Of a stretch of 64,000 nt of DNA, positions 1-64,000 are shown piece after piece. How positions within the stretch are numbered: the first letter of the stretch is position 1; the number at the start of each line of letters is the position of its first letter. The position numbers and the translations under genes were made by a program. This DNA comes from Fidelibacterota bacterium (GTDB lineage: Bacteria; Fidelibacterota; SORT01). A model generated the notes under the pieces. The model had not been told where the DNA came from. It was given only the letters and a program-made list of their open reading frames with translations, and ran no database searches. The stretch lies in NCBI GenBank assembly GCA_022573815.1, contig JACZTG010000001.1, forward strand, positions 64,882 to 128,881. Reading direction: 5' to 3'.

Positions 1-882
1 CCTATTATCCATGACACAATGGAATACATTGATAAAATCAGCCAGACTAAAGGATATGTCACGGGTATTCCAAGCGGCTATACGGAACTCGATAAGAAAA
101 CGGCAGGGTTTCAGGATTCTAATCTCATTATTATTGCAGCGCGTCCATCCGTTGGTAAAACGGCCTTGGCTCTTTCAATGGCAAAAAATATGGCTCTCAC
201 AAGCAATACTTCCGTAGGGTTTTTTAGTTTAGAAATGTCAGCTCATGAACTTGCGCTCCGATTATTATGTATGGAAGCGAAGGTGAGTTCACTCGATGTC
301 AAGATGAAAAAATCTTCAAATCAGGATCGTTCCCGTTTAGTAAATGCCAGTAACAAGTTATTTAAAGCTCCTATATTTATTGATGATACAGCCGGTCTAA
401 CTGTCTTGGAATTAAGGGCAAAAGCCAGAAGACTTAAAGCAGAATATGATATAGGTATATTGTTTATTGATTACCTTCAATTGATGACCGGGCCGGCAAA
501 TACAGAAAACAGACAACAGGAGATTTCAACTATATCTCGTTCCCTTAAAGCTACATCGAAGGAACTCAACATTCCGATAATAGCTCTCTCTCAACTTTCT
601 CGCGCACCCGAGCAGAGAGGTACGAAGGACAGACGTCCGCAGCTTTCTGATCTAAGAGAAAGCGGCGCACTTGAACAAGATGCCGATCTTGTGTTATTTA
701 TATACAGAGAGGGGATGTATGACAGATATGAAGAAGGATACCAGCAGCCTGATGAAGACGAAGCGGAGATTATTATCGGAAAACAACGTAACGGACCAAC
801 AGGAACCGTCAGATTGACATTCTTGAGTAATTATGCGAGGTTTGAAAACAAGGTATTCGAATACGACACGCCTCCTTTTTAA
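1..882 (+). CDS. dnaB: Replicative DNA helicase DnaB, C-terminal RecA-like domain (5' end lies outside the window)
   Basis: The reading frame is open from nt 1. Walker A ARPSVGKTALAL, and the DnaB motifs FFSLEMS, IDYLQLM and SQLSRAPE are present. Confidence 0.85.
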   Translation, partial: PIIHDTMEYIDKISQTKGYVTGIPSGYTELDKKTAGFQDSNLIIIAARPSVGKTALALSMAKNMALTSNTSVGFFSLEMSAHELALRLLCMEAKVSSLDVKMKKSSNQDRSRLVNASNKLFKAPIFIDDTAGLTVLELRAKARRLKAEYDIGILFIDYLQLMTGPANTENRQQEISTISRSLKATSKELNIPIIALSQLSRAPEQRGTKDRRPQLSDLRESGALEQDADLVLFIYREGMYDRYEEGYQQPDEDEAEIIIGKQRNGPTGTVRLTFLSNYARFENKVFEYDTPPF

Positions 883-894
883 GGTGGTATCAAA

Positions 895-3072
895 TTGATT
901 AATGTATTAGACGCGATAGAAAAACGTGTTATCCCTAAATATCCGAGGAAATTCCGCAAACTTTTAGGTAGTATCGAGTATGAAATAAGTTCCAAGGACG
1001 GTGATTTTCTTTGGGAGGCATATACTTTTGCCCGTCGGGCGCATAAGGGTCAAACCCGGCTTTCCGGCGAAGCATACTTTGAACACTGCTATCAAACTGC
1101 TCTGAATCTGTGTAAAATGAATATGGATATAGTCACTATTGCCAGTGGGCTATTGCATGACGTTTTAGAAGATACAGAAGTATCTATTGACGATATAGCA
1201 AATACTTTCGGCGATGAGGTCAGCCGTCTCGTAAATGGCGTAACGAAAATTTCCGAGCTTGATTATAAGAGTAATGAAGAAAAACAGGCCGGTAATTTCA
1301 GGAAGATGCTTTTTTCTGTGATTGAAGACCTTAGAGTAATTTTAATTAAATTCGCAGATCGTCTGCATAATATGAGAACGCTTGAATATCTTCCGGAAAA
1401 GAAAGCAAAACGAATCGCATTGGAAACTCGCGATGTTTATGCGCCATTGGCTCATCGTCTCGGAATGGGTAGGATAAAATGGGAATTAGAGGATCTTTGT
1501 TTAAAAATTCTTGAACCTGATTCTTACGCGGCTATAGAAAAAAAGGTTAAGGGTAAGAGGGGAGAGCGTGAGAGATATATTCAAAAAGTTGCGAAACCAT
1601 TAAAAGTAAAGCTAAAAGAATCTAAAATTGAAGCGGATATATCAGGCCGACCTAAGCATTTTTCCAGTATTTTTGGGAAAATGACCAGAAGGGAAAAGCC
1701 GTTTGAAGAGATTTACGATCTTTTTGCTATTAGGGTAATTGTAAATTCTGTGGAGGAATGCTACGCAACTTTGGGATTAGTGCATTCGATGTATAATCCC
1801 GTGGCAGAACGTTTCAAGGATTTCATCGCCATCCCAAAAGCAAATGGCTATCAATCAATACATACCACTATCGTCGGACCGGGTGGAAAAATGGTCGAGA
1901 TTCAGATTAGAACTTATGAAATGGATAGAACAGCAGAAGACGGTATTGCTGCGCATTGGCGGTACAAAGAGGGAAAAAAGGAAGATGAAGACCTTGATCA
2001 GTATATGAAATGGCTGAGAGAACTTATTGAGGCGATTCAAAATGAAGATGCGAATCCGACTGAATTTATGCAATCGCTAAAGATAGATCTGTTTAAGGAT
2101 GAAATCTTTGCTTTTACGCCAAGGGGTGAATTGATGCAGCTTCCAACCGGTTCCACTCCGGTAGATTTTGCATATGCAGTTCATACTGAAGTGGGCAATC
2201 ATTGTATTGGAGCCAAAGTAAACGGCAAGATAGTGCCGTTAAATACGAGTCTTTCCAGCGGAGATTCCGTCGAAATAATTACCAGCGATTCCCAACATCC
2301 CAACTCGGCACATCTAAAATTCGTTAAGACGGGAAAAGCGAGAAGCAGAATAAAACGGTGGATAGCGAAAGAAAGATCCGAGCAAGCAATTAAGCTGGGG
2401 AAAGAAATAATTGATAAGAAGCTCAAACGAAGGAAAGTTTCCAAGGCGAGGCAGAAGCTCAAAGAAGCGCTGGTCAACACCAATTATAATACAATGGAAG
2501 ACTTATATAAAGCGGTTGGATCGGGAAATTATCCATTTGAAAAACTAATAAATATTATTATTCCTTCCGAGGTTAAAGAAGAAAAAGAAGAAGAGAAGGA
2601 TAAAAAAAGTTTTTTAGATAGAGCAAGAAGGCGGGTCAAGGGCGTTAAAGTACAGGGATTGGATAACATTATGATTAATTTTGGTAAATGCTGTCAACCA
2701 ATTCCCGGAGACGATATTATCGGATTTATAACAAGGGGAAAGGGTGTTACTATACACAGAGTGGACTGTAAGGATTCTGCGCATTTATTTAGTTCCAAGG
2801 ACCGATCTATAGAAGTGGAGTGGGATACAGGTAAAAAAGATGAGTTTCTCGTTCGCGTAAGGATTCAAGGCAGGGAAAGAAAACATTTCCTTAGAGACCT
2901 GACAGAAGCTATCTCGTCAACAAACACAAATATTTTAAGCCTCGATCTTGATGTGGAGGATTCGATCGCGGGAGTCAATCTCGTAGTCCAGGTCAGAAAT
3001 CTTAAACATTTTAATACGGTTAGTAAGAAAATATCAAATATACCAGGTATTATAGGGGTCGAACGCGGATAG
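895..3072 (+). CDS. rel: Bifunctional (p)ppGpp synthetase/hydrolase, RelA/SpoT family
   Basis: HD hydrolase motif LLHDVLEDT. The RelA/SpoT synthetase region, TGS and C-terminal ACT-like regions are present. 725 aa. Confidence 0.9.
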   Translation: MINVLDAIEKRVIPKYPRKFRKLLGSIEYEISSKDGDFLWEAYTFARRAHKGQTRLSGEAYFEHCYQTALNLCKMNMDIVTIASGLLHDVLEDTEVSIDDIANTFGDEVSRLVNGVTKISELDYKSNEEKQAGNFRKMLFSVIEDLRVILIKFADRLHNMRTLEYLPEKKAKRIALETRDVYAPLAHRLGMGRIKWELEDLCLKILEPDSYAAIEKKVKGKRGERERYIQKVAKPLKVKLKESKIEADISGRPKHFSSIFGKMTRREKPFEEIYDLFAIRVIVNSVEECYATLGLVHSMYNPVAERFKDFIAIPKANGYQSIHTTIVGPGGKMVEIQIRTYEMDRTAEDGIAAHWRYKEGKKEDEDLDQYMKWLRELIEAIQNEDANPTEFMQSLKIDLFKDEIFAFTPRGELMQLPTGSTPVDFAYAVHTEVGNHCIGAKVNGKIVPLNTSLSSGDSVEIITSDSQHPNSAHLKFVKTGKARSRIKRWIAKERSEQAIKLGKEIIDKKLKRRKVSKARQKLKEALVNTNYNTMEDLYKAVGSGNYPFEKLINIIIPSEVKEEKEEEKDKKSFLDRARRRVKGVKVQGLDNIMINFGKCCQPIPGDDIIGFITRGKGVTIHRVDCKDSAHLFSSKDRSIEVEWDTGKKDEFLVRVRIQGRERKHFLRDLTEAISSTNTNILSLDLDVEDSIAGVNLVVQVRNLKHFNTVSKKISNIPGIIGVERG

Positions 3073-3153
3073 TAAAAGAGCTTGAAGCTAATGAACTTAT
3101 TATTTATCTTAAACTTATCTATAAATGCAATAATTATAATGAGGAATGAGTAA

Positions 3154-3477
3154 ATGAGTTCAATAACCTATACTAAGCGAGACGTGGCAAGACAAACCGC
3201 TCGGAAATTGGGTCTCAAAATTTATATGGTTGAGGAGATAGTGGACGGTGTATTTACTACTCTCAGGGAAATGATGAGCGAGCCTTTCCCGCAGATTAGA
3301 ATTGAGGTTAGAAATTTCGGTGTATTTGAGGTTAAACCGACAAAAGCGAAGCCGAAAGCGAGAAATCCTCGTACAAATGAAATAATTCATGTTCCTCCAC
3401 GGAGAAAGACCCACTTTAGACCCGGCAAATTGCTGAAAAAATCTCTGAGACTACCGCTTGATTCACTTCAAGGCTGA
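3154..3477 (+). CDS. HU/IHF-family nucleoid DNA-binding protein
   Basis: About 100 aa basic protein with a beta-arm region RNPRTNEIIHVPPRRK typical of HU/IHF. Confidence 0.7.
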   Translation: MSSITYTKRDVARQTARKLGLKIYMVEEIVDGVFTTLREMMSEPFPQIRIEVRNFGVFEVKPTKAKPKARNPRTNEIIHVPPRRKTHFRPGKLLKKSLRLPLDSLQG

Positions 3478-3548
3478 CGAACTTTCAATTTCAAAATTAG
3501 TTTTAATCATAAATACCTCAGTGGCAATTCATCAATTATGCGAAAATC

Positions 3549-3977
3549 TTGAATGAACCCGGGCGTATTTTAGCAATCGACTACGGCGAGAAGCGGGTAG
3601 GGCTTGCCATGACAGATCCATTGGCAATTATAGCCAGCGGTTTTAACACAATTCAAAACAATAATAGAAAAGATTTAATCAAAGAGTTATTAGAAATAAT
3701 TCAATCAAATGGCGTAAATGGAGTAGTAGTGGGAATACCTTACTCTCTTGACGGCGAGAGCGGCCCAATGGCGGAATCAGTGAAAGAATTCGTTAGGGAA
3801 CTCGAATCCAGTGTGGAAGTTAAAGTAGAGACCTGGCCGGAAGAATATTCATCGGAAGATGCAAAGAGCGAATTGCGGAAATTAGGCGTAGATTATAGGA
3901 AGGACAAAGGCGAAGTAGATAAAATGGCTGCGGCTCTCATATTACGGTCATATTTGGATCATATAGAGAAACACTGA
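3549..3977 (+). CDS. ruvX: Holliday-junction resolvase-like nuclease YqgF/RuvX
   Basis: N-terminal RILAIDYGEKRVGLAMTD motif, about 140 aa, TTG start. Confidence 0.8.
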   Translation: MNEPGRILAIDYGEKRVGLAMTDPLAIIASGFNTIQNNNRKDLIKELLEIIQSNGVNGVVVGIPYSLDGESGPMAESVKEFVRELESSVEVKVETWPEEYSSEDAKSELRKLGVDYRKDKGEVDKMAAALILRSYLDHIEKH

Positions 3978-3978
3978 A

Positions 3979-5541
3979 TTGAACGGTGAAGAAAGTAATA
4001 TAAAACGCGAAAAGAAAGTTGATTACGCTTTACTCGGTTTTTTTGCTCTCTTATTTGGAGGTTCGTTTCCTCCGCTAAATACGGGCTATTTCGCGTGGAT
4101 AGCCTTTGTTCCATACTTTTATTTTCTTGAACGAAACCTCAACGCTAAAATGTTCAGGAAAAACTTTATTACGGGATTGGTAGCAAATCTAATAATTATT
4201 TATTGGATAGGAGCAAATTCCGGAGCGTCTGCTTTTGTCGGAATATTAACAGTAATTGGTTCAGTTTCAGTTCTTGCTCTCTGGTTCACATTATACGGAT
4301 GGATACACGTTCGGCTACTGAAAAAATGGGGAGACTCCGCAATCTGGGCAGCGCCGGTCGTATGGGTAGGGATTGAATTCGTTCGTTCACACGGTTCTTT
4401 AGGGTTTCCGTGGACAATGATAGCAAACTCCCAAACGTATTATATTCCGCTGATTCAATTTGCCTCAATAACAGGAGCATGGGGAGTATCATTTTTACTT
4501 ATATTCGTGAATGTATTAGCGTTTAAAGCGCTGAAATCGCTGTCACAGCCGAAAATTGCAGGAATATATGCAATAGCCGGAGGTATGGCGCTTTTAATCC
4601 CCTGGCTATATGGAACTGCTGTTCTAAGCGGCGCAGATACGATTCTTGAAAATACGGTCAATTCAATAAAAGTCAGTATCGTACAGCCGAATATTGATCC
4701 GAAAGACAAATGGAATGTGGAGTTGAGAGACGAAGTATATCGGAATTACGGAAAGCTGACAGCCGAAGCGGGAAAATATAATCCCGATCTCATAATTTGG
4801 CCCGAAACTGCTACGCCGGCATATCTACGTACAAACAGGGACAACAGATTTGATCAGGTACTCTCTTTTGTTGATTCGGTGGGAATTCCGCTTTTGACCG
4901 GTACGTTAGATTATAAATACTATGGAAAAGATAAGTTTCACAAATATAATTCCTGCTTTCTTCTTCGTCCCGGAACTCGAAATATAGAACGTTACCATAA
5001 AATGTATCTGGTGCCTTTTGCCGAGAAAGTTCCGTTCGAGGATAAGTTACCGTTTCTCTCTAATTTTGATGTAGGACAGGCAAATTTTACAAGTGGAGAG
5101 GACTATAAAGTATTTGATTTAGATGGCAAAAAATTCTCCGTAGGTATCTGTTTCGAATCCGTATTTCCTTCATCATCAAGGACTTTTGTATCAGGCGGGG
5201 CGGAGCTTCTCATCATCATCACTAATGACGCATGGTTCGGAAACACTTCAGGCCCATACCAGCATGCTCAGATAGCCGTGATGAGAGCAATAGAAAATCG
5301 TCGGTCGATAGCCAGGTGCGCAAATACGGGAATATCGGAGCTTATTGACCCTTTCGGGCGAATCACGAAAAAGATAGGACTCGGGAAAAGAGGCGTACTT
5401 TCCGGAGAGCTGAAGCTTCTTGATGAGGAAACGATATACAATAAGTACGGCGATTATGTCGGTTGGATAACCGCCGTTATCACACTTCTATTAGTAGGAA
5501 TAAGTTATGTAAAGCTACCGTCAGGTAAAAATGAAGTATAA
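3979..5541 (+). CDS. lnt: Apolipoprotein N-acyltransferase (multi-TM N-terminus plus CN-hydrolase domain)
   Basis: Membrane N-terminus. The CN-hydrolase catalytic region contains IIWPETA, GICFESVFP and NDAWFG. TTG start. Confidence 0.85.
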   Translation: MNGEESNIKREKKVDYALLGFFALLFGGSFPPLNTGYFAWIAFVPYFYFLERNLNAKMFRKNFITGLVANLIIIYWIGANSGASAFVGILTVIGSVSVLALWFTLYGWIHVRLLKKWGDSAIWAAPVVWVGIEFVRSHGSLGFPWTMIANSQTYYIPLIQFASITGAWGVSFLLIFVNVLAFKALKSLSQPKIAGIYAIAGGMALLIPWLYGTAVLSGADTILENTVNSIKVSIVQPNIDPKDKWNVELRDEVYRNYGKLTAEAGKYNPDLIIWPETATPAYLRTNRDNRFDQVLSFVDSVGIPLLTGTLDYKYYGKDKFHKYNSCFLLRPGTRNIERYHKMYLVPFAEKVPFEDKLPFLSNFDVGQANFTSGEDYKVFDLDGKKFSVGICFESVFPSSSRTFVSGGAELLIIITNDAWFGNTSGPYQHAQIAVMRAIENRRSIARCANTGISELIDPFGRITKKIGLGKRGVLSGELKLLDEETIYNKYGDYVGWITAVITLLLVGISYVKLPSGKNEV

Positions 5542-6127
5542 AATTATTTCAATCTTCTTGATTCTAATAGTGAGCGCTCAATTATCCGGGCAGGATGAAA
5601 TAATGAATAATGTTCGATTTGCAGAAACAGCAATAAAAAAGATAGTGACCGACAGTCTGACGGTTAATGCGATTCCTAAAGAAAAAACGTATAGAATTTT
5701 AAGTTCAGAAAATGAAGCCAAGACTTTGTTTGTGACAACCGCAGTCAAAGAAGCGCTTGACGAAATGGGATATACCACTATATTGGATGATGATGTTGAC
5801 ACTCTCACAAATATTGTTGAATTGAATATTCTCAATCCGAAAATCAACTTTGAACTTCGCGACGGATTGAGAAAAATATCAGGAAACTTTAAGTTATTGC
5901 TTTATTCGAAGTCAGATGGGAATATAAATTGGGGAAAAGAAATGGATTTGAGTTTTCTGGGAAATGATTCGGTAAAGGGAATTGATACCGGTTTATTAGA
6001 ACAGGGCGCTCCCGATTTTTTAAAGAGTAAGAGGGAAGTTAAATTCTCAAGCAGCAAAATGGAAAAATTTTTGGCAGGAGTGATCGCCGGGATTATTACA
6101 TATCTTTTATATTCGGTGAGGAGTTGA
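5531..6127 (+). CDS. Hypothetical secreted protein (signal peptide, C-terminal TM helix)
   Basis: ORF with signal peptide MKYKIISIFLILIVSAQLSG. No recognisable domain. Confidence 0.45.
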   Translation: MKYKIISIFLILIVSAQLSGQDEIMNNVRFAETAIKKIVTDSLTVNAIPKEKTYRILSSENEAKTLFVTTAVKEALDEMGYTTILDDDVDTLTNIVELNILNPKINFELRDGLRKISGNFKLLLYSKSDGNINWGKEMDLSFLGNDSVKGIDTGLLEQGAPDFLKSKREVKFSSSKMEKFLAGVIAGIITYLLYSVRS

Positions 6128-6888
6128 AAATATTGAAATTGACTAAATCATCGGGAATTTTGATTGCTCTAATTATCTTAATCGGCAACTCCTACTTATA
6201 TCCCTCAGATGGGGACGACAAAAAGATTATCCCTGTAGGATTGGTGCAGAGGATGTCTGCGGATGTGACTTCTAAAAGTATAAATGCAAATCTAATGCTG
6301 TCTCAGGGAATCGACTATGATAATTATCCTACAAAGAGAAAAGCTGTTTTGTTATCGTTCTTATTGCCGGGCTTGGGAGAAAAGTCAATCGGAAGTCATA
6401 CATCAGCCAAAATATTTCATTCGTCCGAAACAGCGCTCTGGTTGTCATTGATATGGAACATAAAAGTTAAAAATTGGAAGAAAGAGGATTTTGAAGTTTT
6501 TGCTTCGGCAAATGCGGGAGTTGATATAAATGGCAAGGATGATCTGTTTTTCGCAAATATAGGCGGGTATAACACTGTTGAAGATTTCAACGCTTCCAGG
6601 AGACGGAGTCGAGACCCGACAAGCGTTTATAATTTGGAGGAGTATAGTTGGAACTGGAGTTCAAATGAGGCAAGGCTCAGGTATAAATCACTGCGGTTTG
6701 ACAGTGAAAACGCTCAACTAAATATCGAATACACCATCGGATTTTTAATATTAAATAGAATAATTAGCGTTATGAATACAAGCTACAGATACGGACGGAA
6801 TCAGATGATTGGCAGGTCTATCGAAAGCGCACAGTTGAAGATTAGCCCGGAAGGCACGCCTGTAGTTTCTATGAACTTCATATTCTGA
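6124..6888 (+). CDS. Hypothetical exported protein
   Basis: ORF with a TTG start and a hydrophobic N-terminus. No recognisable domain. Confidence 0.4.
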   Translation: MKILKLTKSSGILIALIILIGNSYLYPSDGDDKKIIPVGLVQRMSADVTSKSINANLMLSQGIDYDNYPTKRKAVLLSFLLPGLGEKSIGSHTSAKIFHSSETALWLSLIWNIKVKNWKKEDFEVFASANAGVDINGKDDLFFANIGGYNTVEDFNASRRRSRDPTSVYNLEEYSWNWSSNEARLRYKSLRFDSENAQLNIEYTIGFLILNRIISVMNTSYRYGRNQMIGRSIESAQLKISPEGTPVVSMNFIF

Positions 6889-7831
6889 TTTTTCCTCCCG
6901 ATAGAATCACTTTATCATCAATAGTCAAGGTCGGCTTGAGTAAAATGCCGTCTAAGTGAATTCCAACATCGCAGGTTCCGCCCATACTTATATTGTTTCC
7001 AAGCGCAACATGAACGGTTCCGAGAATTTTTTCGTCTTCTAAGATATTTCCCGTGAGAATCGCTTTATGGTTGGTTCCTATACCGAGTTCGGCGATATTT
7101 CTCCCCTTTTTACCGAAAGGCGCAAGCTGTTTTCTTAAAATGCGGGCTTCGCGTGTTCCGATAATTTTTGTGACATAGCCATTCGAAATATACATTTTAA
7201 TAGGTTTTTTGATAATCCCTGTATTTCCCATAGAACCGTTGATTACCATTATACCATCCGTTTTCCCTTCCACCGGAGCTAAAAAAGCTTCGCCCGCCGG
7301 AATATTGCATGTCTCTCCCGGATTGGTTACGTATCCGGTATCGGGTATTCCTTTTCTCCCTTTGATGGACATTCTCAAATCAGTTCCCGACGCGGTAGTG
7401 ATATGAACATTTCGACCTATAGTGAGAATATCTGATATTTTATTTGTGATAAGAGACATTCTTTTCATATCCGCATTCCCCGCGCGCGCTAACATATCTT
7501 CGTTTACGTTTGGAAGCGTGATGGTTCTCGCACCCTTTTTACTGGCTGCTCTTCGAGCATTTGTATGTGTCAGCGATTTGCTTGTGGGACAAATAAGAAC
7601 ATCGGTGGAGAGCATAAGCTTCGCTATGGCATCAGGCGGCTCTTCACCGTCTGTAGAGCGCGGAATCATATCAATGAGAAACGATTCGGCTCCCAATTCT
7701 TTTGCCCTTTCATGAAATAATATTCCGATATGCCGTGTTTTCGCATCAGTGATGACAAGAACCTTTTCACCCTTTTTTACGGCTAAGCTGTTAGTTAAAG
7801 CTGAATTTACGGCATCTGACAATCTCTTCAA
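6878..7831 (-). CDS. Aminopeptidase, M29 (thermophilic metalloprotease / aminopeptidase T-like) family
   Basis: 317 aa. The N-terminal region KGEKVLVITDAKTRHIGILFHERAKELGAE and the HVALG region resemble the short ampS/M29-like family. The family call is tentative. Confidence 0.55.
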   Translation of the reverse strand: MKRLSDAVNSALTNSLAVKKGEKVLVITDAKTRHIGILFHERAKELGAESFLIDMIPRSTDGEEPPDAIAKLMLSTDVLICPTSKSLTHTNARRAASKKGARTITLPNVNEDMLARAGNADMKRMSLITNKISDILTIGRNVHITTASGTDLRMSIKGRKGIPDTGYVTNPGETCNIPAGEAFLAPVEGKTDGIMVINGSMGNTGIIKKPIKMYISNGYVTKIIGTREARILRKQLAPFGKKGRNIAELGIGTNHKAILTGNILEDEKILGTVHVALGNNISMGGTCDVGIHLDGILLKPTLTIDDKVILSGGKIRI

Positions 7832-8065
7832 TAGAGCACCATCTGTAAAAATTGAATTATTTTTCCCTCGTTAATTCGGAGCATTTAACCAACTCAATTC
7901 TCCTAACAAAGTCAAGCAAAAGTTCCCTTGACCGGCCGATAATAAAATTCAACGAATGATTTCGCAGCAAATTTGACTTTTATTTTATTCAGCTTAACTT
8001 ATCTACTCGTTAACAATGCTAAAAATATATCAGGATCAATAATCGACCTTTCCAATTCTTTTTAT

Positions 8066-8788
8066 ATGAAATATGATCCACGCGTTAAATCTATATTTTT
8101 TGTTTGTCTGCTCATTCTCGCAATGGTAGGAGGGATGCGGTCAACGCTGACTTCTCTGCTGTTTTTATTGATAATAATAGGAGTTGAGCCTTCGGGGTTT
8201 AAACGGTTTTGGCAGAGATCAAAATACTTTTTATTGCTTGTTCCGTTAACGTTCGTATTTCATTTTATTTTCAATGCGAGCTTTTTAGGTGGAACGGGAT
8301 TATCATATTCGGATGAAATAGTGAACAAAGCGCTTTTTTTTACTTATCGGGTTGGAATATTAGTTTCTGCCGGAGCTTATTTCAGTATGACTGTTGAACC
8401 GGCAAGTTTGGCGGAATCTCTGAGGGAGTTGGCAGCTCCGTTAGGAAAAATCGGTGTTCCGCTTGAGCGTATCTCCCTTCTTTTTCTTTTGGCGCTGTCT
8501 TTTGTTCCGATAATTTCTGATCAGGCTGTTCGGATAAAGGAGGCACAGATTGCCCGCGGAATTTCAATGGGGAATAGTCTCTTTAGCAGAGTCAGACGGA
8601 TGCTTCCTGTGCTGATTCCGCTTTTCACACTAAGCCTTGCTCGAGCGGAGCGATTAGCTCTTGTGCTTGAATCGAGAGGATATAGCAGTCCCGGCGCTAA
8701 AACACGATTAAAGAAGTTCAGATTTTCCACGGCTGATTATATATCAACATTTATTGCCACAGCGGTTACAGGAGCAACGTATTTTTAA
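8066..8788 (+). CDS. ecfT: Energy-coupling-factor transporter transmembrane component EcfT (CbiQ family)
   Basis: Polytopic membrane protein with the CbiQ-type ARGIS region. The start is trimmed to the internal ATG at 8066 (MKYDPRVK). The longer ORF from 7973 is less likely. Confidence 0.7.
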   Translation: MKYDPRVKSIFFVCLLILAMVGGMRSTLTSLLFLLIIIGVEPSGFKRFWQRSKYFLLLVPLTFVFHFIFNASFLGGTGLSYSDEIVNKALFFTYRVGILVSAGAYFSMTVEPASLAESLRELAAPLGKIGVPLERISLLFLLALSFVPIISDQAVRIKEAQIARGISMGNSLFSRVRRMLPVLIPLFTLSLARAERLALVLESRGYSSPGAKTRLKKFRFSTADYISTFIATAVTGATYF

Positions 8789-8789
8789 T

Positions 8790-9533
8790 ATGAGGAATGT
8801 GAAACTTCTTTTGGAGTATGATGGAACTAACTACAGCGGGTGGCAAAAACAAAAAAACGGGATAACCGTGCAGGGGGAATTAGAAAAAAGTCTTAAAATA
8901 ATAGTGGGGCAGGACTTGACGGTAACGGGAGCCGGAAGAACTGATAAAGGCGTGCATGCTAAAGGGCAGGTAGCGAACTTTAAAACATCCGCTGATATTC
9001 CTGCGGATAAGATAAAGAGCGGGCTTAACGGCACTCTACCGAGAGACATAAGGGTTCTTGCATCGGAGGATGTAGATGATAAATTTGATTCGCGCAGAAG
9101 CGCGATTGAACGGCACTACGGATATAAAATTATTAGGAGAGTGACTGCGCTTGAACGACATTTCGCTCACCGTCTGGAGATTGAATTAAATGTAAGTGAA
9201 ATGAATTCTGCCGCAAATTTCATTATGACACAAAAAGACTTCAACTCATTTTGCAAAGCGACCTCGGGAACCGAAAACGGAAATTGTAACGTATTAAAAT
9301 CCGTGTGGAATGAATATGATGATTTTTTGTATTATACTATAAGAGCTGACAGGTTTCTGCACCATATGGTAAGATCGCTTGTCGGCACAATGATAGAAAT
9401 AGGTAACGGTAATATTGGTATTGAAGATTTTAAATTGATATTTGAGAAGTCTGATAGAAGAGCGGCAGGGCCTACTGCCCCTGCTCACGGGTTATATCTT
9501 GAAAAAGTTATTTATCCCAACGATGTGAATTGA
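8790..9533 (+). CDS. truA: tRNA pseudouridine(38-40) synthase TruA
   Basis: MRNVKLLLEYDGTNYSGWQKQ and GAGRTDKGVHA with the catalytic Asp. The start is taken at the ATG 1 nt after the ecfT stop. Confidence 0.85.
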   Translation: MRNVKLLLEYDGTNYSGWQKQKNGITVQGELEKSLKIIVGQDLTVTGAGRTDKGVHAKGQVANFKTSADIPADKIKSGLNGTLPRDIRVLASEDVDDKFDSRRSAIERHYGYKIIRRVTALERHFAHRLEIELNVSEMNSAANFIMTQKDFNSFCKATSGTENGNCNVLKSVWNEYDDFLYYTIRADRFLHHMVRSLVGTMIEIGNGNIGIEDFKLIFEKSDRRAAGPTAPAHGLYLEKVIYPNDVN

Positions 9534-9545
9534 TAGAGGAGTGAA

Positions 9546-10190
9546 ATGAAAATATTTTTAGATACTGCAAATGTGGATGAGATTAAAGAAGGCGCTTCAT
9601 GGGGAATTGTGGATGGAGTAACAACAAATCCAACTTTAATCGCTAAAGAAGGTCGGGATTTTGAAACAGTAATAAAAGAAATTTGTGAACTTGTTGACGG
9701 GCCGGTAAACGCTGAAGTGGTAGGACTTAAAGTAGATGAAATGGTAGAAGAAGGCAGAAAGCTAAGAGAACTGCATAAAAACATCTGTGTTAAAATTCCT
9801 ATGACGGTTGATGGCATAAAAGCTGTGAAGATTTTAAGCAGTGAAGGAACTATGACCAACGTAACGCTGATATTTTCAGCACTTCAAGCGCTATTAGCCG
9901 CTAAGGCCGGAGCTACTTTCGTTAGCCCGTTTGTAGGCAGGATAGACGATATGGCAGCTGAGGGGATGAATCTTATTGGTGATATCAGGCAGATTTACGA
10001 TAATTACGGATATAAAACGGAAATAATCGTTGCGAGTATTCGGAACCCGATCCATGTGGTTGATTCAGCTTTATACGGAGCGGATATCGCTACGCTTCCG
10101 ATGAAAGTGCTTCATCAGATGGCAAAGCATCCTTTAACGGATATTGGCTTGAAGCAGTTCCTTAAAGACTGGGAGTCAATGAAATCATAA
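9546..10190 (+). CDS. Fructose-6-phosphate aldolase / transaldolase (short Tal-FSA subfamily)
   Basis: [13 protein letters not shown]...GVTTNPTLI and the Schiff-base Lys region. 214 aa, typical of FSA/TalC. Confidence 0.85.
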
Positions 10191-10210
10191 CAGGTTTTTG
10201 CATACGAAAG

Positions 10211-11341
10211 ATGAAAGGTCATAAGTCGATATATTATATTTTAATATTATTGGTATCTGTTTCTTTAATACAAGATCTAACCGCGCAGGATAAAAACGAT
10301 GCGAATGCATTTATTTCTAATAATAGAAATAATATGATAACAAGGACAGTTGCCGATGCCAGTCCGGCAGTTGCAGGAATAAATGCTACTCAGATTCGTG
10401 AATATTCACGGACTCCGTTTGACAAGGACCCTATTTGGTCGCTTCTGTTTCCTGATAGGGTATTCAGGCAAAGAATAAAAAGTTTGGGTTCCGGTTTTTT
10501 AATTTCATCGGATGGGTTTATACTGACCAATACGCACGTAATTGAAAACGCTGAAGAAGTTATAGTGACCTTATCTGATGGAACAGATCACAATGCCGAT
10601 ATAGTAGGCATTGATGAGGTATCTGATATTGCATTGCTGAAAATCAAGGGAAAAAATTTTCCATTCCTGAAAATGGGCAATTCAGATGATATAATTATCG
10701 GGGAATGGGTCATTGCTCTCGGTAATCCATTCGGGCTTTTCGACGTAAGTAAAAAGCCTACTGCAACAGTAGGTGTGGTATCCGGATTAGATCTTGATTT
10801 CGGTCAACAGGAATCAGGAAGAGTTTATCAGGATATGATACAGACGGATGCCTCGATAAACTCCGGAAACAGCGGCGGTCCATTGCTTAACGCAATTGGT
10901 GAAGTAATCGGTGTGAACACTTTTATCTTCACCGGTAGCCGGTTTTCTGAAGGGTCAATTGGAATCGGTTTCGCCATACCCGTGAACAGAGCAATTTCCG
11001 TTTATGAGGAATTAAGGACTATGGGTAAAGTTGATAGAAGTTTCTGGACGGGAATGGCAGTAAGAAACCTGAATCGGCTGTTAGCGAAACATTTGGACTT
11101 GAAAACTGAAAAGGGTGTGATTGTCACGAACGTTGAAAAGAAAAGCCCGGCTTCGAAAGCCGGATTACTCGTAGGCGATATAATTATTAAAGTAAATAAT
11201 GTTGAAGTGATTGATGATGACGATATCTTCAGAATAATTGAGGAAAATTTTTTGAGAGCCGGAGATTTATTGACTATCGAAATTAAAAGAGGGAATTCGG
11301 TTAGAGGCGTTAAAATGATTTTAGGAAAATCTCACAAGTAA
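10211..11341 (+). CDS. htrA: HtrA/DegP-family periplasmic serine protease with PDZ domain
   Basis: Signal peptide. Trypsin-like catalytic motifs TNTHV and GNSGGPL. C-terminal PDZ. Confidence 0.85.
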   Translation: MKGHKSIYYILILLVSVSLIQDLTAQDKNDANAFISNNRNNMITRTVADASPAVAGINATQIREYSRTPFDKDPIWSLLFPDRVFRQRIKSLGSGFLISSDGFILTNTHVIENAEEVIVTLSDGTDHNADIVGIDEVSDIALLKIKGKNFPFLKMGNSDDIIIGEWVIALGNPFGLFDVSKKPTATVGVVSGLDLDFGQQESGRVYQDMIQTDASINSGNSGGPLLNAIGEVIGVNTFIFTGSRFSEGSIGIGFAIPVNRAISVYEELRTMGKVDRSFWTGMAVRNLNRLLAKHLDLKTEKGVIVTNVEKKSPASKAGLLVGDIIIKVNNVEVIDDDDIFRIIEENFLRAGDLLTIEIKRGNSVRGVKMILGKSHK

Positions 11342-11346
11342 TTATT

Positions 11347-12642
11347 ATGATAGACCGATACACTCCGAAAGAAATAGGTAATGTTTGGACGGAAGAGCAT
11401 AAATTTGATACCTGGCTCGAAATAGAAACCATAGTCGCCGAGGTGCAATCCGAAATAGGTATGATTCCGAAGGAAGCAGCAAAATCCATTCGCGCAAAGG
11501 GTAAGTTTTCCGTTAAGCGGATTGACGAAATTGAAAATGAAGTTAATCATGACGTAATCGCTTTTCTCACTAATGTTGCCGAGTATGTGGGTGATAATTC
11601 CGGTTATATGCATTTCGGAATGACCTCTTCAGACCTTCTTGATACATCACTCGCTATGAGGATGAAAGAAGCGGGAATGATAATCGCTAAAGAACTGTCG
11701 GTTCTTGAAGATGTATTGATAAAAAGAGCGTTAGAACATAAGAATTCCGTAATGGTAGGCAGAACCCACGGTATCCACGCAGAGCTGCTGACATTCGGTT
11801 TGAAGCTCGCCGTATGGATAGAGGAAGTGAGACGACATAAAAAAAGATGGTCAGAGGTATTAGAAGATATTTCTACAGGTCAAATATCGGGCGCTGTGGG
11901 AACGTATTCTCATTTGGGTCCTGAAATAGAATCTGCGGTATGTGAACGGCTTGGATTAACGCCTGCCCCTATATCCAACCAGATAATTCAGAGAGACAGA
12001 CACGCAAGTTATCTGAACATGCTTGCATTGATAGCATCCAGCCTGGAAAAATTTGCTGTGGAAATTCGCCATTTACAGAGGACGGAAGTAAGAGAAGTTC
12101 AGGAGTATTTCAGTAAAGGACAAAAAGGCTCTTCGGCTATGCCGCATAAAAAAAATCCGATCCTCGCCGAAAGAATCAGTGGAATGGCGCGTCTCGTAAG
12201 AGGATATTCGCTTGCTGCTCTGGAAAATGTGGCGTTGTGGCACGAGCGGGATATATCTCATTCATCAGTTGAAAGAGTTATAATTCCGGATGCCACTATT
12301 ACAGTGGTATATTGTCTTAAGAAATTTAGTTCATTAATGGAAAATCTGATAGTGGATCCGGATAGAATGAGAGAAAATATTAATCAATCATTTAATCTTG
12401 TTTATTCAGGGGGAGTGCTGCTTAAGCTGATTGAGAAAGAGATAGCCAGAGAAAAAGCATATTCGATTGTACAGACATCTGCAATGAAAGCCTGGAACGA
12501 GCAGATAGATTTTAAAGTATGTTTACAGGAAAATAACGAAGTTCAATCTCTGCTAAGTGAGGAAGAAATTGAAGAATGTTTCAAGCCGGAATTGAACTTA
12601 AAATACGTAGATGAAATATTTGATAGATTGAATCTACATTAA
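11347..12642 (+). CDS. purB: Adenylosuccinate lyase
   Basis: Fumarate-lyase signature SSAMPHKKNP. 431 aa. Confidence 0.9.
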   Translation: MIDRYTPKEIGNVWTEEHKFDTWLEIETIVAEVQSEIGMIPKEAAKSIRAKGKFSVKRIDEIENEVNHDVIAFLTNVAEYVGDNSGYMHFGMTSSDLLDTSLAMRMKEAGMIIAKELSVLEDVLIKRALEHKNSVMVGRTHGIHAELLTFGLKLAVWIEEVRRHKKRWSEVLEDISTGQISGAVGTYSHLGPEIESAVCERLGLTPAPISNQIIQRDRHASYLNMLALIASSLEKFAVEIRHLQRTEVREVQEYFSKGQKGSSAMPHKKNPILAERISGMARLVRGYSLAALENVALWHERDISHSSVERVIIPDATITVVYCLKKFSSLMENLIVDPDRMRENINQSFNLVYSGGVLLKLIEKEIAREKAYSIVQTSAMKAWNEQIDFKVCLQENNEVQSLLSEEEIEECFKPELNLKYVDEIFDRLNLH

Positions 12643-12651
12643 CGGAGGAAC

Positions 12652-13359
12652 GTGTTGGACAAGAAAAATCTTTTATATGAAGGTAAAGCAAAAAAAATAT
12701 ATTCTACCAAAGACGATGAACTTGTAATTCAACTCTTTAAGGATGATGCTACAGCAGGAAATGGCGCCAAGAAAGGTACTATTAAAGGAAAAGGCGAGGT
12801 CAACAATCAGGTATCGGCATTCCTATTCGATTATTTGAAAACCTTTGGCATTCCAACTCATTACGAGAAAAAGCTGACCGCTACATCCATGCTGGTAAAA
12901 AAACTTGAGATGTTCAAATTAGAAGTCGTAATGAGAAATATCGCTGCCGGAAGCCTTGTAAAGAAATACGGTATTAAAGAGGGGACGGAACTTGAGCAAC
13001 CTGTGCTTGAGTATTATTTAAAAGAAGATAAGCTGCATGATCCGATGATAAGTAACGAACATGCTGTGGCATTCAAGCTTGCCACTCTGGACCAGGTGAC
13101 GGAAATCGGAAAATATGCTAAAAAGATAAATGTTGTCTTAAAAGATTTTTTAATTAGAAGAGACCTACTGCTGGTTGATTTTAAATTGGAGTTCGGGCTT
13201 CAAAACGGAACAATCTATCTTGGTGACGAAATTTCGCCTGATACCTGCCGTTTCTGGGATGCAGAGACTAAAAAGAAACTTGACAAAGACCGGTTCAGGC
13301 AAGATCTTGGAGGCGTGGTAAGCGCCTACAAGGAAATTTTGTCAAGAGTTCTCGGTTAA
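12652..13359 (+). CDS. purC: Phosphoribosylaminoimidazole-succinocarboxamide synthase (SAICAR synthetase)
   Basis: LLYEGKAKKIY N-terminus. GTG start preceded by GGAGG. Confidence 0.9.
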   Translation: MLDKKNLLYEGKAKKIYSTKDDELVIQLFKDDATAGNGAKKGTIKGKGEVNNQVSAFLFDYLKTFGIPTHYEKKLTATSMLVKKLEMFKLEVVMRNIAAGSLVKKYGIKEGTELEQPVLEYYLKEDKLHDPMISNEHAVAFKLATLDQVTEIGKYAKKINVVLKDFLIRRDLLLVDFKLEFGLQNGTIYLGDEISPDTCRFWDAETKKKLDKDRFRQDLGGVVSAYKEILSRVLG

Positions 13360-13374
13360 TATTAGAGATATAAG

Positions 13375-14019
13375 ATGGCTTTAGACGGACTTCCATTCAT
13401 TGGAGCAGCAGGATTAGTACTGATAATCTTGGGGATAATTGCATCCTTTACCGGAAGCAATATTATTTGGGGATTCACCTTCGCCGAAGGAGTGCTTTTG
13501 CTCTTTATAATTTTTTTCTTTCGTGATCCCGACAGAGTTACGCCGGAAGGAGTAGGACTTGTAATATCCGCCGCTGACGGTAAAGTAGTGGTGGTAAAAG
13601 AGGCGAGTTTTCCCGAACTGTCTGACGAAAAGCTGATTCAGGTGTCTGTATTTCTATCGGTATTCGATGTGCATATAAACAGGATTCCGATTTCGGGTGT
13701 TGTTGATGAAATAAAATATTACCCGGGAAAATTCTTAGCCGCCTGGAATGAAAAGGCATCGCTCGAAAACGAGCAAACGCTTATTTCTATTGACACTGGA
13801 AGCAAAAAAATATACTTTAAACAAATAGCAGGATTGATCGCAAGGCGAATAGTCTGGAAACTTGAACCCGGTCAATCTGTCAGCGCTGGAGAAAGATTCG
13901 GATTAATAAGGTTTGGAAGTCGGGTTGATATTCTCCTCCCGTTGAACTCGGAGATTCGAGTTAAAGTTGGTGATAAAGTTAAGGGAGGGGAAACAGTAAT
14001 AGGGATTATAGATGTTTAG
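13375..14019 (+). CDS. psd: Phosphatidylserine decarboxylase (short archaeal-type proenzyme form)
   Basis: N-terminal TM region. GSRVDILLP near the C-terminus is typical of the small Psd family. The C-terminal self-cleavage G-S motif region is present. Confidence 0.75.
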   Translation: MALDGLPFIGAAGLVLIILGIIASFTGSNIIWGFTFAEGVLLLFIIFFFRDPDRVTPEGVGLVISAADGKVVVVKEASFPELSDEKLIQVSVFLSVFDVHINRIPISGVVDEIKYYPGKFLAAWNEKASLENEQTLISIDTGSKKIYFKQIAGLIARRIVWKLEPGQSVSAGERFGLIRFGSRVDILLPLNSEIRVKVGDKVKGGETVIGIIDV

Positions 14020-14743
14020 AATAAGCAAATCTGTGGTACCGAGTGTATTTACGGTTATGAACCAAATGAGCGGTTACCTCTCAATTCTTGCTACAATCAA
14101 CGGCAAGTTTTCCATGGCAGCATATTTTATAATAATAGCTACTCTGTTTGACGCTCTTGATGGAAAAATAGCCCGTAAATTGAATCAGCCATCACATTTT
14201 GGGTTAGAATTTGATTCAATGGCAGACATTATCTCATTCGGACTTGCTCCCTCAGTATTACTTTATAAAGCCTTTTCCGGAGATTGGGTAGTGGCAGGAG
14301 CCATAGTTGCATTTGTGCCTCTATTATTCGCGGGAATAAGGCTGGCGAAATTCAATATTCATTCGGAGAAACATTCCGCAAAATTTGTGGGTTTACCCGT
14401 TCCGGGTATGGCGATGTTACATTCGTCATTGGTTCTTTTTAATTTTGCAGTCCCTTATAATATGGGGGCGGCAAGGTTTGTAATACCTCTTATAATTTTA
14501 ACATCCACTCTTATGATAAGTCATATTCCTTTCGATAAATTCCCTCACTTCTCCTTAAAAAGAGATGGTAAGGTTAATATTATGTTGTGGATAATGGTCG
14601 CCTCAGGTATCTTGATGCTCACTTTCAGAGGTTTGGTAATATTCCCGATTACTTTTACATATCTAACCTATGTTATCGGTCGTTGGATACTGAATAATGG
14701 GAAAGAAGAATCAGAAATTACCGACTCCACTATCCGGGAATGA
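14012..14743 (+). CDS. pssA: CDP-diacylglycerol--serine O-phosphatidyltransferase (CDP-alcohol phosphatidyltransferase family)
   Basis: CDP-OH transferase motif DALDGKIARKLNQPSHFGLEFDSMADIISFGLAP. Polytopic membrane protein. Confidence 0.8.
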   Translation: MFRISKSVVPSVFTVMNQMSGYLSILATINGKFSMAAYFIIIATLFDALDGKIARKLNQPSHFGLEFDSMADIISFGLAPSVLLYKAFSGDWVVAGAIVAFVPLLFAGIRLAKFNIHSEKHSAKFVGLPVPGMAMLHSSLVLFNFAVPYNMGAARFVIPLIILTSTLMISHIPFDKFPHFSLKRDGKVNIMLWIMVASGILMLTFRGLVIFPITFTYLTYVIGRWILNNGKEESEITDSTIRE

Positions 14744-14750
14744 CGGCGAT

Positions 14751-14999
14751 TTGATAACAGCCAGGGTAAAAGTCACATTAAAGGACGGTATTTTAGATCC
14801 GCGGGGTAAAACTATCTTAGAAGCTTTTCCGGGGGTCGGCATAGAGGGAATCAAGGAACTCCGAACAGGTAAATATTTTGAAATTCTGTTTGATTCTGCT
14901 GAATTAGAAGAAGCTCGGATATCAACCGAAAAAGCCTGCGAAAAGCTGTTATCAAACCCTGTAATAGAGAAATATACTTATGAGTTGCTTGAGGAGTAA
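14751..14999 (+). CDS. purS: Phosphoribosylformylglycinamidine synthase subunit PurS
   Basis: ITARVKVTLKDGILDPRGKTI is typical of PurS. The start is trimmed to a TTG just after the pssA stop. The ORF is open from 14697 but then overlaps pssA. Confidence 0.7.
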   Translation: MITARVKVTLKDGILDPRGKTILEAFPGVGIEGIKELRTGKYFEILFDSAELEEARISTEKACEKLLSNPVIEKYTYELLEE

Positions 15000-15008
15000 A
15001 TGCGTTAA

Positions 15009-15695
15009 ATGAAATTCGGTATAGTCGTATTTCCCGGATCAAATTGCGATTTAGACGCTCAACACGTATTACAGGACGTTCTTCTTCAAGACGTGAAAAT
15101 GCTTTGGCACAAAAATTCCGAGCTTGAAGAAGTGGATGTAGTGATACTTCCGGGTGGATTCAGTTATGGCGATTATTTACGAGCCGGCGCAATTGCGCGG
15201 TTTTCTCCGATTATGGATTCTGTGATAGAATTTGCGAATAAAGGTAAACCTGTTCTTGGTATTTGTAATGGATTTCAAATATTGCTCGAATGCGGATTGT
15301 TGCCCGGAGCGCTGGTAACTAATGACTCTTTAAGGTTCATCAGCGACGATGTATATATTACACCTGAGGCAGATAATCCTGTTTATTCCGCGAAATATGA
15401 AAAATCACAGGTTTTAAAAATGCCGATAGCGCATATCGGAGGAAATTATTTTGCTGATGCGGAAACTTTGGCTCTGCTTGAGTCAAACAATCAGATAGCT
15501 TTCCGATATTGTGACAAGGATGGGAATGTGAACGATGAATCCAACCCGAACGGTTCAATTGCCGATATTGCCGGAATTTATAATAAATCAGGTAACGTGT
15601 TAGGATTGATGCCTCATCCGGAACGAGCGAGTGAATCCATTTTAGGCTCCGATGACGGATTGGGAATATTTGAATCAATAACAGCTGCGGGTTAA
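15009..15695 (+). CDS. purQ: Phosphoribosylformylglycinamidine synthase I, glutaminase subunit PurQ
   Basis: [14 protein letters not shown]. Catalytic GICNGFQ and the MPHPER motif are present. Confidence 0.9.
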
Positions 15696-15710
15696 GCGAA
15701 AAAAAAGGAT

Positions 15711-15980
15711 ATGTTGAACAAAGGTAAACAAATTGGAATGGTAGTTACCATTATAGTGCTTGGCGCGGTAATAGGCACATTAGTGGGAAAAATCTTAGCA
15801 TTTATCTTACCTGAAGGCGTAGTAAAACAATTTTTCCTGATTTCCACAACTTTATCAATAGGACCGGGGACAATAAATATAATATTGCTGTCTATTACAG
15901 TTGGATTTAGTATTACGTTAAACGTAATAAGCTTGATTGGAATCGGAATTTCTTATTATCTTCTAAGGTGGTGGCGTTAA
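15711..15980 (+). CDS. Small hypothetical membrane protein (2-3 TM helices)
   Basis: 89-aa hydrophobic ORF with an SD-like AAGGA upstream. Confidence 0.4.
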   Translation: MLNKGKQIGMVVTIIVLGAVIGTLVGKILAFILPEGVVKQFFLISTTLSIGPGTINIILLSITVGFSITLNVISLIGIGISYYLLRWWR

Positions 15981-16001
15981 TAAATAACAGAGGAGCATAA
16001 A

Positions 16002-16202
16002 ATGGGATTTCCCGGCGGTTGGGAATGGATTATAATTTTCCTTGTTATTCTATTGTTGTTCGGAGCGAAGCGTCTCCCTGAGCTTGCAAGGGGATTAGGC
16101 AAAGGCATTATGGAGTTCCGAAAAGCGGCGAAAGAGGTATCCCAGGAAATAAAGCAGGATGAAGCTGACGAATCCAAGGAAGATGACTCTCCGAAAGCTT
16201 AA
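16002..16202 (+). CDS. tatA: Sec-independent protein translocase TatA/E
   Basis: The MGFPGGWEWIIIFLVILLLFGAKRLPELARGLGKG TM helix plus amphipathic helix is diagnostic. Confidence 0.8.
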   Translation: MGFPGGWEWIIIFLVILLLFGAKRLPELARGLGKGIMEFRKAAKEVSQEIKQDEADESKEDDSPKA

Positions 16203-16274
16203 GCGGTAATTCACTTTAGCAGCGATTCATATTAGGATAATCCTTCAATTTAAATTACGATATTCAGGAGTAGT

Positions 16275-17660
16275 GTGGAGGAGTACGAAAAGTTTCTAAG
16301 TAAGGTTGAAGATTCTATCGCTCTGTCGGCAGAACGGGAAGAGTTGAATATATTTACATATATCAACAATGATGAAATACGTGCCTCCGCGAACCGAATA
16401 TCCGATAAAATGAAATCGGGGAATAACGGGGAGCTTTCAGGCAAAACTGTAGCGATAAAAGACCTGCTTTCCACAGAAGGAATTCCTACGACCTGTGCTT
16501 CGGGGATACTCAAGGATTTTGTACCGCTTTATGATGCAACGGTGGTGGATAAGTTAAAACAAAGCGGGGCTCTCTTATTCGGAAAAACTAATATGGATGA
16601 ATTTGCTATGGGATCATCCAATGAAAACTCGTATTTCGGTCCTGTAAAAAATCCGCATGATCCTAAAAAAGTCGCCGGCGGTTCCAGCGGTGGTTCCTGC
16701 GCTGCGGTAGCGGCAGGCATTGTAGATATGGCTCTCGGAAGCGACACAGGCGGCTCAATTCGGTTGCCAGCCTCTTTCTGCGGGGTAGTTGGGATGAAGC
16801 CGACTTATGGGAGAGTGTCCAGGTACGGATTAACGGCGTTTGCGTCGTCTCTTGACCAAATAGGTCCGATAGCCAGTTCCGTCAGCGATTGCGCGGCTTT
16901 ACTGAAAGTAATTTCCGGTTCGGATGAGCGCGATTCTACTTCCGCTGCAAATGAAGTACCGGATTATCCGAGTTTGCTCGAGAGTGATGTTAACGGATTG
17001 AAGCTCGGGTTACCGAAAGAGTATTATGGAGAGGGTTGTGATGAGGAGATAGTTGAAAGCGTCAGTAAAATTATTGATGACTTAAAGTCTAAGGGAGCTG
17101 AAGTAATCAATATATCGCTTCCCCACACGGAATATTCCATCGCAACATATTATATCATTGCCACTGCCGAGGCATCCTCAAATCTTGAGCGATATGACGG
17201 AATGCGTTACGGACATAGAGGAGCGGGAAGCGACCTGTCCGAAGTATATAATTCGTCAAGAAGTGAAGGATTCGGCGAAGAAGTTAAAAGAAGAATTATG
17301 CTCGGAACTTATGTATTATCAGCGGGTTACTACGACGCGTACTATAAAAAAGCGCAGCAGGTCAGAAGATTGATACGTGATGATTTTCTAAAGGCTTTCG
17401 AAAAGGTTGATGCGATAATCACTCCTACTTCACCGATAACGGCATTTAATATCGGCGAAAAAATGGACGACCCTCTGGCGATGTATCTTGTTGATGTTTA
17501 CACAACTTCTCTTAACCTTGCCGGATTGCCGGGTATTAGCGTTCCCGGCGGAAAATCAACCGATGGAATGCCTATCGGTGTACAAATAATCGGAAAACCT
17601 TTTGATGAACTTGGAATACTGAGGATTGCCTCTAAAATTGAAGAGTCAATAATCACTTAG
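16275..17660 (+). CDS. gatA: Glutamyl-tRNA(Gln)/aspartyl-tRNA(Asn) amidotransferase subunit A
   Basis: Amidase signature GGSSGGS and the Ser-cisSer-Lys triad region. 461 aa. GTG start. Confidence 0.9.
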
Positions 17661-17708
17661 ATTTTTACAACAAATCATTCTATTTTACCGTCTTAACGGT
17701 GGATTAGA

Positions 17709-18659
17709 ATGATATCTTTTGAAAATATAGAATTTCTATGGTTACTCTTATTCGTACCCGCTCTCCTGTATTGGTATCTGCGAAAGAATGAAGCTCTTCG
17801 CAGTAAATTAAGGTTTTCCGATACCCGGATTTTCAGCAAGATATCCGGCAGGAAAGTATCGCTACGGGTTCATCTCCCGTTTGCTCTGCGTTTGATTGCG
17901 CTGACTCTTATAATATTCGGATTCGCGCGTCCCCGTTCGGGGGTTACCAATCAGGAAATCACTACAGAAGGAATTGATATAATGCTCGTTCTGGATATTT
18001 CCAGCAGTATGGAAGCGAGAGATTTTAAACCGAACAGATTAGAGGCGGCAAAAGCCGTAGCGGATTTGTTTATAAAAAACAGGAAAAATGACAGGATAGG
18101 ACTTATAGTTTTCGCCGCTGAATCGTTTATTCAAGCGCCTTTGACGTTGGACTACGATGTACTACGATCGTTTTTAAGAAAGGTCCGAATTGTTCCCAAA
18201 AAATATGACGGCACAGCTATTGGTCTTGCTATTTCAAGCGGTGTTAACAGGCTAAGAAGAAGCGATGCCAAAAGTAAAATTATGATTCTCCTTTCTGACG
18301 GCAGCAACAACTCGGGTGAGGTGCAGCCGCTTACCGCGGCAGAGCTGGCTGCGGCATTTGACGTTAAAGTGTACACTATCGGCGCTGGAACGAAATCGCG
18401 CAGATTGCTTCAAGGTGATTTAGATGAAGAAATGTTGATAAAAATTGCCGAGCGCACCAATGGAAAATATTTTCACGCAGCAGACGAACAACGGCTTCAG
18501 GATATATACAACGAAATCAACGAGTTGGAAAAAACTGAAATAAAAGTCAAGGAATATACGCGATTTGAAGAATTGTATTCATTTCTACTACTTCCGGGAT
18601 TGATTATCCTTCTGATAGAAGTTTTTGCGGGAATGACTTATTCTCGGAGATTGCCCTGA
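17709..18659 (+). CDS. batA: VWA-domain protein BatA (aerotolerance operon)
   Basis: N-terminal 2 TM. VWA MIDAS DxSxS as LDISSSM. C-terminal TM. Confidence 0.8.
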   Translation: MISFENIEFLWLLLFVPALLYWYLRKNEALRSKLRFSDTRIFSKISGRKVSLRVHLPFALRLIALTLIIFGFARPRSGVTNQEITTEGIDIMLVLDISSSMEARDFKPNRLEAAKAVADLFIKNRKNDRIGLIVFAAESFIQAPLTLDYDVLRSFLRKVRIVPKKYDGTAIGLAISSGVNRLRRSDAKSKIMILLSDGSNNSGEVQPLTAAELAAAFDVKVYTIGAGTKSRRLLQGDLDEEMLIKIAERTNGKYFHAADEQRLQDIYNEINELEKTEIKVKEYTRFEELYSFLLLPGLIILLIEVFAGMTYSRRLP

Positions 18660-19690
18660 TGTTCCGTTTTGTAAATTACAGTTTTATCTATTTTCTATGG
18701 TTCATTCCACTGCTGGTATTAATGCTTTATTTTTCATTGAAGAAAAAAAATCGGCTTTTATCTTCATTAGGTGAAATGGAAGTAGTCAAAAGACTTCATC
18801 GCAGCACAAGCCGGAAGAGACAAGCCGCGAAAGTATTGACAGTTATTTTCGCGATTTCGCTGCTTATTTTTGCTCTTATGGGACCGCAAATGGGGACGGT
18901 ACTTTCCGAGGTCAAGCGGGAGGGGATAGATATAATAATACTTTTGGACGTCTCAAAGAGTATGCAGGCGGAGGATATAGTTCCAAACAGAATAGAGAGA
19001 GCCAAGTTTGAGATTTCCCGGTTTATAGATAAGCTGGAAGGCGACAGGGTGGGGTTGGTGGCATTCGCAGGAACAGCCTATCTTCAGGTTCCGCTTACTT
19101 TAGATTATTCCGCCGCCAAAATGATGTTGGATATACTTGATACTGATATTATCGGAACTCAGGGAACTGCAACTGCCGAAGCGATCGAAATCGCATTGGA
19201 ATCGTTTACCGAAGAGAGAGCTACACAAAAAGTAATTATTCTGCTCACCGACGGAGAAGACCATGAAAAGCATACGACTGAAGCGGCGGAAAAAGCTGTC
19301 GAGACGGGAGCAATAATTTACACCGTTGGGGTTGCATCAGTCTCCGGCGCGCCAATACCTTTATACAATAACCGCGGAGAAAGAACAGGATTTAAGAGAG
19401 ACAGTGAAGATAAGATTGTGACAAGCAAATTGAATGAAGTTGTTCTCGATGAGATTTCCGGTATTACGGGTGGAAGATACTTCAGAATCGGCGAACGGAG
19501 TAATGGACTTGAAATGGTACATAAAGAGATCAGATTGATGGAGAAGAGCGAATTCAGCACGAGAGAGTTCGATGAATACAAAGAATGGTACCAATATATA
19601 GTCGCTTTCACCCTTTTATTGCTTATGACTGAACCTTTTATCCCCGAAAAGCGTAAACTTCTAAAAGAGTGGCATGGCAGATATAAATAA
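18659..19690 (+). CDS. batB: VWA-domain protein BatB
   Basis: Second VWA protein (LDVSKSM MIDAS) with TM anchors. Its start overlaps the batA stop. Confidence 0.8.
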   Translation: MFRFVNYSFIYFLWFIPLLVLMLYFSLKKKNRLLSSLGEMEVVKRLHRSTSRKRQAAKVLTVIFAISLLIFALMGPQMGTVLSEVKREGIDIIILLDVSKSMQAEDIVPNRIERAKFEISRFIDKLEGDRVGLVAFAGTAYLQVPLTLDYSAAKMMLDILDTDIIGTQGTATAEAIEIALESFTEERATQKVIILLTDGEDHEKHTTEAAEKAVETGAIIYTVGVASVSGAPIPLYNNRGERTGFKRDSEDKIVTSKLNEVVLDEISGITGGRYFRIGERSNGLEMVHKEIRLMEKSEFSTREFDEYKEWYQYIVAFTLLLLMTEPFIPEKRKLLKEWHGRYK

Positions 19691-20393
19691 AGTAATGTTT
19701 CTTATTATGATTTTTGTGGTAACAGCGCCGCTGTACGCCCAGGAGAGCACGACAGATCCAGCTTTACAAGCGTATAGAGACGGAGAATATGATAAGGCTA
19801 TAAAGCTCTATTCAGATATGTTAGCGGATAAATCAGATGACACTAATCTAAAATTCAATTTAGGAAGCTCATTTTATAAAAAAGGAACTTTTAATGCCGC
19901 TAAATCGGGTTTTGAGGATGCTCTGGACTCTGAAGACAATTACACGAAATCGAGAGCGTATTATAATTTAGGAAATACATACTTTAAATTAAATAAACCG
20001 GAAGAAAGTCTTCAGGCTTTTAAAAATGCTATGATGCTTAATCCGGAAGATGAAGACGCAAAGTTTAATTATGAATTCGTGAAGAATTTACTCCAAGAGG
20101 ATGATCAAAAACAGGAAGGCGACGACGAGCAAGAAGAGGAAAACGAAGATTCTGAGGAGCAAGATGAGAGTGAAAAGAAAGAAAACGAAGAAAAGGAAGA
20201 TGATAACGAGCAAGAGCATAATGAAAATGAACAGAAAAATAAACAGCAGCAGCAACAACAGGAAGAAAAAGAACGAACACAGGAAGAATACAAGGACATT
20301 CTCGATGCCTTAGAGCAGCAGGAGATGGAAGCATTAAAGGATTACATATCCGCAAAGACGGTGAGAAGAAGACAGCCGGAAAAAGACTGGTAA
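19674..20393 (+). CDS. batC: TPR-repeat protein BatC with a long acidic/Gln-rich low-complexity tail
   Basis: Signal peptide, TPR repeats, then about 65 aa of E/D/Q-rich sequence. Confidence 0.7.
   Translation: MADINKVMFLIMIFVVTAPLYAQESTTDPALQAYRDGEYDKAIKLYSDMLADKSDDTNLKFNLGSSFYKKGTFNAAKSGFEDALDSEDNYTKSRAYYNLGNTYFKLNKPEESLQAFKNAMMLNPEDEDAKFNYEFVKNLLQEDDQKQEGDDEQEEENEDSEEQDESEKKENEEKEDDNEQEHNENEQKNKQQQQQQEEKERTQEEYKDILDALEQQEMEALKDYISAKTVRRRQPEKDW
20097..20295 (+). repeat. GAA/GAG/CAG-rich low-complexity coding repeat (acidic/poly-Gln tract inside batC)
   Basis: The translated tract is EDDQKQEGDDEQEEENEDSEEQDESEKKENEEKEDDNEQEHNENEQKNKQQQQQQEEKE. The opposite strand gives a spurious S/C-rich ORF. 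Confidence 0.8.
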
Positions 20394-22204
20394 TGTTAAG
20401 ACAACTGATATATACCATTCTTGTTGTCTTGATTTTCTTTGACGTCTCAATCGCTCAGAATGAGATAGAGATGGAGGCATCGGTTTCCCGCAGCGATCTA
20501 AGTTTAAAAGAGCGGTTTACATATAAGCTGGAAATTCGCGGCGAACGTCAGCTGAACTTACCGGATGTTGAAGTATCAGAATTCAATGATTTTTATATTG
20601 TAGGCGGACCGTCCCAATCAACCAATTTTTCGTATTTCAATGGCGAAATAAGTTCTTCGGCTACCTATACCTGGGTGCTGGAGCCAAAAAAGAATGGAAG
20701 TTTTAAAATAGAAGCGGCGACTCTAAGATATAGAGGTATGACGTACAAATCGGAATCCATCAGTATCAACGTATCATCTTCCCGTGGAAGAAAAAATCCG
20801 ATAACCGCTCAGGGCTTAAATCAAAAAGGCGGAAAGAAAAAGTCTACCTTTCTGGTGGCTTCAATTGATAAAGATAAGGTTTATAAAGGAGAGCAGGTAA
20901 CGGTTACATACAGAATTTATACCAGAGTACGGCTGGTTAATTTCAATACTCCGTCACCTCCGGAGGCAATCGGATTCTGGGTCGAAGAGATTCCTCAGCC
21001 GGCAAAACCATTGGTGGAAGAAGAAATAATCGATGGGGTTCGGTACAGTACCGCAGTCGTGGGACGATTCGCTTTATTTCCTACCCGTTCCGGTAAGCTG
21101 GAGTTAGCGGAGCTTCCCCTTGATTTCAAAGAGAGAGTTAAAAGGCGTCGCTCTAACAGTATATTTGATGATTTTTTCGATGATCCCTTTGGAAGATTTG
21201 TGAACAAACGCGTGCTGTCAAACAGCCTCAAAATAAACGTTCTTCCTCTTCCCGAGAAAGGAAAACCCGAAGATTTTTCCGGTGCAGTGGGTGATTTTAA
21301 AATAACAGCGGAAATTGTGGAATCTGAGGCGGAAGTAAATGACGCAATTACATTGAGGGTAAAGATTTCCGGAGCCGGAAACATTAAATCAACAAGGGCT
21401 CCCGTAATTGAGTTTCCCGATGGAGTGGAAATTTTCGAGCCTGAAATCAACCAGCAAAGTTCCGTTAAGCGGGGTCGCATATATGGGGAAAAGAATTACG
21501 AATACGTATTGATATTGCGTAAAGCGGGTCAAATGGAGCTTAATCGAATTGAATTGACTTATTTTAATCCGAAGAAGAATAAATATGAGGTGTCGAGGTC
21601 AAAGCCGATTATAATTGATGTTGAGGAAGGAGACCGTTCTTTTGTGGCAGTCAATCCGGGACTCACGAGAGAAGAGGTAGTTATAATAAGCAGCGATATA
21701 CGATTTATAAAAAGGGAAACTTCCGAATTCAGTAAAAGAAACGAAAAAATACTCGACACCGGCTGGCTGCTGTTCTGGGGAGTGTCTCCGATGTTCGCCC
21801 TCGCAGGAGCTTTTCTATTCAGAAGGCATCATGATCAGATGAGCACGAATGTCGCTTATCAAAGAAGGCGGCGCGTGTCCGGCGAATCAAGGAAAAGACT
21901 GAAAAAGGCTAAGGAAGCGTTGGAAGCGGGTAATCTGAAATCGTTTCATAATGAGGTCAGCAAGGTTCTGTTAGGTGCCGCAGCGGACAAATTAAATCTC
22001 CCGTTCGCAAACATTAATGTTGCTGAAATAGAGGATGTTCTCAAAAAAAGAGGGGCTGATGAAACATCTATTGCTGAGTTTAATACTCTAATAGCGTTAT
22101 GCCGGAAAGCAGTTTACTCTCCTGAGAATATTGAATTATACAATATGGATACCACATACGACAGGGCGGTAAAGTCCCTGGATAACTTATTAAAGGTGCT
22201 TTAA
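20393..22204 (+). CDS. batD: BatD-family oxygen-tolerance protein
   Basis: 603 aa. N-terminal signal, a long extracytoplasmic region, and a C-terminal TM helix WLLFWGVSPMFALAGAFLF. Position in the Bat operon. Confidence 0.7.
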   Translation: MLRQLIYTILVVLIFFDVSIAQNEIEMEASVSRSDLSLKERFTYKLEIRGERQLNLPDVEVSEFNDFYIVGGPSQSTNFSYFNGEISSSATYTWVLEPKKNGSFKIEAATLRYRGMTYKSESISINVSSSRGRKNPITAQGLNQKGGKKKSTFLVASIDKDKVYKGEQVTVTYRIYTRVRLVNFNTPSPPEAIGFWVEEIPQPAKPLVEEEIIDGVRYSTAVVGRFALFPTRSGKLELAELPLDFKERVKRRRSNSIFDDFFDDPFGRFVNKRVLSNSLKINVLPLPEKGKPEDFSGAVGDFKITAEIVESEAEVNDAITLRVKISGAGNIKSTRAPVIEFPDGVEIFEPEINQQSSVKRGRIYGEKNYEYVLILRKAGQMELNRIELTYFNPKKNKYEVSRSKPIIIDVEEGDRSFVAVNPGLTREEVVIISSDIRFIKRETSEFSKRNEKILDTGWLLFWGVSPMFALAGAFLFRRHHDQMSTNVAYQRRRRVSGESRKRLKKAKEALEAGNLKSFHNEVSKVLLGAAADKLNLPFANINVAEIEDVLKKRGADETSIAEFNTLIALCRKAVYSPENIELYNMDTTYDRAVKSLDNLLKVL

Positions 22205-22206
22205 AT

Positions 22207-22965
22207 ATGCTTAATAAGATGATATTATACCTTCTTCTTGTTTTTATCAGCAGTGAGGCGGGCGCACAATCACCGGCAGAATTATTTCATAACGGAAATC
22301 TTCAATATGAAAAAGGTGAATACGATAAGGCGGCTGATAATTATCGTTCTATTGTCAACAGTGGGGTAGAAAGCCCGGAGGTCTGGTACAATCTCGGAAA
22401 CAGTTACTACAAACTTAATATGTTGGGACCGACAGTATTATCGTATGAAAGGGCAAAACGATTAGCGCCTCAGGATGAAAGCATTAATTATAATTTAAAA
22501 GCGGTAAATCTGTTGATAACGGATAAAATAACTCCATTACCGGAGAATTTTCTAATAACGGGAGCTCGAAATATACTGGGCTCGCTTACTTCAGCAGGAT
22601 TACTGCGATTTTTACTGACGGTTTATCTTGCCTCAATTCTGATTTACATATTAACTTTATTTATGTCTTCAGGCAGACCAAAAAGAGTATCGTATTTAGT
22701 ATTAGGAGCGCTCGGATTTTCGTTTGTTGTTACCGCCGTCATCACAGGAGTGAAGATAGATACCGATTTAAATAATAAAAGAGCGGTAGTAATGGTCACC
22801 GAGATGTCCGTCGCAAGTGCGCCCGAAGAGATAGGAGAAGAGTTGTTCATCCTTCACGAGGGTACCGCAGTCGAAATTATCGGCGGTAGTGAAAGTTGGG
22901 CGCAGATAAAGATCGTTGATGGAAAAGCGGGATGGGTGCCCACTGAAATGTTAGAAGTAATCTAA
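22207..22965 (+). CDS. batE: TPR + TM + C-terminal SH3-like domain protein BatE
   Basis: TPR repeats, central TM helices, and a C-terminal SH3b-like segment SWAQIKIVDGKAGWVP. Confidence 0.65.
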   Translation: MLNKMILYLLLVFISSEAGAQSPAELFHNGNLQYEKGEYDKAADNYRSIVNSGVESPEVWYNLGNSYYKLNMLGPTVLSYERAKRLAPQDESINYNLKAVNLLITDKITPLPENFLITGARNILGSLTSAGLLRFLLTVYLASILIYILTLFMSSGRPKRVSYLVLGALGFSFVVTAVITGVKIDTDLNNKRAVVMVTEMSVASAPEEIGEELFILHEGTAVEIIGGSESWAQIKIVDGKAGWVPTEMLEVI

Positions 22966-22967
22966 AA

Positions 22968-23495
22968 TTGAAATATTATATCCAAACTCTATTATCATTG
23001 TTGATAGCCGTCAGCGCTATCTCAGGGTGTACGGCAGGATCAATAACAGAGCATAATTCAGATAACAGAGCCGGACATACGGTTAACGGATGGTTTGATC
23101 CTCTATCTCTGAATGACGACGATATAATTATCAATGGAGCGGATATGCCCGCTTTTTCTAACAGATCAAAAGAGTTATCCGATACGAGTAATATTGATTA
23201 TAACATTATGGTTGCGGGCTATCGAGTACAAGTTTATACGACCCAAAATATTAGTGAAGCCGATAGTATACTTACTCTTACGGATTCTTTGTTTAACGGA
23301 GAGGCATATCTTCAATTTGACGCTCCTTTATACAAAATTAGGGTAGGTAACCTTAAATCACGAGCAAATGCTGAAACATTACAACTCGTTACGAGGAAAA
23401 AAGGTTTTCCGAGATCATGGGTATTACGAACAAGGGTATTTATGAATTTGAGGCAGCCGAAAGAAAAAGACTCAGCCGAACTGTTAGAGGAGTAA
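22968..23495 (+). CDS. SPOR-domain lipoprotein (peptidoglycan binding)
   Basis: Lipobox ISGC. C-terminal SPOR-like segment YRVQVYTTQNISEADSIL...YKIRVGNLKSRANAE. TTG start. Confidence 0.55.
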   Translation: MKYYIQTLLSLLIAVSAISGCTAGSITEHNSDNRAGHTVNGWFDPLSLNDDDIIINGADMPAFSNRSKELSDTSNIDYNIMVAGYRVQVYTTQNISEADSILTLTDSLFNGEAYLQFDAPLYKIRVGNLKSRANAETLQLVTRKKGFPRSWVLRTRVFMNLRQPKEKDSAELLEE

Positions 23496-23564
23496 TCTTC
23501 TAATCTCTGCTCAGCTACTTTTCTTATTATTCTCAAACTTTTTAATTAGACTTAAGCCGCAATA

Positions 23565-24557
23565 ATGGATCTCCGAAATAAATCCACTCTTATCAAGTTG
23601 CTCGTCACACTGCTATTGATATATTTTCTGTATAATTTTATTAATGTATCATTCGAAGATATAAGTAATTCGATTCTCCATGCGAAGAAACAATTTTTGA
23701 TTGCAGCAGCTCTTCTAATGCCGGTGACGATATTGCTGCAGATTATAAAATGGTATCAGCTTTTGCGTGATCAGGAAGCTCGAGTGCCGTTCAAAAGCGC
23801 AGCAGTTTCCCATCTATCGGGAATGGCGCTCGGCATAGTGACTCCGGCGAGAATCGGAGAGCTTGGAAGAGCATGGTTTCTGCGGGAACTCCCACAGATA
23901 AAAGTTTTCAGCCTGACTATTCTGGATAAATTTTACTCAACATTAGCGTATTTCAGTATAGGAGTTTTCAGCTTATATATGTTTTTTGTACCGAATAATG
24001 ATTTTAGCATATTCCAGACGGCAGCAGTCGCATTGGCAATGACAGCGATTTATACCTTTATTTTATTGGCGTTAATCAAACCGCAGATTGTGGGATATGC
24101 ATTTAACAAGTATCCTGATTTTTTACCGAGAAAAGAGCTGTTCAGCAAGATCGCCGCAGTTATGGCTCAGGTTGTCAGGAAAAAAGTATTGCTTGTTTAC
24201 GCATTAGGTAGCGGAGTTTGGTCGTTAGTAGTGTTTCAACTCTGGTTACTTGTGAATGCGTTCAGCGAGGTCAGTTTTTTCATCGGGATAAATAACGCTT
24301 CTGCGGCACATTTTACGAAAACGCTTTTTCCTGTCACATTTGGAGAATTGGGGGTGAGGGAAGCAACTGTAATATATTTTTTTAAAAATCAGGGAGTCAC
24401 AGAATCAGCGGCGGTAAGCGCGGCGTTGTTACTGCTCCTGTTGAATGTTTTGATACCTTCATTAGTGGGAGTCACATTTATAACACGGTTAAGATGGGGC
24501 AATTCGTCAAATATTGGTAAAGGAAAAACGAACGATTCAGTGGAAGTAATTAAGTGA
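23565..24557 (+). CDS. Flippase-like / lysylphosphatidylglycerol-synthase transmembrane-region family protein (UPF0104)
   Basis: 330 aa with about 8 TM helices. GMALGIVTPARIGELGRAWFL is characteristic of the LPG_synthase_TM family. Confidence 0.55.
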   Translation: MDLRNKSTLIKLLVTLLLIYFLYNFINVSFEDISNSILHAKKQFLIAAALLMPVTILLQIIKWYQLLRDQEARVPFKSAAVSHLSGMALGIVTPARIGELGRAWFLRELPQIKVFSLTILDKFYSTLAYFSIGVFSLYMFFVPNNDFSIFQTAAVALAMTAIYTFILLALIKPQIVGYAFNKYPDFLPRKELFSKIAAVMAQVVRKKVLLVYALGSGVWSLVVFQLWLLVNAFSEVSFFIGINNASAAHFTKTLFPVTFGELGVREATVIYFFKNQGVTESAAVSAALLLLLLNVLIPSLVGVTFITRLRWGNSSNIGKGKTNDSVEVIK

Positions 24558-26158
24558 TTAGTCTGTTGCTTCCTATTTTAGCTTACGCTGAAATACACTA
24601 TAAATGGAAGTATTTTCCAAGCAGATTATTTATGAAACGGCCGGAAATTATCGCGGATATTCCATTCAGAATCAACCCGGATACTTCTTTACCCTTACTC
24701 TGCATTATAAAAGACGCCAATAGATTTCCTACTCGGTTGAATGATATTGAAATAGACCTTGAAGATGAAAAGGGATATAAACAATCAATCAAATTCAATT
24801 ATGATGGACAGCCGATTACAAAACGGTATTGGAGCGAGGTAATTAATATAGAACTTTCGGATGAGCTGCAGGGCAGAGTGAAAGTGAATGTAAGATTTTC
24901 TTTGTCGGATGAAAATGATAAAAAATATTTCGTTCTGAATGATAATCTGAAAGGTTTATCTCCGTTAAAACTGGAATTTGTTCGCGGTAAAAATGCGTTG
25001 CCGAGAATAGACGGTTGGCATTACGGAGATTTTCATATTCATACTGATTTCACTGATGATAAAGTCGAATTCGGGGCGCCGATAGACGCTTCTGCCAGAT
25101 TGTCCAAATCACTCGGGTTAGATTTTTTTGTTGTTGCCGATCATTCATATAATCTTGATAATTCTATGGAGAATCCGTATGAAAACGACTCCTCTATTCC
25201 GCGTTGGAAAGTTTCACGCGATTTGATTGATAATTTTGACACAGAAGAAGGGGCTCTGCCGTTGCCGGCTGAAGAGGTATCTTGCGGAAATGCTCGTGGA
25301 GAAAATGTTCATCTCTTAGTGCTGAATTCACCGCATTTTATTCCGGGAAGCGGAGATAGTGAAGATGATTATCCTAATATGAAGCCAACGTTAACTATCA
25401 CTGAGACACTTGATTTGATGGGAGAAGATGCTGTGGCAATCGCTGCGCATCCATTCGATAAACCTTCTATCGGTCAAAAATTGATTTTTAATCGCGGAAG
25501 TTGGTCAAAGAAGGATTTGCTCGATGACAGAATAGCGGGGTTACAAATTTTAAATGGTTTGCCCGACGATGTATTTTATAAAGGGTTAAAAGTTTGGAAA
25601 GAACTGCTGCTTGAAGGGCGCAGGAAAACAATATTTGCGGGAAACGATGCCCATGGAAATTTCAATACCTTCAGGCAGATAAAGATTCCATTTCTAACCA
25701 TGCACCAACATAAAAATCAATTATTCGGTCAAGTGCGAACTGCTCTAAATCATAACGGGATTGTTCAAGCGAAAAGCCTTCTTGAAGCGATAGCTGCCGG
25801 TCGAGCACAGATAACAACAGGTCCACTTTCGGAGCTGATTTTGATTGATAAAAACGATAAAACCTATGGTGTGGGAGATGAGGCTGCTGCCGGAGAATAT
25901 AATCTCAAACTGAAGGTTGTGTCCTCAGCTGAATTCGGCAGATTGAAAAATATTCTTATTATTATCGGAGATTATGCTGAAAAATCTGAAACGGTCAGTA
26001 AAGAGCTGACTGATTTCGAAACAGATTATGAATATGAGAATAGATTTAACATCGGAAATTTAAAAGCGGGTTATATTCGGATGGAAGCTTACACGATCAA
26101 AAATGGGAAAGAATGTTTTTCTCTGACCAATCCGATTTGGATTGGAAGCGGTGGTTAA
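24554..26158 (+). CDS. PHP-domain (polymerase/histidinol-phosphatase-like) metal-dependent phosphoesterase-like protein with a large N-terminal extension
   Basis: HYGDFHIHTDFTDD followed by VVADHSY is a PHP-type His/Asp metal-binding pattern. About 150 aa N-terminal of unknown function. GTG start. Confidence 0.5.
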   Translation: MISLLLPILAYAEIHYKWKYFPSRLFMKRPEIIADIPFRINPDTSLPLLCIIKDANRFPTRLNDIEIDLEDEKGYKQSIKFNYDGQPITKRYWSEVINIELSDELQGRVKVNVRFSLSDENDKKYFVLNDNLKGLSPLKLEFVRGKNALPRIDGWHYGDFHIHTDFTDDKVEFGAPIDASARLSKSLGLDFFVVADHSYNLDNSMENPYENDSSIPRWKVSRDLIDNFDTEEGALPLPAEEVSCGNARGENVHLLVLNSPHFIPGSGDSEDDYPNMKPTLTITETLDLMGEDAVAIAAHPFDKPSIGQKLIFNRGSWSKKDLLDDRIAGLQILNGLPDDVFYKGLKVWKELLLEGRRKTIFAGNDAHGNFNTFRQIKIPFLTMHQHKNQLFGQVRTALNHNGIVQAKSLLEAIAAGRAQITTGPLSELILIDKNDKTYGVGDEAAAGEYNLKLKVVSSAEFGRLKNILIIIGDYAEKSETVSKELTDFETDYEYENRFNIGNLKAGYIRMEAYTIKNGKECFSLTNPIWIGSGG

Positions 26159-27417
26159 GACATTATTTTCGAATAGTGATCTTCTACTTCAGAAAGATTT
26201 ATCAAGTCCATAAACGCTGAAAAATTAAATAAGGTAACAAGATATCTCATATCTTTAATCCATCCGGGTAAGTATTGAGGCGGTTTAACGATTCCTTTTT
26301 GACTCAATTCATAAAGAATAGGAACATTTTCTGCTATAAGCTTGCCGGTAAACAGAAATCGCACTAATTCCGGCCTGCCTTTTTTTAAAGCAACACGAAT
26401 AAAATTATTAATTCTCACAAGACCATCGAGATAGGCTACATCTTTCGTAAATGGAGCGCCGCCCTCCATTAATCCTCCTCTTATACATCTCGCTGCGGCA
26501 TCAAAGGATTCTGGTTCACCGAAATTATTTTCGAGATAAAAATTGTAAAGATCAATGAAATCGGCTCCCTCTTCGCACATTTTAATAGCGATAGTTCTAT
26601 ATGCCAATTTTTTCACACGTATGGGATCAATCTGCTGGCTCATAAATTCGGCGAAAACAGCCAAACCTTCCTGATATATTGTTGTTCTTGGAGTTCCTTT
26701 AGCAAGAAATTTAAGCACTCCCTGAGAAGCGCCGTTCAATGTAGTTGCAAGGTGGACTTCTCCTTCGTGATGCAGCAATTGATACACTTGTCTGCGAGTG
26801 TATGTGGCGCTTTTTTTAAGTTTAATATAGTCCGCTCCGGCAGCGGCATCGGCTGTCATACGATTGGAGATAACCACTTTGATTTTTCGGTTAGGGAATA
26901 TATCCTCCAAATATGCGAGCAGCAGGTCTCTGGCATCTGCGGAATCAATCCGCTCATCGGAAAAATTCGTATCCGGATCTTCCGGAAACTCTATTCCGTC
27001 AAATCCTTTCTGTATGTGGTTTGCAAGATCCAAAATGGATACGTTTCCGCCGACATAGCAATAATCAGGATATCCGAAAAGGTCTTTCGAATACTTGAAA
27101 AAATCCATTGTACCTCTTGATTCGAGCATTCGTATTGTAAGTATATACTCTGCACAAGTGTTGTAAATCATATTTTCAATCGGATTTGATTTATCAAGTT
27201 TCGACTGAATATCAACAAACATCTCCTTGCGCTGACTCGCATTCCACCTTAACGGCGGATATTCGTATCTTGGCAATCTTTTGAATTTACGGGCGAGAAA
27301 CCGCTTTTTTACTCTGTCAGGGATATGTATGGAAGAAATTATGCGAATGGGACGTTGGGCTCTGACAAGAGCGATACTCGCGGAACGTAGAAAACTTTTA
27401 TAAGATTTCTTTTTCAT
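26155..27417 (-). CDS. DUF1704 / flavohemoglobin expression-modulating QEGLA-motif family protein
   Basis: Contains the family-defining IYQEGLAVFAEFM motif. 420 aa. Confidence 0.7.
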   Translation of the reverse strand: MKKKSYKSFLRSASIALVRAQRPIRIISSIHIPDRVKKRFLARKFKRLPRYEYPPLRWNASQRKEMFVDIQSKLDKSNPIENMIYNTCAEYILTIRMLESRGTMDFFKYSKDLFGYPDYCYVGGNVSILDLANHIQKGFDGIEFPEDPDTNFSDERIDSADARDLLLAYLEDIFPNRKIKVVISNRMTADAAAGADYIKLKKSATYTRRQVYQLLHHEGEVHLATTLNGASQGVLKFLAKGTPRTTIYQEGLAVFAEFMSQQIDPIRVKKLAYRTIAIKMCEEGADFIDLYNFYLENNFGEPESFDAAARCIRGGLMEGGAPFTKDVAYLDGLVRINNFIRVALKKGRPELVRFLFTGKLIAENVPILYELSQKGIVKPPQYLPGWIKDMRYLVTLFNFSAFMDLINLSEVEDHYSKIMS

Positions 27418-27452
27418 TTATTGGAATTCGCGGAAAAGATACTCGCAAACTG

Positions 27453-28424
27453 TTATTTATTTTTCCCCCAAAATTCATCAAGAACTTTCTTTCTTTTCCT
27501 CTGCTTTTTAAGCCCCTTTTTTATTTCAGCGCTAAATTTGTTATCGGTGTCAAGCTCAAGCGCTTTTTCATAAAATGAAAGAATGTTTTCAAAGTCTTTA
27601 TCGTCTTTCTTCAGATACCCCAAAGCAAGATAATAATTGGCTTCAGCGGATGATGATCTGATTTCAGCTGCCTTGCCAAATTCGACAATGGCGTCCCAGA
27701 TTTGCCATTTACTTCCTTTTTTATAAAGGAATAATCCGTTAGACATATAAGAGAGATACTTGATATCAGCGTCATCGCGGTTATTTGCAATAGCAATATC
27801 TAAAAGCTTTTTGGCTGTGACATAATTGTTTTTATCATACGCCCGTTTGCCCTTTGTATAATTTTTCTCAGCAAGTTCTCTTTGCGCTGCTATCTTATTT
27901 CTGCCATCTTCGATGACGGATTTTTCAGCGCCGTATTTTCCGGCTTCATCATATATATCGGAAGCTTTATTCAGTAAACCATATATTACGTAAGCGTGAG
28001 CGAGTGCGATAACAGTTTTTGAATCTTTCTTATTCAGATTATAGGACATTTGGAGAAGTGAGACAGCGCCAATCAGTTCCCCGCTCGCTAAGCTGGCTTC
28101 GCTTTCCTTGAGATAGATTTTCTGCAATATTCGAATCGCTTCTTTATGGTTAGGATTAAATTTCACGGCTGCAATAAATTCCTCAAGAGCGCCTTTATGT
28201 TTCTTTTTCGCCTGTAATGTCATTCCCAACATATAATGCGCCTGTGCGTTCTCCGGATTGGCTTCAAGAGCAAGTCTGTACGCTTTTTCGGCATTGAGAT
28301 AGTCACCCGAAGCGTAATATGTGTCCGCCTCTTTAAGTCCTCCGCCCGCACAAGAAAAAGCGAAACCGAGTAACGCTATGAGAGTGAAAGAAAATACTTT
28401 TATCTGTTTTTTTGTCATTTTCAA
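27453..28424 (-). CDS. TPR-repeat lipoprotein
   Basis: Signal peptide plus lipobox LGFAFSCAGG. Multiple TPR repeats. Confidence 0.6.
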   Translation of the reverse strand: MKMTKKQIKVFSFTLIALLGFAFSCAGGGLKEADTYYASGDYLNAEKAYRLALEANPENAQAHYMLGMTLQAKKKHKGALEEFIAAVKFNPNHKEAIRILQKIYLKESEASLASGELIGAVSLLQMSYNLNKKDSKTVIALAHAYVIYGLLNKASDIYDEAGKYGAEKSVIEDGRNKIAAQRELAEKNYTKGKRAYDKNNYVTAKKLLDIAIANNRDDADIKYLSYMSNGLFLYKKGSKWQIWDAIVEFGKAAEIRSSSAEANYYLALGYLKKDDKDFENILSFYEKALELDTDNKFSAEIKKGLKKQRKRKKVLDEFWGKNK

Positions 28425-28440
28425 TCCATATCACTGTTCC

Positions 28441-28470
28441 AAATAAAAGGGCAGGCACGTATGCCTGCCG
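28441..28470 (-). terminator. Rho-independent terminator downstream of the DUF350 gene (minus strand)
   Basis: Perfect 8-bp GC-rich stem GGCAGGCA/TGCCTGCC (28450-28457 and 28462-28469) with a 4-nt loop. On the minus strand it is followed by CTTTTATTT. Confidence 0.55.
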
Positions 28471-28500
28471 CTAAAATTTGGATATTTACATCCGGCTAAA

Positions 28501-28731
28501 CTATATAACTCTATGTACTAATATTCCTACCATTAAGATCAGAGTCACCATAATGGCTGCAACGCCATAATTCTTATTCTTAATTTCAGCCCATTCATCA
28601 ATGTCTGTTGAGAGCCAGTTAAATACTTTTAAAGAAAGCCCTACTCCGACGGCAAATCCGACAGAAGCCACTATGGCCCATACTAATGACCAAAAGTAAC
28701 CGGCTAATCTTGTCATAATATCCATATCCAT
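28501..28731 (-). CDS. DUF350-family small membrane protein
   Basis: 76 aa with two TM helices. The pattern matches DUF350. Confidence 0.55.
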   Translation of the reverse strand: MDMDIMTRLAGYFWSLVWAIVASVGFAVGVGLSLKVFNWLSTDIDEWAEIKNKNYGVAAIMVTLILMVGILVHRVI

Positions 28732-28750
28732 TTAATACCTCCTTATGATA

Positions 28751-29173
28751 TTAATACCAGCTCACTTTTGAGCTTACAAATTGGTTTGTACTAATCTTCT
28801 TATTCAGCAATTTCAAAATGTCTTCGGATCCTGCTGAGAGAAAAATCTTTTCATCATCTTTTTTAGAAATATTTAACACGATATTTACACCTTCAACATT
28901 CGTATTAGTTTTTTGCATAGCAATCCCCGATGCATAAAAACCTACTAACATTACCCTGTCAATATCAGTTCTCCGTGATTCAAGATTTAGTAGAAAATGG
29001 CGTTTACCGCCATTATCAACGAACTTCATGCGGTCATACGCCACATGTAAGCCCTGAGTCCTGAATACCTTCTGAACGCTGCTAAAGAAAGCATAATCGC
29101 TAGCTTGAATAATTCCTGAGAAGAGAAGTACAAGCAGCATTCCTATTACAACAATAAGCCGCTTATTTTTCAA
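28751..29173 (-). CDS. Hypothetical exported protein
   Basis: Signal peptide MKNKRLIVVIGMLLVLLFSGIIQA. First gene of the minus-strand block. Confidence 0.4.
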   Translation of the reverse strand: MKNKRLIVVIGMLLVLLFSGIIQASDYAFFSSVQKVFRTQGLHVAYDRMKFVDNGGKRHFLLNLESRRTDIDRVMLVGFYASGIAMQKTNTNVEGVNIVLNISKKDDEKIFLSAGSEDILKLLNKKISTNQFVSSKVSWY

Positions 29174-29358
29174 GATGACTCCTCCATTAAGTTAGATGTT
29201 TGATAAAAATAGCAGAATTTACTGCAATTATTTATATCAACTACGGACAATGATAAGATTTAGTTTCAGATAAGTCAAGAAAATTTTCCCTATCGGTTTA
29301 TCTAAGTTTAACAAATATTTGTCAAATCCATTGATTAACGTTAAATTAAACCACTGTA

Positions 29359-29940
29359 ATGATGACAATATTCATATTTAAACGATTAGGTTACTTTAGA
29401 TGTATCATTGTAGCTGTTATAGTTCTGTTCGCTGTTGGATGCGGAGGAATGAAACCAAATCCAATTTTTAATTCGGGTAAAAGTACAGCCCCGGCGTCTA
29501 AACGGGTCAAGAATCACGGAAAATCAAAAAATCCTGCTTTACTCAGAGCCGGAAGGCTCAGATCGCCTAAGAAAGCTTTAATGCTAAAATCCATACGCAG
29601 CTACCAGGGCGTGCCTTACTTATGGGCAGGGGATACTAAGAGGGGAATGGACTGTTCGGGCTTTACAATGAAAGTATTTCAGGAGTCATCCAACTATACT
29701 TTACCGCATAATGCTGCCGCTCAATATAAATTAGGTTCTAAAGTAAATATAAGGCAGCTGAAGCTTGGCGACCTCGTTTTTTTCAGGGACATTGAATCAA
29801 AAGGGGTAAGCCATGTGGGGATTTACGTTGGTGACAATAAATTTGCTCACGCAAGTCTATCAAAAGGAGTAGTTTACTCATCTATGAATCAGGAATATTA
29901 CCGAAAACGTTATGTATCAGCAAGACGTATTCTTAAGTAA
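29359..29940 (+). CDS. NlpC/P60 (C40) family cell-wall peptidase
   Basis: Catalytic Cys in DCSGF, His in HVGIYVG, and the GDLVFF motif. Signal peptide. Confidence 0.8.
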   Translation: MMTIFIFKRLGYFRCIIVAVIVLFAVGCGGMKPNPIFNSGKSTAPASKRVKNHGKSKNPALLRAGRLRSPKKALMLKSIRSYQGVPYLWAGDTKRGMDCSGFTMKVFQESSNYTLPHNAAAQYKLGSKVNIRQLKLGDLVFFRDIESKGVSHVGIYVGDNKFAHASLSKGVVYSSMNQEYYRKRYVSARRILK

Positions 29941-29991
29941 AACAGTTCAATTATGATTTACCTCAAAACCCGATTTTTACGGGTAAAAGTG

Positions 29992-30026
29992 TTGACAGAT
30001 GGTTTTAATTCTCGTAGATTACCAAA
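29992..30026 (+). promoter_or_regulatory. Putative sigma70-type promoter upstream of efp
   Basis: TTGACA at 29992, 17-nt spacer, then TAGATT. This is a sequence match only. Confidence 0.25.
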
Positions 30027-30078
30027 ATTCCAAATTATGTTCGTTTAAAACAGTGAAGAATTGAGGGAAAACAGGTAA

Positions 30079-30639
30079 ATGGCCAGTACATCAGATTTTA
30101 GAAACGGATATACATTCTCCTATAATAACGATATTTACAAAATAGTGGAATTTATGCACGTTAAACCGGGTAAGGGGAATGCCTTCGTAAGGACAAAACT
30201 CAAGAGTATCAAATCGGGCAAGGTGATTGACAAGACATGGCGAGCAGGTGAAAAGATCGATGAAGTAAGGCTTGATGCAAAAAAAATGCAATATCTTTAT
30301 TCAGATGACTCGGCATATTATTTTATGGATATGGCTACATTTGAACAAATACCGATACCGGCAATATTAATGGAAGAAGTGAAAAAGTTTTTAAAAGAAA
30401 GTATGGAAATAAAAATCCTTTTTAACGGTGATGAGCCGATAGATATAGAAATACCACCTTTTGTTGTAGCAGAAATAGTTGAAACCGACCCGGGTTTGAA
30501 GGGAGACACCGCAACAGGCGGCAGTAAACCCGCTACACTCGAAACCGGATACGTTTTGAATGTTCCTTTATTTATTCAGCAGGGTGAAAAGGTGAAAGTG
30601 GATACTCGCTCAGGTGAGTATGTCGAAAGAGTAAAATAG
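30079..30639 (+). CDS. efp: Translation elongation factor P
   Basis: MASTSDFRNG...KPGKG (beta-lysylation loop KPGKGNA). 186 aa. Confidence 0.95.
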   Translation: MASTSDFRNGYTFSYNNDIYKIVEFMHVKPGKGNAFVRTKLKSIKSGKVIDKTWRAGEKIDEVRLDAKKMQYLYSDDSAYYFMDMATFEQIPIPAILMEEVKKFLKESMEIKILFNGDEPIDIEIPPFVVAEIVETDPGLKGDTATGGSKPATLETGYVLNVPLFIQQGEKVKVDTRSGEYVERVK

Positions 30640-30667
30640 TTAGTCTAAATTATTTCTCGGAGAGATA

Positions 30668-31129
30668 ATGAATGAAAAAAAAATAAGGCAGCTCATAAAA
30701 ATTGTCGAAGAATCCGACATAAATGAACTTGAAGTGAGCCGCTGGGGGAGACGGGTCAGGATAACGAAGAATGTCGTGCATAATAATGGCACAGCAGATA
30801 TTGAAACAATTCATGTGGGACAGAAACCGGATACCAAAGAGGCGGATTCTAAAGTTGCTTCAGAAGAAGCGGAAGTTTCGCAGGAGACCGGAATTGAAAT
30901 TAAATCTCCGATGGTAGGCACATTTTATGCTGCTCCGGCGCCCGATGCAAGTCCATACGTTTCCGTAGGTGACAAAATTAAGGTTGGAGATGTGTTGTGC
31001 ATTGTCGAGGCTATGAAGCTGATGAACGAAATTGAAGCGGAAGAAGCTGGAGTTATAAGCAAGATTTTGGTCGAGAACGCCAATCCTGTACAATATAATC
31101 AACCTCTTTTCTTATTAGAGGCCGAGTAA
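30668..31129 (+). CDS. accB: Acetyl-CoA carboxylase biotin carboxyl carrier protein
   Basis: Biotinyl-lysine motif [12 protein letters not shown] at the C-terminus. Confidence 0.9.
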
Positions 31130-31139
31130 AAGCTCCCGA

Positions 31140-32573
31140 ATGTTCAAAAAAATATTGATAGCCAATAGAGGAGAAATCGCTCTCAGGATTATCCGTGCGT
31201 GCCACGAGCTCAAAATTGCGACGGTTGCAGTATATTCTGAGGCTGATGAAGATTCTCTTCACGTAAAATTTGCGGACGAGGCGGTATGTATCGGGCCTTC
31301 TCCCAGCGCTGAAAGTTACCTTCTAATTCCACGAATTTTGGCATCGGCAGAGATTACCAACTCAGACGCTATTCATCCCGGTTATGGGTTTCTTGCGGAA
31401 AACGCGAATTTTGCTGGCTGCGTTGTAGATTCCGGAATAACATTTATCGGGCCGTCTTCTGAGGTAATTCAAGCAATGGGTGATAAAGCTAAAGCGAAGG
31501 CAACTATGAAAAGCGCCGGGGTTCCGGTCATACCCGGCAGCGAAGGCATCGTGGACAGCGTGGAAGATGCGCGAAAAATTTCTAATGATATTGGTTATCC
31601 TGTCATTTTCAAAGCTACGGCAGGTGGCGGCGGAAAGGGGATGAGGATTGTTAACAGTGAGAAGGAAGTGGAAAAACAGTTTCTCATGGCCAGGACAGAG
31701 GCACAGGCTAATTTTGATAACGGTGATCTATACGTTGAAAAGTATTTTACAAACTCGAGACACATTGAGATTCAAATTCTCGCCGACGACCATGGGAATG
31801 TGATTCATCTCGGTGAAAGAGAATGTTCCGTGCAACGCAGACACCAGAAATTGATAGAAGAATCTCCCTCTCCGGCCGTGAATGATGCACTGCGAAAGAA
31901 AATGGGCGATGCGGCGGTAAACGGCGCCAGAGAAGCAAACTACAGAAATGCAGGCACCATTGAATATTTGCTCGACAGCGATAAAAATTTCTATTTCATG
32001 GAAATGAACACACGAATACAGGTTGAACATCCGGTAACTGAGATGGTATATGGAGTTGACCTTATAAAAGAACAGATACGTATTGCTGCCGGAGAGCCTA
32101 TCAGCACCGAGGTATTAACGGCTAAGCCGCAATGGCACGCTATTGAATGCCGTATAAATGCAGAAGACCCGGGAAATAAATTTATGCCTTCCCCAACTCT
32201 CATAACCGCTTTTCATGTTCCGGGAGGAGTAGGCATACGAGTTGACACTCACGCCTATGCAGGTTATGAAATTCCAATGTATTATGATTCGCTTCTTGCC
32301 AAGATGATCTCCTGGGGAAGAACACGGGAAGAAGCTATCGGAAGAATGAAGCGCGGAATCGAAGAATGTGTGATAGAAGGTCCGAAGACTACTTTACCCT
32401 TTCACCTTCAGGTTCTGAAGGATGAACGGTTTGCCAAAGGTGAATATGATACAAGTTTTATTGATAACTTTCATTTTGATCCCACCTTGATGAAAAGAGG
32501 TGATTATCCCGGATTAATGGAAAATATAGATAAAGAAAAAATTGAGGAGGTAGTGATTGAACCTACCGAATGA
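31140..32573 (+). CDS. accC: Acetyl-CoA carboxylase biotin carboxylase subunit
   Basis: ATP-grasp [21 protein letters not shown]. Full-length, 477 aa. Confidence 0.95.
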
Positions 32574-32934
32574 CATAAAGTACACCAAAGAACATGAATG
32601 GACTAAAATTGAGGGAAATGTCGCCACTATCGGAGTTACTGATTTTGCGCAATCTGAGCTGGGAGATATTGCCTGGATTGAAATGCCGGAATTAGGTGCA
32701 GAAACTAAAAAAGGCGAACCTTTCGGGACAATAGAAGCAGTGAAAACAGTAGAAGATCTATTTGCTCCTCTTTCCGGAAAGATTGTTGAAATAAACGAAG
32801 ATCTTTTAGATTCACCGGAATGGGTTAACGATGATCCTTACGGCAAGGGCTGGATAGCAAAAATTGAGTTCAGTGACGAGGCGGAACTCTCAAGTCTTCT
32901 TTCCGCAGATGACTATTCAGGACTAATTGAATGA
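32557..32934 (+). CDS. gcvH: Glycine cleavage system H protein (lipoyl carrier)
   Basis: Lipoyl-Lys context [10 protein letters not shown]. 125 aa. Confidence 0.9.
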
Positions 32935-34289
32935 CCATCAAGGAAGCGTTTCATCTTATCCCCAACACCGAAAAAGATAGGGAAGAGATGCTCTCCGCTA
33001 TTGGCGTTGAGAATTTTGAGGAACTGTTGTCAAATGTTCCGCCTGAGCTTCTTAACACAAGTTTTGATTCATTGGATGACGGACTATCCGAATATGAAGT
33101 ATCGAAGATTCTAAGCGAGCTTGCCAGCGGCAATCTTCATTCAGGTGAAGCGGTTTCTTTTCTTGGGGGAGGGTCTTATGACCATTTCGTTCCCAGTTTA
33201 ATAGGAGAAATTATAAGTCGCTCAGAATTTCTTACAGCTTATACGCCTTATCAGCCTGAGGTTGCACAGGGCACTCTTCAAGCAATATTCGAGTATCAAT
33301 CTATGATTTGCGCATTAACGGGAATGGATGTATCAAATGCCTCAATGTATGATGGGGCGTCCGCACTCGCTGAAGCGGCGCTGCTTGCGACAGGCTATAC
33401 GAAGAGGAACAAACTTCTGATTGCCTCAACAGTTAATCCATCTCACAGAGATGTGGTAAAAACGTATATCCAGGGCGATAATTTGGAGCTCGTCACTGTC
33501 CCTAATAAGGACGGGATCGTAAACATTGAAGAACTTAAGTCGTTAATTGACGCAGACACCGCCGCAGTTTTAGTCCAAACGCCGAATTTCTTCGGATGTA
33601 TTGAAGACGCAGAAAAGATGGCGGATATCGCTCATGAGAACGATAGTCTTTTTATCGTAAGCGCTGATCCAATTTCACTCGGCATATTAAAAAAACCGGG
33701 TGAGTATGGCGCCGATATCGTCGTGGGAGAAGGTCAGGCATTGGGAAGCCCCACACAGTTCGGTGGGCCGTATCTTGGAATATTTGCTGCGAAAATGGAA
33801 CTTGTGCGGAGGATGCCGGGCAGAATCACAGGACAGACCTGGGATGTGGACGGAAAAAGAGGATTTGTACTTACTCTGCAGACGAGAGAACAGCATATCC
33901 GAAGGGAGCGGGCAACTTCCAATATCTGTACCAATCAAGGTATTGTAATGCTTACAGCAGCTATTTACATGGCTCTAATGGGGAAAAACGGAATCAGCGC
34001 CGTAGCGGAACTGAGCGCTAACAGAAGCCATTATCTTGCGGATGAAATTGATAAACTACCGGGCTATGAGCTGATGTTCAGTGCGCCGTTCTTCAAGGAA
34101 TTTGTTGTGAAAACTCCCGTTGCGCCCGAGAAAATAATTGAATCCCTTTTGTCAGAAAAATTCTTTGCGGGGATTGACTTATCACCATTTGACTACGAGA
34201 TTGAAAACGGAATGCTCATTTGCGTTACGGAAAAAAGGTCAAAGGAGGAGATGGACAGGTTAGTCCAACTCCTTCGCGAGGCGGCTTAA
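32931..34289 (+). CDS. gcvPA: Glycine dehydrogenase (aminomethyl-transferring) subunit 1
   Basis: The N-terminal half of P-protein architecture, 452 aa. Its start overlaps the gcvH stop by 4 nt. Confidence 0.9.
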   Translation: MTIKEAFHLIPNTEKDREEMLSAIGVENFEELLSNVPPELLNTSFDSLDDGLSEYEVSKILSELASGNLHSGEAVSFLGGGSYDHFVPSLIGEIISRSEFLTAYTPYQPEVAQGTLQAIFEYQSMICALTGMDVSNASMYDGASALAEAALLATGYTKRNKLLIASTVNPSHRDVVKTYIQGDNLELVTVPNKDGIVNIEELKSLIDADTAAVLVQTPNFFGCIEDAEKMADIAHENDSLFIVSADPISLGILKKPGEYGADIVVGEGQALGSPTQFGGPYLGIFAAKMELVRRMPGRITGQTWDVDGKRGFVLTLQTREQHIRRERATSNICTNQGIVMLTAAIYMALMGKNGISAVAELSANRSHYLADEIDKLPGYELMFSAPFFKEFVVKTPVAPEKIIESLLSEKFFAGIDLSPFDYEIENGMLICVTEKRSKEEMDRLVQLLREAA

Positions 34290-34292
34290 CAA

Positions 34293-35039
34293 TTGTCCGC
34301 TTGGGCAAATCTTCTTAAGAAAGTTGAAACAAGGGGCAGCGCTTATCTTGTCCTGGTGGACCCCGATTCGATAGAACAGGATTCCGTTCCTGACATTGCA
34401 AGGCAAATATCGGATGGAGACGCGGATGGAATTCTCGTCGGAGGAAGTCTGATTAACAGTGGAGATTTCGAATCAACTCTTACCGCACTGAAAAAGTCCA
34501 CCGATTTGCCGCTGATAATATTCCCCGGCTCGTCAGAGCAGGTGTCAGAGACAGCCGATATGCTGCTTTATCTTTCCCTGCTTAGCGGGCGAAACGCCGA
34601 TAAAATTATCGGCGAACAGGTAAAATCGGCAATGCGGATAAAAAAATCGAATATAGAATCTGTTTCCACGGCGTATCTTCTAATTGAATCAGGGAGTATT
34701 ACAACAGCGCAATTTATGAGCGGAACGCTGCCGCTGCCAAGGAAGAAATATGATATAGCGGTAGCTCATGCCGTTGCAGCGGAGCTTCTCGGTATGAAGG
34801 CGATATATCTTGAAGCGGGGAGTGGCGCGGATTTACCGGTACCGTTGAAAACCGTTTCCGCTGTGACCGCAGAAGTAGATATTCCTGTGTTTGTAGGCGG
34901 AGGTATTCGTTCTCCCGAAACAGCGGAGCTCAGAGCGCGAGCGGGCGCTTCTTTCATTGTAACAGGCAGTGTTCATGAATCGGAGATGGATTCTAAATCA
35001 GTAAAAGAATTCGCAAAAGCAATACATTGGAAAGAGTAA
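34293..35039 (+). CDS. pcrB: Geranylgeranylglyceryl-/heptaprenylglyceryl-phosphate synthase family protein (PcrB/GGGPS TIM-barrel prenyltransferase)
   Basis: DGILVGGS near the N-terminus, C-terminal phosphate-binding FVGGGIRS, and GSV. Length 248 aa, typical of PcrB/GGGPS. Confidence 0.7.
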   Translation: MSAWANLLKKVETRGSAYLVLVDPDSIEQDSVPDIARQISDGDADGILVGGSLINSGDFESTLTALKKSTDLPLIIFPGSSEQVSETADMLLYLSLLSGRNADKIIGEQVKSAMRIKKSNIESVSTAYLLIESGSITTAQFMSGTLPLPRKKYDIAVAHAVAAELLGMKAIYLEAGSGADLPVPLKTVSAVTAEVDIPVFVGGGIRSPETAELRARAGASFIVTGSVHESEMDSKSVKEFAKAIHWKE

Positions 35040-35950
35040 CAAACAGTGAAAAGACTGAATTAAGCAACGGGTTACGCGATTTTTTTATCCACCTCCGATT
35101 AGAAAGAAACCTTTCGGAAAATACTATATCCGCATATGGCACAGCGCTAAATCGTTATCTGCTTACACTCCGGGATAAAGGAATCTCCAAAGCCCGGGAT
35201 ATTGATTCGGGAGTCATTGCTTCGATGTTCACCGAGCTGTCCGCATTAGGTCTCTCTGCCAGAAGCGTGGCGCAAAATTTATCAGCCATAAAAGCATATC
35301 ACAGATACCTTGAGGACGAAAAAATAGCGGTGGAAGATCCCACAATTAATTTTCAGACGCCGAAGATAGGTAAAAAGTTACCTCAGGTTCTTGAGTATAC
35401 TGAAATAAAGCGTATATTAGACGCAATTGATACATCCACTCTAATCGGGATTAGAGACAGGGCAATGCACGAAACATTATACGGCGCCGGATTGAGAATA
35501 AGTGAGTTGATTAACTTAAGTAAAGCGAATATTTTCAGAAAAGAGGAATTTATCAGGGTTATCGGTAAAAGATCCAAAGAAAGGTTTATACCTTTGGGGG
35601 AAGAAGCGTTCAGGTGGATTGGATTGTGGGAAACCGATGCGCGACCGCAATTATTCAAAATAGAAATTTCTGAGGATTATCTCTTTCTGAACAATAGAGG
35701 CAAGAAAATGTCTCGTGACGGATTCTTTAAGATATTTAAAAAATATGTTGCGAAAGCAGGCATAGACAAAAATATAAGTCCGCACACGATTCGTCATTCC
35801 TTTGCTACTCATTTGCTTGAAGGCGGAGCCGACCTTCGTTCGGTGCAGGAGATGTTAGGGCATGCCAGCATTGCTACAACTCAAATCTACACTCATCTTG
35901 ATCGCGAATATTTGAAAGAAGTACATAAATCTTTCCATCCCAGAGGATAG
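35027..35950 (+). CDS. Tyrosine site-specific recombinase, XerC/XerD family
   Basis: C-terminal catalytic region HTIRHSFATHLLEGGADLRSVQEMLGHASIATTQIYTHL with the Tyr nucleophile. Core-binding N-domain present. Confidence 0.8.
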   Translation: MERVTNSEKTELSNGLRDFFIHLRLERNLSENTISAYGTALNRYLLTLRDKGISKARDIDSGVIASMFTELSALGLSARSVAQNLSAIKAYHRYLEDEKIAVEDPTINFQTPKIGKKLPQVLEYTEIKRILDAIDTSTLIGIRDRAMHETLYGAGLRISELINLSKANIFRKEEFIRVIGKRSKERFIPLGEEAFRWIGLWETDARPQLFKIEISEDYLFLNNRGKKMSRDGFFKIFKKYVAKAGIDKNISPHTIRHSFATHLLEGGADLRSVQEMLGHASIATTQIYTHLDREYLKEVHKSFHPRG

Positions 35951-35952
35951 AT

Positions 35953-36603
35953 ATGAATATTTCAGCACTGTTACTCAGCATTCCTCCGATTCTATTCGCG
36001 CTGAGTTTTCATGAATACGCACACGGATGGATGGCGAACAGATTGGGAGATCCGACGGCAAAAAATGAGGGTAGATTAACTCTTAACCCTCTTGCTCACC
36101 TCGATCCTTTAGGAACTTTAATGATAGTTATAGTGCATTTCGGTTGGGCAAAACCGGTTCCGGTAAATCCCTATAATTTGGCTGACCCGAAAAAAGATAT
36201 GCTCAAAATTGCGTTGGCAGGTCCTGTCTCTAATGTACTGATGGCGGCGGCAACGGGACTTCTTATTCGCCTGATGCAAGGAATGGGTATGTATGTGGAC
36301 GGAAGTTTTCTCGGGTTTTTTCAATATATGCTTTACTTTTTAGTGATGATAAATCTTGTTCTGGCGATTTTCAATATGATACCTATTCCGCCTCTCGACG
36401 GATCAAAAATACTATTCGGACTACTCCCAACCGAATATGAAGAAAGTTTTATAAGATATGAGAGCAAGGGACCTATGATACTTTTAGGTCTTGTAATAGT
36501 GAATAATTTCTTTGGAATACCAATATTCTCCACTTTTATTTCGCCTTTCGTAACATTCTTCAGCACTGTTTTCGTTGGCAGGAATCTCATAAGCCTTTTC
36601 TGA
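35953..36603 (+). CDS. Site-2 protease (M50) family membrane zinc metalloprotease
   Basis: HExxH as HEYAHG in the first TM region and a second ligand region LDGS. Polytopic. Confidence 0.7.
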   Translation: MNISALLLSIPPILFALSFHEYAHGWMANRLGDPTAKNEGRLTLNPLAHLDPLGTLMIVIVHFGWAKPVPVNPYNLADPKKDMLKIALAGPVSNVLMAAATGLLIRLMQGMGMYVDGSFLGFFQYMLYFLVMINLVLAIFNMIPIPPLDGSKILFGLLPTEYEESFIRYESKGPMILLGLVIVNNFFGIPIFSTFISPFVTFFSTVFVGRNLISLF

Positions 36604-36809
36604 TGTTTAATCGATTACCGAAGCCGCGGTATACATTCGATCCTTTTGGGGGAAAAGAATCTGATGATGACAAACCAAAAAAAATGATTTTTAAAAGAAA
36701 AAGATTAAGTATGAGAGAATCATCGGGTTCAGTTTGGAAAATCGTATTTATGGTTCTGGCTGTTTTCTGGATTATTCATTATTTTGGTGGTTTCGGCGGA
36801 GGAAAATGA
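36603..36809 (+). CDS. Small hypothetical protein with C-terminal TM helix
   Basis: 68-aa ORF. Its stop overlaps the start of the next gene. Possibly not expressed. Confidence 0.3.
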   Translation: MFNRLPKPRYTFDPFGGKESDDDKPKKMIFKRKRLSMRESSGSVWKIVFMVLAVFWIIHYFGGFGGGK

Positions 36810-37780
36810 AATTACTTTCAGATAAATTTGAACTTTCAAAGGCTGATATTCAGCGTAGGGATTCGGATGAAAGGGATCCGCGCGCGTTGGATTTGTTTAA
36901 ACCCTACGAGGGTAAAAAGGTTGATTTCGGTCTTTTAGGAGTCCCGTTTGACGGAGCCGTAAAAGGCAGACCCGGCGCTCGCCACGCTCCTGACAGTATC
37001 AGGGAGGCTTTCAGGTTTTATTCTACATATAATTATGAGCATGATGTTGATGTATCCGGAATGAATGCGGCGGACTTCGGGAATGTTAAACTGACCCGGG
37101 AGAACGTTAAAGAGGCACACGATCGGATCACATCTGCTGTCGGACAACTGCTCAGCGTCGCCGATGTTCCTATGATAATGGGAGGGGATCATTCAATTAC
37201 TTTTGCAACCGTAAAAGCGCTTTCCGAGGTGACCGAAGGAAATATCGGCATAATAACATTCGATTCGCATAATGATGTGAGGGAATATGAAGACGATGAT
37301 ATTTCAAGCGGCACTCCGTTCAGGCGGATTTTGGAGGAAATTGAGGGCGAACCTGTCAAGGGGAAGAATATCGTCCAAATAGGACTTCATGGATTTCTTA
37401 ACTCTTCGTACTATCGTGATTATGCTATTTCAAAAGAGATGATGATTTTCACTGCCGACGTTGTTCGGACGATGGGGATGGAAAACGTTATTAAAGGAGC
37501 GTTGATGCAGGCAGGGGACGGCACAGAAGCGATTTACCTTAGCGTAGATATTGATTCGGTTGACCAGGCGGAAGCTCCGGGTGTTAGCGCTCCCAGCCCG
37601 GGAGGTCTCAGCTCTTCCGAGCTCCTTAAAGGGATTTTTCACATCGCAAGCGAATCAAAAGTAAAATGTATGGATGTTGTGGAAATAGCGCCGCCACTTG
37701 ATTCGAGCGGAAACAGCGCACGGCTCGGCGCAAACGCTTTGTTGTATTTTCTTGGAGGAAAGGCTAAAAGCATTGGGTAA
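36806..37780 (+). CDS. Arginase-family hydrolase (agmatinase/formimidoylglutamase-like)
   Basis: Mn-binding motifs GGDHS, DSHND and SVDIDSVD. The start is trimmed to ATG 36806 (MKLLSDKF). Confidence 0.7.
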   Translation: MKLLSDKFELSKADIQRRDSDERDPRALDLFKPYEGKKVDFGLLGVPFDGAVKGRPGARHAPDSIREAFRFYSTYNYEHDVDVSGMNAADFGNVKLTRENVKEAHDRITSAVGQLLSVADVPMIMGGDHSITFATVKALSEVTEGNIGIITFDSHNDVREYEDDDISSGTPFRRILEEIEGEPVKGKNIVQIGLHGFLNSSYYRDYAISKEMMIFTADVVRTMGMENVIKGALMQAGDGTEAIYLSVDIDSVDQAEAPGVSAPSPGGLSSSELLKGIFHIASESKVKCMDVVEIAPPLDSSGNSARLGANALLYFLGGKAKSIG

Positions 37781-39572
37781 TATTAAAGTTCTTTCCGATG
37801 ATCTGATAAGTAAAATCGCCGCCGGCGAAATAGTGGAACGCCCCGCCTCTGTGGTAAAAGAATTAGTTGAAAACAGCATAGATGCTAAGGCTTCCCGGAT
37901 AAAGGTAGCTATTATGAACGGCGGGAAATCTATGATAAAGATCGTTGATAACGGCAGCGGGATGACTGAGGATGACGCGCTTCTGGCTCTTGAGCGGCAC
38001 GCAACGAGCAAAATACATTCCTACAATGATCTTGTGGGCGTGATGACTCTTGGATTTCGCGGCGAAGCTTTGCCGAGTATTTCATCAGTATCGCGGTTTG
38101 AGATTATCACCTCTCCCGCGAACGCGAAACACGGTACTAAGATTGTTGTAGCGGGAGGGAGTATCCGTTCAGTAAGTCCTTCTGAGGCAATTGAGGGAAC
38201 GTCTATAACAGTCAAAAATCTCTTTTACGCTACCGCAGCCCGGCGGAAGTTCCTGAAATCTGTTCAAGTTGAATACAGGCATATCCTTGAGGCGGTAAAA
38301 AGGTTTGCATTGGGATATCCTGAGATTGAATTCGAATTTTATAACGGTGATAAAAAAGTATTTCATACAAAGAAAAGCGATTTGGAAGAACGGATCGCCA
38401 CCACGTTTAGCCGCGAATACATTCCAAAAATAAAGGAAATCAATGGCAGTGGAAGGACTGTTACGGTCAGCGGCTATGCGGGAGACTTGAAGCTTTTACG
38501 CCGGAGTCGGGGAGAACAGTATCTCTATCTGAACAGACGATATATCAAAGACAGAAAGATGAGTTCGGCGGTGTTTAAGGGGTATGGCGATCTTATCGGC
38601 AGAGGAGAATTCCCTTTTTTCGTCTTAAATCTCACCACCGACCCGAAAAGCGTTGATGTAAACGTCCATCCTTCTAAAATGGAAGCCAAGTTCAAGAATG
38701 AATGGGACGTATATGAGACCATTAAAAATTCTGTTCACGAAGCAGTGCATCCCGCTTCCCGGCAGATGACCGATACTTTTAGACCTGTTTACAACGATCA
38801 GATGAAAGTTGCCGAAGAGACGAAATCTCACCATAACAGCACTGTCATACAATTTCTTCCTTCCCGACCGGCGCCGAACGAAAGCGTTCGTAATGATAGT
38901 CTCGATCGTCTGTCGGATATGATATCCGAAAAAGAGAAAGGTTTTTCTCCGGCAGTGAATACATACATTGAAACTTTTCCGGAACTTGAAGGGAATTTGC
39001 CTTCACCTGAAAAAATAGTATGGCAAATTCATAATAAATATATCATTTCCCAGGTGAAAAGTGGCTTGACCATAATTGACCAGCATGTGGCTCACGAGCG
39101 GATTCTTTATGAAAAAGCGTTGCACTCATTAGAAAAAGGAGGCGGTCAAAGCCAACAGCTTCTTTTCCCCCACAAAGTGGAGCTATCGCCGGAAGATTAC
39201 TCTGTCCTATTGGAAATACTTGTGTTTATGAATAAAATTGGATTTGAGATAACTGAATTCGGCGAACGGACTATATTGATTCAAGCCGTACCCGCTGATA
39301 TCAAAGCGGGAACTGAAGGAAAAGTATTAAGCGAGATTATAGACAATTTTCGCGAAACCAATGGAAAGGAAATTCCGGCTCATAAAGCTCTTGCCGCGAG
39401 TTTTGCGTGTAAGGCAGCTGTGAAAGCAGGAGAAAAACTCACTCACGAGGAAATGATCTCGTTGATCGAAAGGCTGTTCACCACAGAATATCCTTACTTT
39501 TGTCCACACGGTCGTCCGGTTATTATCAACCTGACATTAGATGAATTGGACAAAAGATTTGAACGAAAATGA
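37773..39572 (+). CDS. mutL: DNA mismatch repair protein MutL
   Basis: GHKL N-terminus IAAGEIVERPASVVKELVENSIDA. C-terminal dimerisation domain. A TTG start is chosen 9-18 nt downstream of GGAGGAAAGG. The ORF is open from 37698 but that overlaps the preceding gene. Confidence 0.85.
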   Translation: MGNIKVLSDDLISKIAAGEIVERPASVVKELVENSIDAKASRIKVAIMNGGKSMIKIVDNGSGMTEDDALLALERHATSKIHSYNDLVGVMTLGFRGEALPSISSVSRFEIITSPANAKHGTKIVVAGGSIRSVSPSEAIEGTSITVKNLFYATAARRKFLKSVQVEYRHILEAVKRFALGYPEIEFEFYNGDKKVFHTKKSDLEERIATTFSREYIPKIKEINGSGRTVTVSGYAGDLKLLRRSRGEQYLYLNRRYIKDRKMSSAVFKGYGDLIGRGEFPFFVLNLTTDPKSVDVNVHPSKMEAKFKNEWDVYETIKNSVHEAVHPASRQMTDTFRPVYNDQMKVAEETKSHHNSTVIQFLPSRPAPNESVRNDSLDRLSDMISEKEKGFSPAVNTYIETFPELEGNLPSPEKIVWQIHNKYIISQVKSGLTIIDQHVAHERILYEKALHSLEKGGGQSQQLLFPHKVELSPEDYSVLLEILVFMNKIGFEITEFGERTILIQAVPADIKAGTEGKVLSEIIDNFRETNGKEIPAHKALAASFACKAAVKAGEKLTHEEMISLIERLFTTEYPYFCPHGRPVIINLTLDELDKRFERK

Positions 39573-39609
39573 ATGTTTCGCCCCTCAATAATTTTAGCTG
39601 AATAGAGCA

Positions 39610-40545
39610 TTGGGTCAATTACCCGAAGTATTAGCGATTGTCGGTCCTACAGCGATAGGGAAGACTGAAGTCGGTATCCGTGTGGCAACCGAGCTGGACG
39701 GAGAGATAATCTCTGCTGACGCAAGGCAGATATATCGGTATCTGAACATCGGAACTGCAAAGCCTTCATCCGGGGAAATGAGAAATATTCCGCATCATAT
39801 GATTGATGTGGTGGAGCCGGGAGAATATTTCAGCGCAGGGAAATTCGGTGAATTAGGTCGTGAACATGCCGCGGATATTCTAACGCGAGGGAAAACGCCG
39901 ATTGTTGTCGGAGGCTCCGGGTTGTACGTTCGGTCGCTCTTAGATGGTTTGATTGAAGGCAACGCTCGTGATGATTTGGTGCGGGAGAATATTTCCCAAG
40001 AGATTAAAGATTTTGGAATTCAATCGGTATATGACCGCTTAATGGAAATAGATTCCGATTATGCAGAGAATATATCGCCCAATGATGAAGTCCGTATAGT
40101 CAGAGCGTTGGAAGTTTATACTCTGACAGGGAAAACTCTCACTGAATCCTTTTCGGATCAAAACAGCTCACCGCATTTAAATACACTTTTCGCCGGGTTA
40201 ATGATGAACAGGGAAGAGCTCGTGAGCAGAATTGAAGAGCGGGTGGATAAAATGATAAAAGATGGGTTGGTTGATGAGGTAGCGAAATTAATTGAGTCAG
40301 GCTATGCAGAAAAGATTAAGAAATTGCAGACAATAGGATATAGCGAGGTAATAGAACATCTTGAAGGTCGAATAAACGAGTCAACAATGCTATCCGAAAT
40401 AAAAAAGCACAGTAGGAGATATGCGAAACATCAGATGACGTGGTTTCGGTCAGATTCTCGGATACATTGGATAGACGTTGGAGAAATAGGCGATCCGGCA
40501 TCGCAAATAATCGAATATTGGAACAATCGAACTGCACTGAATTGA
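39610..40545 (+). CDS. miaA: tRNA dimethylallyltransferase
   Basis: P-loop IVGPTAIGKTEVG. 311 aa. TTG start. Confidence 0.9.
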   Translation: MGQLPEVLAIVGPTAIGKTEVGIRVATELDGEIISADARQIYRYLNIGTAKPSSGEMRNIPHHMIDVVEPGEYFSAGKFGELGREHAADILTRGKTPIVVGGSGLYVRSLLDGLIEGNARDDLVRENISQEIKDFGIQSVYDRLMEIDSDYAENISPNDEVRIVRALEVYTLTGKTLTESFSDQNSSPHLNTLFAGLMMNREELVSRIEERVDKMIKDGLVDEVAKLIESGYAEKIKKLQTIGYSEVIEHLEGRINESTMLSEIKKHSRRYAKHQMTWFRSDSRIHWIDVGEIGDPASQIIEYWNNRTALN

Positions 40546-40598
40546 ATTTATTGGATTTAAGGCATCAGAAGGTAATTTTCCCCTTTTAAACTCTTCAC

Positions 40599-40649
40599 TT
40601 GACATTAAAGTGTATAAAATTTATACTATTTTTAGCGAGAGTGTATAAT
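40599..40649 (+). promoter_or_regulatory. Putative sigma70-type promoter(s) upstream of the ABC transporter / pilus-regulatory block
   Basis: TTGACA (40599-40604), 17-nt spacer, TATACT (40622-40627). A second perfect TATAAT sits at 40644-40649 preceded by TG. Confidence 0.35.
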
Positions 40650-40679
40650 TATTAAGCTGTCTGAGCGAATTTGATTGAT

Positions 40680-41426
40680 ATGAGTGGAAAATTGCATACA
40701 ATTGAAGTAAAAAATCTCAAGAAAAATTTCAAAATCAGCAAAAATAAGCAGATTTCTGCTCTTAACGGGATATCGTTTAACGTAAAACAGGGGGAAATTT
40801 TCGGTTTTATCGGTCCCAATGGCGCCGGGAAAACGACCACAATTAAGATATTATTAGGATTTATTCCTTCGACGTCGGGCGAAGTCAGCATAATGGGGCA
40901 TGATGCCGAATCTGCGCGGTTTTGCGTGAGAATCGGTTATATGCCCGAAGATCATTCATATTATCCTCATCTTAAAGTAAAAGATTTTCTGAAGTATTTA
41001 GCTGAACTATCATTCGAATCGGGTTCCGTATCAGAGAAGGTCGATAAAGTGATTGAGAGTTTTAATCTGGAAAAAGTATATGACAGGCGCCTGGATGATC
41101 TGTCTCTCGGTTGGAATAAAAAGGTTGCATTGGCAGCTGCGTTCGTTGATGACCCTGAGATAATCGTTTTGGATGAACCTATATCGGGATTGGATCCTAT
41201 TGCTGTGGAAGAGCTTAAATCTCTTTTGAAAGAATGCAAAACTATGAATAAAACGGTACTCTTTTCTTCGCATCAGCTTTCGGAGGTAGAACAAATTGCT
41301 GATAGCATCTGTATAATTGACAAAGGTGATATTGTTAAAAAAGGTCATATTGATGAGCTGCTTTCAAGTTCCGATGCCGGCTCCTTAAAGGAACTATTCT
41401 TAAACGCGGTGGGGGAACACTCTTGA
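40680..41426 (+). CDS. ABC transporter ATP-binding protein
   Basis: Walker A GPNGAGKTT, signature LSLGWNKKV, Walker B IIVLDEP. ATG at 40680. A TTG at 40671 is an alternative start. Confidence 0.8.
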   Translation: MSGKLHTIEVKNLKKNFKISKNKQISALNGISFNVKQGEIFGFIGPNGAGKTTTIKILLGFIPSTSGEVSIMGHDAESARFCVRIGYMPEDHSYYPHLKVKDFLKYLAELSFESGSVSEKVDKVIESFNLEKVYDRRLDDLSLGWNKKVALAAAFVDDPEIIVLDEPISGLDPIAVEELKSLLKECKTMNKTVLFSSHQLSEVEQIADSICIIDKGDIVKKGHIDELLSSSDAGSLKELFLNAVGEHS

Positions 41427-42226
41427 GACGCACTTTGCAGATAGCAAAGATGACCTTCGGCATTTTCTTACGGAGACCGGAAGTTTTAATGGTGGCGGCT
41501 CTCGGGTTTTTACTCATAACCGGAGTGAGCATGGTACTTCTTAATGAAGATTTGGCTCGGCAAGTCAGCGTCGGAATACAGAAATCCCAGGGAATCGAAA
41601 TTGAAAAGAAGACTTTTATAGAAGGCAGTCTGGTTTATGCTGAAATTTTTACGGTTATCGCAAGCTTTTTGGTGGGGATGAGCCTTATCGGCAGGGATAT
41701 CAAGTCAAATTCAATTTCGCTTTATCTGGTGAAGCCGATTACAAGAGTGCAATATCTTTTAGGCAAATATCTTGGCGGAGTACTGTTATCAGTTTCGATA
41801 TTTTTATTTTATCTTATTTTTATAACTATTGTCCTCTATATAGACGGCGGGGCTGTTCAAATTCCGTTTTTTAAGATTATCTTATTGACGTTTTTTAAGA
41901 TCGCTCTTCTTTATTCCATAATTATCTTTTTTGTGCAAAAAATGCCCGGATTCGTTGCGGCATTGTTAGGCTCGGCAATATACATCGGCGGCTACTTTGC
42001 AGGGGATTTTTATCTGATGTCACTGAGCACAGAAGGATTAATCAAATACACTTCAGCGTTAGTCTATTATTTCTTGCCGCATATGGTGAATGTGAGTCCC
42101 GGTTCTGTTATGAGTTCATCAACCGACCTTTCGGTTTTTTTCCGGTGGGCATTCGTCTATGGACTATTATATTCAGGTATATGGCTATATGGGGCATTAA
42201 AGTTATTTAATAAAAGAGCGTTATGA
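41423..42226 (+). CDS. ABC-2-type transporter permease
   Basis: 267 aa with 6 TM helices. Translationally coupled to the ATPase by a 4-nt overlap. Confidence 0.6.
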   Translation: MRRTLQIAKMTFGIFLRRPEVLMVAALGFLLITGVSMVLLNEDLARQVSVGIQKSQGIEIEKKTFIEGSLVYAEIFTVIASFLVGMSLIGRDIKSNSISLYLVKPITRVQYLLGKYLGGVLLSVSIFLFYLIFITIVLYIDGGAVQIPFFKIILLTFFKIALLYSIIIFFVQKMPGFVAALLGSAIYIGGYFAGDFYLMSLSTEGLIKYTSALVYYFLPHMVNVSPGSVMSSSTDLSVFFRWAFVYGLLYSGIWLYGALKLFNKRAL

Positions 42227-42253
42227 GAATATCACAAAATATGAGGAAAATCA

Positions 42254-42673
42254 ATGGCATCACCGGATAAAAGACCTGTTGTATTGGTAATCAGCGAAAA
42301 GCCGAATGAGGTGTCAGATTTGGAAACACAACTTCCCGAGAAGGGTTTCGACGTAATAATCGCTTCCGACGGTTATGAAGGTTTACTGCTCGCCCGGGAG
42401 AAAAAACCCAATCTTATCATAACAAGCTTTAAAATTAAAAGGCTTAACGGCGCGAAATTAGCAAGATTGCTCAAGTTCGACAAAAAATATCAGGACATTC
42501 CGATTATCGCTATTTTGGAAAAAGACAGTCAGGAAAATCTTGACGAAATCCATAGCTTGAGAATTGAGAGATATGTCACAAGACCTATTGACTATGACAA
42601 TCTGATAATGAACATCAGGAACCTTTTCTCGGAAAGCGAAATCGGCGGATTTATAGAAGAGGCATTGCTTTAA
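42254..42673 (+). CDS. Stand-alone degenerate (pseudo-)receiver domain protein
   Basis: CheY-like fold is recognisable, but the acid pocket DD is SE (VLVISEKP), the phospho-Asp position is Ser (LIITSFKI), the T87 position is Leu, and the K109 position is Arg (VTRPI). Confidence 0.6.
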   Translation: MASPDKRPVVLVISEKPNEVSDLETQLPEKGFDVIIASDGYEGLLLAREKKPNLIITSFKIKRLNGAKLARLLKFDKKYQDIPIIAILEKDSQENLDEIHSLRIERYVTRPIDYDNLIMNIRNLFSESEIGGFIEEALL

Positions 42674-43459
42674 TTGACTTTTAATCCTCAATATATTCTT
42701 GATACGTGGATTTTTTTGGTTGGTGCCACGGTTGGAAGCTTCCTCAATGTGGTAATTAGCAGACTGCCTCGAGGTGAATCTATCGTGAAACCGGCTTCTC
42801 ATTGTCCAAAATGCGATACGCCTGTGAAGCCTTACGATAACATTCCGATTTTGAGCTGGCTGCTTCTCAGGGCAAAATGCAGGAGCTGCAAAAAACCTAT
42901 TTCCGTACGATATCCTTTAGTTGAGTTAGGAGTGGCGCTGTTGTTTTTAGCGATGTATCAATTTTTCGGATTATCATGGGAATTTATGAGCTTTATATCT
43001 TTAGGACCGTTATTGCTTGCGGTGAGTCTTATTGATATAGATACACAGCTAATTCCCGATTCAATTTTGATTACAGGCGCCATTATAGGAGTGTTGCTCG
43101 CTCTGTTCGGTGACGCCATCTCAATAGAAAATTCGCTAATCGGGGGAGCTGTAATGTCCGGAACGTTCTTTTTGATTGCTCTATTGGGGGAAAAGATTTT
43201 TAAGAAAGAATCTATGGGATTCGGGGATGTAAAACTTTCTGCGATGATAGGCATATTTATAGGCTGGAAATTAGCTTTGTTAGCGATATTTCTATCGACG
43301 ATTTTCGGTTCTATTATCGGCATGGGAGGAATAATATTAGGTCGAATGAAATTCGGGAAACCGTTTGCGTTCGGCCCTTTTATTGCCCTTGGAGCATTTG
43401 TCAGCGGCTTGTGGGGAGAAGATATACTTCGGCTTTATATTGAATGGGCATTTGGATGA
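42674..43459 (+). CDS. pilD: Prepilin peptidase (A24 family, PilD/GspO)
   Basis: N-terminal Zn-binding tetracysteine CPKCDT...CRSC. Polytopic with catalytic Asp regions. TTG start immediately after the preceding stop. Confidence 0.8.
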   Translation: MTFNPQYILDTWIFLVGATVGSFLNVVISRLPRGESIVKPASHCPKCDTPVKPYDNIPILSWLLLRAKCRSCKKPISVRYPLVELGVALLFLAMYQFFGLSWEFMSFISLGPLLLAVSLIDIDTQLIPDSILITGAIIGVLLALFGDAISIENSLIGGAVMSGTFFLIALLGEKIFKKESMGFGDVKLSAMIGIFIGWKLALLAIFLSTIFGSIIGMGGIILGRMKFGKPFAFGPFIALGAFVSGLWGEDILRLYIEWAFG

Positions 43460-43494
43460 TAATAATATTATTAATAAATAAATAAGGATATAGC

Positions 43495-45249
43495 ATGACT
43501 GCAAGAGGAAGTGATCTCATTGGTGATATTCTTTTACAAGATAATAAGATATCTAAAGAGGATTTAGAAAGAGGATTGGAACTGCAATCTGATTCAAACG
43601 ACACCTTAGGCAATATCTTAATAAAAGAAAAAATTGTTAATGAAGATACAGTTGTTCAGGCGCTCGCTAAGCAATCAAGAATCCCATATCTTGATATAGA
43701 GGATTACTCTCTCGACGTCGATTCATTAAAGGTTTTAAAGGCTGAAGAAGCCCGCAAATTACACGTGATGCCCTTGTTTGTTATCGGTGAAAGTCTGACA
43801 ATTGCTATCAGCGATCCATCTGATGTGCTTTCGGTGGACGAAGTAACCAGAATCACTCTTTTAGATGTGGAAACTGTCCTCTCAACATCAACTGCCATTG
43901 ATAAGGCGTTGGATACCTATTACGGCACCGGAGATCTGCTCAAATCACGCACAAGCACTGAAGATGCGGCGGCGCAGCTACAGGAATTAGGAGCTGAAGC
44001 AGCCAGCGGAGAAGAAGATGTATCTGTGGTCAAAATGCTCGATATGATAATAAATCAAGCGATAAAAACATCGGCATCGGATATTCATATAGAGCCTGGT
44101 GAGTATGATATACGGATCAGGTATAGAGTTGACGGCGCTCTACAAAAAGTGTTCACTCCGCCGAAAAAACTTCAGTCCGCGATTATTTCCAGAGTGAAAA
44201 TTATGGCTTCTCTTGATATTGCGGAAACGAGATTGCCTCAGGACGGCAGAATTCGGCATAAAATAGGAGATAAAAAAGTTGATATGCGTATCTCAACCTA
44301 TCCCACTTTTTATGGTGAGAAAGTGGTGATACGTGTTCTTGACATTGAGAAGGCACAAATATCGTTACCTGCTTTAGGTCTTACAGGGGTAAACCTTGAC
44401 AGATATATGAAGCTTATTAAAAACCCAAATGGAATTATTCTTGTCACAGGCCCAACAGGTTCGGGAAAAACCACAACTTTGTACGCAAGTATCAACGAGA
44501 TCAACAGAGAAGAGATTAATATTATCACTATAGAAGACCCTATCGAATATGAATTGCCAGGAATCAATCAAGGTCAGGTCAATCCCAAAGCCGGAGTGAG
44601 TTTCAGTACTGCGCTGAGAAGTATTCTCAGGCAGGATCCCGATGTGATAATGGTCGGGGAGATTCGAGACCTTGATACGGGTGCATTGGCAATCCAAGCT
44701 GCTCTCACAGGCCATCTGGTATTTAGTACTGTTCATACCAATGACGCAGCGGGAGCCATAACGCGATTAATAAATATGGGAATAGAAGAATTTCTTGTGG
44801 CATCGACGATGAGAGGAGTAGTTGCCCAAAGACTGGTAAGGAAATTGTGCAATGAATGCGCTAAGAGATACAGACCTACAGAGACAGAACTAAAAGCGCT
44901 CGGATTAAAACCGTCAGATGATATTATCTTCAGAAAGCCTGTAGGATGTATGTCATGCAGAAAAACCGGCTATCAGGGAAGGATAGGATTATACGAAGTG
45001 TTAATTCCCAATCAGGCAATTGTGAACCTAATTCTCAATGGCGGCACATCGGCAGAGATAAAAATAGAAGCGGTGAAAAACGGAATGAAAACTCTTCGAT
45101 TGGAGGGTTTGGAAAAAGTTAAAAAGGGATTGACCTCAATAGAAGAAGTAATGGTAATCACAGCCTCTGATTATGATGATGATTATAGCAGCGCAGATGA
45201 GGATGAATTGAATGGAGCAGTTGGTGATTCAACGATTGAACAAAATTGA
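43495..45249 (+). CDS. Type IV pilus/T2SS assembly ATPase (PilB/GspE/MshE family) with MshEN-type N-domain
   Basis: Walker A GPTGSGKTT, Asp box, His box, and tetracysteine CNEC...CMSC. The N-terminus has RLGxxL-like motifs LIGDILLQDNKISKEDLERGLELQ and LGNILIKEKIVNEDTVVQALAKQ. Acidic C-terminal tail. Confidence 0.85.
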   Translation: MTARGSDLIGDILLQDNKISKEDLERGLELQSDSNDTLGNILIKEKIVNEDTVVQALAKQSRIPYLDIEDYSLDVDSLKVLKAEEARKLHVMPLFVIGESLTIAISDPSDVLSVDEVTRITLLDVETVLSTSTAIDKALDTYYGTGDLLKSRTSTEDAAAQLQELGAEAASGEEDVSVVKMLDMIINQAIKTSASDIHIEPGEYDIRIRYRVDGALQKVFTPPKKLQSAIISRVKIMASLDIAETRLPQDGRIRHKIGDKKVDMRISTYPTFYGEKVVIRVLDIEKAQISLPALGLTGVNLDRYMKLIKNPNGIILVTGPTGSGKTTTLYASINEINREEINIITIEDPIEYELPGINQGQVNPKAGVSFSTALRSILRQDPDVIMVGEIRDLDTGALAIQAALTGHLVFSTVHTNDAAGAITRLINMGIEEFLVASTMRGVVAQRLVRKLCNECAKRYRPTETELKALGLKPSDDIIFRKPVGCMSCRKTGYQGRIGLYEVLIPNQAIVNLILNGGTSAEIKIEAVKNGMKTLRLEGLEKVKKGLTSIEEVMVITASDYDDDYSSADEDELNGAVGDSTIEQN

Positions 45250-45273
45250 ATTTATAATTAGACAAGGATAATT

Positions 45274-46674
45274 ATGCGTCGACTTTTTATTGTAGAACCG
45301 GATAGTTCGACCAGAAAGGCTCTGAAAAAAACAGGATTACGGGAAGGATGGGACGTGAACTCCGTGAGCGGTGGATTTGATGCTCTTGATTGGCTTGCTG
45401 TCCATAAAACTGAAATAGTCCTTATGAGTATGAATCTTCCGCTCATAAATCCGCTAAAAGTTTTGGAAAAGATGAAAAGACTCTGTAAGCATACTCCAAT
45501 TATCCTAATGGCTGAATCAAATAATAATTTAGATATTACTAAAGCGTTTCAGGGAGGCGCATTTGATGTTGTTTTCAAACCCTTAATTCAGGAATTACTA
45601 TCTGACTGTCTTGAAGATGCGCTGAGTTTTGTCGAATTAGTTCCATCTTTAAGTAAAGCTGAGCTGCTTCATCCGTTCCTTCAGGGATACGGCGATTTGG
45701 ACGGAACCAGCAAGGCGTCACAGAATTTATATATAAAAATAGACAGAATATTGGATTCGGATATCAGTATAATGATAAACGGAGAGAGTGGAACGGGAAA
45801 AGAGGTAGCAGCCAGAACTATTCACCGGTTCGGAAAATTGAAAGACCAACCATTTGTTTCAGTGAATTGTGCCGCCATACCGGAAAATCTTCAGGAAAGC
45901 GAACTTTTCGGATATGAAAAAGGGGCCTTTACAGGAGCGGTTGCCCAAAAAACAGGAAAATTTGAGACCGCAAACAACGGAACGCTTTTTCTTGATGAGA
46001 TAGGGGATATGAGTTTACCGCTGCAGGCAAAGATATTGAGATTTATAGAAACAGGCGAGCTGGAAAGAGTGGGAGGAATAGTCCGAAAAGATGTGAGGGT
46101 TAGATTGATTACAGCTACAAATAAGAATTTGCTTGAGGAAGTAAGAGCAAAACGATTCAGGGAGGATCTGTTTCATAGGCTTAATGTTTATCCTATAACG
46201 CTTCCATCGCTTAGAGAAAGAAGAAAGGATATACCGCTGTTGTCTTCATTAACGTTAATGAATATGATTGGGAATAGTGATAAAAATATAATAATTCCTC
46301 CTGATACATACGATTATCTCAGTCAAAATAATTGGCCGGGAAATGTAAGAGAACTCATTAATTCATTAAACAGGGCGATTGTGAGCACAAAAGACGGTGT
46401 ATTATACCCGGAGTCATTTTCGTTGAGCGAGAGTGTGGAACTCGAAGTCCAAAATGAAATATCATTGGAAAAAGAAATTAATACGATGACAATCCCTACA
46501 CTGAAAAAAGTAGAGATGGACGCTATATTGAACGCATTGAAAATCACCGACGGAAATATCAGACAAGCATCAAAAGCGCTTGGTATAACAAGAGCAACAA
46601 TGTATAACAAGCTGAAACGGTATAACATTAAAGTTAGAAGAGAAATAAGAGTTGTGAACTCTCAGGAGATCTGA
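45274..46674 (+). CDS. Sigma-54-dependent transcriptional activator (NtrC/PilR-like) with a degenerate N-terminal receiver
   Basis: AAA+ sigma54-interaction domain GESGTGKE with a GAFTGA loop as GAFTGAV. C-terminal HTH. The receiver has EP in place of DD and Ser at the phospho-Asp position (IVLMSMNLP). Confidence 0.85.
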   Translation: MRRLFIVEPDSSTRKALKKTGLREGWDVNSVSGGFDALDWLAVHKTEIVLMSMNLPLINPLKVLEKMKRLCKHTPIILMAESNNNLDITKAFQGGAFDVVFKPLIQELLSDCLEDALSFVELVPSLSKAELLHPFLQGYGDLDGTSKASQNLYIKIDRILDSDISIMINGESGTGKEVAARTIHRFGKLKDQPFVSVNCAAIPENLQESELFGYEKGAFTGAVAQKTGKFETANNGTLFLDEIGDMSLPLQAKILRFIETGELERVGGIVRKDVRVRLITATNKNLLEEVRAKRFREDLFHRLNVYPITLPSLRERRKDIPLLSSLTLMNMIGNSDKNIIIPPDTYDYLSQNNWPGNVRELINSLNRAIVSTKDGVLYPESFSLSESVELEVQNEISLEKEINTMTIPTLKKVEMDAILNALKITDGNIRQASKALGITRATMYNKLKRYNIKVRREIRVVNSQEI

Positions 46675-47885
46675 TGCCGGAATTCACTTATAAAGCTAAG
46701 AATATGAAAGGCGAAATTTTCACCGGAACTTTGAACGTTGGTTCTAAACAGGAAGTAAATGAATACCTTGATGTTCAGGAATATTTTCCATTAGAGATCA
46801 AAGAGAAAAAAGAAATCAATCAAGGTCCGTCATTTATGGACAGATTTCAAAAAATCAAAACTGAAGAGATAGCCAACTTTACCCGCCAGGTTGCTACGCT
46901 CATCGGTGCAGGCGTACCGATAGTGTCCGCATTGGACGCGTTGTATGACCAGGAGGAAAATGAACGGTTTAAAGGAATTTTAAAGACGGTAATAACCGAT
47001 GTAAGCGCCGGATCCAGCTATTCTGACGCTCTTATGAAACATCGCACAACTTTTTCGAATTTATACGTGAATATGGTACGGGCAGGAGAGAGCGCCGGTG
47101 TGCTTGAAGATGTGCTAAAACGATTGAGTGAGTTTATGGAACATGACGAATCTGTCAGAAAAAGCATCAAAAGTGCTATGCGATATCCGATAATTGTAAT
47201 GATTGCTTTAACGATGGCATTCTTTTTTGCTGTTACGTTTATTATTCCGAAATTTACGGTTATGTTTGAGCGATCAGGGGTAGAACTTCCATTCATCACG
47301 CGGATGCTGCTGGCTCTAAATACTATTATAACAGATTATTGGTATCTGGCGGCTATCGGAATAGGACTGACTATTTTTCTTGTTAAACGGGTTCTCGGCA
47401 CTCAGCAAGGAAGATTGGTTTGGGATGGATTTAAGCTCAAACTCCCGATTTTCGGAACGCTGTTCCTGAAAAATGCGATTTCGCGATTTACGCATATGCT
47501 TGAAACGCTGAATTCCAGTGGTATTCATATAATAGAAGCTCTGCAAATATGCTCGGAGACTACAGGGAATGCAGCTATAAGTCGTGAGATAGATCAAACA
47601 AGATCCGAAGTGGAAATCGGAGCAAGCTTGGCTGATGCACTTGATAAAGGAACCATTTTCCCTCCAATGACTATAAGGATGATACGGACAGGACAGGATG
47701 CGGGATCACTCGACGAAATGCTGCGAAGTATTTTCGTTCAATACGATGAAGAGGTGGATTATCTCACAAAAAGGCTTTCAGCTCTTGTTGAGCCATTGAT
47801 GACAGTGGTAATCGGAGTATTTATCCTGATTATAGCTCTGGGAATATTCTTACCAATGTGGGGAATGTACGAGGCAGTGAAATAA
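46674..47885 (+). CDS. Type II secretion system F-family platform protein (PilC/GspF)
   Basis: Two T2SSF repeats, 3 TM helices, 403 aa. Confidence 0.85.
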   Translation: MPEFTYKAKNMKGEIFTGTLNVGSKQEVNEYLDVQEYFPLEIKEKKEINQGPSFMDRFQKIKTEEIANFTRQVATLIGAGVPIVSALDALYDQEENERFKGILKTVITDVSAGSSYSDALMKHRTTFSNLYVNMVRAGESAGVLEDVLKRLSEFMEHDESVRKSIKSAMRYPIIVMIALTMAFFFAVTFIIPKFTVMFERSGVELPFITRMLLALNTIITDYWYLAAIGIGLTIFLVKRVLGTQQGRLVWDGFKLKLPIFGTLFLKNAISRFTHMLETLNSSGIHIIEALQICSETTGNAAISREIDQTRSEVEIGASLADALDKGTIFPPMTIRMIRTGQDAGSLDEMLRSIFVQYDEEVDYLTKRLSALVEPLMTVVIGVFILIIALGIFLPMWGMYEAVK

Positions 47886-49219
47886 AGAGCGCTCAACCAA
47901 ATTCATTCGCGCGAAACTTTAGTTGCGCCCCAATTTTGGCGTTTTTTTTCATTCTTCTTTCTTGTGACGGGAGAGATTTAACGGATGGCGGAAACGACAA
48001 CGGAATTACCACACAATTTAATTTAAGCGTAATGTCCGACGAGCTGAAGGTAACGTTAAATTGGGATAAAATCAGTGATGATAATCTTGATTTATATAAC
48101 ATTTATCGTTCAGAGAATGAAGGCGAATTTATTTTATACGATACAGTAAATATTGCTTTAAATACATTCAGCGACACAGAAGTGACTGCTGATTTTATTT
48201 ATGAATATAAGATAACTGCGATATTTGACGGCATCAGAGAATCCGACCCGTCAGAAATTGTGAGAATTATTCCCGGATTCACTAACCTTTGGGTATTGGA
48301 CTTTCAGGGCGATGTTTTAAGTGAATTGACTCATGATGCAGCTCATTTTACCGGAAATTTTTTTGATAACTTGACGCTGCCGGTGGCGCTCGACATCGAT
48401 GAAAGAAACGGTTATATTTACTACATTGATGGATCGAATAAGACTCTTAATTTGGTTTTCGAAGGATCTGAACCATTACTTTTGACAAATGCTGAGGGGA
48501 ACGCTCAAATGTTTTCGGATCCGACTGATGTGGATTTTGATATGCTCAGAGATGAAATTTGGTTAACAAACGGCAATTCGGGCGCTCTGTTTCATTTCGC
48601 AATGATAAACCAATCCCAATGGGTCCTTTCCGATTCCCTAAATACAGGTGGAGACGCAATATACGGTCAGCTGGATATCGCAAGAGGGGATTATTGGGTA
48701 GTGAACAGTAAGGGAAAATCAATTGAAATATTTCAGAATAGAAATGGTGAATTTGTACAGATTTCAGCCACAGGCTTTGCGAGCGGAAACCTTACCCTTG
48801 CATTGGACGCGGATAGAGCAACGGCGTATGTCATAGACAGGTCAAACGGTGATATATTTTGGGTAAAGGCATCGGGGGAAACAACTTTAATAACTAATAT
48901 TAAAAATGCATTTTTAGCTGCGGTTGTGCCTTCTACAGGCGATGTGTGGCTTATTGCTGATGACGATGAGAATGGCATCGCAGATTTAGTAAAACTATCA
49001 ATCGTAGGAAGCCGTATACTGGAAATAATGAATCTATATTCTCAGCCCTCGTGGATAGGAGTAAATCCAATTAATATGAACGTTACAGTGTTGAACACTG
49101 CTTCAGGGGAAGTTAAAATTGATGTGTTATCCAATAGCACAGGGGAAAATATAAGTTCATTCAAATCTTTGAATTTTCCCGCAATTGCCCGAATTGTAGA
49201 TAAAAGAAATAGGATTTAA
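47858..49219 (+). CDS. Lipoprotein with an FN3-like domain and a predicted beta-propeller-like C-terminal region
   Basis: Lipobox FFFILLSCDG. The FN3-like segment runs LKVTLNWDKI...YEYKITA. It overlaps the pilC 3' end by 28 nt, so the true start may be an internal alternative start codon. Confidence 0.45.
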   Translation: MGNVRGSEIKSAQPNSFARNFSCAPILAFFFILLSCDGRDLTDGGNDNGITTQFNLSVMSDELKVTLNWDKISDDNLDLYNIYRSENEGEFILYDTVNIALNTFSDTEVTADFIYEYKITAIFDGIRESDPSEIVRIIPGFTNLWVLDFQGDVLSELTHDAAHFTGNFFDNLTLPVALDIDERNGYIYYIDGSNKTLNLVFEGSEPLLLTNAEGNAQMFSDPTDVDFDMLRDEIWLTNGNSGALFHFAMINQSQWVLSDSLNTGGDAIYGQLDIARGDYWVVNSKGKSIEIFQNRNGEFVQISATGFASGNLTLALDADRATAYVIDRSNGDIFWVKASGETTLITNIKNAFLAAVVPSTGDVWLIADDDENGIADLVKLSIVGSRILEIMNLYSQPSWIGVNPINMNVTVLNTASGEVKIDVLSNSTGENISSFKSLNFPAIARIVDKRNRI

Positions 49220-49234
49220 ATTTTATAGAAGAAA

Positions 49235-51256
49235 TTGAAAGCATTTTCTAAAAACTTCATTCTTTTACTTCTGCCTTTGCTGGTTTTTTTTGTTGTCTAC
49301 ATCGGAGATACGGTATTTAAGATTAATACCGGTGTAGTAGAAGTATTAGCGTGGCTAAGAGAATTATTACTTCTTGGAGCTATCGCAGGACTTGTGCCTC
49401 TTCTCTCTTCGCTGAAGATTCTTAATCCCGGCAAGACAACAGCAAAATTCAGAGTATTACTTTTCGTTGTTATAGCATTTTTTGTAGTTTCCGTCGTTCA
49501 CAAATTTGTTTTAGTCCCAATATTCGGTACTCTCAATGGATATGTATTGATATCCATAATCTACTCTTTTTTAAGCATTATAGGGTTGATCCAAATTCGG
49601 GACCTCATCTACTTTAAAAGAAAAAAAAATACCGGCAAAGTATTTGCCGCGCTAATCATATCAATTTCTATGGTTTCTATATATGGCGGATTAAGCTCAA
49701 AAGATTTTCAGCAAATATTGGGCATAGTGATGATTCCAATCGGATTCGCAATATTCAATTCGTTTAGGGTTTCATGGATCGCTTATTTGTCTAAGAGTCA
49801 AAAATACCTGGTTTTACTCTTCTGTATGATTTTAGTTGCCGGATCATATTTTTTAAGGGATTTGGTTATAGCATCAGCATTATTTGAATATAGCTACAGT
49901 GTAGAAATATTTGTACATCTTGCCACAACTTCAATCTCTATATATACGTTTTTTGGAATGGTTGGCTTACTGCTTCACCTTCCGACAGCAACGTTATTCG
50001 ACCGGAAAATAAGAGATATTGAGTCTCTTCAAAGTCTCAGCCGGGCGGTGAGTTCGGTTTTAGATGTAAGTAAACTCACGGAGATGATTTCAGAATTCAC
50101 TGCTGAATATTCCAACTCACAATACTCGTGGTTGGTATTAAGAGAGCCTGATGATGACGAATTTTACCTTATGTCAAGTCATGGACTCACAGAAGAGCAA
50201 CAAAATAATATGAGTTTTAAAATTGACGAGGGAACAAGCGGCCTGATTTTTAAAAGCGGCGAACCTTTGATTTCTCAAGATGTGGCAAGAGAAGAAAGCA
50301 CCAAGCACTTAAAATTCTGGAATGCAGGAATAAAATCACTTATAGGATATCCCCTTATATCCGAAGCGGGAGTTATAGGTATTCTCTACGCCGGAATGAA
50401 TGAAGAATACGGATATGATAATGACGACATAGACTTAATAGGCGCATTCTCAAATCATATAGTAATCGCATTGGAAAATGCTAAATTGGTTGAAGGGTCC
50501 ATCGAAAAAGAAAGACTCGAACATGAGCTTAGACTTGCCCACGAAGTACAGCTGAATCTTCTTCCGAAGGGTGTTCCGGATTTACCCGATGATTTCGACA
50601 TCGCTGCTGCCAGTATGCCGGCTAATGAAGTTGGCGGCGATTATTTTGATTTCATTGAGATTGATGAAAATCGTATCGGACTTGTTATCGGCGATGTTTC
50701 AGGCAAGGGAACATCAGCTGCATTCTATATGGCCGAAATTAAAGGGATGATTCAAGCCTACAGCAGAATTTATGATTCACCACGTAAAATATTATGCGAT
50801 GTAAATCGCGCACTATACGGTAATCTGGACAGCCGCTCCTTTATATCGCTTACCTACGCCATTGTGGACAGTAAAAAACATAAAATGAAGTACTCAAGAG
50901 CCGGACATATGCCTATACTGCGCTATCTCGAAAAAGAGAACGAATGGTCCGAATTGGAGCCAAAAGGGATAGGATTAGGTATGGATAAAGGCGATATCTT
51001 CGATAAAGTTATCGAAGAAGCGGAAATAAAGCTTAAAAGTGACGAGCTTTATTTCTTTTACACTGACGGCGCTTCGGACGCGATGAATCATAATCAGGAG
51101 GAATTTGGAGAAGAAAAATTGAGAATATCGTTAACAAAACATTATCACTTGAGCTGCGAAGAGATAAAAGCCAACCTGATTAATGATATTTGGAAACATA
51201 TCGGCAAACAAGATGTGCATGACGATATAACGATGATTATTATGAAAATTAAGTAA
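49235..51256 (+). CDS. Membrane-anchored GAF-domain PP2C/SpoIIE-family Ser/Thr phosphatase (RsbU-like)
   Basis: About 7 N-terminal TM helices, a GAF domain, and a C-terminal PPM domain with HEVQLNLLP and EVGGDYFDF. Typical of RsbU/SpoIIE phosphatases. Confidence 0.8.
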   Translation: MKAFSKNFILLLLPLLVFFVVYIGDTVFKINTGVVEVLAWLRELLLLGAIAGLVPLLSSLKILNPGKTTAKFRVLLFVVIAFFVVSVVHKFVLVPIFGTLNGYVLISIIYSFLSIIGLIQIRDLIYFKRKKNTGKVFAALIISISMVSIYGGLSSKDFQQILGIVMIPIGFAIFNSFRVSWIAYLSKSQKYLVLLFCMILVAGSYFLRDLVIASALFEYSYSVEIFVHLATTSISIYTFFGMVGLLLHLPTATLFDRKIRDIESLQSLSRAVSSVLDVSKLTEMISEFTAEYSNSQYSWLVLREPDDDEFYLMSSHGLTEEQQNNMSFKIDEGTSGLIFKSGEPLISQDVAREESTKHLKFWNAGIKSLIGYPLISEAGVIGILYAGMNEEYGYDNDDIDLIGAFSNHIVIALENAKLVEGSIEKERLEHELRLAHEVQLNLLPKGVPDLPDDFDIAAASMPANEVGGDYFDFIEIDENRIGLVIGDVSGKGTSAAFYMAEIKGMIQAYSRIYDSPRKILCDVNRALYGNLDSRSFISLTYAIVDSKKHKMKYSRAGHMPILRYLEKENEWSELEPKGIGLGMDKGDIFDKVIEEAEIKLKSDELYFFYTDGASDAMNHNQEEFGEEKLRISLTKHYHLSCEEIKANLINDIWKHIGKQDVHDDITMIIMKIK

Positions 51257-51295
51257 CAATAAGCGTTTCAGAACGTAAATAGCAGGGAGAGATAA

Positions 51296-51652
51296 ATGCA
51301 AACAGACATAATATTGAAGAGAGAAGACATTAATGGAGTCTCGGTAATTCACGTCGGAGGATACCTTGATGCTCATACAGCAACAAAATTCGAATCGTTA
51401 ATACTCGAGTTGACCAATGCAGAAAGATATAAACTCATCCTGAACTTCAAGGAACTTGATTACATTTCAAGCGCCGGATTGGGAGTTATTATGGGAAATA
51501 TCGAAGAGATACGGAATCATGATGGAGATATCAAGCTGTCTGATATGGGCGAGAAAATTTACAGAGTATTTGATTTAGTGGGATTCCCGAGTTTGTATGA
51601 CATATTCGATACTCAGAAAGAGGCTGAAACTGCTTTCGAAAGCAAAAGCTAA
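51296..51652 (+). CDS. STAS-domain anti-sigma-factor antagonist (RsbV/SpoIIAA-like)
   Basis: 118 aa. The conserved phosphorylatable Ser context is LDYISSAGLGVI. Confidence 0.8.
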   Translation: MQTDIILKREDINGVSVIHVGGYLDAHTATKFESLILELTNAERYKLILNFKELDYISSAGLGVIMGNIEEIRNHDGDIKLSDMGEKIYRVFDLVGFPSLYDIFDTQKEAETAFESKS

Positions 51653-51666
51653 ACGGGGAGAGAATA

Positions 51667-52104
51667 GTGTCCAACAAAGATTTTATACTGAAAATTCCCA
51701 CTCGCAGCACAAACCTGAAAATAATTCGTGATTTTATAATGGATGTTTCCGACAAAGCGGGATTTGAGAACGAAGCGTGCTGTGATATTGCGCTTGCGGT
51801 TGATGAAGGATGCACAAATGTTATAAAACACGCATATAGGGGTGGCGATGGCAAGGATATTATAATAAACGTCAAGTATGATAAAGAAAAAATAACTATT
51901 ATCATATCTGATACGGGTAAAGGATTTGATTCAGAGGTTTATGAAACCCTTGATTTAGAGGAATACCTTATAAAATTGGAAAAGGGCGGATTAGGAATTC
52001 ACATTATGAAAAATACAATGGACGAGATTGATTTTAGGAAGGAAAAGGATAACATTAATTCCGTTCATATGATAAAATTTTTACCGCAGGAGAGTGCAGA
52101 TTAA
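51667..52104 (+). CDS. Anti-sigma regulatory factor Ser/Thr protein kinase (RsbW/SpoIIAB-like GHKL ATPase)
   Basis: HATPase_c N-box DEGCTNVIKHAY, G1 DTGKGF, G2 GGLGI. 145 aa. GTG start. Confidence 0.75.
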   Translation: MSNKDFILKIPTRSTNLKIIRDFIMDVSDKAGFENEACCDIALAVDEGCTNVIKHAYRGGDGKDIIINVKYDKEKITIIISDTGKGFDSEVYETLDLEEYLIKLEKGGLGIHIMKNTMDEIDFRKEKDNINSVHMIKFLPQESAD

Positions 52105-52165
52105 AAGATGAATTCCAATTCCTTTGAATAAGTAATGATACAGTCGTATTTTACTTCTGCCATTT

Positions 52166-53893
52166 ATGCAATATAATAACACAAACAGAAAATATCTCGA
52201 AGAGAGAGAGCAGGATCTGCATGATCTTTTTGAAGTAAGCAAACGACTGGATAGCTTAACTAATTTCGATTCCATTATCGGACAGATGCTTCTCTCATTA
52301 ATGGGGAGATTGATGATACAGAAATCTGTATTTATCATCATGAATGAAGATAAAGATGAACTCAGTCTCTGCAAGGCAAAAGGACTTAATCAATTTGAAG
52401 AAGGGACGGTAATAAAATACAATAAATTACCGGAAGAATTTTGCAAGTTGGAAGCGCTCAAGAAAGATGAGCCCTTGAGGGATTATTTAGAAAGCGAAGA
52501 CCTTGAAGTGTTGTTTCCTATGATGAAAGCAGGCAGATTGATGGGTCTCCTTGCATTCGGAAAAAGGTTCAAAAACGACGAATATGAGAAAGAAGAAATA
52601 AATTATGTTTCTTCGCTACTGTCTTTAACAGCTTCATCAATAGAAAACGCACTATCCATAGATAAGATAAACAGTATAAACCGGGGACTCGACAGAAAAA
52701 ATCAGGAACTCCAGACTCTTTTTGAACTGGGTAAAGAATTAAACTCCACGTTAGATCAGGAGACTATAGTAAGACAATTCGGCTATGCTCTGATGGGGCA
52801 AATGATGGTAGGCAGGTTTCTAATCTATTTAATCAGCGACGACTCTCTAAAGATATTTCACAATAAAGGTTTCAGCGGCGAGCATGTTGAGAGTATTCAT
52901 CCGTGCTTAAAAGAGCTGGAAGATTTAAACGAAATATTGCTTGTGCAGAAAAAGAAAGATAAACTAAACGGCATACTTGCCAAGGCTCAAATAGCTGCTG
53001 CTATTCCTCTCTCGATCCAGGGTGAAAATAAAGGGGTGCTTTGTATAGAGGAAAAAAGAGGGACAGAACAATTTTCTGATGACGATTTACAGCTTCTGCA
53101 TACCATGGGCGGACAGGTGATAATTTCTTTAGAAAATGCGAGACTCTTTAAGGAATCGCTTGAAAGACAACGGTTGCAGGAAGAACTGAACATTGCCAGG
53201 GAAATACAACAAGGTCTGCTTGCATCTGATTTCAATGTCTCCGGCGGGTGGAAGATATTCGGGAAGAATGTTCCCAGCCTGGAAGTTGGCGGAGATTACT
53301 TTGATGTGATTAAATTGGATAACGGTAAAATAGCGCTAGCTATCGCTGATGTATCCGGAAAGGGAGCCGGCGCCTCACTGCTTATGTCGAATCTGCAGGC
53401 AAGCTTGCGCGCCTTAGTCAATGTTGATACAAATCTTGGTTCAATGGTGGCAAGGATAAATAATATCCTGTATCAAAATACATCAGCGGATAAATATATA
53501 ACCTTTTTCATCGGGATTCTTGACCCTGACAAAAGAACATTCACGTTTTGCAATGCGGGCCATAACCCACCTCTAATATTCTCCCAAAACGGTAATGTGA
53601 CCGAGCTCGAAGAGGGAGGTTTAATAATCGGGGTGATGGCTGGAGCAATTTATAAGGTTGGAAATGTCGTGTTAGATGATGGGGACACTATCGTAATGTA
53701 CACAGACGGAATTACGGAAGCAGAAAACGAAAAAGGTGAAGAATTCGGCGAGGAAGGCTTAAAGAACCATGTAAAAAGAAACCTAAAGTCTTCCCCTGAG
53801 GAGCTGATAAACTCTATAATAGAGGAAGTAGAAAGCCACGCTGTTGATTTGTCGGCCCAGGATGATGTGACACTACTTATTTTTAGCGGTTAA
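52166..53893 (+). CDS. Cytoplasmic GAF-domain PP2C/SpoIIE-family phosphatase (second RsbU/RsbP-like)
   Basis: Two GAF-like regions followed by a PPM domain with REIQQGLL and EVGGDYFD. No TM segments. Confidence 0.8.
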   Translation: MQYNNTNRKYLEEREQDLHDLFEVSKRLDSLTNFDSIIGQMLLSLMGRLMIQKSVFIIMNEDKDELSLCKAKGLNQFEEGTVIKYNKLPEEFCKLEALKKDEPLRDYLESEDLEVLFPMMKAGRLMGLLAFGKRFKNDEYEKEEINYVSSLLSLTASSIENALSIDKINSINRGLDRKNQELQTLFELGKELNSTLDQETIVRQFGYALMGQMMVGRFLIYLISDDSLKIFHNKGFSGEHVESIHPCLKELEDLNEILLVQKKKDKLNGILAKAQIAAAIPLSIQGENKGVLCIEEKRGTEQFSDDDLQLLHTMGGQVIISLENARLFKESLERQRLQEELNIAREIQQGLLASDFNVSGGWKIFGKNVPSLEVGGDYFDVIKLDNGKIALAIADVSGKGAGASLLMSNLQASLRALVNVDTNLGSMVARINNILYQNTSADKYITFFIGILDPDKRTFTFCNAGHNPPLIFSQNGNVTELEEGGLIIGVMAGAIYKVGNVVLDDGDTIVMYTDGITEAENEKGEEFGEEGLKNHVKRNLKSSPEELINSIIEEVESHAVDLSAQDDVTLLIFSG

Positions 53894-54163
53894 TTAAGGT
53901 TTTTTTAATTTAATTATGGGGAACTATTACTATTCTCCGATGTATAATTTTTAAATGCACACAAATTTAAAAAATGGCGTATAGAAAAGGTCTTGACAAT
54001 TCTTTCGTGTGATACTACCTTGGTGCGCTGACTAATAAAATTTAAAGAGGGCATATATTATTATTGTTACAGTATTGTTCAAAAAGTATCACCGGGTTTT
54101 AAGGATTACGGGCAGGTTGTTCTAAAGCAACCGTTCCGAATAAAGATTTTAAAGGAGAAACTG

Positions 54164-55282
54164 ATGACAAGAACTGTAATAGCAGCCCTTTTTCTGCTGG
54201 CTCTTACATTTAATACCACAACATTAAAAGCTCAAGGCGAAGCTGGCGCGCCTTTTTTATTGATAGCTCCGGGTGCGCGCGCAAGCGGGATGGGCGAAGC
54301 GAATGTTGCATTAGCCGATGACGCGGTTGGCGGATTTTATAATCCTGCCGGTATTGCATGGGCGGAAGGCAAAAATCTAACATTTATGCGCGCGAAGTGG
54401 CTTCCAAATTTAGTCGATGACATCAGTTATAATTTCTTAGGTTATAGCCAATATGTAGAGGGTCTTGGTTCAATCGGAGGTCATATAATATACCTTGATC
54501 TCGGAGAACAGGTGAGAACCGGAGAAAGTTCACCTGATGCATTAGGTACCTTTCAATCTTTTATGCTTGCGGTAGCAGGCACTTACGCCGCGGATCTCGG
54601 TGAAAATTCTGCGGTAGGAATTAGCGTTAAATTCGTACATCAGGACCTGGCGCCATTTGGAGCCGGACAGGAAAAAGGAAGCGGCTCATCCTCTTCCTTC
54701 GCATTTGATGTAGGTCTGTTAGCTCGAGATAAAATTGTCGGCGGACTTGATTTGGGTATTGCTATTGCTAATATAGGTCCGGACATCGCATTTATTGATG
54801 CTAATCAGGCTGATCCGATGCCGATGAATTTAAAAATGGGTCTCTCATATATGCTCTTCGATGGAGAATTTAATTCCCTGCGAATAGTGTATGATATGAA
54901 CAAGCTTCTCGTGGCTTCATATCCTGATAGAGATTTAAACGGCAATGACATAATTGACATTGGAACTGATGAAGAAGCCCATAAAGATCCATTTTACAAA
55001 GCATTTGTTACTTCGTGGACTGATGATTCTGCAAATATTGAATGGCAGAAGATCATTCATAATTTTGGCGTCGAATATTGGTATTCAGGGGTGGTAGCGC
55101 TTAGAGCCGGCGTATTCAGAGATTATTTACTTAAAGATACAGATAATAGTGTCGCACTTTTTAAAACTGTTGGTGTGGGTCTCAGGTATAATACCTTAGG
55201 TTTCGATTTCGGCTACGTAGATGGTCCCGAAGGACATCCGATTACCAACACTATGCGTTTAAGTTTTAATCTGGCTTTTTAG
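54164..55282 (+). CDS. PorV/PorQ-family outer-membrane beta-barrel protein (type IX secretion shuttle-like)
   Basis: Signal peptide, then the family-typical PGARASGMGEANVALADDAVGGFYNPAGIAW. About 370 aa. Ends in an aromatic residue. AAGGAG RBS. Confidence 0.6.
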   Translation: MTRTVIAALFLLALTFNTTTLKAQGEAGAPFLLIAPGARASGMGEANVALADDAVGGFYNPAGIAWAEGKNLTFMRAKWLPNLVDDISYNFLGYSQYVEGLGSIGGHIIYLDLGEQVRTGESSPDALGTFQSFMLAVAGTYAADLGENSAVGISVKFVHQDLAPFGAGQEKGSGSSSSFAFDVGLLARDKIVGGLDLGIAIANIGPDIAFIDANQADPMPMNLKMGLSYMLFDGEFNSLRIVYDMNKLLVASYPDRDLNGNDIIDIGTDEEAHKDPFYKAFVTSWTDDSANIEWQKIIHNFGVEYWYSGVVALRAGVFRDYLLKDTDNSVALFKTVGVGLRYNTLGFDFGYVDGPEGHPITNTMRLSFNLAF

Positions 55283-55346
55283 AACACTTCAGCTAATAAT
55301 TTTACACAGGTGCATGGCAGTTGCCGGTCCTCAAAAAGCGAATTCA

Positions 55347-58300
55347 ATGTTGAATCTGTTTCCCGATAGAATAAAAACATTCGTTTTCGTTATAATCTTA
55401 TTTTTTGTATCAGGAATTGAAGCGGCGGAAAACGGATACAGAGTTAATTTTCATAATTATTCTTCAGGTTTAAAGAGTTCTGTTATAAGTCAAAGTGTCT
55501 CAATAGCGGCTATCAGGGTTCAGTTTGTGGAAGATGACGAAGAAGGTACGACGGGAAACGGATTGTTCGATCTTTCATCACCATCGGCAGGCGATGATTT
55601 TATATTCGATCCGCCGCCGCATAACCGGAGATATTTTCAGGCGCATTTGGAATCGCTTAACAATTATTTTAATTCGGTAGGTCAATCCCGATGGGGAATT
55701 GGTGGGATCAATTCAACCGTATTCCCGCTTCTAACGGATAGCGTGTATGATCTTCAAAATCCGATGCGGTTTTATAGCCCGAAATCAGATGAAGAAACCA
55801 ATGATAAACGGTTGGCGCAGCTTTTCTACGAATCTGTAATTTTAGCTGCGGATGATGCGGGAAATTACTCGGGAACTGACTTAGTTATTGTTTTTCATGC
55901 TGGAGTTGGAAAGGATTTTACATTTCAACTCGACCTCACACCGTTCGATATTCCCTCGGCTTTGCTCGACAGAGATTTTCTTCAGCTGAATTTGGCTTCT
56001 TCTGAATTTTCCCAATTAGAAAGTTTGGGAGTTACCACCGGATTGATACTTCCGGAAACACAAAGTCAGGATGGTTTCAATATTGCGCTAAATGGTACTA
56101 TTACTTTGCTGTTCGGCAGGTTTTTAGGATTACCCTCTTTATGGAACACGGATACTGGCGACCCTGGAATCGGAAAATGGGGATTGATGGATCAAGGTTC
56201 AAATAATATGGATGGAGCTGTCCCAGCTCGCCCGAGCGCATTCAGCAGAGTATTTATGGGATGGGAATTGGATATACCAGCATATCCGAGTGAAGGAAGA
56301 GAAATATTCACTGCCGCTGACGAGTTTGGCATTAAATATTATTCTATTAAAATCAATTCAGATGAATATTTTTTGATTGAAAACAGAAGCAGAGCTACAA
56401 CAAATAAAACGGGATTCGAAGAGCTTATAGTCGGAAGAGATACCGCTTATGTAAAGTTTGATTCCTTAGGAAGCGGCGTAATAGTTAGTGTATCAAATTA
56501 TGATGCGGGAATTCCCGGCTCGGGACTGCTTATCTGGCATATAAATGAATCTGTCGTGAAAGAGTTTTACTCCACAAACCGGATTAATACAGATAAAGAA
56601 AACAGGGGAGTAGATCTTGAAGAGGGGGACGGTTCGCAGGATATAGGAGAAGAATTTGGATTCTTGCAGCCCGGGGGCGGTTCTGAAAACGGCACGCCTT
56701 GGGATCCTTTTTACGCTAAGAATCCCGCCTGGTATTTCCAAAATCCTGATTGGGAAGCGGATGCTGATTCCACAGTGGCATTTACGCCTGAGACCAGCCC
56801 AAACAGCAATAGTAACGCAGGTGGCAAAACAGGAATTAGTATAACAAATATTTCCAAAGCGGGTTTAAGAATGACCTTTGATGTTGCTTCAAGCTTTCTT
56901 GCTGTGGGGTTCCCATTATATCTGGGCGCCGGAGCGGGAAGGAGTTTTCCTGCAGTTGCCGACTTAGATGGAGACGGAAATATAGAGATATTAGTGGCAA
57001 CGTCGGATGGAACTATACACGGCTGGACACTGATACTCGATAGACTTCCATTAGTTTACTTGGGAGGTGGTGATACAGAAAATATAGTATCCACATTCGG
57101 AAATGTAACTACAAGCCATAGAATCGGAATATTCGCAGATTCGGTAGGTTCTATTAGTAATATCGCAATAAGCGACATAGACGGAGACGATACACTTGAA
57201 GTTGTGGTAGTTACTAAAAATGGCAAAGTGATAATGTATGAGCCGGAAGAAGGGGCGGTTATTGATAATCGCGCCGACAGCGCCTGGTCAATCTATCTTG
57301 GCGAAGAAGTGTTAGCAACTCCAATTGTATCCAACGGAAGAGTTTATGTAGGCAGCTTAAGCGGCACAATTTCGGAGATTAACAGCAGCGGGAATCTGAT
57401 TAATTCGACTGCATCCGCTATTGAAATTCTAAGTATGACATTACCGGATGGTGAAGCTGTCAAAGGTTCAAACGACAATATTATTTCCGGTAATTTTTTA
57501 CAGAACCGTAAATCGCTTGGTTCTGAACCCGAAGATTTAATTGTGACTATTTCCGCGAAAGGAATTGTGAGGGTTTTTATCGGTACAAACACGGATCTGG
57601 TCAACGCTGATTATGAATATGATATGGGCGACAGTGTACTTTCCTCTCCCGCAATGGCAGATATAGATAAAGATGGTGAACTTGAGATAATAATAACAGG
57701 GAATAATAAACTTTGGGCGTTTAACGGGAATTTGACACTTGTGGAAAATTTCCCTGTCACAATCGGTATTCCGGAACCGGTCGGTAAGATATTATCGTCG
57801 CCTGTTATAGGAGATGTTGACGGCGACGGTTCACCGGAAATAATTTTCGGAGCTCCTGACGGAAAGATTTACGGTTATCATTCGGATGGAACTGTGGCGG
57901 AAGGTTTTCCTCTTTCAACGGGAGCAAGCGTGAGCTCAACGCCTGTTATAGTTGATGCGATTCCGTCAGGCGCAATGGAAATCGTGGCAACGAGTGACGA
58001 TGGTTGGCTGTATATGTGGTCTGTGCCCGGTAACGGAACAGCTGGAAATACTCCGGCTTATCTTCCGTGGAGCGCATTTGCCGGCTCGAACGAAAGAACA
58101 AATTTTGCTCCCGCTTCACCGAGTTCACCTCCTGTAGGAATAAATGAACTGCTTGCTCAGGATAAAGTGTTCGCTTATCCGAATCCCGTGGAAGGGAGTG
58201 AAGTGCGGATACGGTATTTTGTTAATCAATCCGGCAGTGTTGATATAATGATATTTGATATGGCAGGTGAGTTTGTAACAAAATTGCTTAACTCCAACAT

Positions 58301-58436
58301 AGTTCAAAATGAATATAACGAAACGGTTTGGAATGTAAAAAACGTGTCAAGCGGAGTCTATTTAGCCAGGGTAACCGCTCATGGATTATCCGGCGGGCTG
58401 TCGTCTAAAGTTATTAAAGTGGCAGTTGTAAAATGA
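55347..58436 (+). CDS. Large secreted FG-GAP/VCBS-repeat protein with a T9SS C-terminal sorting domain
   Basis: Signal peptide from the internal M at 55347. Repeated DxDGDG calcium-binding FG-GAP motifs include DLDGDGNIEILVATSDG, DIDGDDTLEVVVVTKNG, DIDKDGELEIIITGNN and DVDGDGSPEIIFGAPDG. The C-terminal about 80 aa, VFAYPNPVEG...SGVYLARV...KV, matches the Por secretion CTD. Confidence 0.65.
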   Translation: MLNLFPDRIKTFVFVIILFFVSGIEAAENGYRVNFHNYSSGLKSSVISQSVSIAAIRVQFVEDDEEGTTGNGLFDLSSPSAGDDFIFDPPPHNRRYFQAHLESLNNYFNSVGQSRWGIGGINSTVFPLLTDSVYDLQNPMRFYSPKSDEETNDKRLAQLFYESVILAADDAGNYSGTDLVIVFHAGVGKDFTFQLDLTPFDIPSALLDRDFLQLNLASSEFSQLESLGVTTGLILPETQSQDGFNIALNGTITLLFGRFLGLPSLWNTDTGDPGIGKWGLMDQGSNNMDGAVPARPSAFSRVFMGWELDIPAYPSEGREIFTAADEFGIKYYSIKINSDEYFLIENRSRATTNKTGFEELIVGRDTAYVKFDSLGSGVIVSVSNYDAGIPGSGLLIWHINESVVKEFYSTNRINTDKENRGVDLEEGDGSQDIGEEFGFLQPGGGSENGTPWDPFYAKNPAWYFQNPDWEADADSTVAFTPETSPNSNSNAGGKTGISITNISKAGLRMTFDVASSFLAVGFPLYLGAGAGRSFPAVADLDGDGNIEILVATSDGTIHGWTLILDRLPLVYLGGGDTENIVSTFGNVTTSHRIGIFADSVGSISNIAISDIDGDDTLEVVVVTKNGKVIMYEPEEGAVIDNRADSAWSIYLGEEVLATPIVSNGRVYVGSLSGTISEINSSGNLINSTASAIEILSMTLPDGEAVKGSNDNIISGNFLQNRKSLGSEPEDLIVTISAKGIVRVFIGTNTDLVNADYEYDMGDSVLSSPAMADIDKDGELEIIITGNNKLWAFNGNLTLVENFPVTIGIPEPVGKILSSPVIGDVDGDGSPEIIFGAPDGKIYGYHSDGTVAEGFPLSTGASVSSTPVIVDAIPSGAMEIVATSDDGWLYMWSVPGNGTAGNTPAYLPWSAFAGSNERTNFAPASPSSPPVGINELLAQDKVFAYPNPVEGSEVRIRYFVNQSGSVDIMIFDMAGEFVTKLLNSNIVQNEYNETVWNVKNVSSGVYLARVTAHGLSGGLSSKVIKVAVVK

Positions 58437-61399
58437 CGCTATTCCGATTTTTCAGTTTAATTCTGGCTTACTTATTATCCGCAAATGTTGTTGTTAATGC
58501 CCAATTTCAACGTAATAACCATACAGAATTAAATTGGAAAACGATCGAGACCGAACATTTTAGCGTAACTTATCATCAAGGGCTGGAAACTTCTGCTGGG
58601 CGTGTTGCAAAGATAGCAGAGGAAATCTATCATCCCGTTACGGCTCTGTATAATTATGAGCCTCAGAACCCGATTCATTTTATAATTCAGGACACTGACG
58701 ATATATCCAACGGCGCCGCATATTTTTATGATAATAAAATCGTTATCTGGGCGTTACCTATGGACTACGACCTCCGCGGAACGCATAACTGGCTTCGGGA
58801 TGTGGTTACTCACGAATTTACTCATATAGTGTCAATGCAAGCAGCAATGCGATTCAACAGACATATTCCGGCTCTCTATTTTCAGTGGTTTAGGTATGAG
58901 AATGAACGACGTGATGATGTCGTCAGAGGATTTCCAAATGGGATAGTTTCCTATCCTTACGCGGGACTTACGGTGCCTTTGTGGTTCGCCGAAGGAGCGG
59001 CTCAGTATAACAGCGGTACATTAAAGTATGACCATTGGGATTCTCATAGGGATATGTTATTGAGGGAGCGGTCACTCAACGGGTCTCTGTTAAACTTGGA
59101 TGATATGGCGGTTTTCGGGAAAGTCGGCATTGGAAACGAGAGTGTTTATAATCAGGGATATTCATTTATAACCTATATTGCTGACCGGTTCGGAGAACAA
59201 TCAATAAGTAAGATAGCTAAAGCATTTTCCTCAACGCTTCCGATTTCCATCTCCGGCGCTATAAAGAAGGCAACAGGGATTGAGGGAGAGATAGTTTTTG
59301 AAGATTGGAAAAGAAAAATTGGCATTGATTACACTGGCAACACCAATATCATTCAGCAGAACCTTGCAGAGGGAACGGTAATAAGCAAAGGTGGAGCCGC
59401 GAATTTGTTTCCTACATGGTCGCAAGACGGCAACAAAATCGCTTATCTGTCGAGCAAGAATCATATATCTTTTGGACGTACTGACTTAATGCTGTTCAAC
59501 GCAGAGAATGGAAATAGTGAGAAAATCGCTTCTTCAGTCGGTACTTCACCTTCATGGTCACCCGACGGAAACGAGCTGGTTTACGGCAGGGTAAGTAAGC
59601 CGGATAAACACGGATCGACATATTTTGATCTGTACCGCTACGATATTAAGAAAAAGAAAGAGAAAAGACTCACTCACGGAAGCAGAGGAAGGTATCCGGC
59701 ATTCTCTCCTGATGGTAAGGAGATTGTGTTTGTCACTACTAATGACGGCGCAAGCAGTTTGATGGTTTACGATATCAAGACCGAAACGATAAGAGAATTA
59801 TTGAGTTTTGAGGAGATAAGACAAGCCTATAAATTGGATTGGTCGCCTGACGGAAATTCAATACTCTTTGAAACTTCTACAGAAAACGGAAGAGATATTG
59901 CGCTCGTTAATGCCGATGGCAGCGAATTCAGGATGCTTCTGAATAGCCCGGCGGATGAACGTCACCCTGTCTTTTCGCCTGATGGCGAAAAAATATATTA
60001 TTCCTCCGATAAAACGGGCATATTCAATATTTATTCATATGATTTGACCAATAGTGAGACTAAACAATGGACTAATGTTACAGGCGGCGCTTTTATGCCG
60101 TCGGTTTCTTCAAAAGGAGAACTGAGCTATTCGCGGTTTGAGGGGACAGAATATAAACTTTCGCTATTGAAGCTGGGAAACGAGGTAAAACCTGAACATT
60201 CGGTTTATAATAACTATCTGGAGACTTTGCCAACAGTTGATTATGACCAAAATTCTCTCCCGGAATATGAATCAAAAGAGTATGTGGCCACCACCATGAC
60301 TACGTTTTTTATGCCTCGATTGATGATTGATTACGGCACCGTAAAGGTGGGTGGATATGTTTTCTCCAACGAGCTGCTCAATAAAATAAGTGTCATCGGA
60401 GGAGCAACAATCAACAAGGATTACGATTACGATTTATACCTTCGATTCGATTTCAATCGTTTATCGCCTAATATTTTTATTGAAGCGTACGGGATTTCAC
60501 AAAACGTAGTAGATTCGTTGGTGTTACCCGGTCAAACTACTCCACTTGATATAAAGTTCAATCTAAAGGAAGTGTCTCCGGGGATGACTTTTTACAGGGG
60601 AGTGAAAGATCAGTTCACTTTCAGACTAACGTATAGTATTTATTCTGCCTCTCAATCAGGATTTCTTATAGATGATTTCGGTGGTTTAGTTAAAACTTCG
60701 TTCGGTTATGATTACTTCATAGGTAGGTCGGCATCGGTGGAATGGGGAAGAGACAATAGAGAGAGAACTGCAAAGAGTTATATTGCGAGAGATAACGGTA
60801 TGCGGTGGCGTTTATCATACGCATATAAGCGGGATAAATTCATAGTTGATTTTGCTCGAAATGAAGATTTCGGAACAATTGAGGAGGTCTTTATCCCATT
60901 TAATTATCAGCAATTGGATTTGAATATTGATAAATATTTCAGCCTTCCCGGCAATAGCGCACTTGCCTTGAATATAGAAGGTGGTTATATTTCTAATAAC
61001 GTAAACGACTTTCTCCACTACTTTGGAGGAGGCCTCCTTGGGATGAAAGGATATTCGTATTACAGCTATGGTGGCGAGCGAAAAATACTCGGCACGGTAA
61101 CGTTAAATGCTCCTATATCAAATGGGATTAACAAGGCTTTATTAAACCTTTACATTAGGGATTTATATGGCGGAATTTTCTTCCAATACGGAGATGCATG
61201 GATAGGAACAGCGAGGATAAATGAATTCAAACGGACGGTCGGTTATTCCATCAGAGTTGGCGCTTATTCGTTCTATGCTTTTCCAACGGCATTCGAATTT
61301 CAGGCTGCGTATGGACTCGATAAATTCAGTGATGAGCAAGGAATCGTCCGGGGAAATGAATGGCGATATTATTTTACGCTTTTGTTTGATTTTCTCTAA
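58433..61399 (+). CDS. Outer-membrane protein with an N-terminal HExxH metallopeptidase-like region, TolB-like PD40 beta-propeller repeats and a C-terminal beta-barrel
   Basis: Signal peptide. HExxH as VVTHEFTHIV. Repeated SPDG motifs (WSPDGNELVYG, FSPDGKEIVF, WSPDGNSILF, FSPDGEKIYYSSDKTG). A C-terminal about 400 aa with alternating beta-strands ends in FDFL. ATGA coupling to the upstream gene. Confidence 0.55.
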   Translation: MTLFRFFSLILAYLLSANVVVNAQFQRNNHTELNWKTIETEHFSVTYHQGLETSAGRVAKIAEEIYHPVTALYNYEPQNPIHFIIQDTDDISNGAAYFYDNKIVIWALPMDYDLRGTHNWLRDVVTHEFTHIVSMQAAMRFNRHIPALYFQWFRYENERRDDVVRGFPNGIVSYPYAGLTVPLWFAEGAAQYNSGTLKYDHWDSHRDMLLRERSLNGSLLNLDDMAVFGKVGIGNESVYNQGYSFITYIADRFGEQSISKIAKAFSSTLPISISGAIKKATGIEGEIVFEDWKRKIGIDYTGNTNIIQQNLAEGTVISKGGAANLFPTWSQDGNKIAYLSSKNHISFGRTDLMLFNAENGNSEKIASSVGTSPSWSPDGNELVYGRVSKPDKHGSTYFDLYRYDIKKKKEKRLTHGSRGRYPAFSPDGKEIVFVTTNDGASSLMVYDIKTETIRELLSFEEIRQAYKLDWSPDGNSILFETSTENGRDIALVNADGSEFRMLLNSPADERHPVFSPDGEKIYYSSDKTGIFNIYSYDLTNSETKQWTNVTGGAFMPSVSSKGELSYSRFEGTEYKLSLLKLGNEVKPEHSVYNNYLETLPTVDYDQNSLPEYESKEYVATTMTTFFMPRLMIDYGTVKVGGYVFSNELLNKISVIGGATINKDYDYDLYLRFDFNRLSPNIFIEAYGISQNVVDSLVLPGQTTPLDIKFNLKEVSPGMTFYRGVKDQFTFRLTYSIYSASQSGFLIDDFGGLVKTSFGYDYFIGRSASVEWGRDNRERTAKSYIARDNGMRWRLSYAYKRDKFIVDFARNEDFGTIEEVFIPFNYQQLDLNIDKYFSLPGNSALALNIEGGYISNNVNDFLHYFGGGLLGMKGYSYYSYGGERKILGTVTLNAPISNGINKALLNLYIRDLYGGIFFQYGDAWIGTARINEFKRTVGYSIRVGAYSFYAFPTAFEFQAAYGLDKFSDEQGIVRGNEWRYYFTLLFDFL

Positions 61400-61417
61400 T
61401 ACTTTATTAAAAAAATT

Positions 61418-62188
61418 ATGAAATTTAATTATTTAATATTAGCCATCTGTCTTTTACTCGCAGCGTCAGATTCTTTCGCTTCCGATAAAAACAGGGGGAG
61501 AAAAATAATTCTTGATTCGGGAGAAACGGTCGAATTTGCTTATTTCAGCGAAGAATCACCTGCGCAGGACAGCTCCGGAAATCGAGTGGTTGTGAAACGT
61601 CCCGGTATATCTTTCCTGAGTTCGGCAATTATACCCGGAGCGGGTCAATACTATAACGGCTCAAAAAAACGAGCCGCAGCATTTTTAGCGGTTGAAGTGG
61701 GTCTATGGGTAGGCTATGCTGCGTTTCAAGGTAAGGGTCGCGATAAGGAGGATGAATATCAGGCTCTTGCAGACCAATATTGGGATTTTACCAGGTATAA
61801 TCCGACAGAAGATGAACAATCACAGGGCCATACTATTCCGCTTGATGCCAATGATAATGTGATAAAAACTAATGAATATTATGAAAATATCGGGAAGTAC
61901 GATAAGTTTAACAGAGGATGGGAAGGGGCGATTATAGGTTCCAATTCAACGACAACGGAAGAAAGGGAGGTGTATCTGAATCTTAGAAAAGACTCCAACG
62001 ACTTCTTTGGATTGGCAACCACAGCAGCTTCTTTAGCGATACTCAATCATATATTGTCCGTGGGTGACGCTATATTTACGGCTAAAAAGCTAAATGACGA
62101 AGCGTCGCTGAAAATATCTGTCAAACCGTTACCAACCGGAAAAGGAAACGAATTTGTGAACGCACTTTCGATCGGTATCGCATGGTAA
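61418..62188 (+). CDS. Hypothetical exported protein (DUF5683-like hydrophobic hairpin)
   Basis: Signal peptide. FLSSAIIPGAGQYYNGSKKRAAAFLAVEVGLWVGYAAF resembles a DUF5683 membrane-embedded segment. Confidence 0.4.
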   Translation: MKFNYLILAICLLLAASDSFASDKNRGRKIILDSGETVEFAYFSEESPAQDSSGNRVVVKRPGISFLSSAIIPGAGQYYNGSKKRAAAFLAVEVGLWVGYAAFQGKGRDKEDEYQALADQYWDFTRYNPTEDEQSQGHTIPLDANDNVIKTNEYYENIGKYDKFNRGWEGAIIGSNSTTTEEREVYLNLRKDSNDFFGLATTAASLAILNHILSVGDAIFTAKKLNDEASLKISVKPLPTGKGNEFVNALSIGIAW

Positions 62189-62985
62189 ATGTTAAAATGA
62201 AATTTTTAATTATTATATATATATCGGCTATTGCGTTATTCCTGACAGGGTGTGGTTCAAAGAAGAACAACGAACTGGAGCCTGTGGATGTTCGCTTCGA
62301 AAGAGGAATGGAGTATTTTCAAAAGAAAAAATATTCCAAATCCATAATCGAATTTAAATTTGTTACCTTTAACGCACCGGCAAGTGAAATTGGCGACGAT
62401 GCACAATTCTATCTGGCTGAGGCGCATTTCTATTCGAAAGAGTATATTCTCGCAATCTCTGAATACGAGCGGTTGGTTCGAATACATCCTGAAAGCCCGC
62501 TTGTGGATGAAAGCCAGTATAAGAGAGCGCTTTGTTTCGATATACTTTCCCCAAAATCTTATCACGATCAGGAAAATACGATCAAAGCCCTTGACGCATA
62601 TCAGGAATATATTGAGGAATGGCCTCAAAGCGAAAATAAAGAAAAAGCAGAAGGCCGCTTGGATAAATTGAGGTTCAAGCTGGCAAAAAAAGTATATGAT
62701 GCCGGAATGCAATATCGAAAATTGGATGAGTGTAAATCATCCATCATATACCTTCGACAGGTATTGGATAAGTATTATGATAGTGAGTTTGCGCCAGGGG
62801 CGCGCTGGAACATCGCAAGGTGTGAAATAAAACTTGAAAACTGGAGTGATGCGCTGGCAATGCTTATCGAAATTATCAATCGTAATGACGATTCTGAATA
62901 TCTGAAAAAAGCACAAGAAGTATTGCCTGAGGTAAGAGAAAATGCGGAAAAATCTGAAGAACAAGCCCTTTTAGAAGATAACTGA
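62182..62985 (+). CDS. bamD: Outer-membrane protein assembly factor BamD-like TPR lipoprotein
   Basis: Lipobox LTGCGS. BamD/YfiO-like TPR arrangement. 267 aa. Confidence 0.65.
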   Translation: MVNVKMKFLIIIYISAIALFLTGCGSKKNNELEPVDVRFERGMEYFQKKKYSKSIIEFKFVTFNAPASEIGDDAQFYLAEAHFYSKEYILAISEYERLVRIHPESPLVDESQYKRALCFDILSPKSYHDQENTIKALDAYQEYIEEWPQSENKEKAEGRLDKLRFKLAKKVYDAGMQYRKLDECKSSIIYLRQVLDKYYDSEFAPGARWNIARCEIKLENWSDALAMLIEIINRNDDSEYLKKAQEVLPEVRENAEKSEEQALLEDN

Positions 62986-63028
62986 TTCAACATCATTGCA
63001 TAAAAACACTTTAATTTTAGCCTAAATT

Positions 63029-63613
63029 ATGAAAATAGGATTATTCGGCGGAACGTTTGATCCTCCTCATCTTGGTCACATTCGGCTGGCTCTTTACGTT
63101 TTAAATGAGAAAAACCTCCAAAAGGTAATGTTAGTTCCTGCGTATAAAACTCCTTATGATGATAAGCAGTCCACTGTTTCATTCGAGCATCGTTTCAGTA
63201 TGGCAAAACTCGCCGTCGAAGCTCATCCTGATTTGGAAGTCAGTGATATTGAGGGGAAGCGCGGCGGTCAATCCTATACGATTGATACTATTCGCCAGGT
63301 CAAAAAGCTTTATGGTTTGTCTTCAGAGGAGCTGTATCTGATTGTGGGAGCTGATGGTTTTCTCCGCTTTTCCGAGTGGAAAGAGCCCGAATCAATCCTC
63401 ACCGAATGCCGTGTTTGCGTTCTTAAGAGAAATGATATTGATAGCAAAAATTATAATAATGAATTTCTCAAGAAGGCGGAACTGCTTGATAACGATTTCT
63501 ATGATGTATCGTCCCGGGAGCTGAGAAATAGAATAGCGAATGGAGATGATTTAGGAGATTTGATTGACAGCGGAGTATCGGAATATATCAGAGAGAACGG
63601 ATTATATGTCTGA
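63029..63613 (+). CDS. nadD: Nicotinate-nucleotide adenylyltransferase
   Basis: MKIGLFGGTFDPPHLGH (HxGH nucleotidyltransferase motif). 194 aa. Confidence 0.9.
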   Translation: MKIGLFGGTFDPPHLGHIRLALYVLNEKNLQKVMLVPAYKTPYDDKQSTVSFEHRFSMAKLAVEAHPDLEVSDIEGKRGGQSYTIDTIRQVKKLYGLSSEELYLIVGADGFLRFSEWKEPESILTECRVCVLKRNDIDSKNYNNEFLKKAELLDNDFYDVSSRELRNRIANGDDLGDLIDSGVSEYIRENGLYV

Positions 63614-63679
63614 TATTCCTTTAATTATCCGATAATATAACTGGAATAAGAATCTCAGCTATTATAAATTTCCCACATT

Positions 63680-63753
63680 GCCCTCGTAGCTCAGCCGGAT
63701 AGAGCGACGGTTTCCTAAACCGTAGGCCGCAGGTTCGAGTCCTGCCGTGGGCA
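63680..63753 (+). tRNA. tRNA-Arg (anticodon CCT)
   Basis: Manual fold: acceptor GCCCTCG/CGTGGGC with one T:T mispair at 5:68. D-arm GCTC-AGCCGGATA-GAGC. Anticodon arm ACGGT-TTCCTAA-ACCGT. T-arm GCAGG-TTCGAGT-CCTGC. Discriminator A. No encoded CCA. Confidence 0.8.
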
Positions 63754-63827
63754 CATAATTCAATCTGAAATACTGATAAATCAGCCGATAAATATCAGTG
63801 TTCATTGAGAGGTATAGTGCTGTGCGA

Positions 63828-64000
63828 ATGAAGATTTTATCAGCCACCTGTATTGTTATAGCTACGTTCCTGATAGGTTGCGAAGACCCGGACGTTATTC
63901 CGCCGACGATAAGTATCACTAATCCGGCGGACGGCGTCACACTGACAAGAGCGGTGACCATAAAAGTAGATGCCTCGGATGATGAAGCTGTGGATATAGT
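63828..64000 (+). CDS. Lipoprotein, N-terminal fragment (3' end lies outside the window), probable Ig-like domain
   Basis: ATG at 63828. MKILSATCIVIATFLIGCEDPD (lipobox LIGC) followed by a PADGVTLT...VDASDDEAVD BIg-like start. Confidence 0.4.
   Translation, partial: MKILSATCIVIATFLIGCEDPDVIPPTISITNPADGVTLTRAVTIKVDASDDEAVDI

Follow-up and report, generated by a model that had tools for sequence, protein, structure and literature searches.

Do the genes that follow a PorV-like barrel in the window (the whole 64,000-nt stretch of DNA analysed) encode a secreted cargo protein with its own handling apparatus, or a part of the T9SS itself? The original prediction described a three-gene block composed of a PorV/PorQ-family barrel, an FG-GAP cargo protein with a sorting domain, and an outer-membrane protein translationally coupled to that cargo. 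The three reading frames lie on the + strand where they had been placed, and the ATGA overlap between genes 2 and 3 is present (Table 1); the gap between genes 1 and 2, however, given as 65 nt, is 31 nt from the first ATG of gene 2 or 61 nt from the second. The genes of the block are thus real, but the unit comprises four, as a co-conserved DUF5683-like gene (gene 4) had been overlooked.

To place the block, we compared its gene order with that of related loci. The order PorV, M6-like inactivated metalloprotease (M6i), Omp85-peptidase, DUF5683 is kept in about 60 of the 66 species loci with enough flank, where tblastn found homologues of genes 1 and 2 missing only from L040, L042 and L061, and the four genes are in this order in nearly all of 80 species loci. 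The loci come from KSB1, Calditrichota, Ignavibacteriota, Marinimicrobia, Kryptonia, LCP-89 and Latescibacterota, so that the order spans six phyla or more; with the same gene order in dozens of species from several phyla, the arrangement is not due to chance. Of the 70 loci whose flank is long enough, 61 have gene 4 downstream of gene 3, often as a tandem pair of paralogues. The junction of genes 2 and 3 is a −4 or −1 nt overlap or a 0–4 nt gap in about 25 of 75 related loci, and stop/start overlaps are common between genes 3 and 4 too; this frequency, together with the cross-phylum synteny, is consistent with the suggestion that genes 2 and 3 act together. A BamD-like lipoprotein gene, the start of which overlaps the end of gene 4 by 7 nt, follows the cassette only in Marinimicrobia-type loci and is a lineage-specific neighbour outside the pan-phylum unit.

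The neighbours of these loci include parts of the T9SS. A canonical PorU (798 bits on NF033707, cutoff 420; 140 bits as PorU2) lies immediately upstream of the block in 32 related loci, though not in Marinimicrobia, Calditrichaceae or most KSB1 loci. SprA (TIGR04189, 916 bits, cutoff 200) is close to the block in 7 loci: in six it is found about 4 kb downstream of the cassette, and in L061 it divergently adjoins a lone copy of gene 3. SprA has been described as FCB-specific and, among the FCB phyla surveyed, missing only from Chlorobiota (PMC12611786). No core T9SS gene (porK/L/M/N, sprA, porU) was found in the window or within 10 kb past either edge, so a T9SS in the source genome is assumed. 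The proposed link to this system is upheld by gene 1 being a PorV homologue, by a sorting domain in gene 2 that scores above curated thresholds, and by the PorU and SprA neighbours in related genomes. We consider it somewhat probable that, in FCB-superphylum phyla outside the classical Bacteroidota, the T9SS includes a conserved outer-membrane operon of which this block is the Marinimicrobia form, and the four-gene unit is best read as an outer-membrane accessory module of that system, with a mechanism that we infer.

Table 1. Features of the locus, in window coordinates.
Feature	Position	Strand	Details
Promoter-like element	53993-54021	+	TTGACA (53993-53998), 17-nt spacer, TACCTT (54016-54021)
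GTTACAGT block in presumed 5' UTR	54066-54073	+	Invariant in four-lineage alignment
Shine-Dalgarno AGGAG, gene 1	54153-54157	+	6 nt upstream of ATG; kept in 4 of 4 aligned lineages
Gene 1 (PorV)	54164-55282	+	372 aa
Gene 2 (M6i)	55314-58436	+	1040 aa from first ATG; 1030 aa from ATG at 55344
M6-like pseudo-protease domain, gene 2	55491-56888	+	aa ~60-525
Degenerate zinc motif LLFGR, gene 2	56106-56120	+	HEFGH in active M6 enzymes
FG-GAP/PQQ-like beta-propeller region, gene 2	56916-58133	+	aa ~535-940; Pfam FG-GAP_3 and FG-GAP
T9SS type-A C-terminal sorting domain, gene 2	58176-58433	+	aa 955-1040
ATGA stop/start overlap, genes 2 and 3	58433-58436	+	Read directly in the sequence
Gene 3 (Omp85-peptidase)	58433-61399	+	988 aa; 'WD40-Omp85' class
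Peptidase domain, gene 3	58520-59362	+	aa ~30-310; MA-clan gluzincin-like
HEFTH zinc-binding/catalytic motif (predicted), gene 3	58811-58825	+	aa 127-131
Glu187 in WFAEG, gene 3	58991-58993	+	Candidate third zinc ligand
TolB-like beta-propeller, gene 3	59375-60172	+	aa ~315-580
16-stranded Omp85-type beta-barrel, gene 3	60293-61387	+	aa 621-985
Loop between barrel strands 11 and 12, gene 3	60992-61078	+	aa 854-882; carries GMKGY
Gene 4 (DUF5683-like membrane protein)	61418-62188	+	256 aa
BamD-like lipoprotein gene	62182-62985	+	TIGR03302 129 bits (cutoff 81)

Gene 1 is PorV-like, as had been proposed: it passes the cutoffs of NF033709 (PorV/PorQ family; 248 bits, cutoff 90) and Pfam PorV (88 bits, cutoff 27), its product is labelled 'PorV/PorQ family protein' by NCBI (MCH8927199.1), and its sole PDB sequence match is the F. 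johnsoniae PorV (6H3I_F, E 4e-26), which it matches over its full length (residues 10-370). It falls under the cutoff of the PorV equivalog NF033710 (196.6 bits, cutoff 250) and scores 71 bits on the PorQ model and 46 on the PorV2 model. Among its syntenic orthologues, scores on the PorV equivalog range from 169 to 268 bits, four of nine passing the cutoff; gene 1 and these orthologues always score far higher as PorV than as PorQ or PorV2, with PorV2 scores of gene 1 and orthologues of at most 72 bits (cutoff 325). PorV is a FadL-type barrel that takes type-A proteins with a C-terminal sorting domain (CTD) away from the SprA translocon, and these profiles identify gene 1 as a diverged PorV, the predicted T9SS type-A substrate shuttle barrel of its lineage; it looks like the organism's general PorV shuttle rather than a barrel dedicated to gene 2.

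This bears on the original view of a self-contained cargo cassette, in which gene 1 would be a dedicated PorV/PorQ paralogue, gene 2 a calcium-binding FG-GAP adhesin and gene 3 an anchoring or processing outer-membrane protein. Porphyromonas has PorQ-PorZ and PorV-PorU pairs, which provide a precedent, and the sub-cutoff equivalog score of gene 1 and the lack of an adjacent PorU in this lineage would fit such a cassette. We nevertheless think it very unlikely, given how much better the gene 1 family scores as PorV, the location of its members directly downstream of PorU in the 32 loci (PorU then PorV being the arrangement in Bacteroidota), the fourth conserved gene in the unit, and the lack of a second PorV in the loci and flanks examined. 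Both Porphyromonas pairs are named in PMC12365241.

Gene 2, the product of which bears a signal peptide, has NF052323 as its top match, as do all 38 homologues tested; the NCBI curated name of this family is 'T9SS-dependent M6-like inactivated metalloprotease', and a literature search found no paper on it. Besides NF052323 (best 3e-210), all 38 aligned homologues match the models for the M6 domain and for the type-A CTD; they and gene 2 share with the family an architecture of about 1040 aa and the loss of HExxH, but gene 2 itself scores 517 bits (E 1e-154), below the equivalog cutoff of 600. The M6-like domain (TIGR03296 match at aa 270-364) is the best-conserved part of gene 2, and 107 of its 466 positions show conservation of 90% or more. 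No HExxH occurs anywhere in gene 2, and the corresponding motif in 38 of 38 family members is (L/M/I/K/H/Q)(L/M/Q)(F/M)(G/A)(H/S/R/Y/F/A/N), followed by a conserved xLGxP, so that the zinc motif has been lost family-wide, leaving an M6-like pseudo-protease. The remainder of the protein is much as had been anticipated. Four D-x-D-x-D-G/D motifs (aa 550, 621, 783 and 834) and passing scores on both FG-GAP models support the FG-GAP repeats, the family profile matches PDB propellers of the PQQ/FG-GAP type, both designed and natural, and the CTD, with 25 of its 86 positions conserved at 90% or more across the family, passed both models when the profile search was run (PF18962, 37.6 bits, cutoff 27; TIGR04183, 32.4 bits, cutoff 23). 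The term 'cargo' is not supported: gene 2 is a single-copy conserved pseudo-protease that behaves more like a machine component, in the way of PorU and PorZ, both of which bear CTDs.

The resemblance to the PorU-PorV(-PorQ-PorZ) attachment complex of the Bacteroidota T9SS lies in a PorV barrel encoded beside large CTD-bearing machine parts, in the physically adjacent PorU of related loci, and, for PorZ, in the joining of propeller domains to a type-A CTD. Unlike PorZ and PorU, gene 2 has a dead M6-like protease as its N-terminal half (PorZ model matches in gene 2 were limited to the CTD), and, unlike in that complex, no PorQ was seen and genes 3 and 4 have no counterpart; nothing resembling genes 2-4 is found among the known T9SS complexes of F. 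johnsoniae. NF052323 was curated together with NF052324 PorU2 and NF052325 PorV2, whereas the neighbours here are canonical-type PorV and PorU. The T9SS would export gene 2, whose product may remain at the surface, tethered to PorV by a CTD that is unusually conserved, in the manner of PorU and PorZ in Porphyromonas, and may serve there as a non-catalytic binding or scaffold subunit.

The description of gene 3 as an outer-membrane protein was correct but missed its specific make-up, which combines a barrel of the Omp85 family with a TolB-like propeller and an intact metallopeptidase. Pfam Peptidase_MA_2 matches 14 of 14 diverse gene-3 homologues (best 1.2e-12), the window protein itself scoring 28.4 bits, under the cutoff of 32.4, and the NCBIfam flagellinolysin HExxH model also matches (E 6e-9); no solved relative of the peptidase domain was confidently matched. 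It is the best-conserved domain of gene 3, with conservation of 90% or more at 76 of its 281 positions. Across 73 sequences from several phyla, H127, E128 and H131 do not vary, nor do W184, A186, E187 and G188; gluzincin precedent makes Glu187 a candidate for the third zinc ligand. The barrel has BamA and TamA as best matches and no POTRA domain before it. Its strand 11-12 loop has the highest mean conservation among gene 3 segments (0.74); across the 73 sequences, F860, G866, G870, Y874 and G881 never vary, and conservation is 90% or more at F864, G867 and G873. By its position, this is presumably Omp85 loop L6 with the equivalent of the (V/I)RG(F/Y) motif.

In the 'WD40-Omp85' subfamily of the Omp85/TpsB superfamily (Heinz and Lithgow, 2014; PMC4104836), a TolB-like propeller likewise replaces POTRA before the barrel; a term search of that paper found no HExxH peptidase or T9SS context for the class, and the 'Metallo' Omp85 class that it describes carries a different domain, PF00149. 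Gene 3 is far under the TolB equivalog cutoff (149 bits, cutoff 343), has a zinc gluzincin as catalytic domain rather than the serine hydrolase of propeller-gated peptidases (DPP-IV/S9, tricorn), and differs from TolB and these peptidases in that a barrel anchors the whole unit. An N-terminal enzyme domain followed by a C-terminal 16-strand Omp85-type barrel is also the layout of type Vd autotransporters (PlpD/FplA), and gene 3 might similarly export its own peptidase and propeller to the surface, where the active protease would work with the gene 2 pseudo-protease, e.g. in nutrient protein degradation. The surface location predicted by the gene 2 CTD and the invariant catalytic residues of gene 3 would suit such a role, which we nonetheless judge distinctly improbable: in type Vd proteins, passenger and barrel are separated by a POTRA domain, which gene 3 lacks, the nearest relatives of the gene 3 propeller are periplasmic TolB proteins, and a 550-residue two-domain passenger with a closed propeller would be unusual autotransporter cargo. 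Type Vd proteins also differ in carrying a patatin lipase where gene 3 has a peptidase and propeller, and are not known to be associated with the T9SS. The PlpD parallel is discussed in PMC4104836.

The barrel matches raise another alternative, in which genes 3 and 4 would be a specialised BAM-like assembly device, with an Omp85 insertase, a BamB/TolB-like propeller and a quality-control protease building large FCB-type barrels (SprA, PorV); porV would then be adjacent only because clients are encoded there, and gene 2 would be an ordinary T9SS surface protein. Heinz and Lithgow (PMC4104836) likened WD40-Omp85 proteins to a BamA-BamB fusion, as a proposal, and the Bacteroidota BAM (BamA-BamD-BamG-BamH, PDB 9N2D; PMC12611786) also combines an Omp85 barrel, a FadL-family barrel and a large extracellular partner (the canopy), with the T9SS genes porG and skpA at the F. 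johnsoniae bamA locus. The overlapping BamD-like gene of this lineage and the lone gene-3 copy beside sprA in L061 point the same way. Yet we regard this reading as unlikely, since BamD adjacency is confined to one phylum, gene 3 lacks POTRA, it is coupled most tightly and most often to the CTD protein and not to any barrel client, and gene 2 is too well conserved in its dead-protease domain and CTD, and too consistently single-copy here, for generic cargo. Compared with the Bacteroidota BAM, gene 3 has a peptidase and no POTRA domains, gene 1 matches PorV in sequence and not BamG, and the extracellular partner would be delivered by the T9SS instead of being a lipoprotein.

In the T9SS accessory module that we prefer, gene 3 would be an outer-membrane neighbour of gene 2, its peptidase and propeller being placed in the periplasm by homology to the standard Omp85 topology; the peptidase may act on peptides or on unfolded clients related to the T9SS, cleaving or clearing them, while the propeller would gate access, and translational coupling would maintain the proportion of gene 2 to gene 3. 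Gene 4, a candidate membrane partner of gene 3, scores just under the PF18935 cutoff (25.9 bits, E 1e-5, cutoff 26.7), has invariant PGxG, YE..GKY, GW and NH..S motifs, and is modelled with long helices and terminal hairpins (pLDDT 74.5); no solved relative was found. The locus provides a first genomic context for two uncharacterised families, the protease-bearing Omp85 barrel and DUF5683.

The independent regulation proposed for the block had been based on an AT-rich leader of about 280 nt. The non-coding stretch at 53894-54163 is indeed AT-rich (GC 31.5% versus 40.8% for the window) but 270 nt long; it has no Rfam family match, and its four-lineage alignment shows no conserved secondary structure (consensus energy −0.4 kcal/mol). 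It contains a promoter-like element that is unlisted by a consensus scan because its second hexamer is weak. Four Marinimicrobia lineages, whose gene-2 proteins are 53-78% identical, share an AAAAGG(T/G)CTTGAC(A/T)AT block and the T-A-n-n-n-T of the second hexamer, while the intergenic DNA around the element has diverged. The TTGACA element probably serves as a promoter, and the TTGACA-17 nt-TAnnnT pattern common to the four lineages is consistent with independent regulation, the operon of this lineage perhaps having a sigma-70-like promoter to itself, about 165 nt before porV.

Three co-oriented open reading frames occupy 54164-61399, exactly where the original prediction had placed a PorV-like barrel (gene 1), an FG-GAP cargo (gene 2) and an outer-membrane protein translationally coupled to it (gene 3), and the ATGA overlap of the gene 2 stop with the gene 3 start is present. 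The spacing between genes 1 and 2 is short as had been claimed, but it amounts to 31 or 61 nt rather than 65 nt, because gene 2 has two possible ATG starts. A fourth, DUF5683-like gene (gene 4) belongs to the same conserved unit.

Coordinates of the four-gene block, its surroundings in the window and neighbouring T9SS or export genes in related species loci (positions preceded by an L-number are those of that locus)
Feature	Position	Strand	Description
BatA/BatB/BatC/BatD-like operon	17709-22965		
Type IV pilus set	42674-49219		prepilin peptidase, PilB-type ATPase, sigma-54 response regulator, PilC-type platform protein, unannotated 453-aa ORF
Partner-switching set, in order	49235-53893		GAF-SpoIIE phosphatase (673 aa), STAS antagonist (118 aa), HATPase anti-sigma kinase (145 aa), GAF-SpoIIE phosphatase (575 aa)
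Promoter-like element	53993-54021		TTGACA, 17-nt spacer, TAnnnT; shared by four Marinimicrobia lineages
Invariant GTTACAGT block	54066-54073		shared by the same four lineages
Ribosome-binding site before gene 1			AGGAG; shared by the same four lineages
Gene 1 (PorV)	54164-55282		372 aa; co-oriented with genes 2 and 3
Gene 2 (M6-like pseudo-protease)	55314-58436		1040 aa; alternative ATG at 55344 gives 1030 aa
Gene 2 stop/gene 3 start overlap	58433-58436		ATGA
Gene 3 (Omp85-peptidase)	58433-61399		988 aa
Gene 4 (DUF5683-like)	61418-62188		256 aa; starts 18 nt past gene 3
tRNA-Arg (CCT)	63680-63754	+	
SprA/Sov	L061:2326-8910	-	Ignavibacteria MAG
Lone gene 3	L061:9080-12196	+	Ignavibacteria MAG
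lptG/lptF-like genes	~13.7-16.7 kb, locus coordinates		L012, L041, L044, L050, L051, L064, L073, L077, L081; L050 and L051 offset

Gene 3 belongs to a large family: relatives are encoded in at least 554 GTDB species genomes, and at least 150 clusters at 50% identity score above 427 bits, most of them full-length or nearly so and some of them fragments. From these genomes we took the 80 best-scoring species loci as a synteny set, which spans KSB1, Calditrichota, Ignavibacteriota, Marinimicrobia, Kryptonia, LCP-89, Latescibacterota and variously labelled MAGs, many with unreliable taxon labels; L066, for instance, bears the name Caldithrix abyssi DSM 13497 but is a MAG. By tblastn, PorV, the M6-like pseudo-protease, gene 3 and DUF5683 are collinear and on one strand in almost every locus whose flanks are long enough, and of the 66 loci with 4.6 kb or more upstream only three (L040, L042 and L061) lack genes 1 and 2. 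A stricter clustering criterion recovered genes 1 and 2 in 54 of 66 loci and gene 4 in 61 of 70, the lower counts being mostly due to fragmented MAG ORFs. The genes flanking the block vary between phyla, so that its conservation reflects selection on the block itself rather than general synteny. Junctions are tight: the spacing between genes 2 and 3 is -4, -1 or 0-4 nt in about a third of loci, and that between genes 3 and 4 is similar. No gene 2 was called in a near-identical strain (L087), because a run of N in the scaffold (L087:~5100-5133) interrupts the gene; we therefore discount absence or pseudogenization there in favour of an assembly gap. The lone gene 3 copy of L040 lies among housekeeping genes only. 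Between genes 2 and 3, loci of the Ignavibacteria type have one more gene (e.g. L041:9318-9983, L032:9237-9998), for a predicted lipoprotein of ~220 aa that matches the FlgD Ig-like model weakly (25.4 bits, cutoff 27) and looks like a lineage-specific fifth component.

Gene 1, labelled 'PorV/PorQ family protein' by NCBI (MCH8927199.1), exceeds the cutoffs of both the PorV/PorQ family model NF033709 (248.4 bits, cutoff 90) and Pfam PF19572 (88.4 bits, cutoff 27). It scores 196.6 bits against the PorV equivalog (cutoff 250), 71 against PorQ and 46 against PorV2, and its syntenic orthologues in other phyla score 169-268 bits against the PorV equivalog, with four of nine over the cutoff (257-268 bits). 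When all PDB chains were searched by sequence the sole match was F. johnsoniae PorV, chain F of the SprA translocon structure 6H3I (6H3I_F, E 4e-26, residues 10-370); neither BamG nor any other FadL-type barrel was matched. Since the only solved-structure match by sequence is PorV, we reject a BamG-like BAM subunit, and judging from its sequence we take gene 1 to be the PorV of this lineage, somewhat diverged. The one literature match to 'PorV2' was the citation superscript 'PorV^23^' and no protein name. The predicted mature N-termini of PorV (…LKA/QGEAG, 54164-54240) and gene 3 (…VNA/QFQRN, 58433-58510) both begin with Gln, the latter (Q24) invariant or nearly so across phyla, recalling the Bacteroidetes 'Q-rule' for signal peptidase I substrates, a rule that does not hold across the whole FCB group (PMC5837995).

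For gene 2, the best-scoring model by far is NF052323, 'T9SS-dependent M6-like inactivated metalloprotease' (516.9 bits, E 1e-154, below the 600-bit cutoff), and all 38 aligned homologues match this model (best E 3e-210), an M6 domain model and the type-A C-terminal sorting domain (CTD) model. Where active M6 enzymes carry HEFGH, gene 2 has LLFGR; the first His and the catalytic Glu of the zinc motif are absent in 38 of 38 homologues, and HExxH occurs nowhere in the whole gene 2 protein. With this motif missing and the TIGR03296 M6 domain scoring 46.7 bits (cutoff 110.8), we reject an active M6 (immune inhibitor A) metallopeptidase. Even so, no part of the protein is better conserved than the inactivated domain, where 107 of 466 positions reach 90% conservation or more. 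It is preceded by a signal peptide, a hydrophobic segment ending IEA/AE, and followed by an FG-GAP/PQQ-like propeller with four D-x-D-x-D-G/D motifs and by an unusually conserved CTD (25 of 86 positions at 90% or above), which exceeds the cutoffs of both T9SS CTD profiles (PF18962, 37.6 bits, cutoff 27; TIGR04183, 32.4 bits, cutoff 23). The original prediction was thus right about the FG-GAP repeats and the sorting domain but overlooked the pseudo-protease half. Our literature searches found no paper describing this family, which was named by NCBI curators.

The AlphaFold model of gene 3 (73-sequence alignment; pLDDT 89.8, pTM 0.85), a protein which NCBI labels merely 'PD40 domain-containing protein' (MCH8927201.1), has three domains. 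Residues ~30-310 form an alpha/beta peptidase domain, the most conserved of the three, in which HEFTH (127-131) and E187 of WFAEG are invariant in all 73 sequences; H127, E128 and H131 together with E187 give the MA-clan gluzincin pattern of HExxH plus a downstream Glu, here a candidate zinc ligand, throughout the family. Pfam Peptidase_MA_2 scores 28.4 bits on the window protein (E 1.7e-6, below the cutoff of 32.4) and is matched by all 14 diverse homologues that we scanned out of the alignment (E <1e-3, best 1.2e-12). A single-domain phmmer search yielded no meaningful solved relative of this domain, and in whole-model fold searches propeller and barrel matches swamp the peptidase. The C-terminus is a 16-stranded beta-barrel with the Omp85 fold; Pfam Omp85 (PF01103) matches four of the 14 homologues (best 1.9e-7), the window protein not being among them, and profile searches gave weak TamA matches (E 0.3-0.9). 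The most conserved segment of the whole protein is the loop between barrel strands 11 and 12, which carries GMKGY (G870 and Y874 invariant, G873 at least 90% conserved) flanked by invariant glycines and aromatics; we judge it, by position only, to correspond to Omp85 loop 6 and to be a candidate (V/I)RG(F/Y)-type motif.

Between peptidase and barrel lies a TolB-like beta-propeller (TolB equivalog TIGR02800, 149 bits against a cutoff of 343, with the alignment limited to the propeller and not reaching TolB's N-terminal TolA-binding domain), N-terminal to the Omp85 barrel as the WD40-Omp85 subfamily requires. Besides peptidase and propeller, the model predicts only a 40-residue linker before the barrel, and no POTRA domain. 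As far as the class descriptions of Heinz and Lithgow (PMC4104836) go, this architecture corresponds to their WD40-Omp85 class and agrees, itself lacking POTRA, with their non-POTRA classes; term searches of the paper turned up neither a peptidase domain nor a T9SS context for this class.

We treat gene 4, on the grounds of sequence, as a divergent DUF5683 relative: PF18935 scores 25.9 bits (E 1.1e-5, cutoff 26.7), and many homologues carry a precomputed match to it. The family has a signal peptide, invariant PGxG, YE..GKY, GW and NH..S motifs, and a C-terminal strand with W or F as its final residue, and the model (pLDDT 74.5) places two long, partly hydrophobic helices between low-confidence N- and C-terminal hairpins. 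No solved relative was found by sequence in the PDB, and the best Foldseek match had an E of 0.7. The synteny set contains 94 DUF5683 proteins in 62 loci, with tandem pairs in many KSB1 and Calditrichota loci (e.g. L002:13195-15065, L010:13066-14755) and single copies in the window and other Marinimicrobia.

Two further gene neighbourhoods tie the block to the type IX secretion system. Clustering of flanking ORFs revealed a ~1345-aa protein immediately before PorV in some 30 loci, and this is the canonical PorU sortase (NF033707, 798 bits, cutoff 420; 'PorU2' just 140 bits). By tblastn PorU adjoins PorV in 32 of the 80 loci, or in 29 if only the 61 loci with 8.8 kb or more upstream are counted, an adjacency known from Porphyromonas (PG0026/PG0027) and Flavobacterium; it is not found in the window or in its Marinimicrobia relatives. 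In L061, a stand-alone gene 3 and SprA/Sov, the T9SS translocon (TIGR04189, 916 bits, cutoff 200), are divergent neighbours 170 nt apart, and SprA follows the cassette at ~4 kb in six further Ignavibacteria-type loci. LPS export permease genes (lptG-like and lptF-like) lie on the opposite strand just past the cassette in loci of this type, and in L012, L041, L044, L051 and L064 they lie between cassette and sprA. Core T9SS genes (SprA, PorK/L/M/N or GldK/L/M/N, PorU) were found neither in the 64-kb window, where nearly all ORFs of at least 190 aa were scanned, nor within 10 kb beyond each edge. SprA has been described as FCB-specific and, among the FCB phyla surveyed, missing only from Chlorobiota; in F. 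johnsoniae the T9SS genes porG and skpA are located at the bamA locus (PMC12611786).

Our favoured picture, to which we give slightly better than even chances, is of a T9SS-exported gene 2 bound to PorV, an outer-membrane gene 3 with a periplasmic peptidase, and gene 4 as its partner. The data establish the identity of the domains, the missing catalytic residues in gene 2 and the invariant ones in gene 3, the kind of barrel, the gene order kept in several phyla and the PorU and SprA neighbours; how the parts act is inferred. By analogy with the CTD-bearing PorU and PorZ, gene 2 would be exported by the T9SS and then held on PorV through its conserved CTD, where it could serve as a non-catalytic binding or scaffold subunit. 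Homology suggests an outer-membrane location for gene 3, the peptidase and propeller at its N-terminus facing the periplasm; to our knowledge, all structurally characterised Omp85 proteins have periplasmic N-terminal domains. Surface display of the gene 3 peptidase, in a type Vd-like manner, is one of two alternatives that take up most of the remaining probability between them. In the other, genes 3 and 4 would serve in assembly in the manner of BAM; Heinz and Lithgow (2014) speculated that WD40-Omp85 proteins are BamA-BamB-like fusions (PMC4104836). In the favoured, T9SS-associated picture, the propeller may act as it does in propeller-gated peptidases and limit what reaches the zinc site, gene 4 would be a membrane partner of gene 3, and the ATGA overlap could keep genes 2 and 3 in proportion. 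For gene 3, T9SS clients that have stalled or misfolded are candidate substrates, as are cleaved fragments of CTDs.

A bolder reading, which we offer only tentatively and think somewhat improbable, is that genes 2-4 are unrecognised structural subunits of the T9SS in the non-Bacteroidota FCB phyla, an Omp85-based, protease-bearing sub-complex docking with PorV and the tethered pseudo-protease for cargo maturation, release or CTD clearance, and that Bacteroidota perform this cargo step otherwise, e.g. via PorQ/PorZ. None of the known subunits of the translocon or extended translocon resembles genes 2-4 (PMC10994853). If they are subunits, the WD40-Omp85 class and DUF5683 would both receive their first functional assignment, and an Omp85 protein would be seen to serve a secretion system that is not type V. 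Nearly all dissection of the T9SS has been done in Porphyromonas and Flavobacterium; were the operon a machine part, this system would have, in Marinimicrobia, KSB1, Calditrichota, Ignavibacteriota and their allies, an outer-membrane arm with parts that lack any described counterpart. Many of these organisms occur at high abundance in oceans and sediments, and there T9SS cargo enzymes are presumably important for breaking down polymers. Three uncharacterised families (an Omp85 class catalogued without function in 2014, DUF5683 and the M6-like pseudo-protease) would acquire a testable role, and the invariant HExxH site together with cultured relatives that probably carry the cassette makes the hypothesis directly testable. 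Each part is of a known kind: PorV, an NCBI-curated pseudo-protease family, the catalogued WD40-Omp85 class and DUF5683. Our literature searches found no paper on the conserved operon, on the intact gluzincin in this Omp85 protein or on the physical link of these genes to PorU and SprA, and nothing relevant on PorU2, M6-like or DUF5683; we therefore regard the arrangement as new and the system as known.

Upstream of porV, an AT-rich leader does occupy 53894-54163, although at 270 nt it is slightly shorter than the ~280 nt predicted; this non-coding stretch has 31.5% GC vs 40.8% across the window. Four Marinimicrobia lineages (gene 2 identity 53-78%) have ~270-330 nt between a SpoIIE-type phosphatase gene and porV, and amid otherwise diverged DNA they share a promoter-like element, a short invariant block and a ribosome-binding site. 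No Rfam family matches the leader at any E up to 1, and the four lineages share no detectable secondary structure, so that we reject a riboswitch or structured RNA; sequence blocks alone are kept. Independent regulation, as originally proposed, thus finds backing in the conserved promoter-like element but not as a structured regulatory leader, and the comparison supports a putative dedicated promoter with a ~135-nt 5' UTR before porV. Directly upstream on the same strand lies a partner-switching set whose gene order is kept in all Marinimicrobia relatives examined (L085, L086, L091 and L092), and which may regulate the porV operon.

Downstream, a BamD-like lipoprotein gene (62182-62985; TIGR03302, 129 bits, cutoff 81) overlaps the end of gene 4 by 7 nt, and BamD followed by NadD is found downstream of the cassette in Marinimicrobia-type loci only. 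By exact sequence match the window belongs to a 170-kb contig of a Candidatus Marinimicrobia (Neomarinimicrobiota) metagenome-assembled genome. Elsewhere it encodes housekeeping functions (DnaB, RelA/SpoT, Lnt, purine synthesis, GatA, MutL and MiaA), besides the BatA-D and type IV pilus genes. A 420-aa protein at 26155-27417 (-) matches Pfam MATCAP (PF08014, the microtubule-associated tyrosine carboxypeptidase family) at E 5e-113. The 99-aa ORF at 63662-63961, which runs through the tRNA-Arg gene on the opposite strand, is almost certainly spurious.

Follow-up and report, generated by a model that had tools for sequence, protein, structure and literature searches.

Omp85 proteins with propeller and peptidase domains

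Much of outer-membrane biology centres on the Omp85 superfamily, and we know of no Omp85-family or gluzincin component in the described T9SS. Among the Omp85 subfamilies catalogued by Heinz & Lithgow (2014, Front Microbiol 5:370; PMC4104836), the WD40-like one comprises about 95 members (Table S3), each with a barrel match to BamA/TamA, a match to TolB and a best match to aminopeptidase F3, aminopeptidase A or collagenase. In Pfam, its members match PF07676, either alone or along with PF01103, and a 'BamA-BamB fusion' was proposed for it (PMC4104836). The same subfamily has since been termed 'divergent WD40 and peptidase domains' (PMC11358297) and described as functionally uncharacterised (PMC11116518). 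Catalytic-site conservation and T9SS gene context are both unmentioned in the 2014 catalogue (PMC4104836), and a description of the gene context of WD40-like Omp85 proteases was not found in the searchable literature.

With BamA and TamA, the protein described here shares the barrel of 16 strands, a long loop 6 that joins strands 11 and 12 and bears the (V/I/L/M)(R/K)G(Y/F) motif, and an aromatic, beta-signal-like C-terminus, whereas it has an enzyme domain instead of POTRA domains and only marginal sequence similarity to either. [quoted passage not shown] On the enzyme side, the gluzincins M30 (lugdulysin/hyicolysin), M1 and M9 also show HExxH followed by a Glu on the next helix, while BepA (M48, acting at BAM and LptD), a periplasmic zinc protease clearing stalled clients, is a functional analogue only. 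Within the T9SS, the attachment complex has barrels paired with tethered CTD proteins, namely PorV-PorU and PorQ-PorZ; the operon presented below, which encodes PorV together with a large propeller protein carrying a CTD, an M6-like pseudoprotease, resembles these pairs. The genes following porU-porV in Cytophaga hutchinsonii are small, three of them lying within a 2.2-kb fragment (PMC8564354), and are therefore not this cassette.

Domain structure of the 988-aa protein

From the window (the whole stretch of 64,000 nucleotides analysed), a Sec-exported outer-membrane protein of the 'WD40-like/peptidase' Omp85 subfamily can be deduced, in which the POTRA domains are replaced by a TolB-like propeller, probably of six blades, and a gluzincin zinc-peptidase domain:

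58433..61399, +, whole gene with ATG start, Omp85-family protein of 988 aa with N-terminal gluzincin domain and PD40 propeller (ORF, Pfam, NCBIfam, homologs)
58433..58501, +, signal peptide, residues 1-23, predicted cleavage between VNA and QF (sequence reading by eye)
58502..59392, +, gluzincin (clan MA(E)) metallopeptidase domain, residues ~24-320
58811..58825, +, HEFTH, predicted zinc-binding/catalytic motif, residues 127-131, in predicted helix 120-138 (conservation and predicted structure)
58982..58996, +, WFAEG motif, residues 184-188, with E187 as candidate third zinc ligand in predicted helix 183-192 (conservation, secondary structure)
59393..60202, +, TolB-like PD40 beta-propeller, residues ~321-590, probably six blades (PD40, TolB profile, motif positions)
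60203..60298, +, low-confidence linker from propeller to barrel strand 1, residues ~591-622 (AlphaFold2 pLDDT 47-75, short helices only)
60299..61396, +, 16-stranded Omp85-type beta-barrel, residues ~623-988
61028..61054, +, loop-6 motif GGLLGMKGY, residues 866-874, between strands 11 and 12 (conservation, AlphaFold2)

An earlier note on this DNA had described a secreted 988-aa polypeptide with an HExxH region, at least four PD40 repeats and a C-terminal barrel with a terminal-Phe signature. In substance this is borne out, as the ORF lies at exactly 58433..61399 (+) and a signal peptide and all three domains are found. The refuting outcome named in the note, an HExxH buried in a non-peptidase fold and a C-terminus other than a barrel, was not obtained in the structure predictions. 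The further statement that the combination could not be mapped to a family does not hold: a PD40/TolB-like propeller ahead of an Omp85 barrel and an aminopeptidase/collagenase-like domain at the extreme N-terminus make up the identical three-part architecture, with the same folds, of the WD40-like members of Heinz & Lithgow (PMC4104836). Hence, the architecture is not new but was catalogued in 2014. Activity, metal content, topology and partners of WD40-like members are all inferred. Relatives of the 988-aa protein occur in at least 569 species genomes, with several copies of the family per genome, and its full-length homologs show 36-86% identity. The N-terminus, MTLFRFFSLILAYLLSANVVVNA followed by QF, reads by eye as a type I signal peptide; a lipobox is not present in the protein, the whole sequence being cysteine-free.

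The HExxH claimed in the earlier note is HEFTH at residues 127-131, inside VVTHEFTHIV. By our own estimate, a random HExxH in a protein of this length is roughly a 3% event; here the motif is kept in 119 of 120 homologs with identities down to 38%. Among 63 aligned sequences, H127, E128, E187 and Y239 are present in all and H131 in 62, and W184, A186, E187 and G188 of the WFAEG motif, which resembles the WLNEGFA motif of M1, are likewise invariant. In the predicted structure, the N-terminal domain adopts a thermolysin-like catalytic fold with HEFTH on the active-site helix (120-138) and the third-ligand candidate E187 on the following one, as expected for a gluzincin; the spacing of 55 residues between HExxH and E187 is due to an inserted beta-hairpin (148-155 and 168-176). 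The fold is the same as in the gluzincin peptidases M30, M1 and M9, with only 9-15% identity. None of the known peptidase family models in Pfam and NCBIfam reaches threshold on the 988-aa protein; Peptidase_MA_2 (PF13485) scores 28.4 bits, under the gathering threshold of 32.4, which is exceeded by the paralogs L065 (37.7 bits) and L084 (35.6 bits). An M1 aminopeptidase can be ruled out, because the GxMEN exopeptidase motif is absent from the protein (the equivalent strand reads NGAAYFYDN) and the HExxH-to-Glu spacing is 55 residues versus 18 in M1. The peptidase domain, found almost solely at the N-terminus of proteins of about 1000 aa, is the best-conserved part of the protein (about 50% identity versus about 33% in the barrel). 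Judged from the alignments, the putative catalytic residues are under strict purifying selection, and the strict conservation of the predicted zinc site shows proteolysis, beyond mere scaffolding, to be the presumably selected activity.

In the propeller, five clear (W/F)SPDG-type repeats lie at residues 327, 373, 422, 468 and 512, followed by a sixth, degenerate one near 555, so that the minimum of four previously counted is exceeded. Matches are strong for Pfam PD40 (E = 4e-26 on the 988-aa protein) and, with the family profile, for TolB in the PDB (E = 8e-21). A full-length TolB of the Tol-Pal type was considered and rejected, with TIGR02800 giving 149 bits against a cut-off of 343 and the propeller part alone aligning.

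For residues 576-988, AlphaFold2 predicts 16 beta strands (pLDDT 88), within the range of 14-16 strands for which the earlier note had asked, and the closest structural matches are BamA proteins. We thus assign the C-terminal 16-strand Omp85 barrel, as modelled, as the outer-membrane anchor. Of the terminal-Phe signature, the F-x-F/Y motif near the end stands, whereas the last residue is Leu (FDFL), not Phe; in homologs, F-x-F/Y is often followed by 1-2 extra residues or a basic tail. Loop 6 bears MKGY at 871-874, the family version ([LMI][KR]GY) of the Omp85 motif (V/I)RG(F/Y), with G866, G870 and Y874 in 63 of 63 aligned sequences and G873 in 62, while position 872 is a conservative variant with K (43 sequences) commoner than R (19). 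The second Omp85 motif is degenerate, reading YG[ND]AW instead of [F/Y]xDxG. Similarity to known Omp85 models is faint: PF01103 gives no match at E ≤ 0.01 on the window protein, some homologs show weak precomputed matches to it, and the family profile hits TamA marginally (E = 0.007). POTRA domains were found neither as a Pfam family match nor as a beta-alpha-alpha-beta-beta unit in residues 576-622 ahead of strand 1, an absence characteristic of the WD40-like subfamily. The disordered linker of about 45 residues before strand 1 is compatible with threading through the barrel.

The BamA-like barrel could be taken as the centre of the protein's function, namely as a dedicated factor resembling BamA/TamA that assembles or inserts outer-membrane proteins of the T9SS, for instance SprA with its 36 strands or PorV, with propeller and protease standing in for POTRA, BamB and BepA in substrate docking and removal of stalled intermediates. 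Retention of the loop-6 hallmark with G and Y invariant, the BamA proteins as closest structural matches and the 'BamA-BamB fusion' proposal (PMC4104836) speak for such a role. We nevertheless hold it to be rather unlikely, given that POTRA, the binder of substrates and BamD in known systems, is missing, that the second Omp85 motif is degenerate and that the peptidase domain is better conserved than the barrel. Moreover, an Omp85 scaffold can be a plain anchor, as PlpD shows (PMC11116518).

A conserved porV cassette

The gene for the Omp85 protease is the third in a cassette of the order porV, M6-like gene, Omp85 protease gene and DUF5683 gene, flanked in the window by bamD:

54164..55282, +, PorV, T9SS outer-membrane shuttle, cassette gene 1 (NCBIfam PorV/PorQ family, 248 bits)
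55314..58436, +, M6-like pseudoprotease, FG-GAP propeller repeats, C-terminal sorting domain of T9SS type A (NCBIfam, Por_Secre_tail)
61418..62188, +, DUF5683-like small envelope protein, last conserved cassette gene (Pfam DUF5683, 1.1e-5, just below GA)
62182..62985, +, BamD, outer-membrane protein assembly lipoprotein (TIGR03302, 129 bits versus a cut-off of 81.4)

PorV aligns over its full length with the F. johnsoniae PorV of the PDB (E = 4e-26). The second gene product matches the NCBIfam model 'T9SS-dependent M6-like inactivated metalloprotease' with 517 bits, under the cut-off of 600, and Por_Secre_tail at 2.8e-9; the HExxH is missing at the aligned site in 67 of 67 sequences. Its stop codon overlaps the start of the Omp85 protease gene by 4 nt (ATGA) in the window. 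The DUF5683-like protein has a signal peptide and, by hydropathy, hydrophobic segments flanking a PGAGQ motif.

Synteny was compared in 130 loci from Marinimicrobia, KSB1, Calditrichota, Ignavibacteriota and relatives. The M6-like CTD gene lies directly upstream of the Omp85 protease gene in 105 of 113 loci; also upstream are PorV in 81 of 88 and a PorU-like C25 gene in 40 of 81, while DUF5683 follows downstream in 87 of 97; sprA is nearby or adjacent in 12 loci. Clustering of the ORFs around the loci did not reveal another widely conserved neighbour. The cassette is present in Marinimicrobia, KSB1, Calditrichota, Ignavibacteriota, Kryptonia and Latescibacteria, and although protein identity is only 34-46%, its order is the same in at least five phylum-level lineages, with genes overlapping or tightly spaced. 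A tie to the adjacent T9SS cargo, as suspected earlier, is thus backed by strong synteny and the 4-nt overlap, and this conserved neighbourhood with core T9SS genes gives a first testable clue to the job of the Omp85 protease. The protein itself shows no match to TIGR04183 or PF18962, the sorting domains of T9SS cargo, and its C-terminus is a barrel.

The gene context bears also on the barrel as an assembly factor, since family members adjoin sprA and, in Marinimicrobia, bamD. However, bamD directly follows the cassette in only 8 of 85 loci, and because these belong to Marinimicrobia only, it is possibly a lineage-specific neighbour outside the module.

In two assemblies of Caldithrix abyssi (L029, L071), the cassette gene product is 37-39% identical to the window protein over the full length, and three proteins in the list of Heinz & Lithgow are, judging by the accession prefix, presumably from the same species. 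Other accessions in this list we take to be from Vibrio, Geobacter and myxobacteria, which are thought to be without T9SS; on this reading, the basic function of the wider family cannot be T9SS-specific. Such a distribution in a multi-copy family, together with a paralog type (L043/L045) having no T9SS genes but unrelated ones as neighbours, would fit a general envelope peptidase, a tricorn/DPP-IV-like peptide degrader tethered to the outer membrane for nutrition or housekeeping and without specific T9SS role, the synteny then reflecting shared envelope-gene neighbourhoods and not shared function. Caldithrix and relatives are described as peptide fermenters (PMC5317091). We consider this quite improbable, though, as both the order porV/M6-like/Omp85 protease/DUF5683 in at least five phylum-level lineages at 34-46% identity and a separate paralog clade lying independently next to sprA in divergent orientation (6 loci) would hardly be expected without functional coupling.

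Proposed role at the outer membrane

The reading we favour, with a probability of about 0.55, is an outer-membrane-anchored, probably periplasm-facing zinc endopeptidase working with the T9SS via PorV and the pseudoprotease. To our knowledge, N-terminal domains face the periplasm in every Omp85 protein of determined topology, and by analogy protease and propeller would be located on the periplasmic side of the outer membrane. As the GxMEN exopeptidase motif of M1 is missing, the enzyme is probably an endopeptidase. Propellers gate the active sites of tricorn, DPP-IV and prolyl oligopeptidases, and the PD40 propeller may similarly limit access to unfolded chains or peptides. The Omp85 protease would then act at the outer membrane alongside PorV and the M6-like pseudoprotease, its most likely task being the periplasmic-side clearing or trimming of T9SS-related polypeptides, either stalled or unexported cargo or in a maturation step; the clearing would be analogous to that by the BepA protease at the BAM complex.

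With this topology, a processing protease for the adjacent cargo, as the earlier note had envisaged, faces a problem: mature T9SS cargo sits on the cell surface, on which a protease that should be periplasmic could not act. The M6-like neighbour is a universally inactivated pseudoprotease and would sooner be taken for a partner subunit than for a substrate enzyme that requires maturation. Closest to the earlier idea would be a surface protease, with protease and propeller passing through or around the barrel, as first proposed for type Vd secretion, and acting with the PorV-tethered pseudoprotease, for example, in cargo processing or attachment beside PorU. PorV, the PorU-like protein and the CTD-bearing M6-like partner all act at the cell surface, the flexible linker of about 45 residues lies ahead of strand 1, and a dead protease might hand substrates over to an active one. 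This arrangement is nonetheless very unlikely in our view: a folded peptidase plus propeller of 570 residues is ill suited as a passenger of a 16-strand barrel, propellers of the TolB type usually reside in the periplasm and many of the same operons already encode a PorU-like sortase. In addition, PlpD, the sole Omp85 family proposed to export an N-terminal enzyme, keeps this domain periplasmic (PMC11116518).

Extending the periplasmic endopeptidase reading, we tentatively consider, as a possibility still somewhat doubtful, that the Omp85 protease, the M6-like pseudoprotease and DUF5683 are unrecognised T9SS subunits in non-Bacteroidia FCB lineages, forming a PorV-centred proteolytic module. 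The lineages concerned are Marinimicrobia, KSB1, Calditrichota, Ignavibacteriota, Kryptonia and others. If true, a proteolytic step for cargo quality control or maturation would exist that the Porphyromonas and Flavobacterium models lack, and this would be the first Omp85 scaffold recruited to a secretion system outside type V as well as the first functional assignment for the whole subfamily.

Several Omp85 subfamilies, the WD40-like one included, have been without assigned function since their cataloguing in 2014. The conserved operon, which besides porU and porV contains a pseudoprotease with a T9SS tail and in some cases sprA, now offers a concrete, genetically testable hypothesis and suggests that the T9SS beyond the well-studied Bacteroidia has additional parts. 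Uncultured marine and sediment phyla harbour the family in abundance, so that its role may bear on how surface enzymes are displayed or secreted there.

Domain architecture and peptidase site

The ORF at 58433..61399 (+) encodes a cysteine-free protein of 988 aa with a typical signal peptide without lipobox, as read from the sequence, followed by a peptidase domain with conserved catalytic site, a propeller and a C-terminal barrel. Pfam detects PD40 (E = 4e-26) and, sub-threshold, Peptidase_MA_2 (28.4 bits versus GA 32.4), the last ~400 residues being without any Pfam match, and NCBIfam yields nothing beyond partial matches to the TolB propeller and weak ones to HExxH families. For structure prediction, two AlphaFold2 models were made from an input alignment of 62 full-length homologs, while conservation was taken from column counts in a 63-sequence alignment and from precomputed Pfam matches.

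In the AlphaFold2 models, residues 23-320 fold with a pLDDT of 85. The HExxH claimed in an earlier note is indeed present as HEFTH at residues 127-131 and sits on helix 120-138, the invariant WFAEG bearing E187 is found on helix 183-192, and a beta-hairpin is inserted between these helices. H127, E128, E187 and Y239 are kept in 63/63 and H131 in 62/63 aligned sequences, and the HExxH occurs in 119/120 homologs at identities down to 38%. Considering the helix-borne HExxH and E187, the conservation of catalytic residues and the absence of a GxMEN motif, the domain appears to be a catalytically competent gluzincin, probably an endopeptidase. An M1 aminopeptidase is ruled out, as GxMEN is missing and the ligand spacing is wrong, and none of the curated peptidase families is matched at threshold. 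When the peptidase domain alone was used as query, 3237 clusters (50% identity) were retrieved with a cut-off of E ≤ 1e-3 and 251 with one of E ≤ 1e-30. Almost all complete matches are proteins of ~1000-1200 aa carrying the domain N-terminally, which points to a peptidase domain specific to this architecture.

Five clear PD40 repeats, where the earlier note had counted at least four, start at residues 327, 373, 422, 468 and 512 and are followed by a degenerate one near residue 555, and the middle region matches TolB propellers in a profile search against the PDB (E = 8e-21). Residues 576-988 are modeled as 16 strands (pLDDT 88), in agreement with the proposed barrel of 14-16 strands, and are preceded by a low-confidence linker of ~45 residues. 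The terminal-Phe ending ascribed to this barrel, on the other hand, does not hold, since the sequence ends in FDFL and the final residue is thus Leu. A long loop between barrel strands 11 and 12 carries GGLLGMKGY, the family pattern being [LMI][KR]GY, in which G and Y do not vary; this is the loop-6 motif of Omp85 proteins. POTRA domains were found neither by Pfam nor in the AlphaFold2 model of residues 576-988. Due to this lack and to scores far under the curated cut-offs, a canonical TolB or BamA orthologue was rejected.

The earlier note had considered the tripartite combination unusual and not assignable to a characterised family. However, it was already catalogued as the 'WD40-like' Omp85 subfamily by Heinz & Lithgow 2014 (PMC4104836), with profiles comprising PF07676 with or without PF01103 (Table S2) and, for ~95 members, BamA/TamA barrel and TolB matches together with F3, aminopeptidase A or collagenase as best aminopeptidase hit (Table S3). 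Hence, the protein adds a member to a known, though uncharacterised, subfamily. Of later papers, one ascribes 'divergent WD40 and peptidase domains' to this subfamily (PMC11358297) and another calls it poorly characterised (PMC11116518), and no functional study of it was found in the literature. The abstract and outline of a paper on the Bacteroidota BAM (PMC12611786) hold nothing relevant to this family, and literature searches with PorV2, PorU2 and 'type IX sorting', names taken from NCBIfam matches, gave only false matches.

Linkage to type IX secretion genes

The gene lies in a cassette with the conserved order porV, M6-like CTD gene, target gene and DUF5683 gene, represented in the window by the following neighbors.

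Cassette genes around the target gene, and bamD after them
54164-55282, upstream of the target: PorV gene (NCBIfam PorV/PorQ family, 248 bits)
55314-58436 (+): M6-like protein of 1040 aa (NCBIfam 'T9SS-dependent M6-like inactivated metalloprotease', 517 bits, cut-off of 600 not reached)
61418-62188 (+), downstream of the target: DUF5683-like gene
62182-62985 (+), after the DUF5683-like gene: bamD

The PorV aligns with that of F. johnsoniae over its full length (E = 4e-26). The stop codon of the M6-like gene and the start codon of the target gene overlap in ATGA, and the DUF5683-like gene overlaps the bamD start by 7 nt. The DUF5683-like product shows a signal peptide, hydrophobic segments flanking a PGAGQ motif and an aromatic C-terminal residue.

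Besides FG-GAP repeats, the M6-like protein bears a T9SS sorting tail of type A. As the HExxH is gone at the aligned site in 67/67 M6-like sequences (pattern xxGxxLGLPDLF), with HQxxH kept in 3/67, all of KSB1 type, this partner is predicted to be a universally dead protease encoded beside a putatively live one. It resembles PorZ in the CTD alone; a relationship to the solved PorZ and PorU structures was rejected, as a PDB sequence search gave no significant match.

Full-length relatives of the target protein with 36-46% identity are found in KSB1, Calditrichota, Ignavibacteriota, Marinimicrobia, Kryptonia, Latescibacteria and Bacteroidota MAGs, and at least 569 species genomes possess one. 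Among the matches listed, the nearest named relative is from Candidatus Marinimicrobia (68% identity). Neighboring genes were surveyed with phmmer at 130 non-redundant loci.

Neighbors of the target gene (denominators are loci with enough flanking sequence)
Directly upstream: M6-like CTD gene, 105/113 loci
Upstream: PorV, 81/88 loci
Further upstream: PorU-like C25 peptidase, 40/81 loci
Downstream: DUF5683, 87/97 loci
Downstream, Marinimicrobia only: bamD, 8/85 loci
About 7 kb downstream, same strand: sprA, 6/63 loci
Adjacent upstream, divergent: sprA, 6/104 loci

Operon linkage to T9SS genes is thus tight and phylogenetically deep, and unsupervised clustering of all neighboring ORFs yielded no other widely conserved partner. 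A general envelope peptidase with merely incidental synteny is disfavored by this gene order, which is deeply conserved at 34-46% identity. An assembly role for T9SS barrels, centered on the Omp85 part, is a stronger rival and is supported by the sprA and bamD neighbors and the retained loop-6 motif, but the protein lacks POTRA domains and is best conserved in its peptidase. The cassette is not the classic porU-porV neighborhood, because in Cytophaga hutchinsonii the genes following porV are small, three lying within a 2.2-kb fragment (PMC8564354).

At Ignavibacteriota-type loci with sprA ~7 kb downstream, oppositely oriented LPS-export permease genes separate it from the cassette, lptF and lptG in L014 (12095-14559 (-)) and one confirmed gene in L083 (12092-13501 (-)), the whole forming an envelope-biogenesis neighborhood. 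At the KSB1 locus L005, the target gene is followed by an unannotated 256-aa gene and a 222-aa gene with faint DUF5683 match. A distinct paralog subclade (~60% identity within itself, 34-46% to cassette copies) is without PorV cassette and lies divergently beside the T9SS translocon gene sprA in six loci (L065 with 1217-7801 (-) and 7971-11087 (+), L084, L087-L090), the intergenic gap being ~170 nt. A third paralog type of 1107 aa (L043/L045, ~7887-11210) is surrounded by TatC, a thioredoxin-like protein, ArsA ATPase, OMP decarboxylase and rhomboid protease and has no T9SS neighbors; hence, not all family members are T9SS-linked.

Surroundings in the window

Other features of the window
17709-22204 (+): BatA/BatB/TPR/BatD aerotolerance-type operon (VWA, VWA, TPR and BatD domains), typical of Bacteroidota relatives
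35027-35950 (+): XerC/XerD-type tyrosine recombinase (Phage_integrase and SAM-like N-terminal domain)
42674-43459 (+): prepilin peptidase
43495-45249 (+): PilB-type ATPase
45274-46674 (+): sigma-54 response regulator
46674-47885 (+): PilC-type platform protein
47858-49219: 453-aa ORF after the PilC-type gene, no Pfam match
49235-51256 and 52166-53893 (+): GAF-SpoIIE (PP2C) phosphatases
51667-52104 (+): HATPase_c_2 anti-sigma-type kinase
63680-63754 (+): tRNA-Arg (CCT), right end of the window

Directly upstream of porV, the two phosphatases flank the kinase gene in a partner-switching style regulatory set (49235-53893 (+)), and a SpoIIE-GAF gene precedes porV also at the related locus L001. 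The type IV pilus or T2SS-like genes (42674-47885 (+)) are interrupted by the response regulator. A 99-aa minus-strand ORF (63662-63961) overlapping the tRNA gene is probably spurious.

The plus strand of the window carries almost all ORFs of at least 150 aa, and 30/32 segments of 2 kb show a positive GC skew, the exception at 26-30 kb coinciding with minus-strand genes; this pattern is consistent with a single replichore whose genes are strongly biased to one strand. At 37-44%, GC content is uniform. Since base composition is flat and the neighbors are housekeeping genes, a mobile or foreign origin of the target region is unsupported; the XerC/XerD-type gene also lies among housekeeping genes, and no other sign of mobile elements was seen in the window.

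Proposed role of the protein

To our knowledge, N-terminal domains are periplasmic in every Omp85 protein with determined topology. The enzyme-bearing PlpD provides a precedent for such placement (PMC11116518) and argues against a surface-exposed protease, the rival closest to the idea of the earlier note. The observation of that note was confirmed, and its interpretation as a T9SS cargo-processing enzyme is supported in part. By analogy with these Omp85 proteins, we infer that protease and propeller face the periplasm. The propeller would admit unfolded chains only, analogous to the restricted access in tricorn and DPP-IV. Most plausibly, the enzyme would work with PorV and the pseudoprotease to trim T9SS clients or control their quality on the periplasmic side, acting at the T9SS as BepA does at BAM. 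Judging from the accession numbers given by Heinz & Lithgow, the family as a whole presumably also occurs in bacteria without T9SS; a function in the T9SS, if there is one, would then be a specialisation of some clades only. Neither the T9SS operon linkage nor the pairing of a predicted live gluzincin with a putatively dead M6-like partner was found in the searchable literature, and both are regarded as leads. Together, they make the function of the WD40-like subfamily testable.
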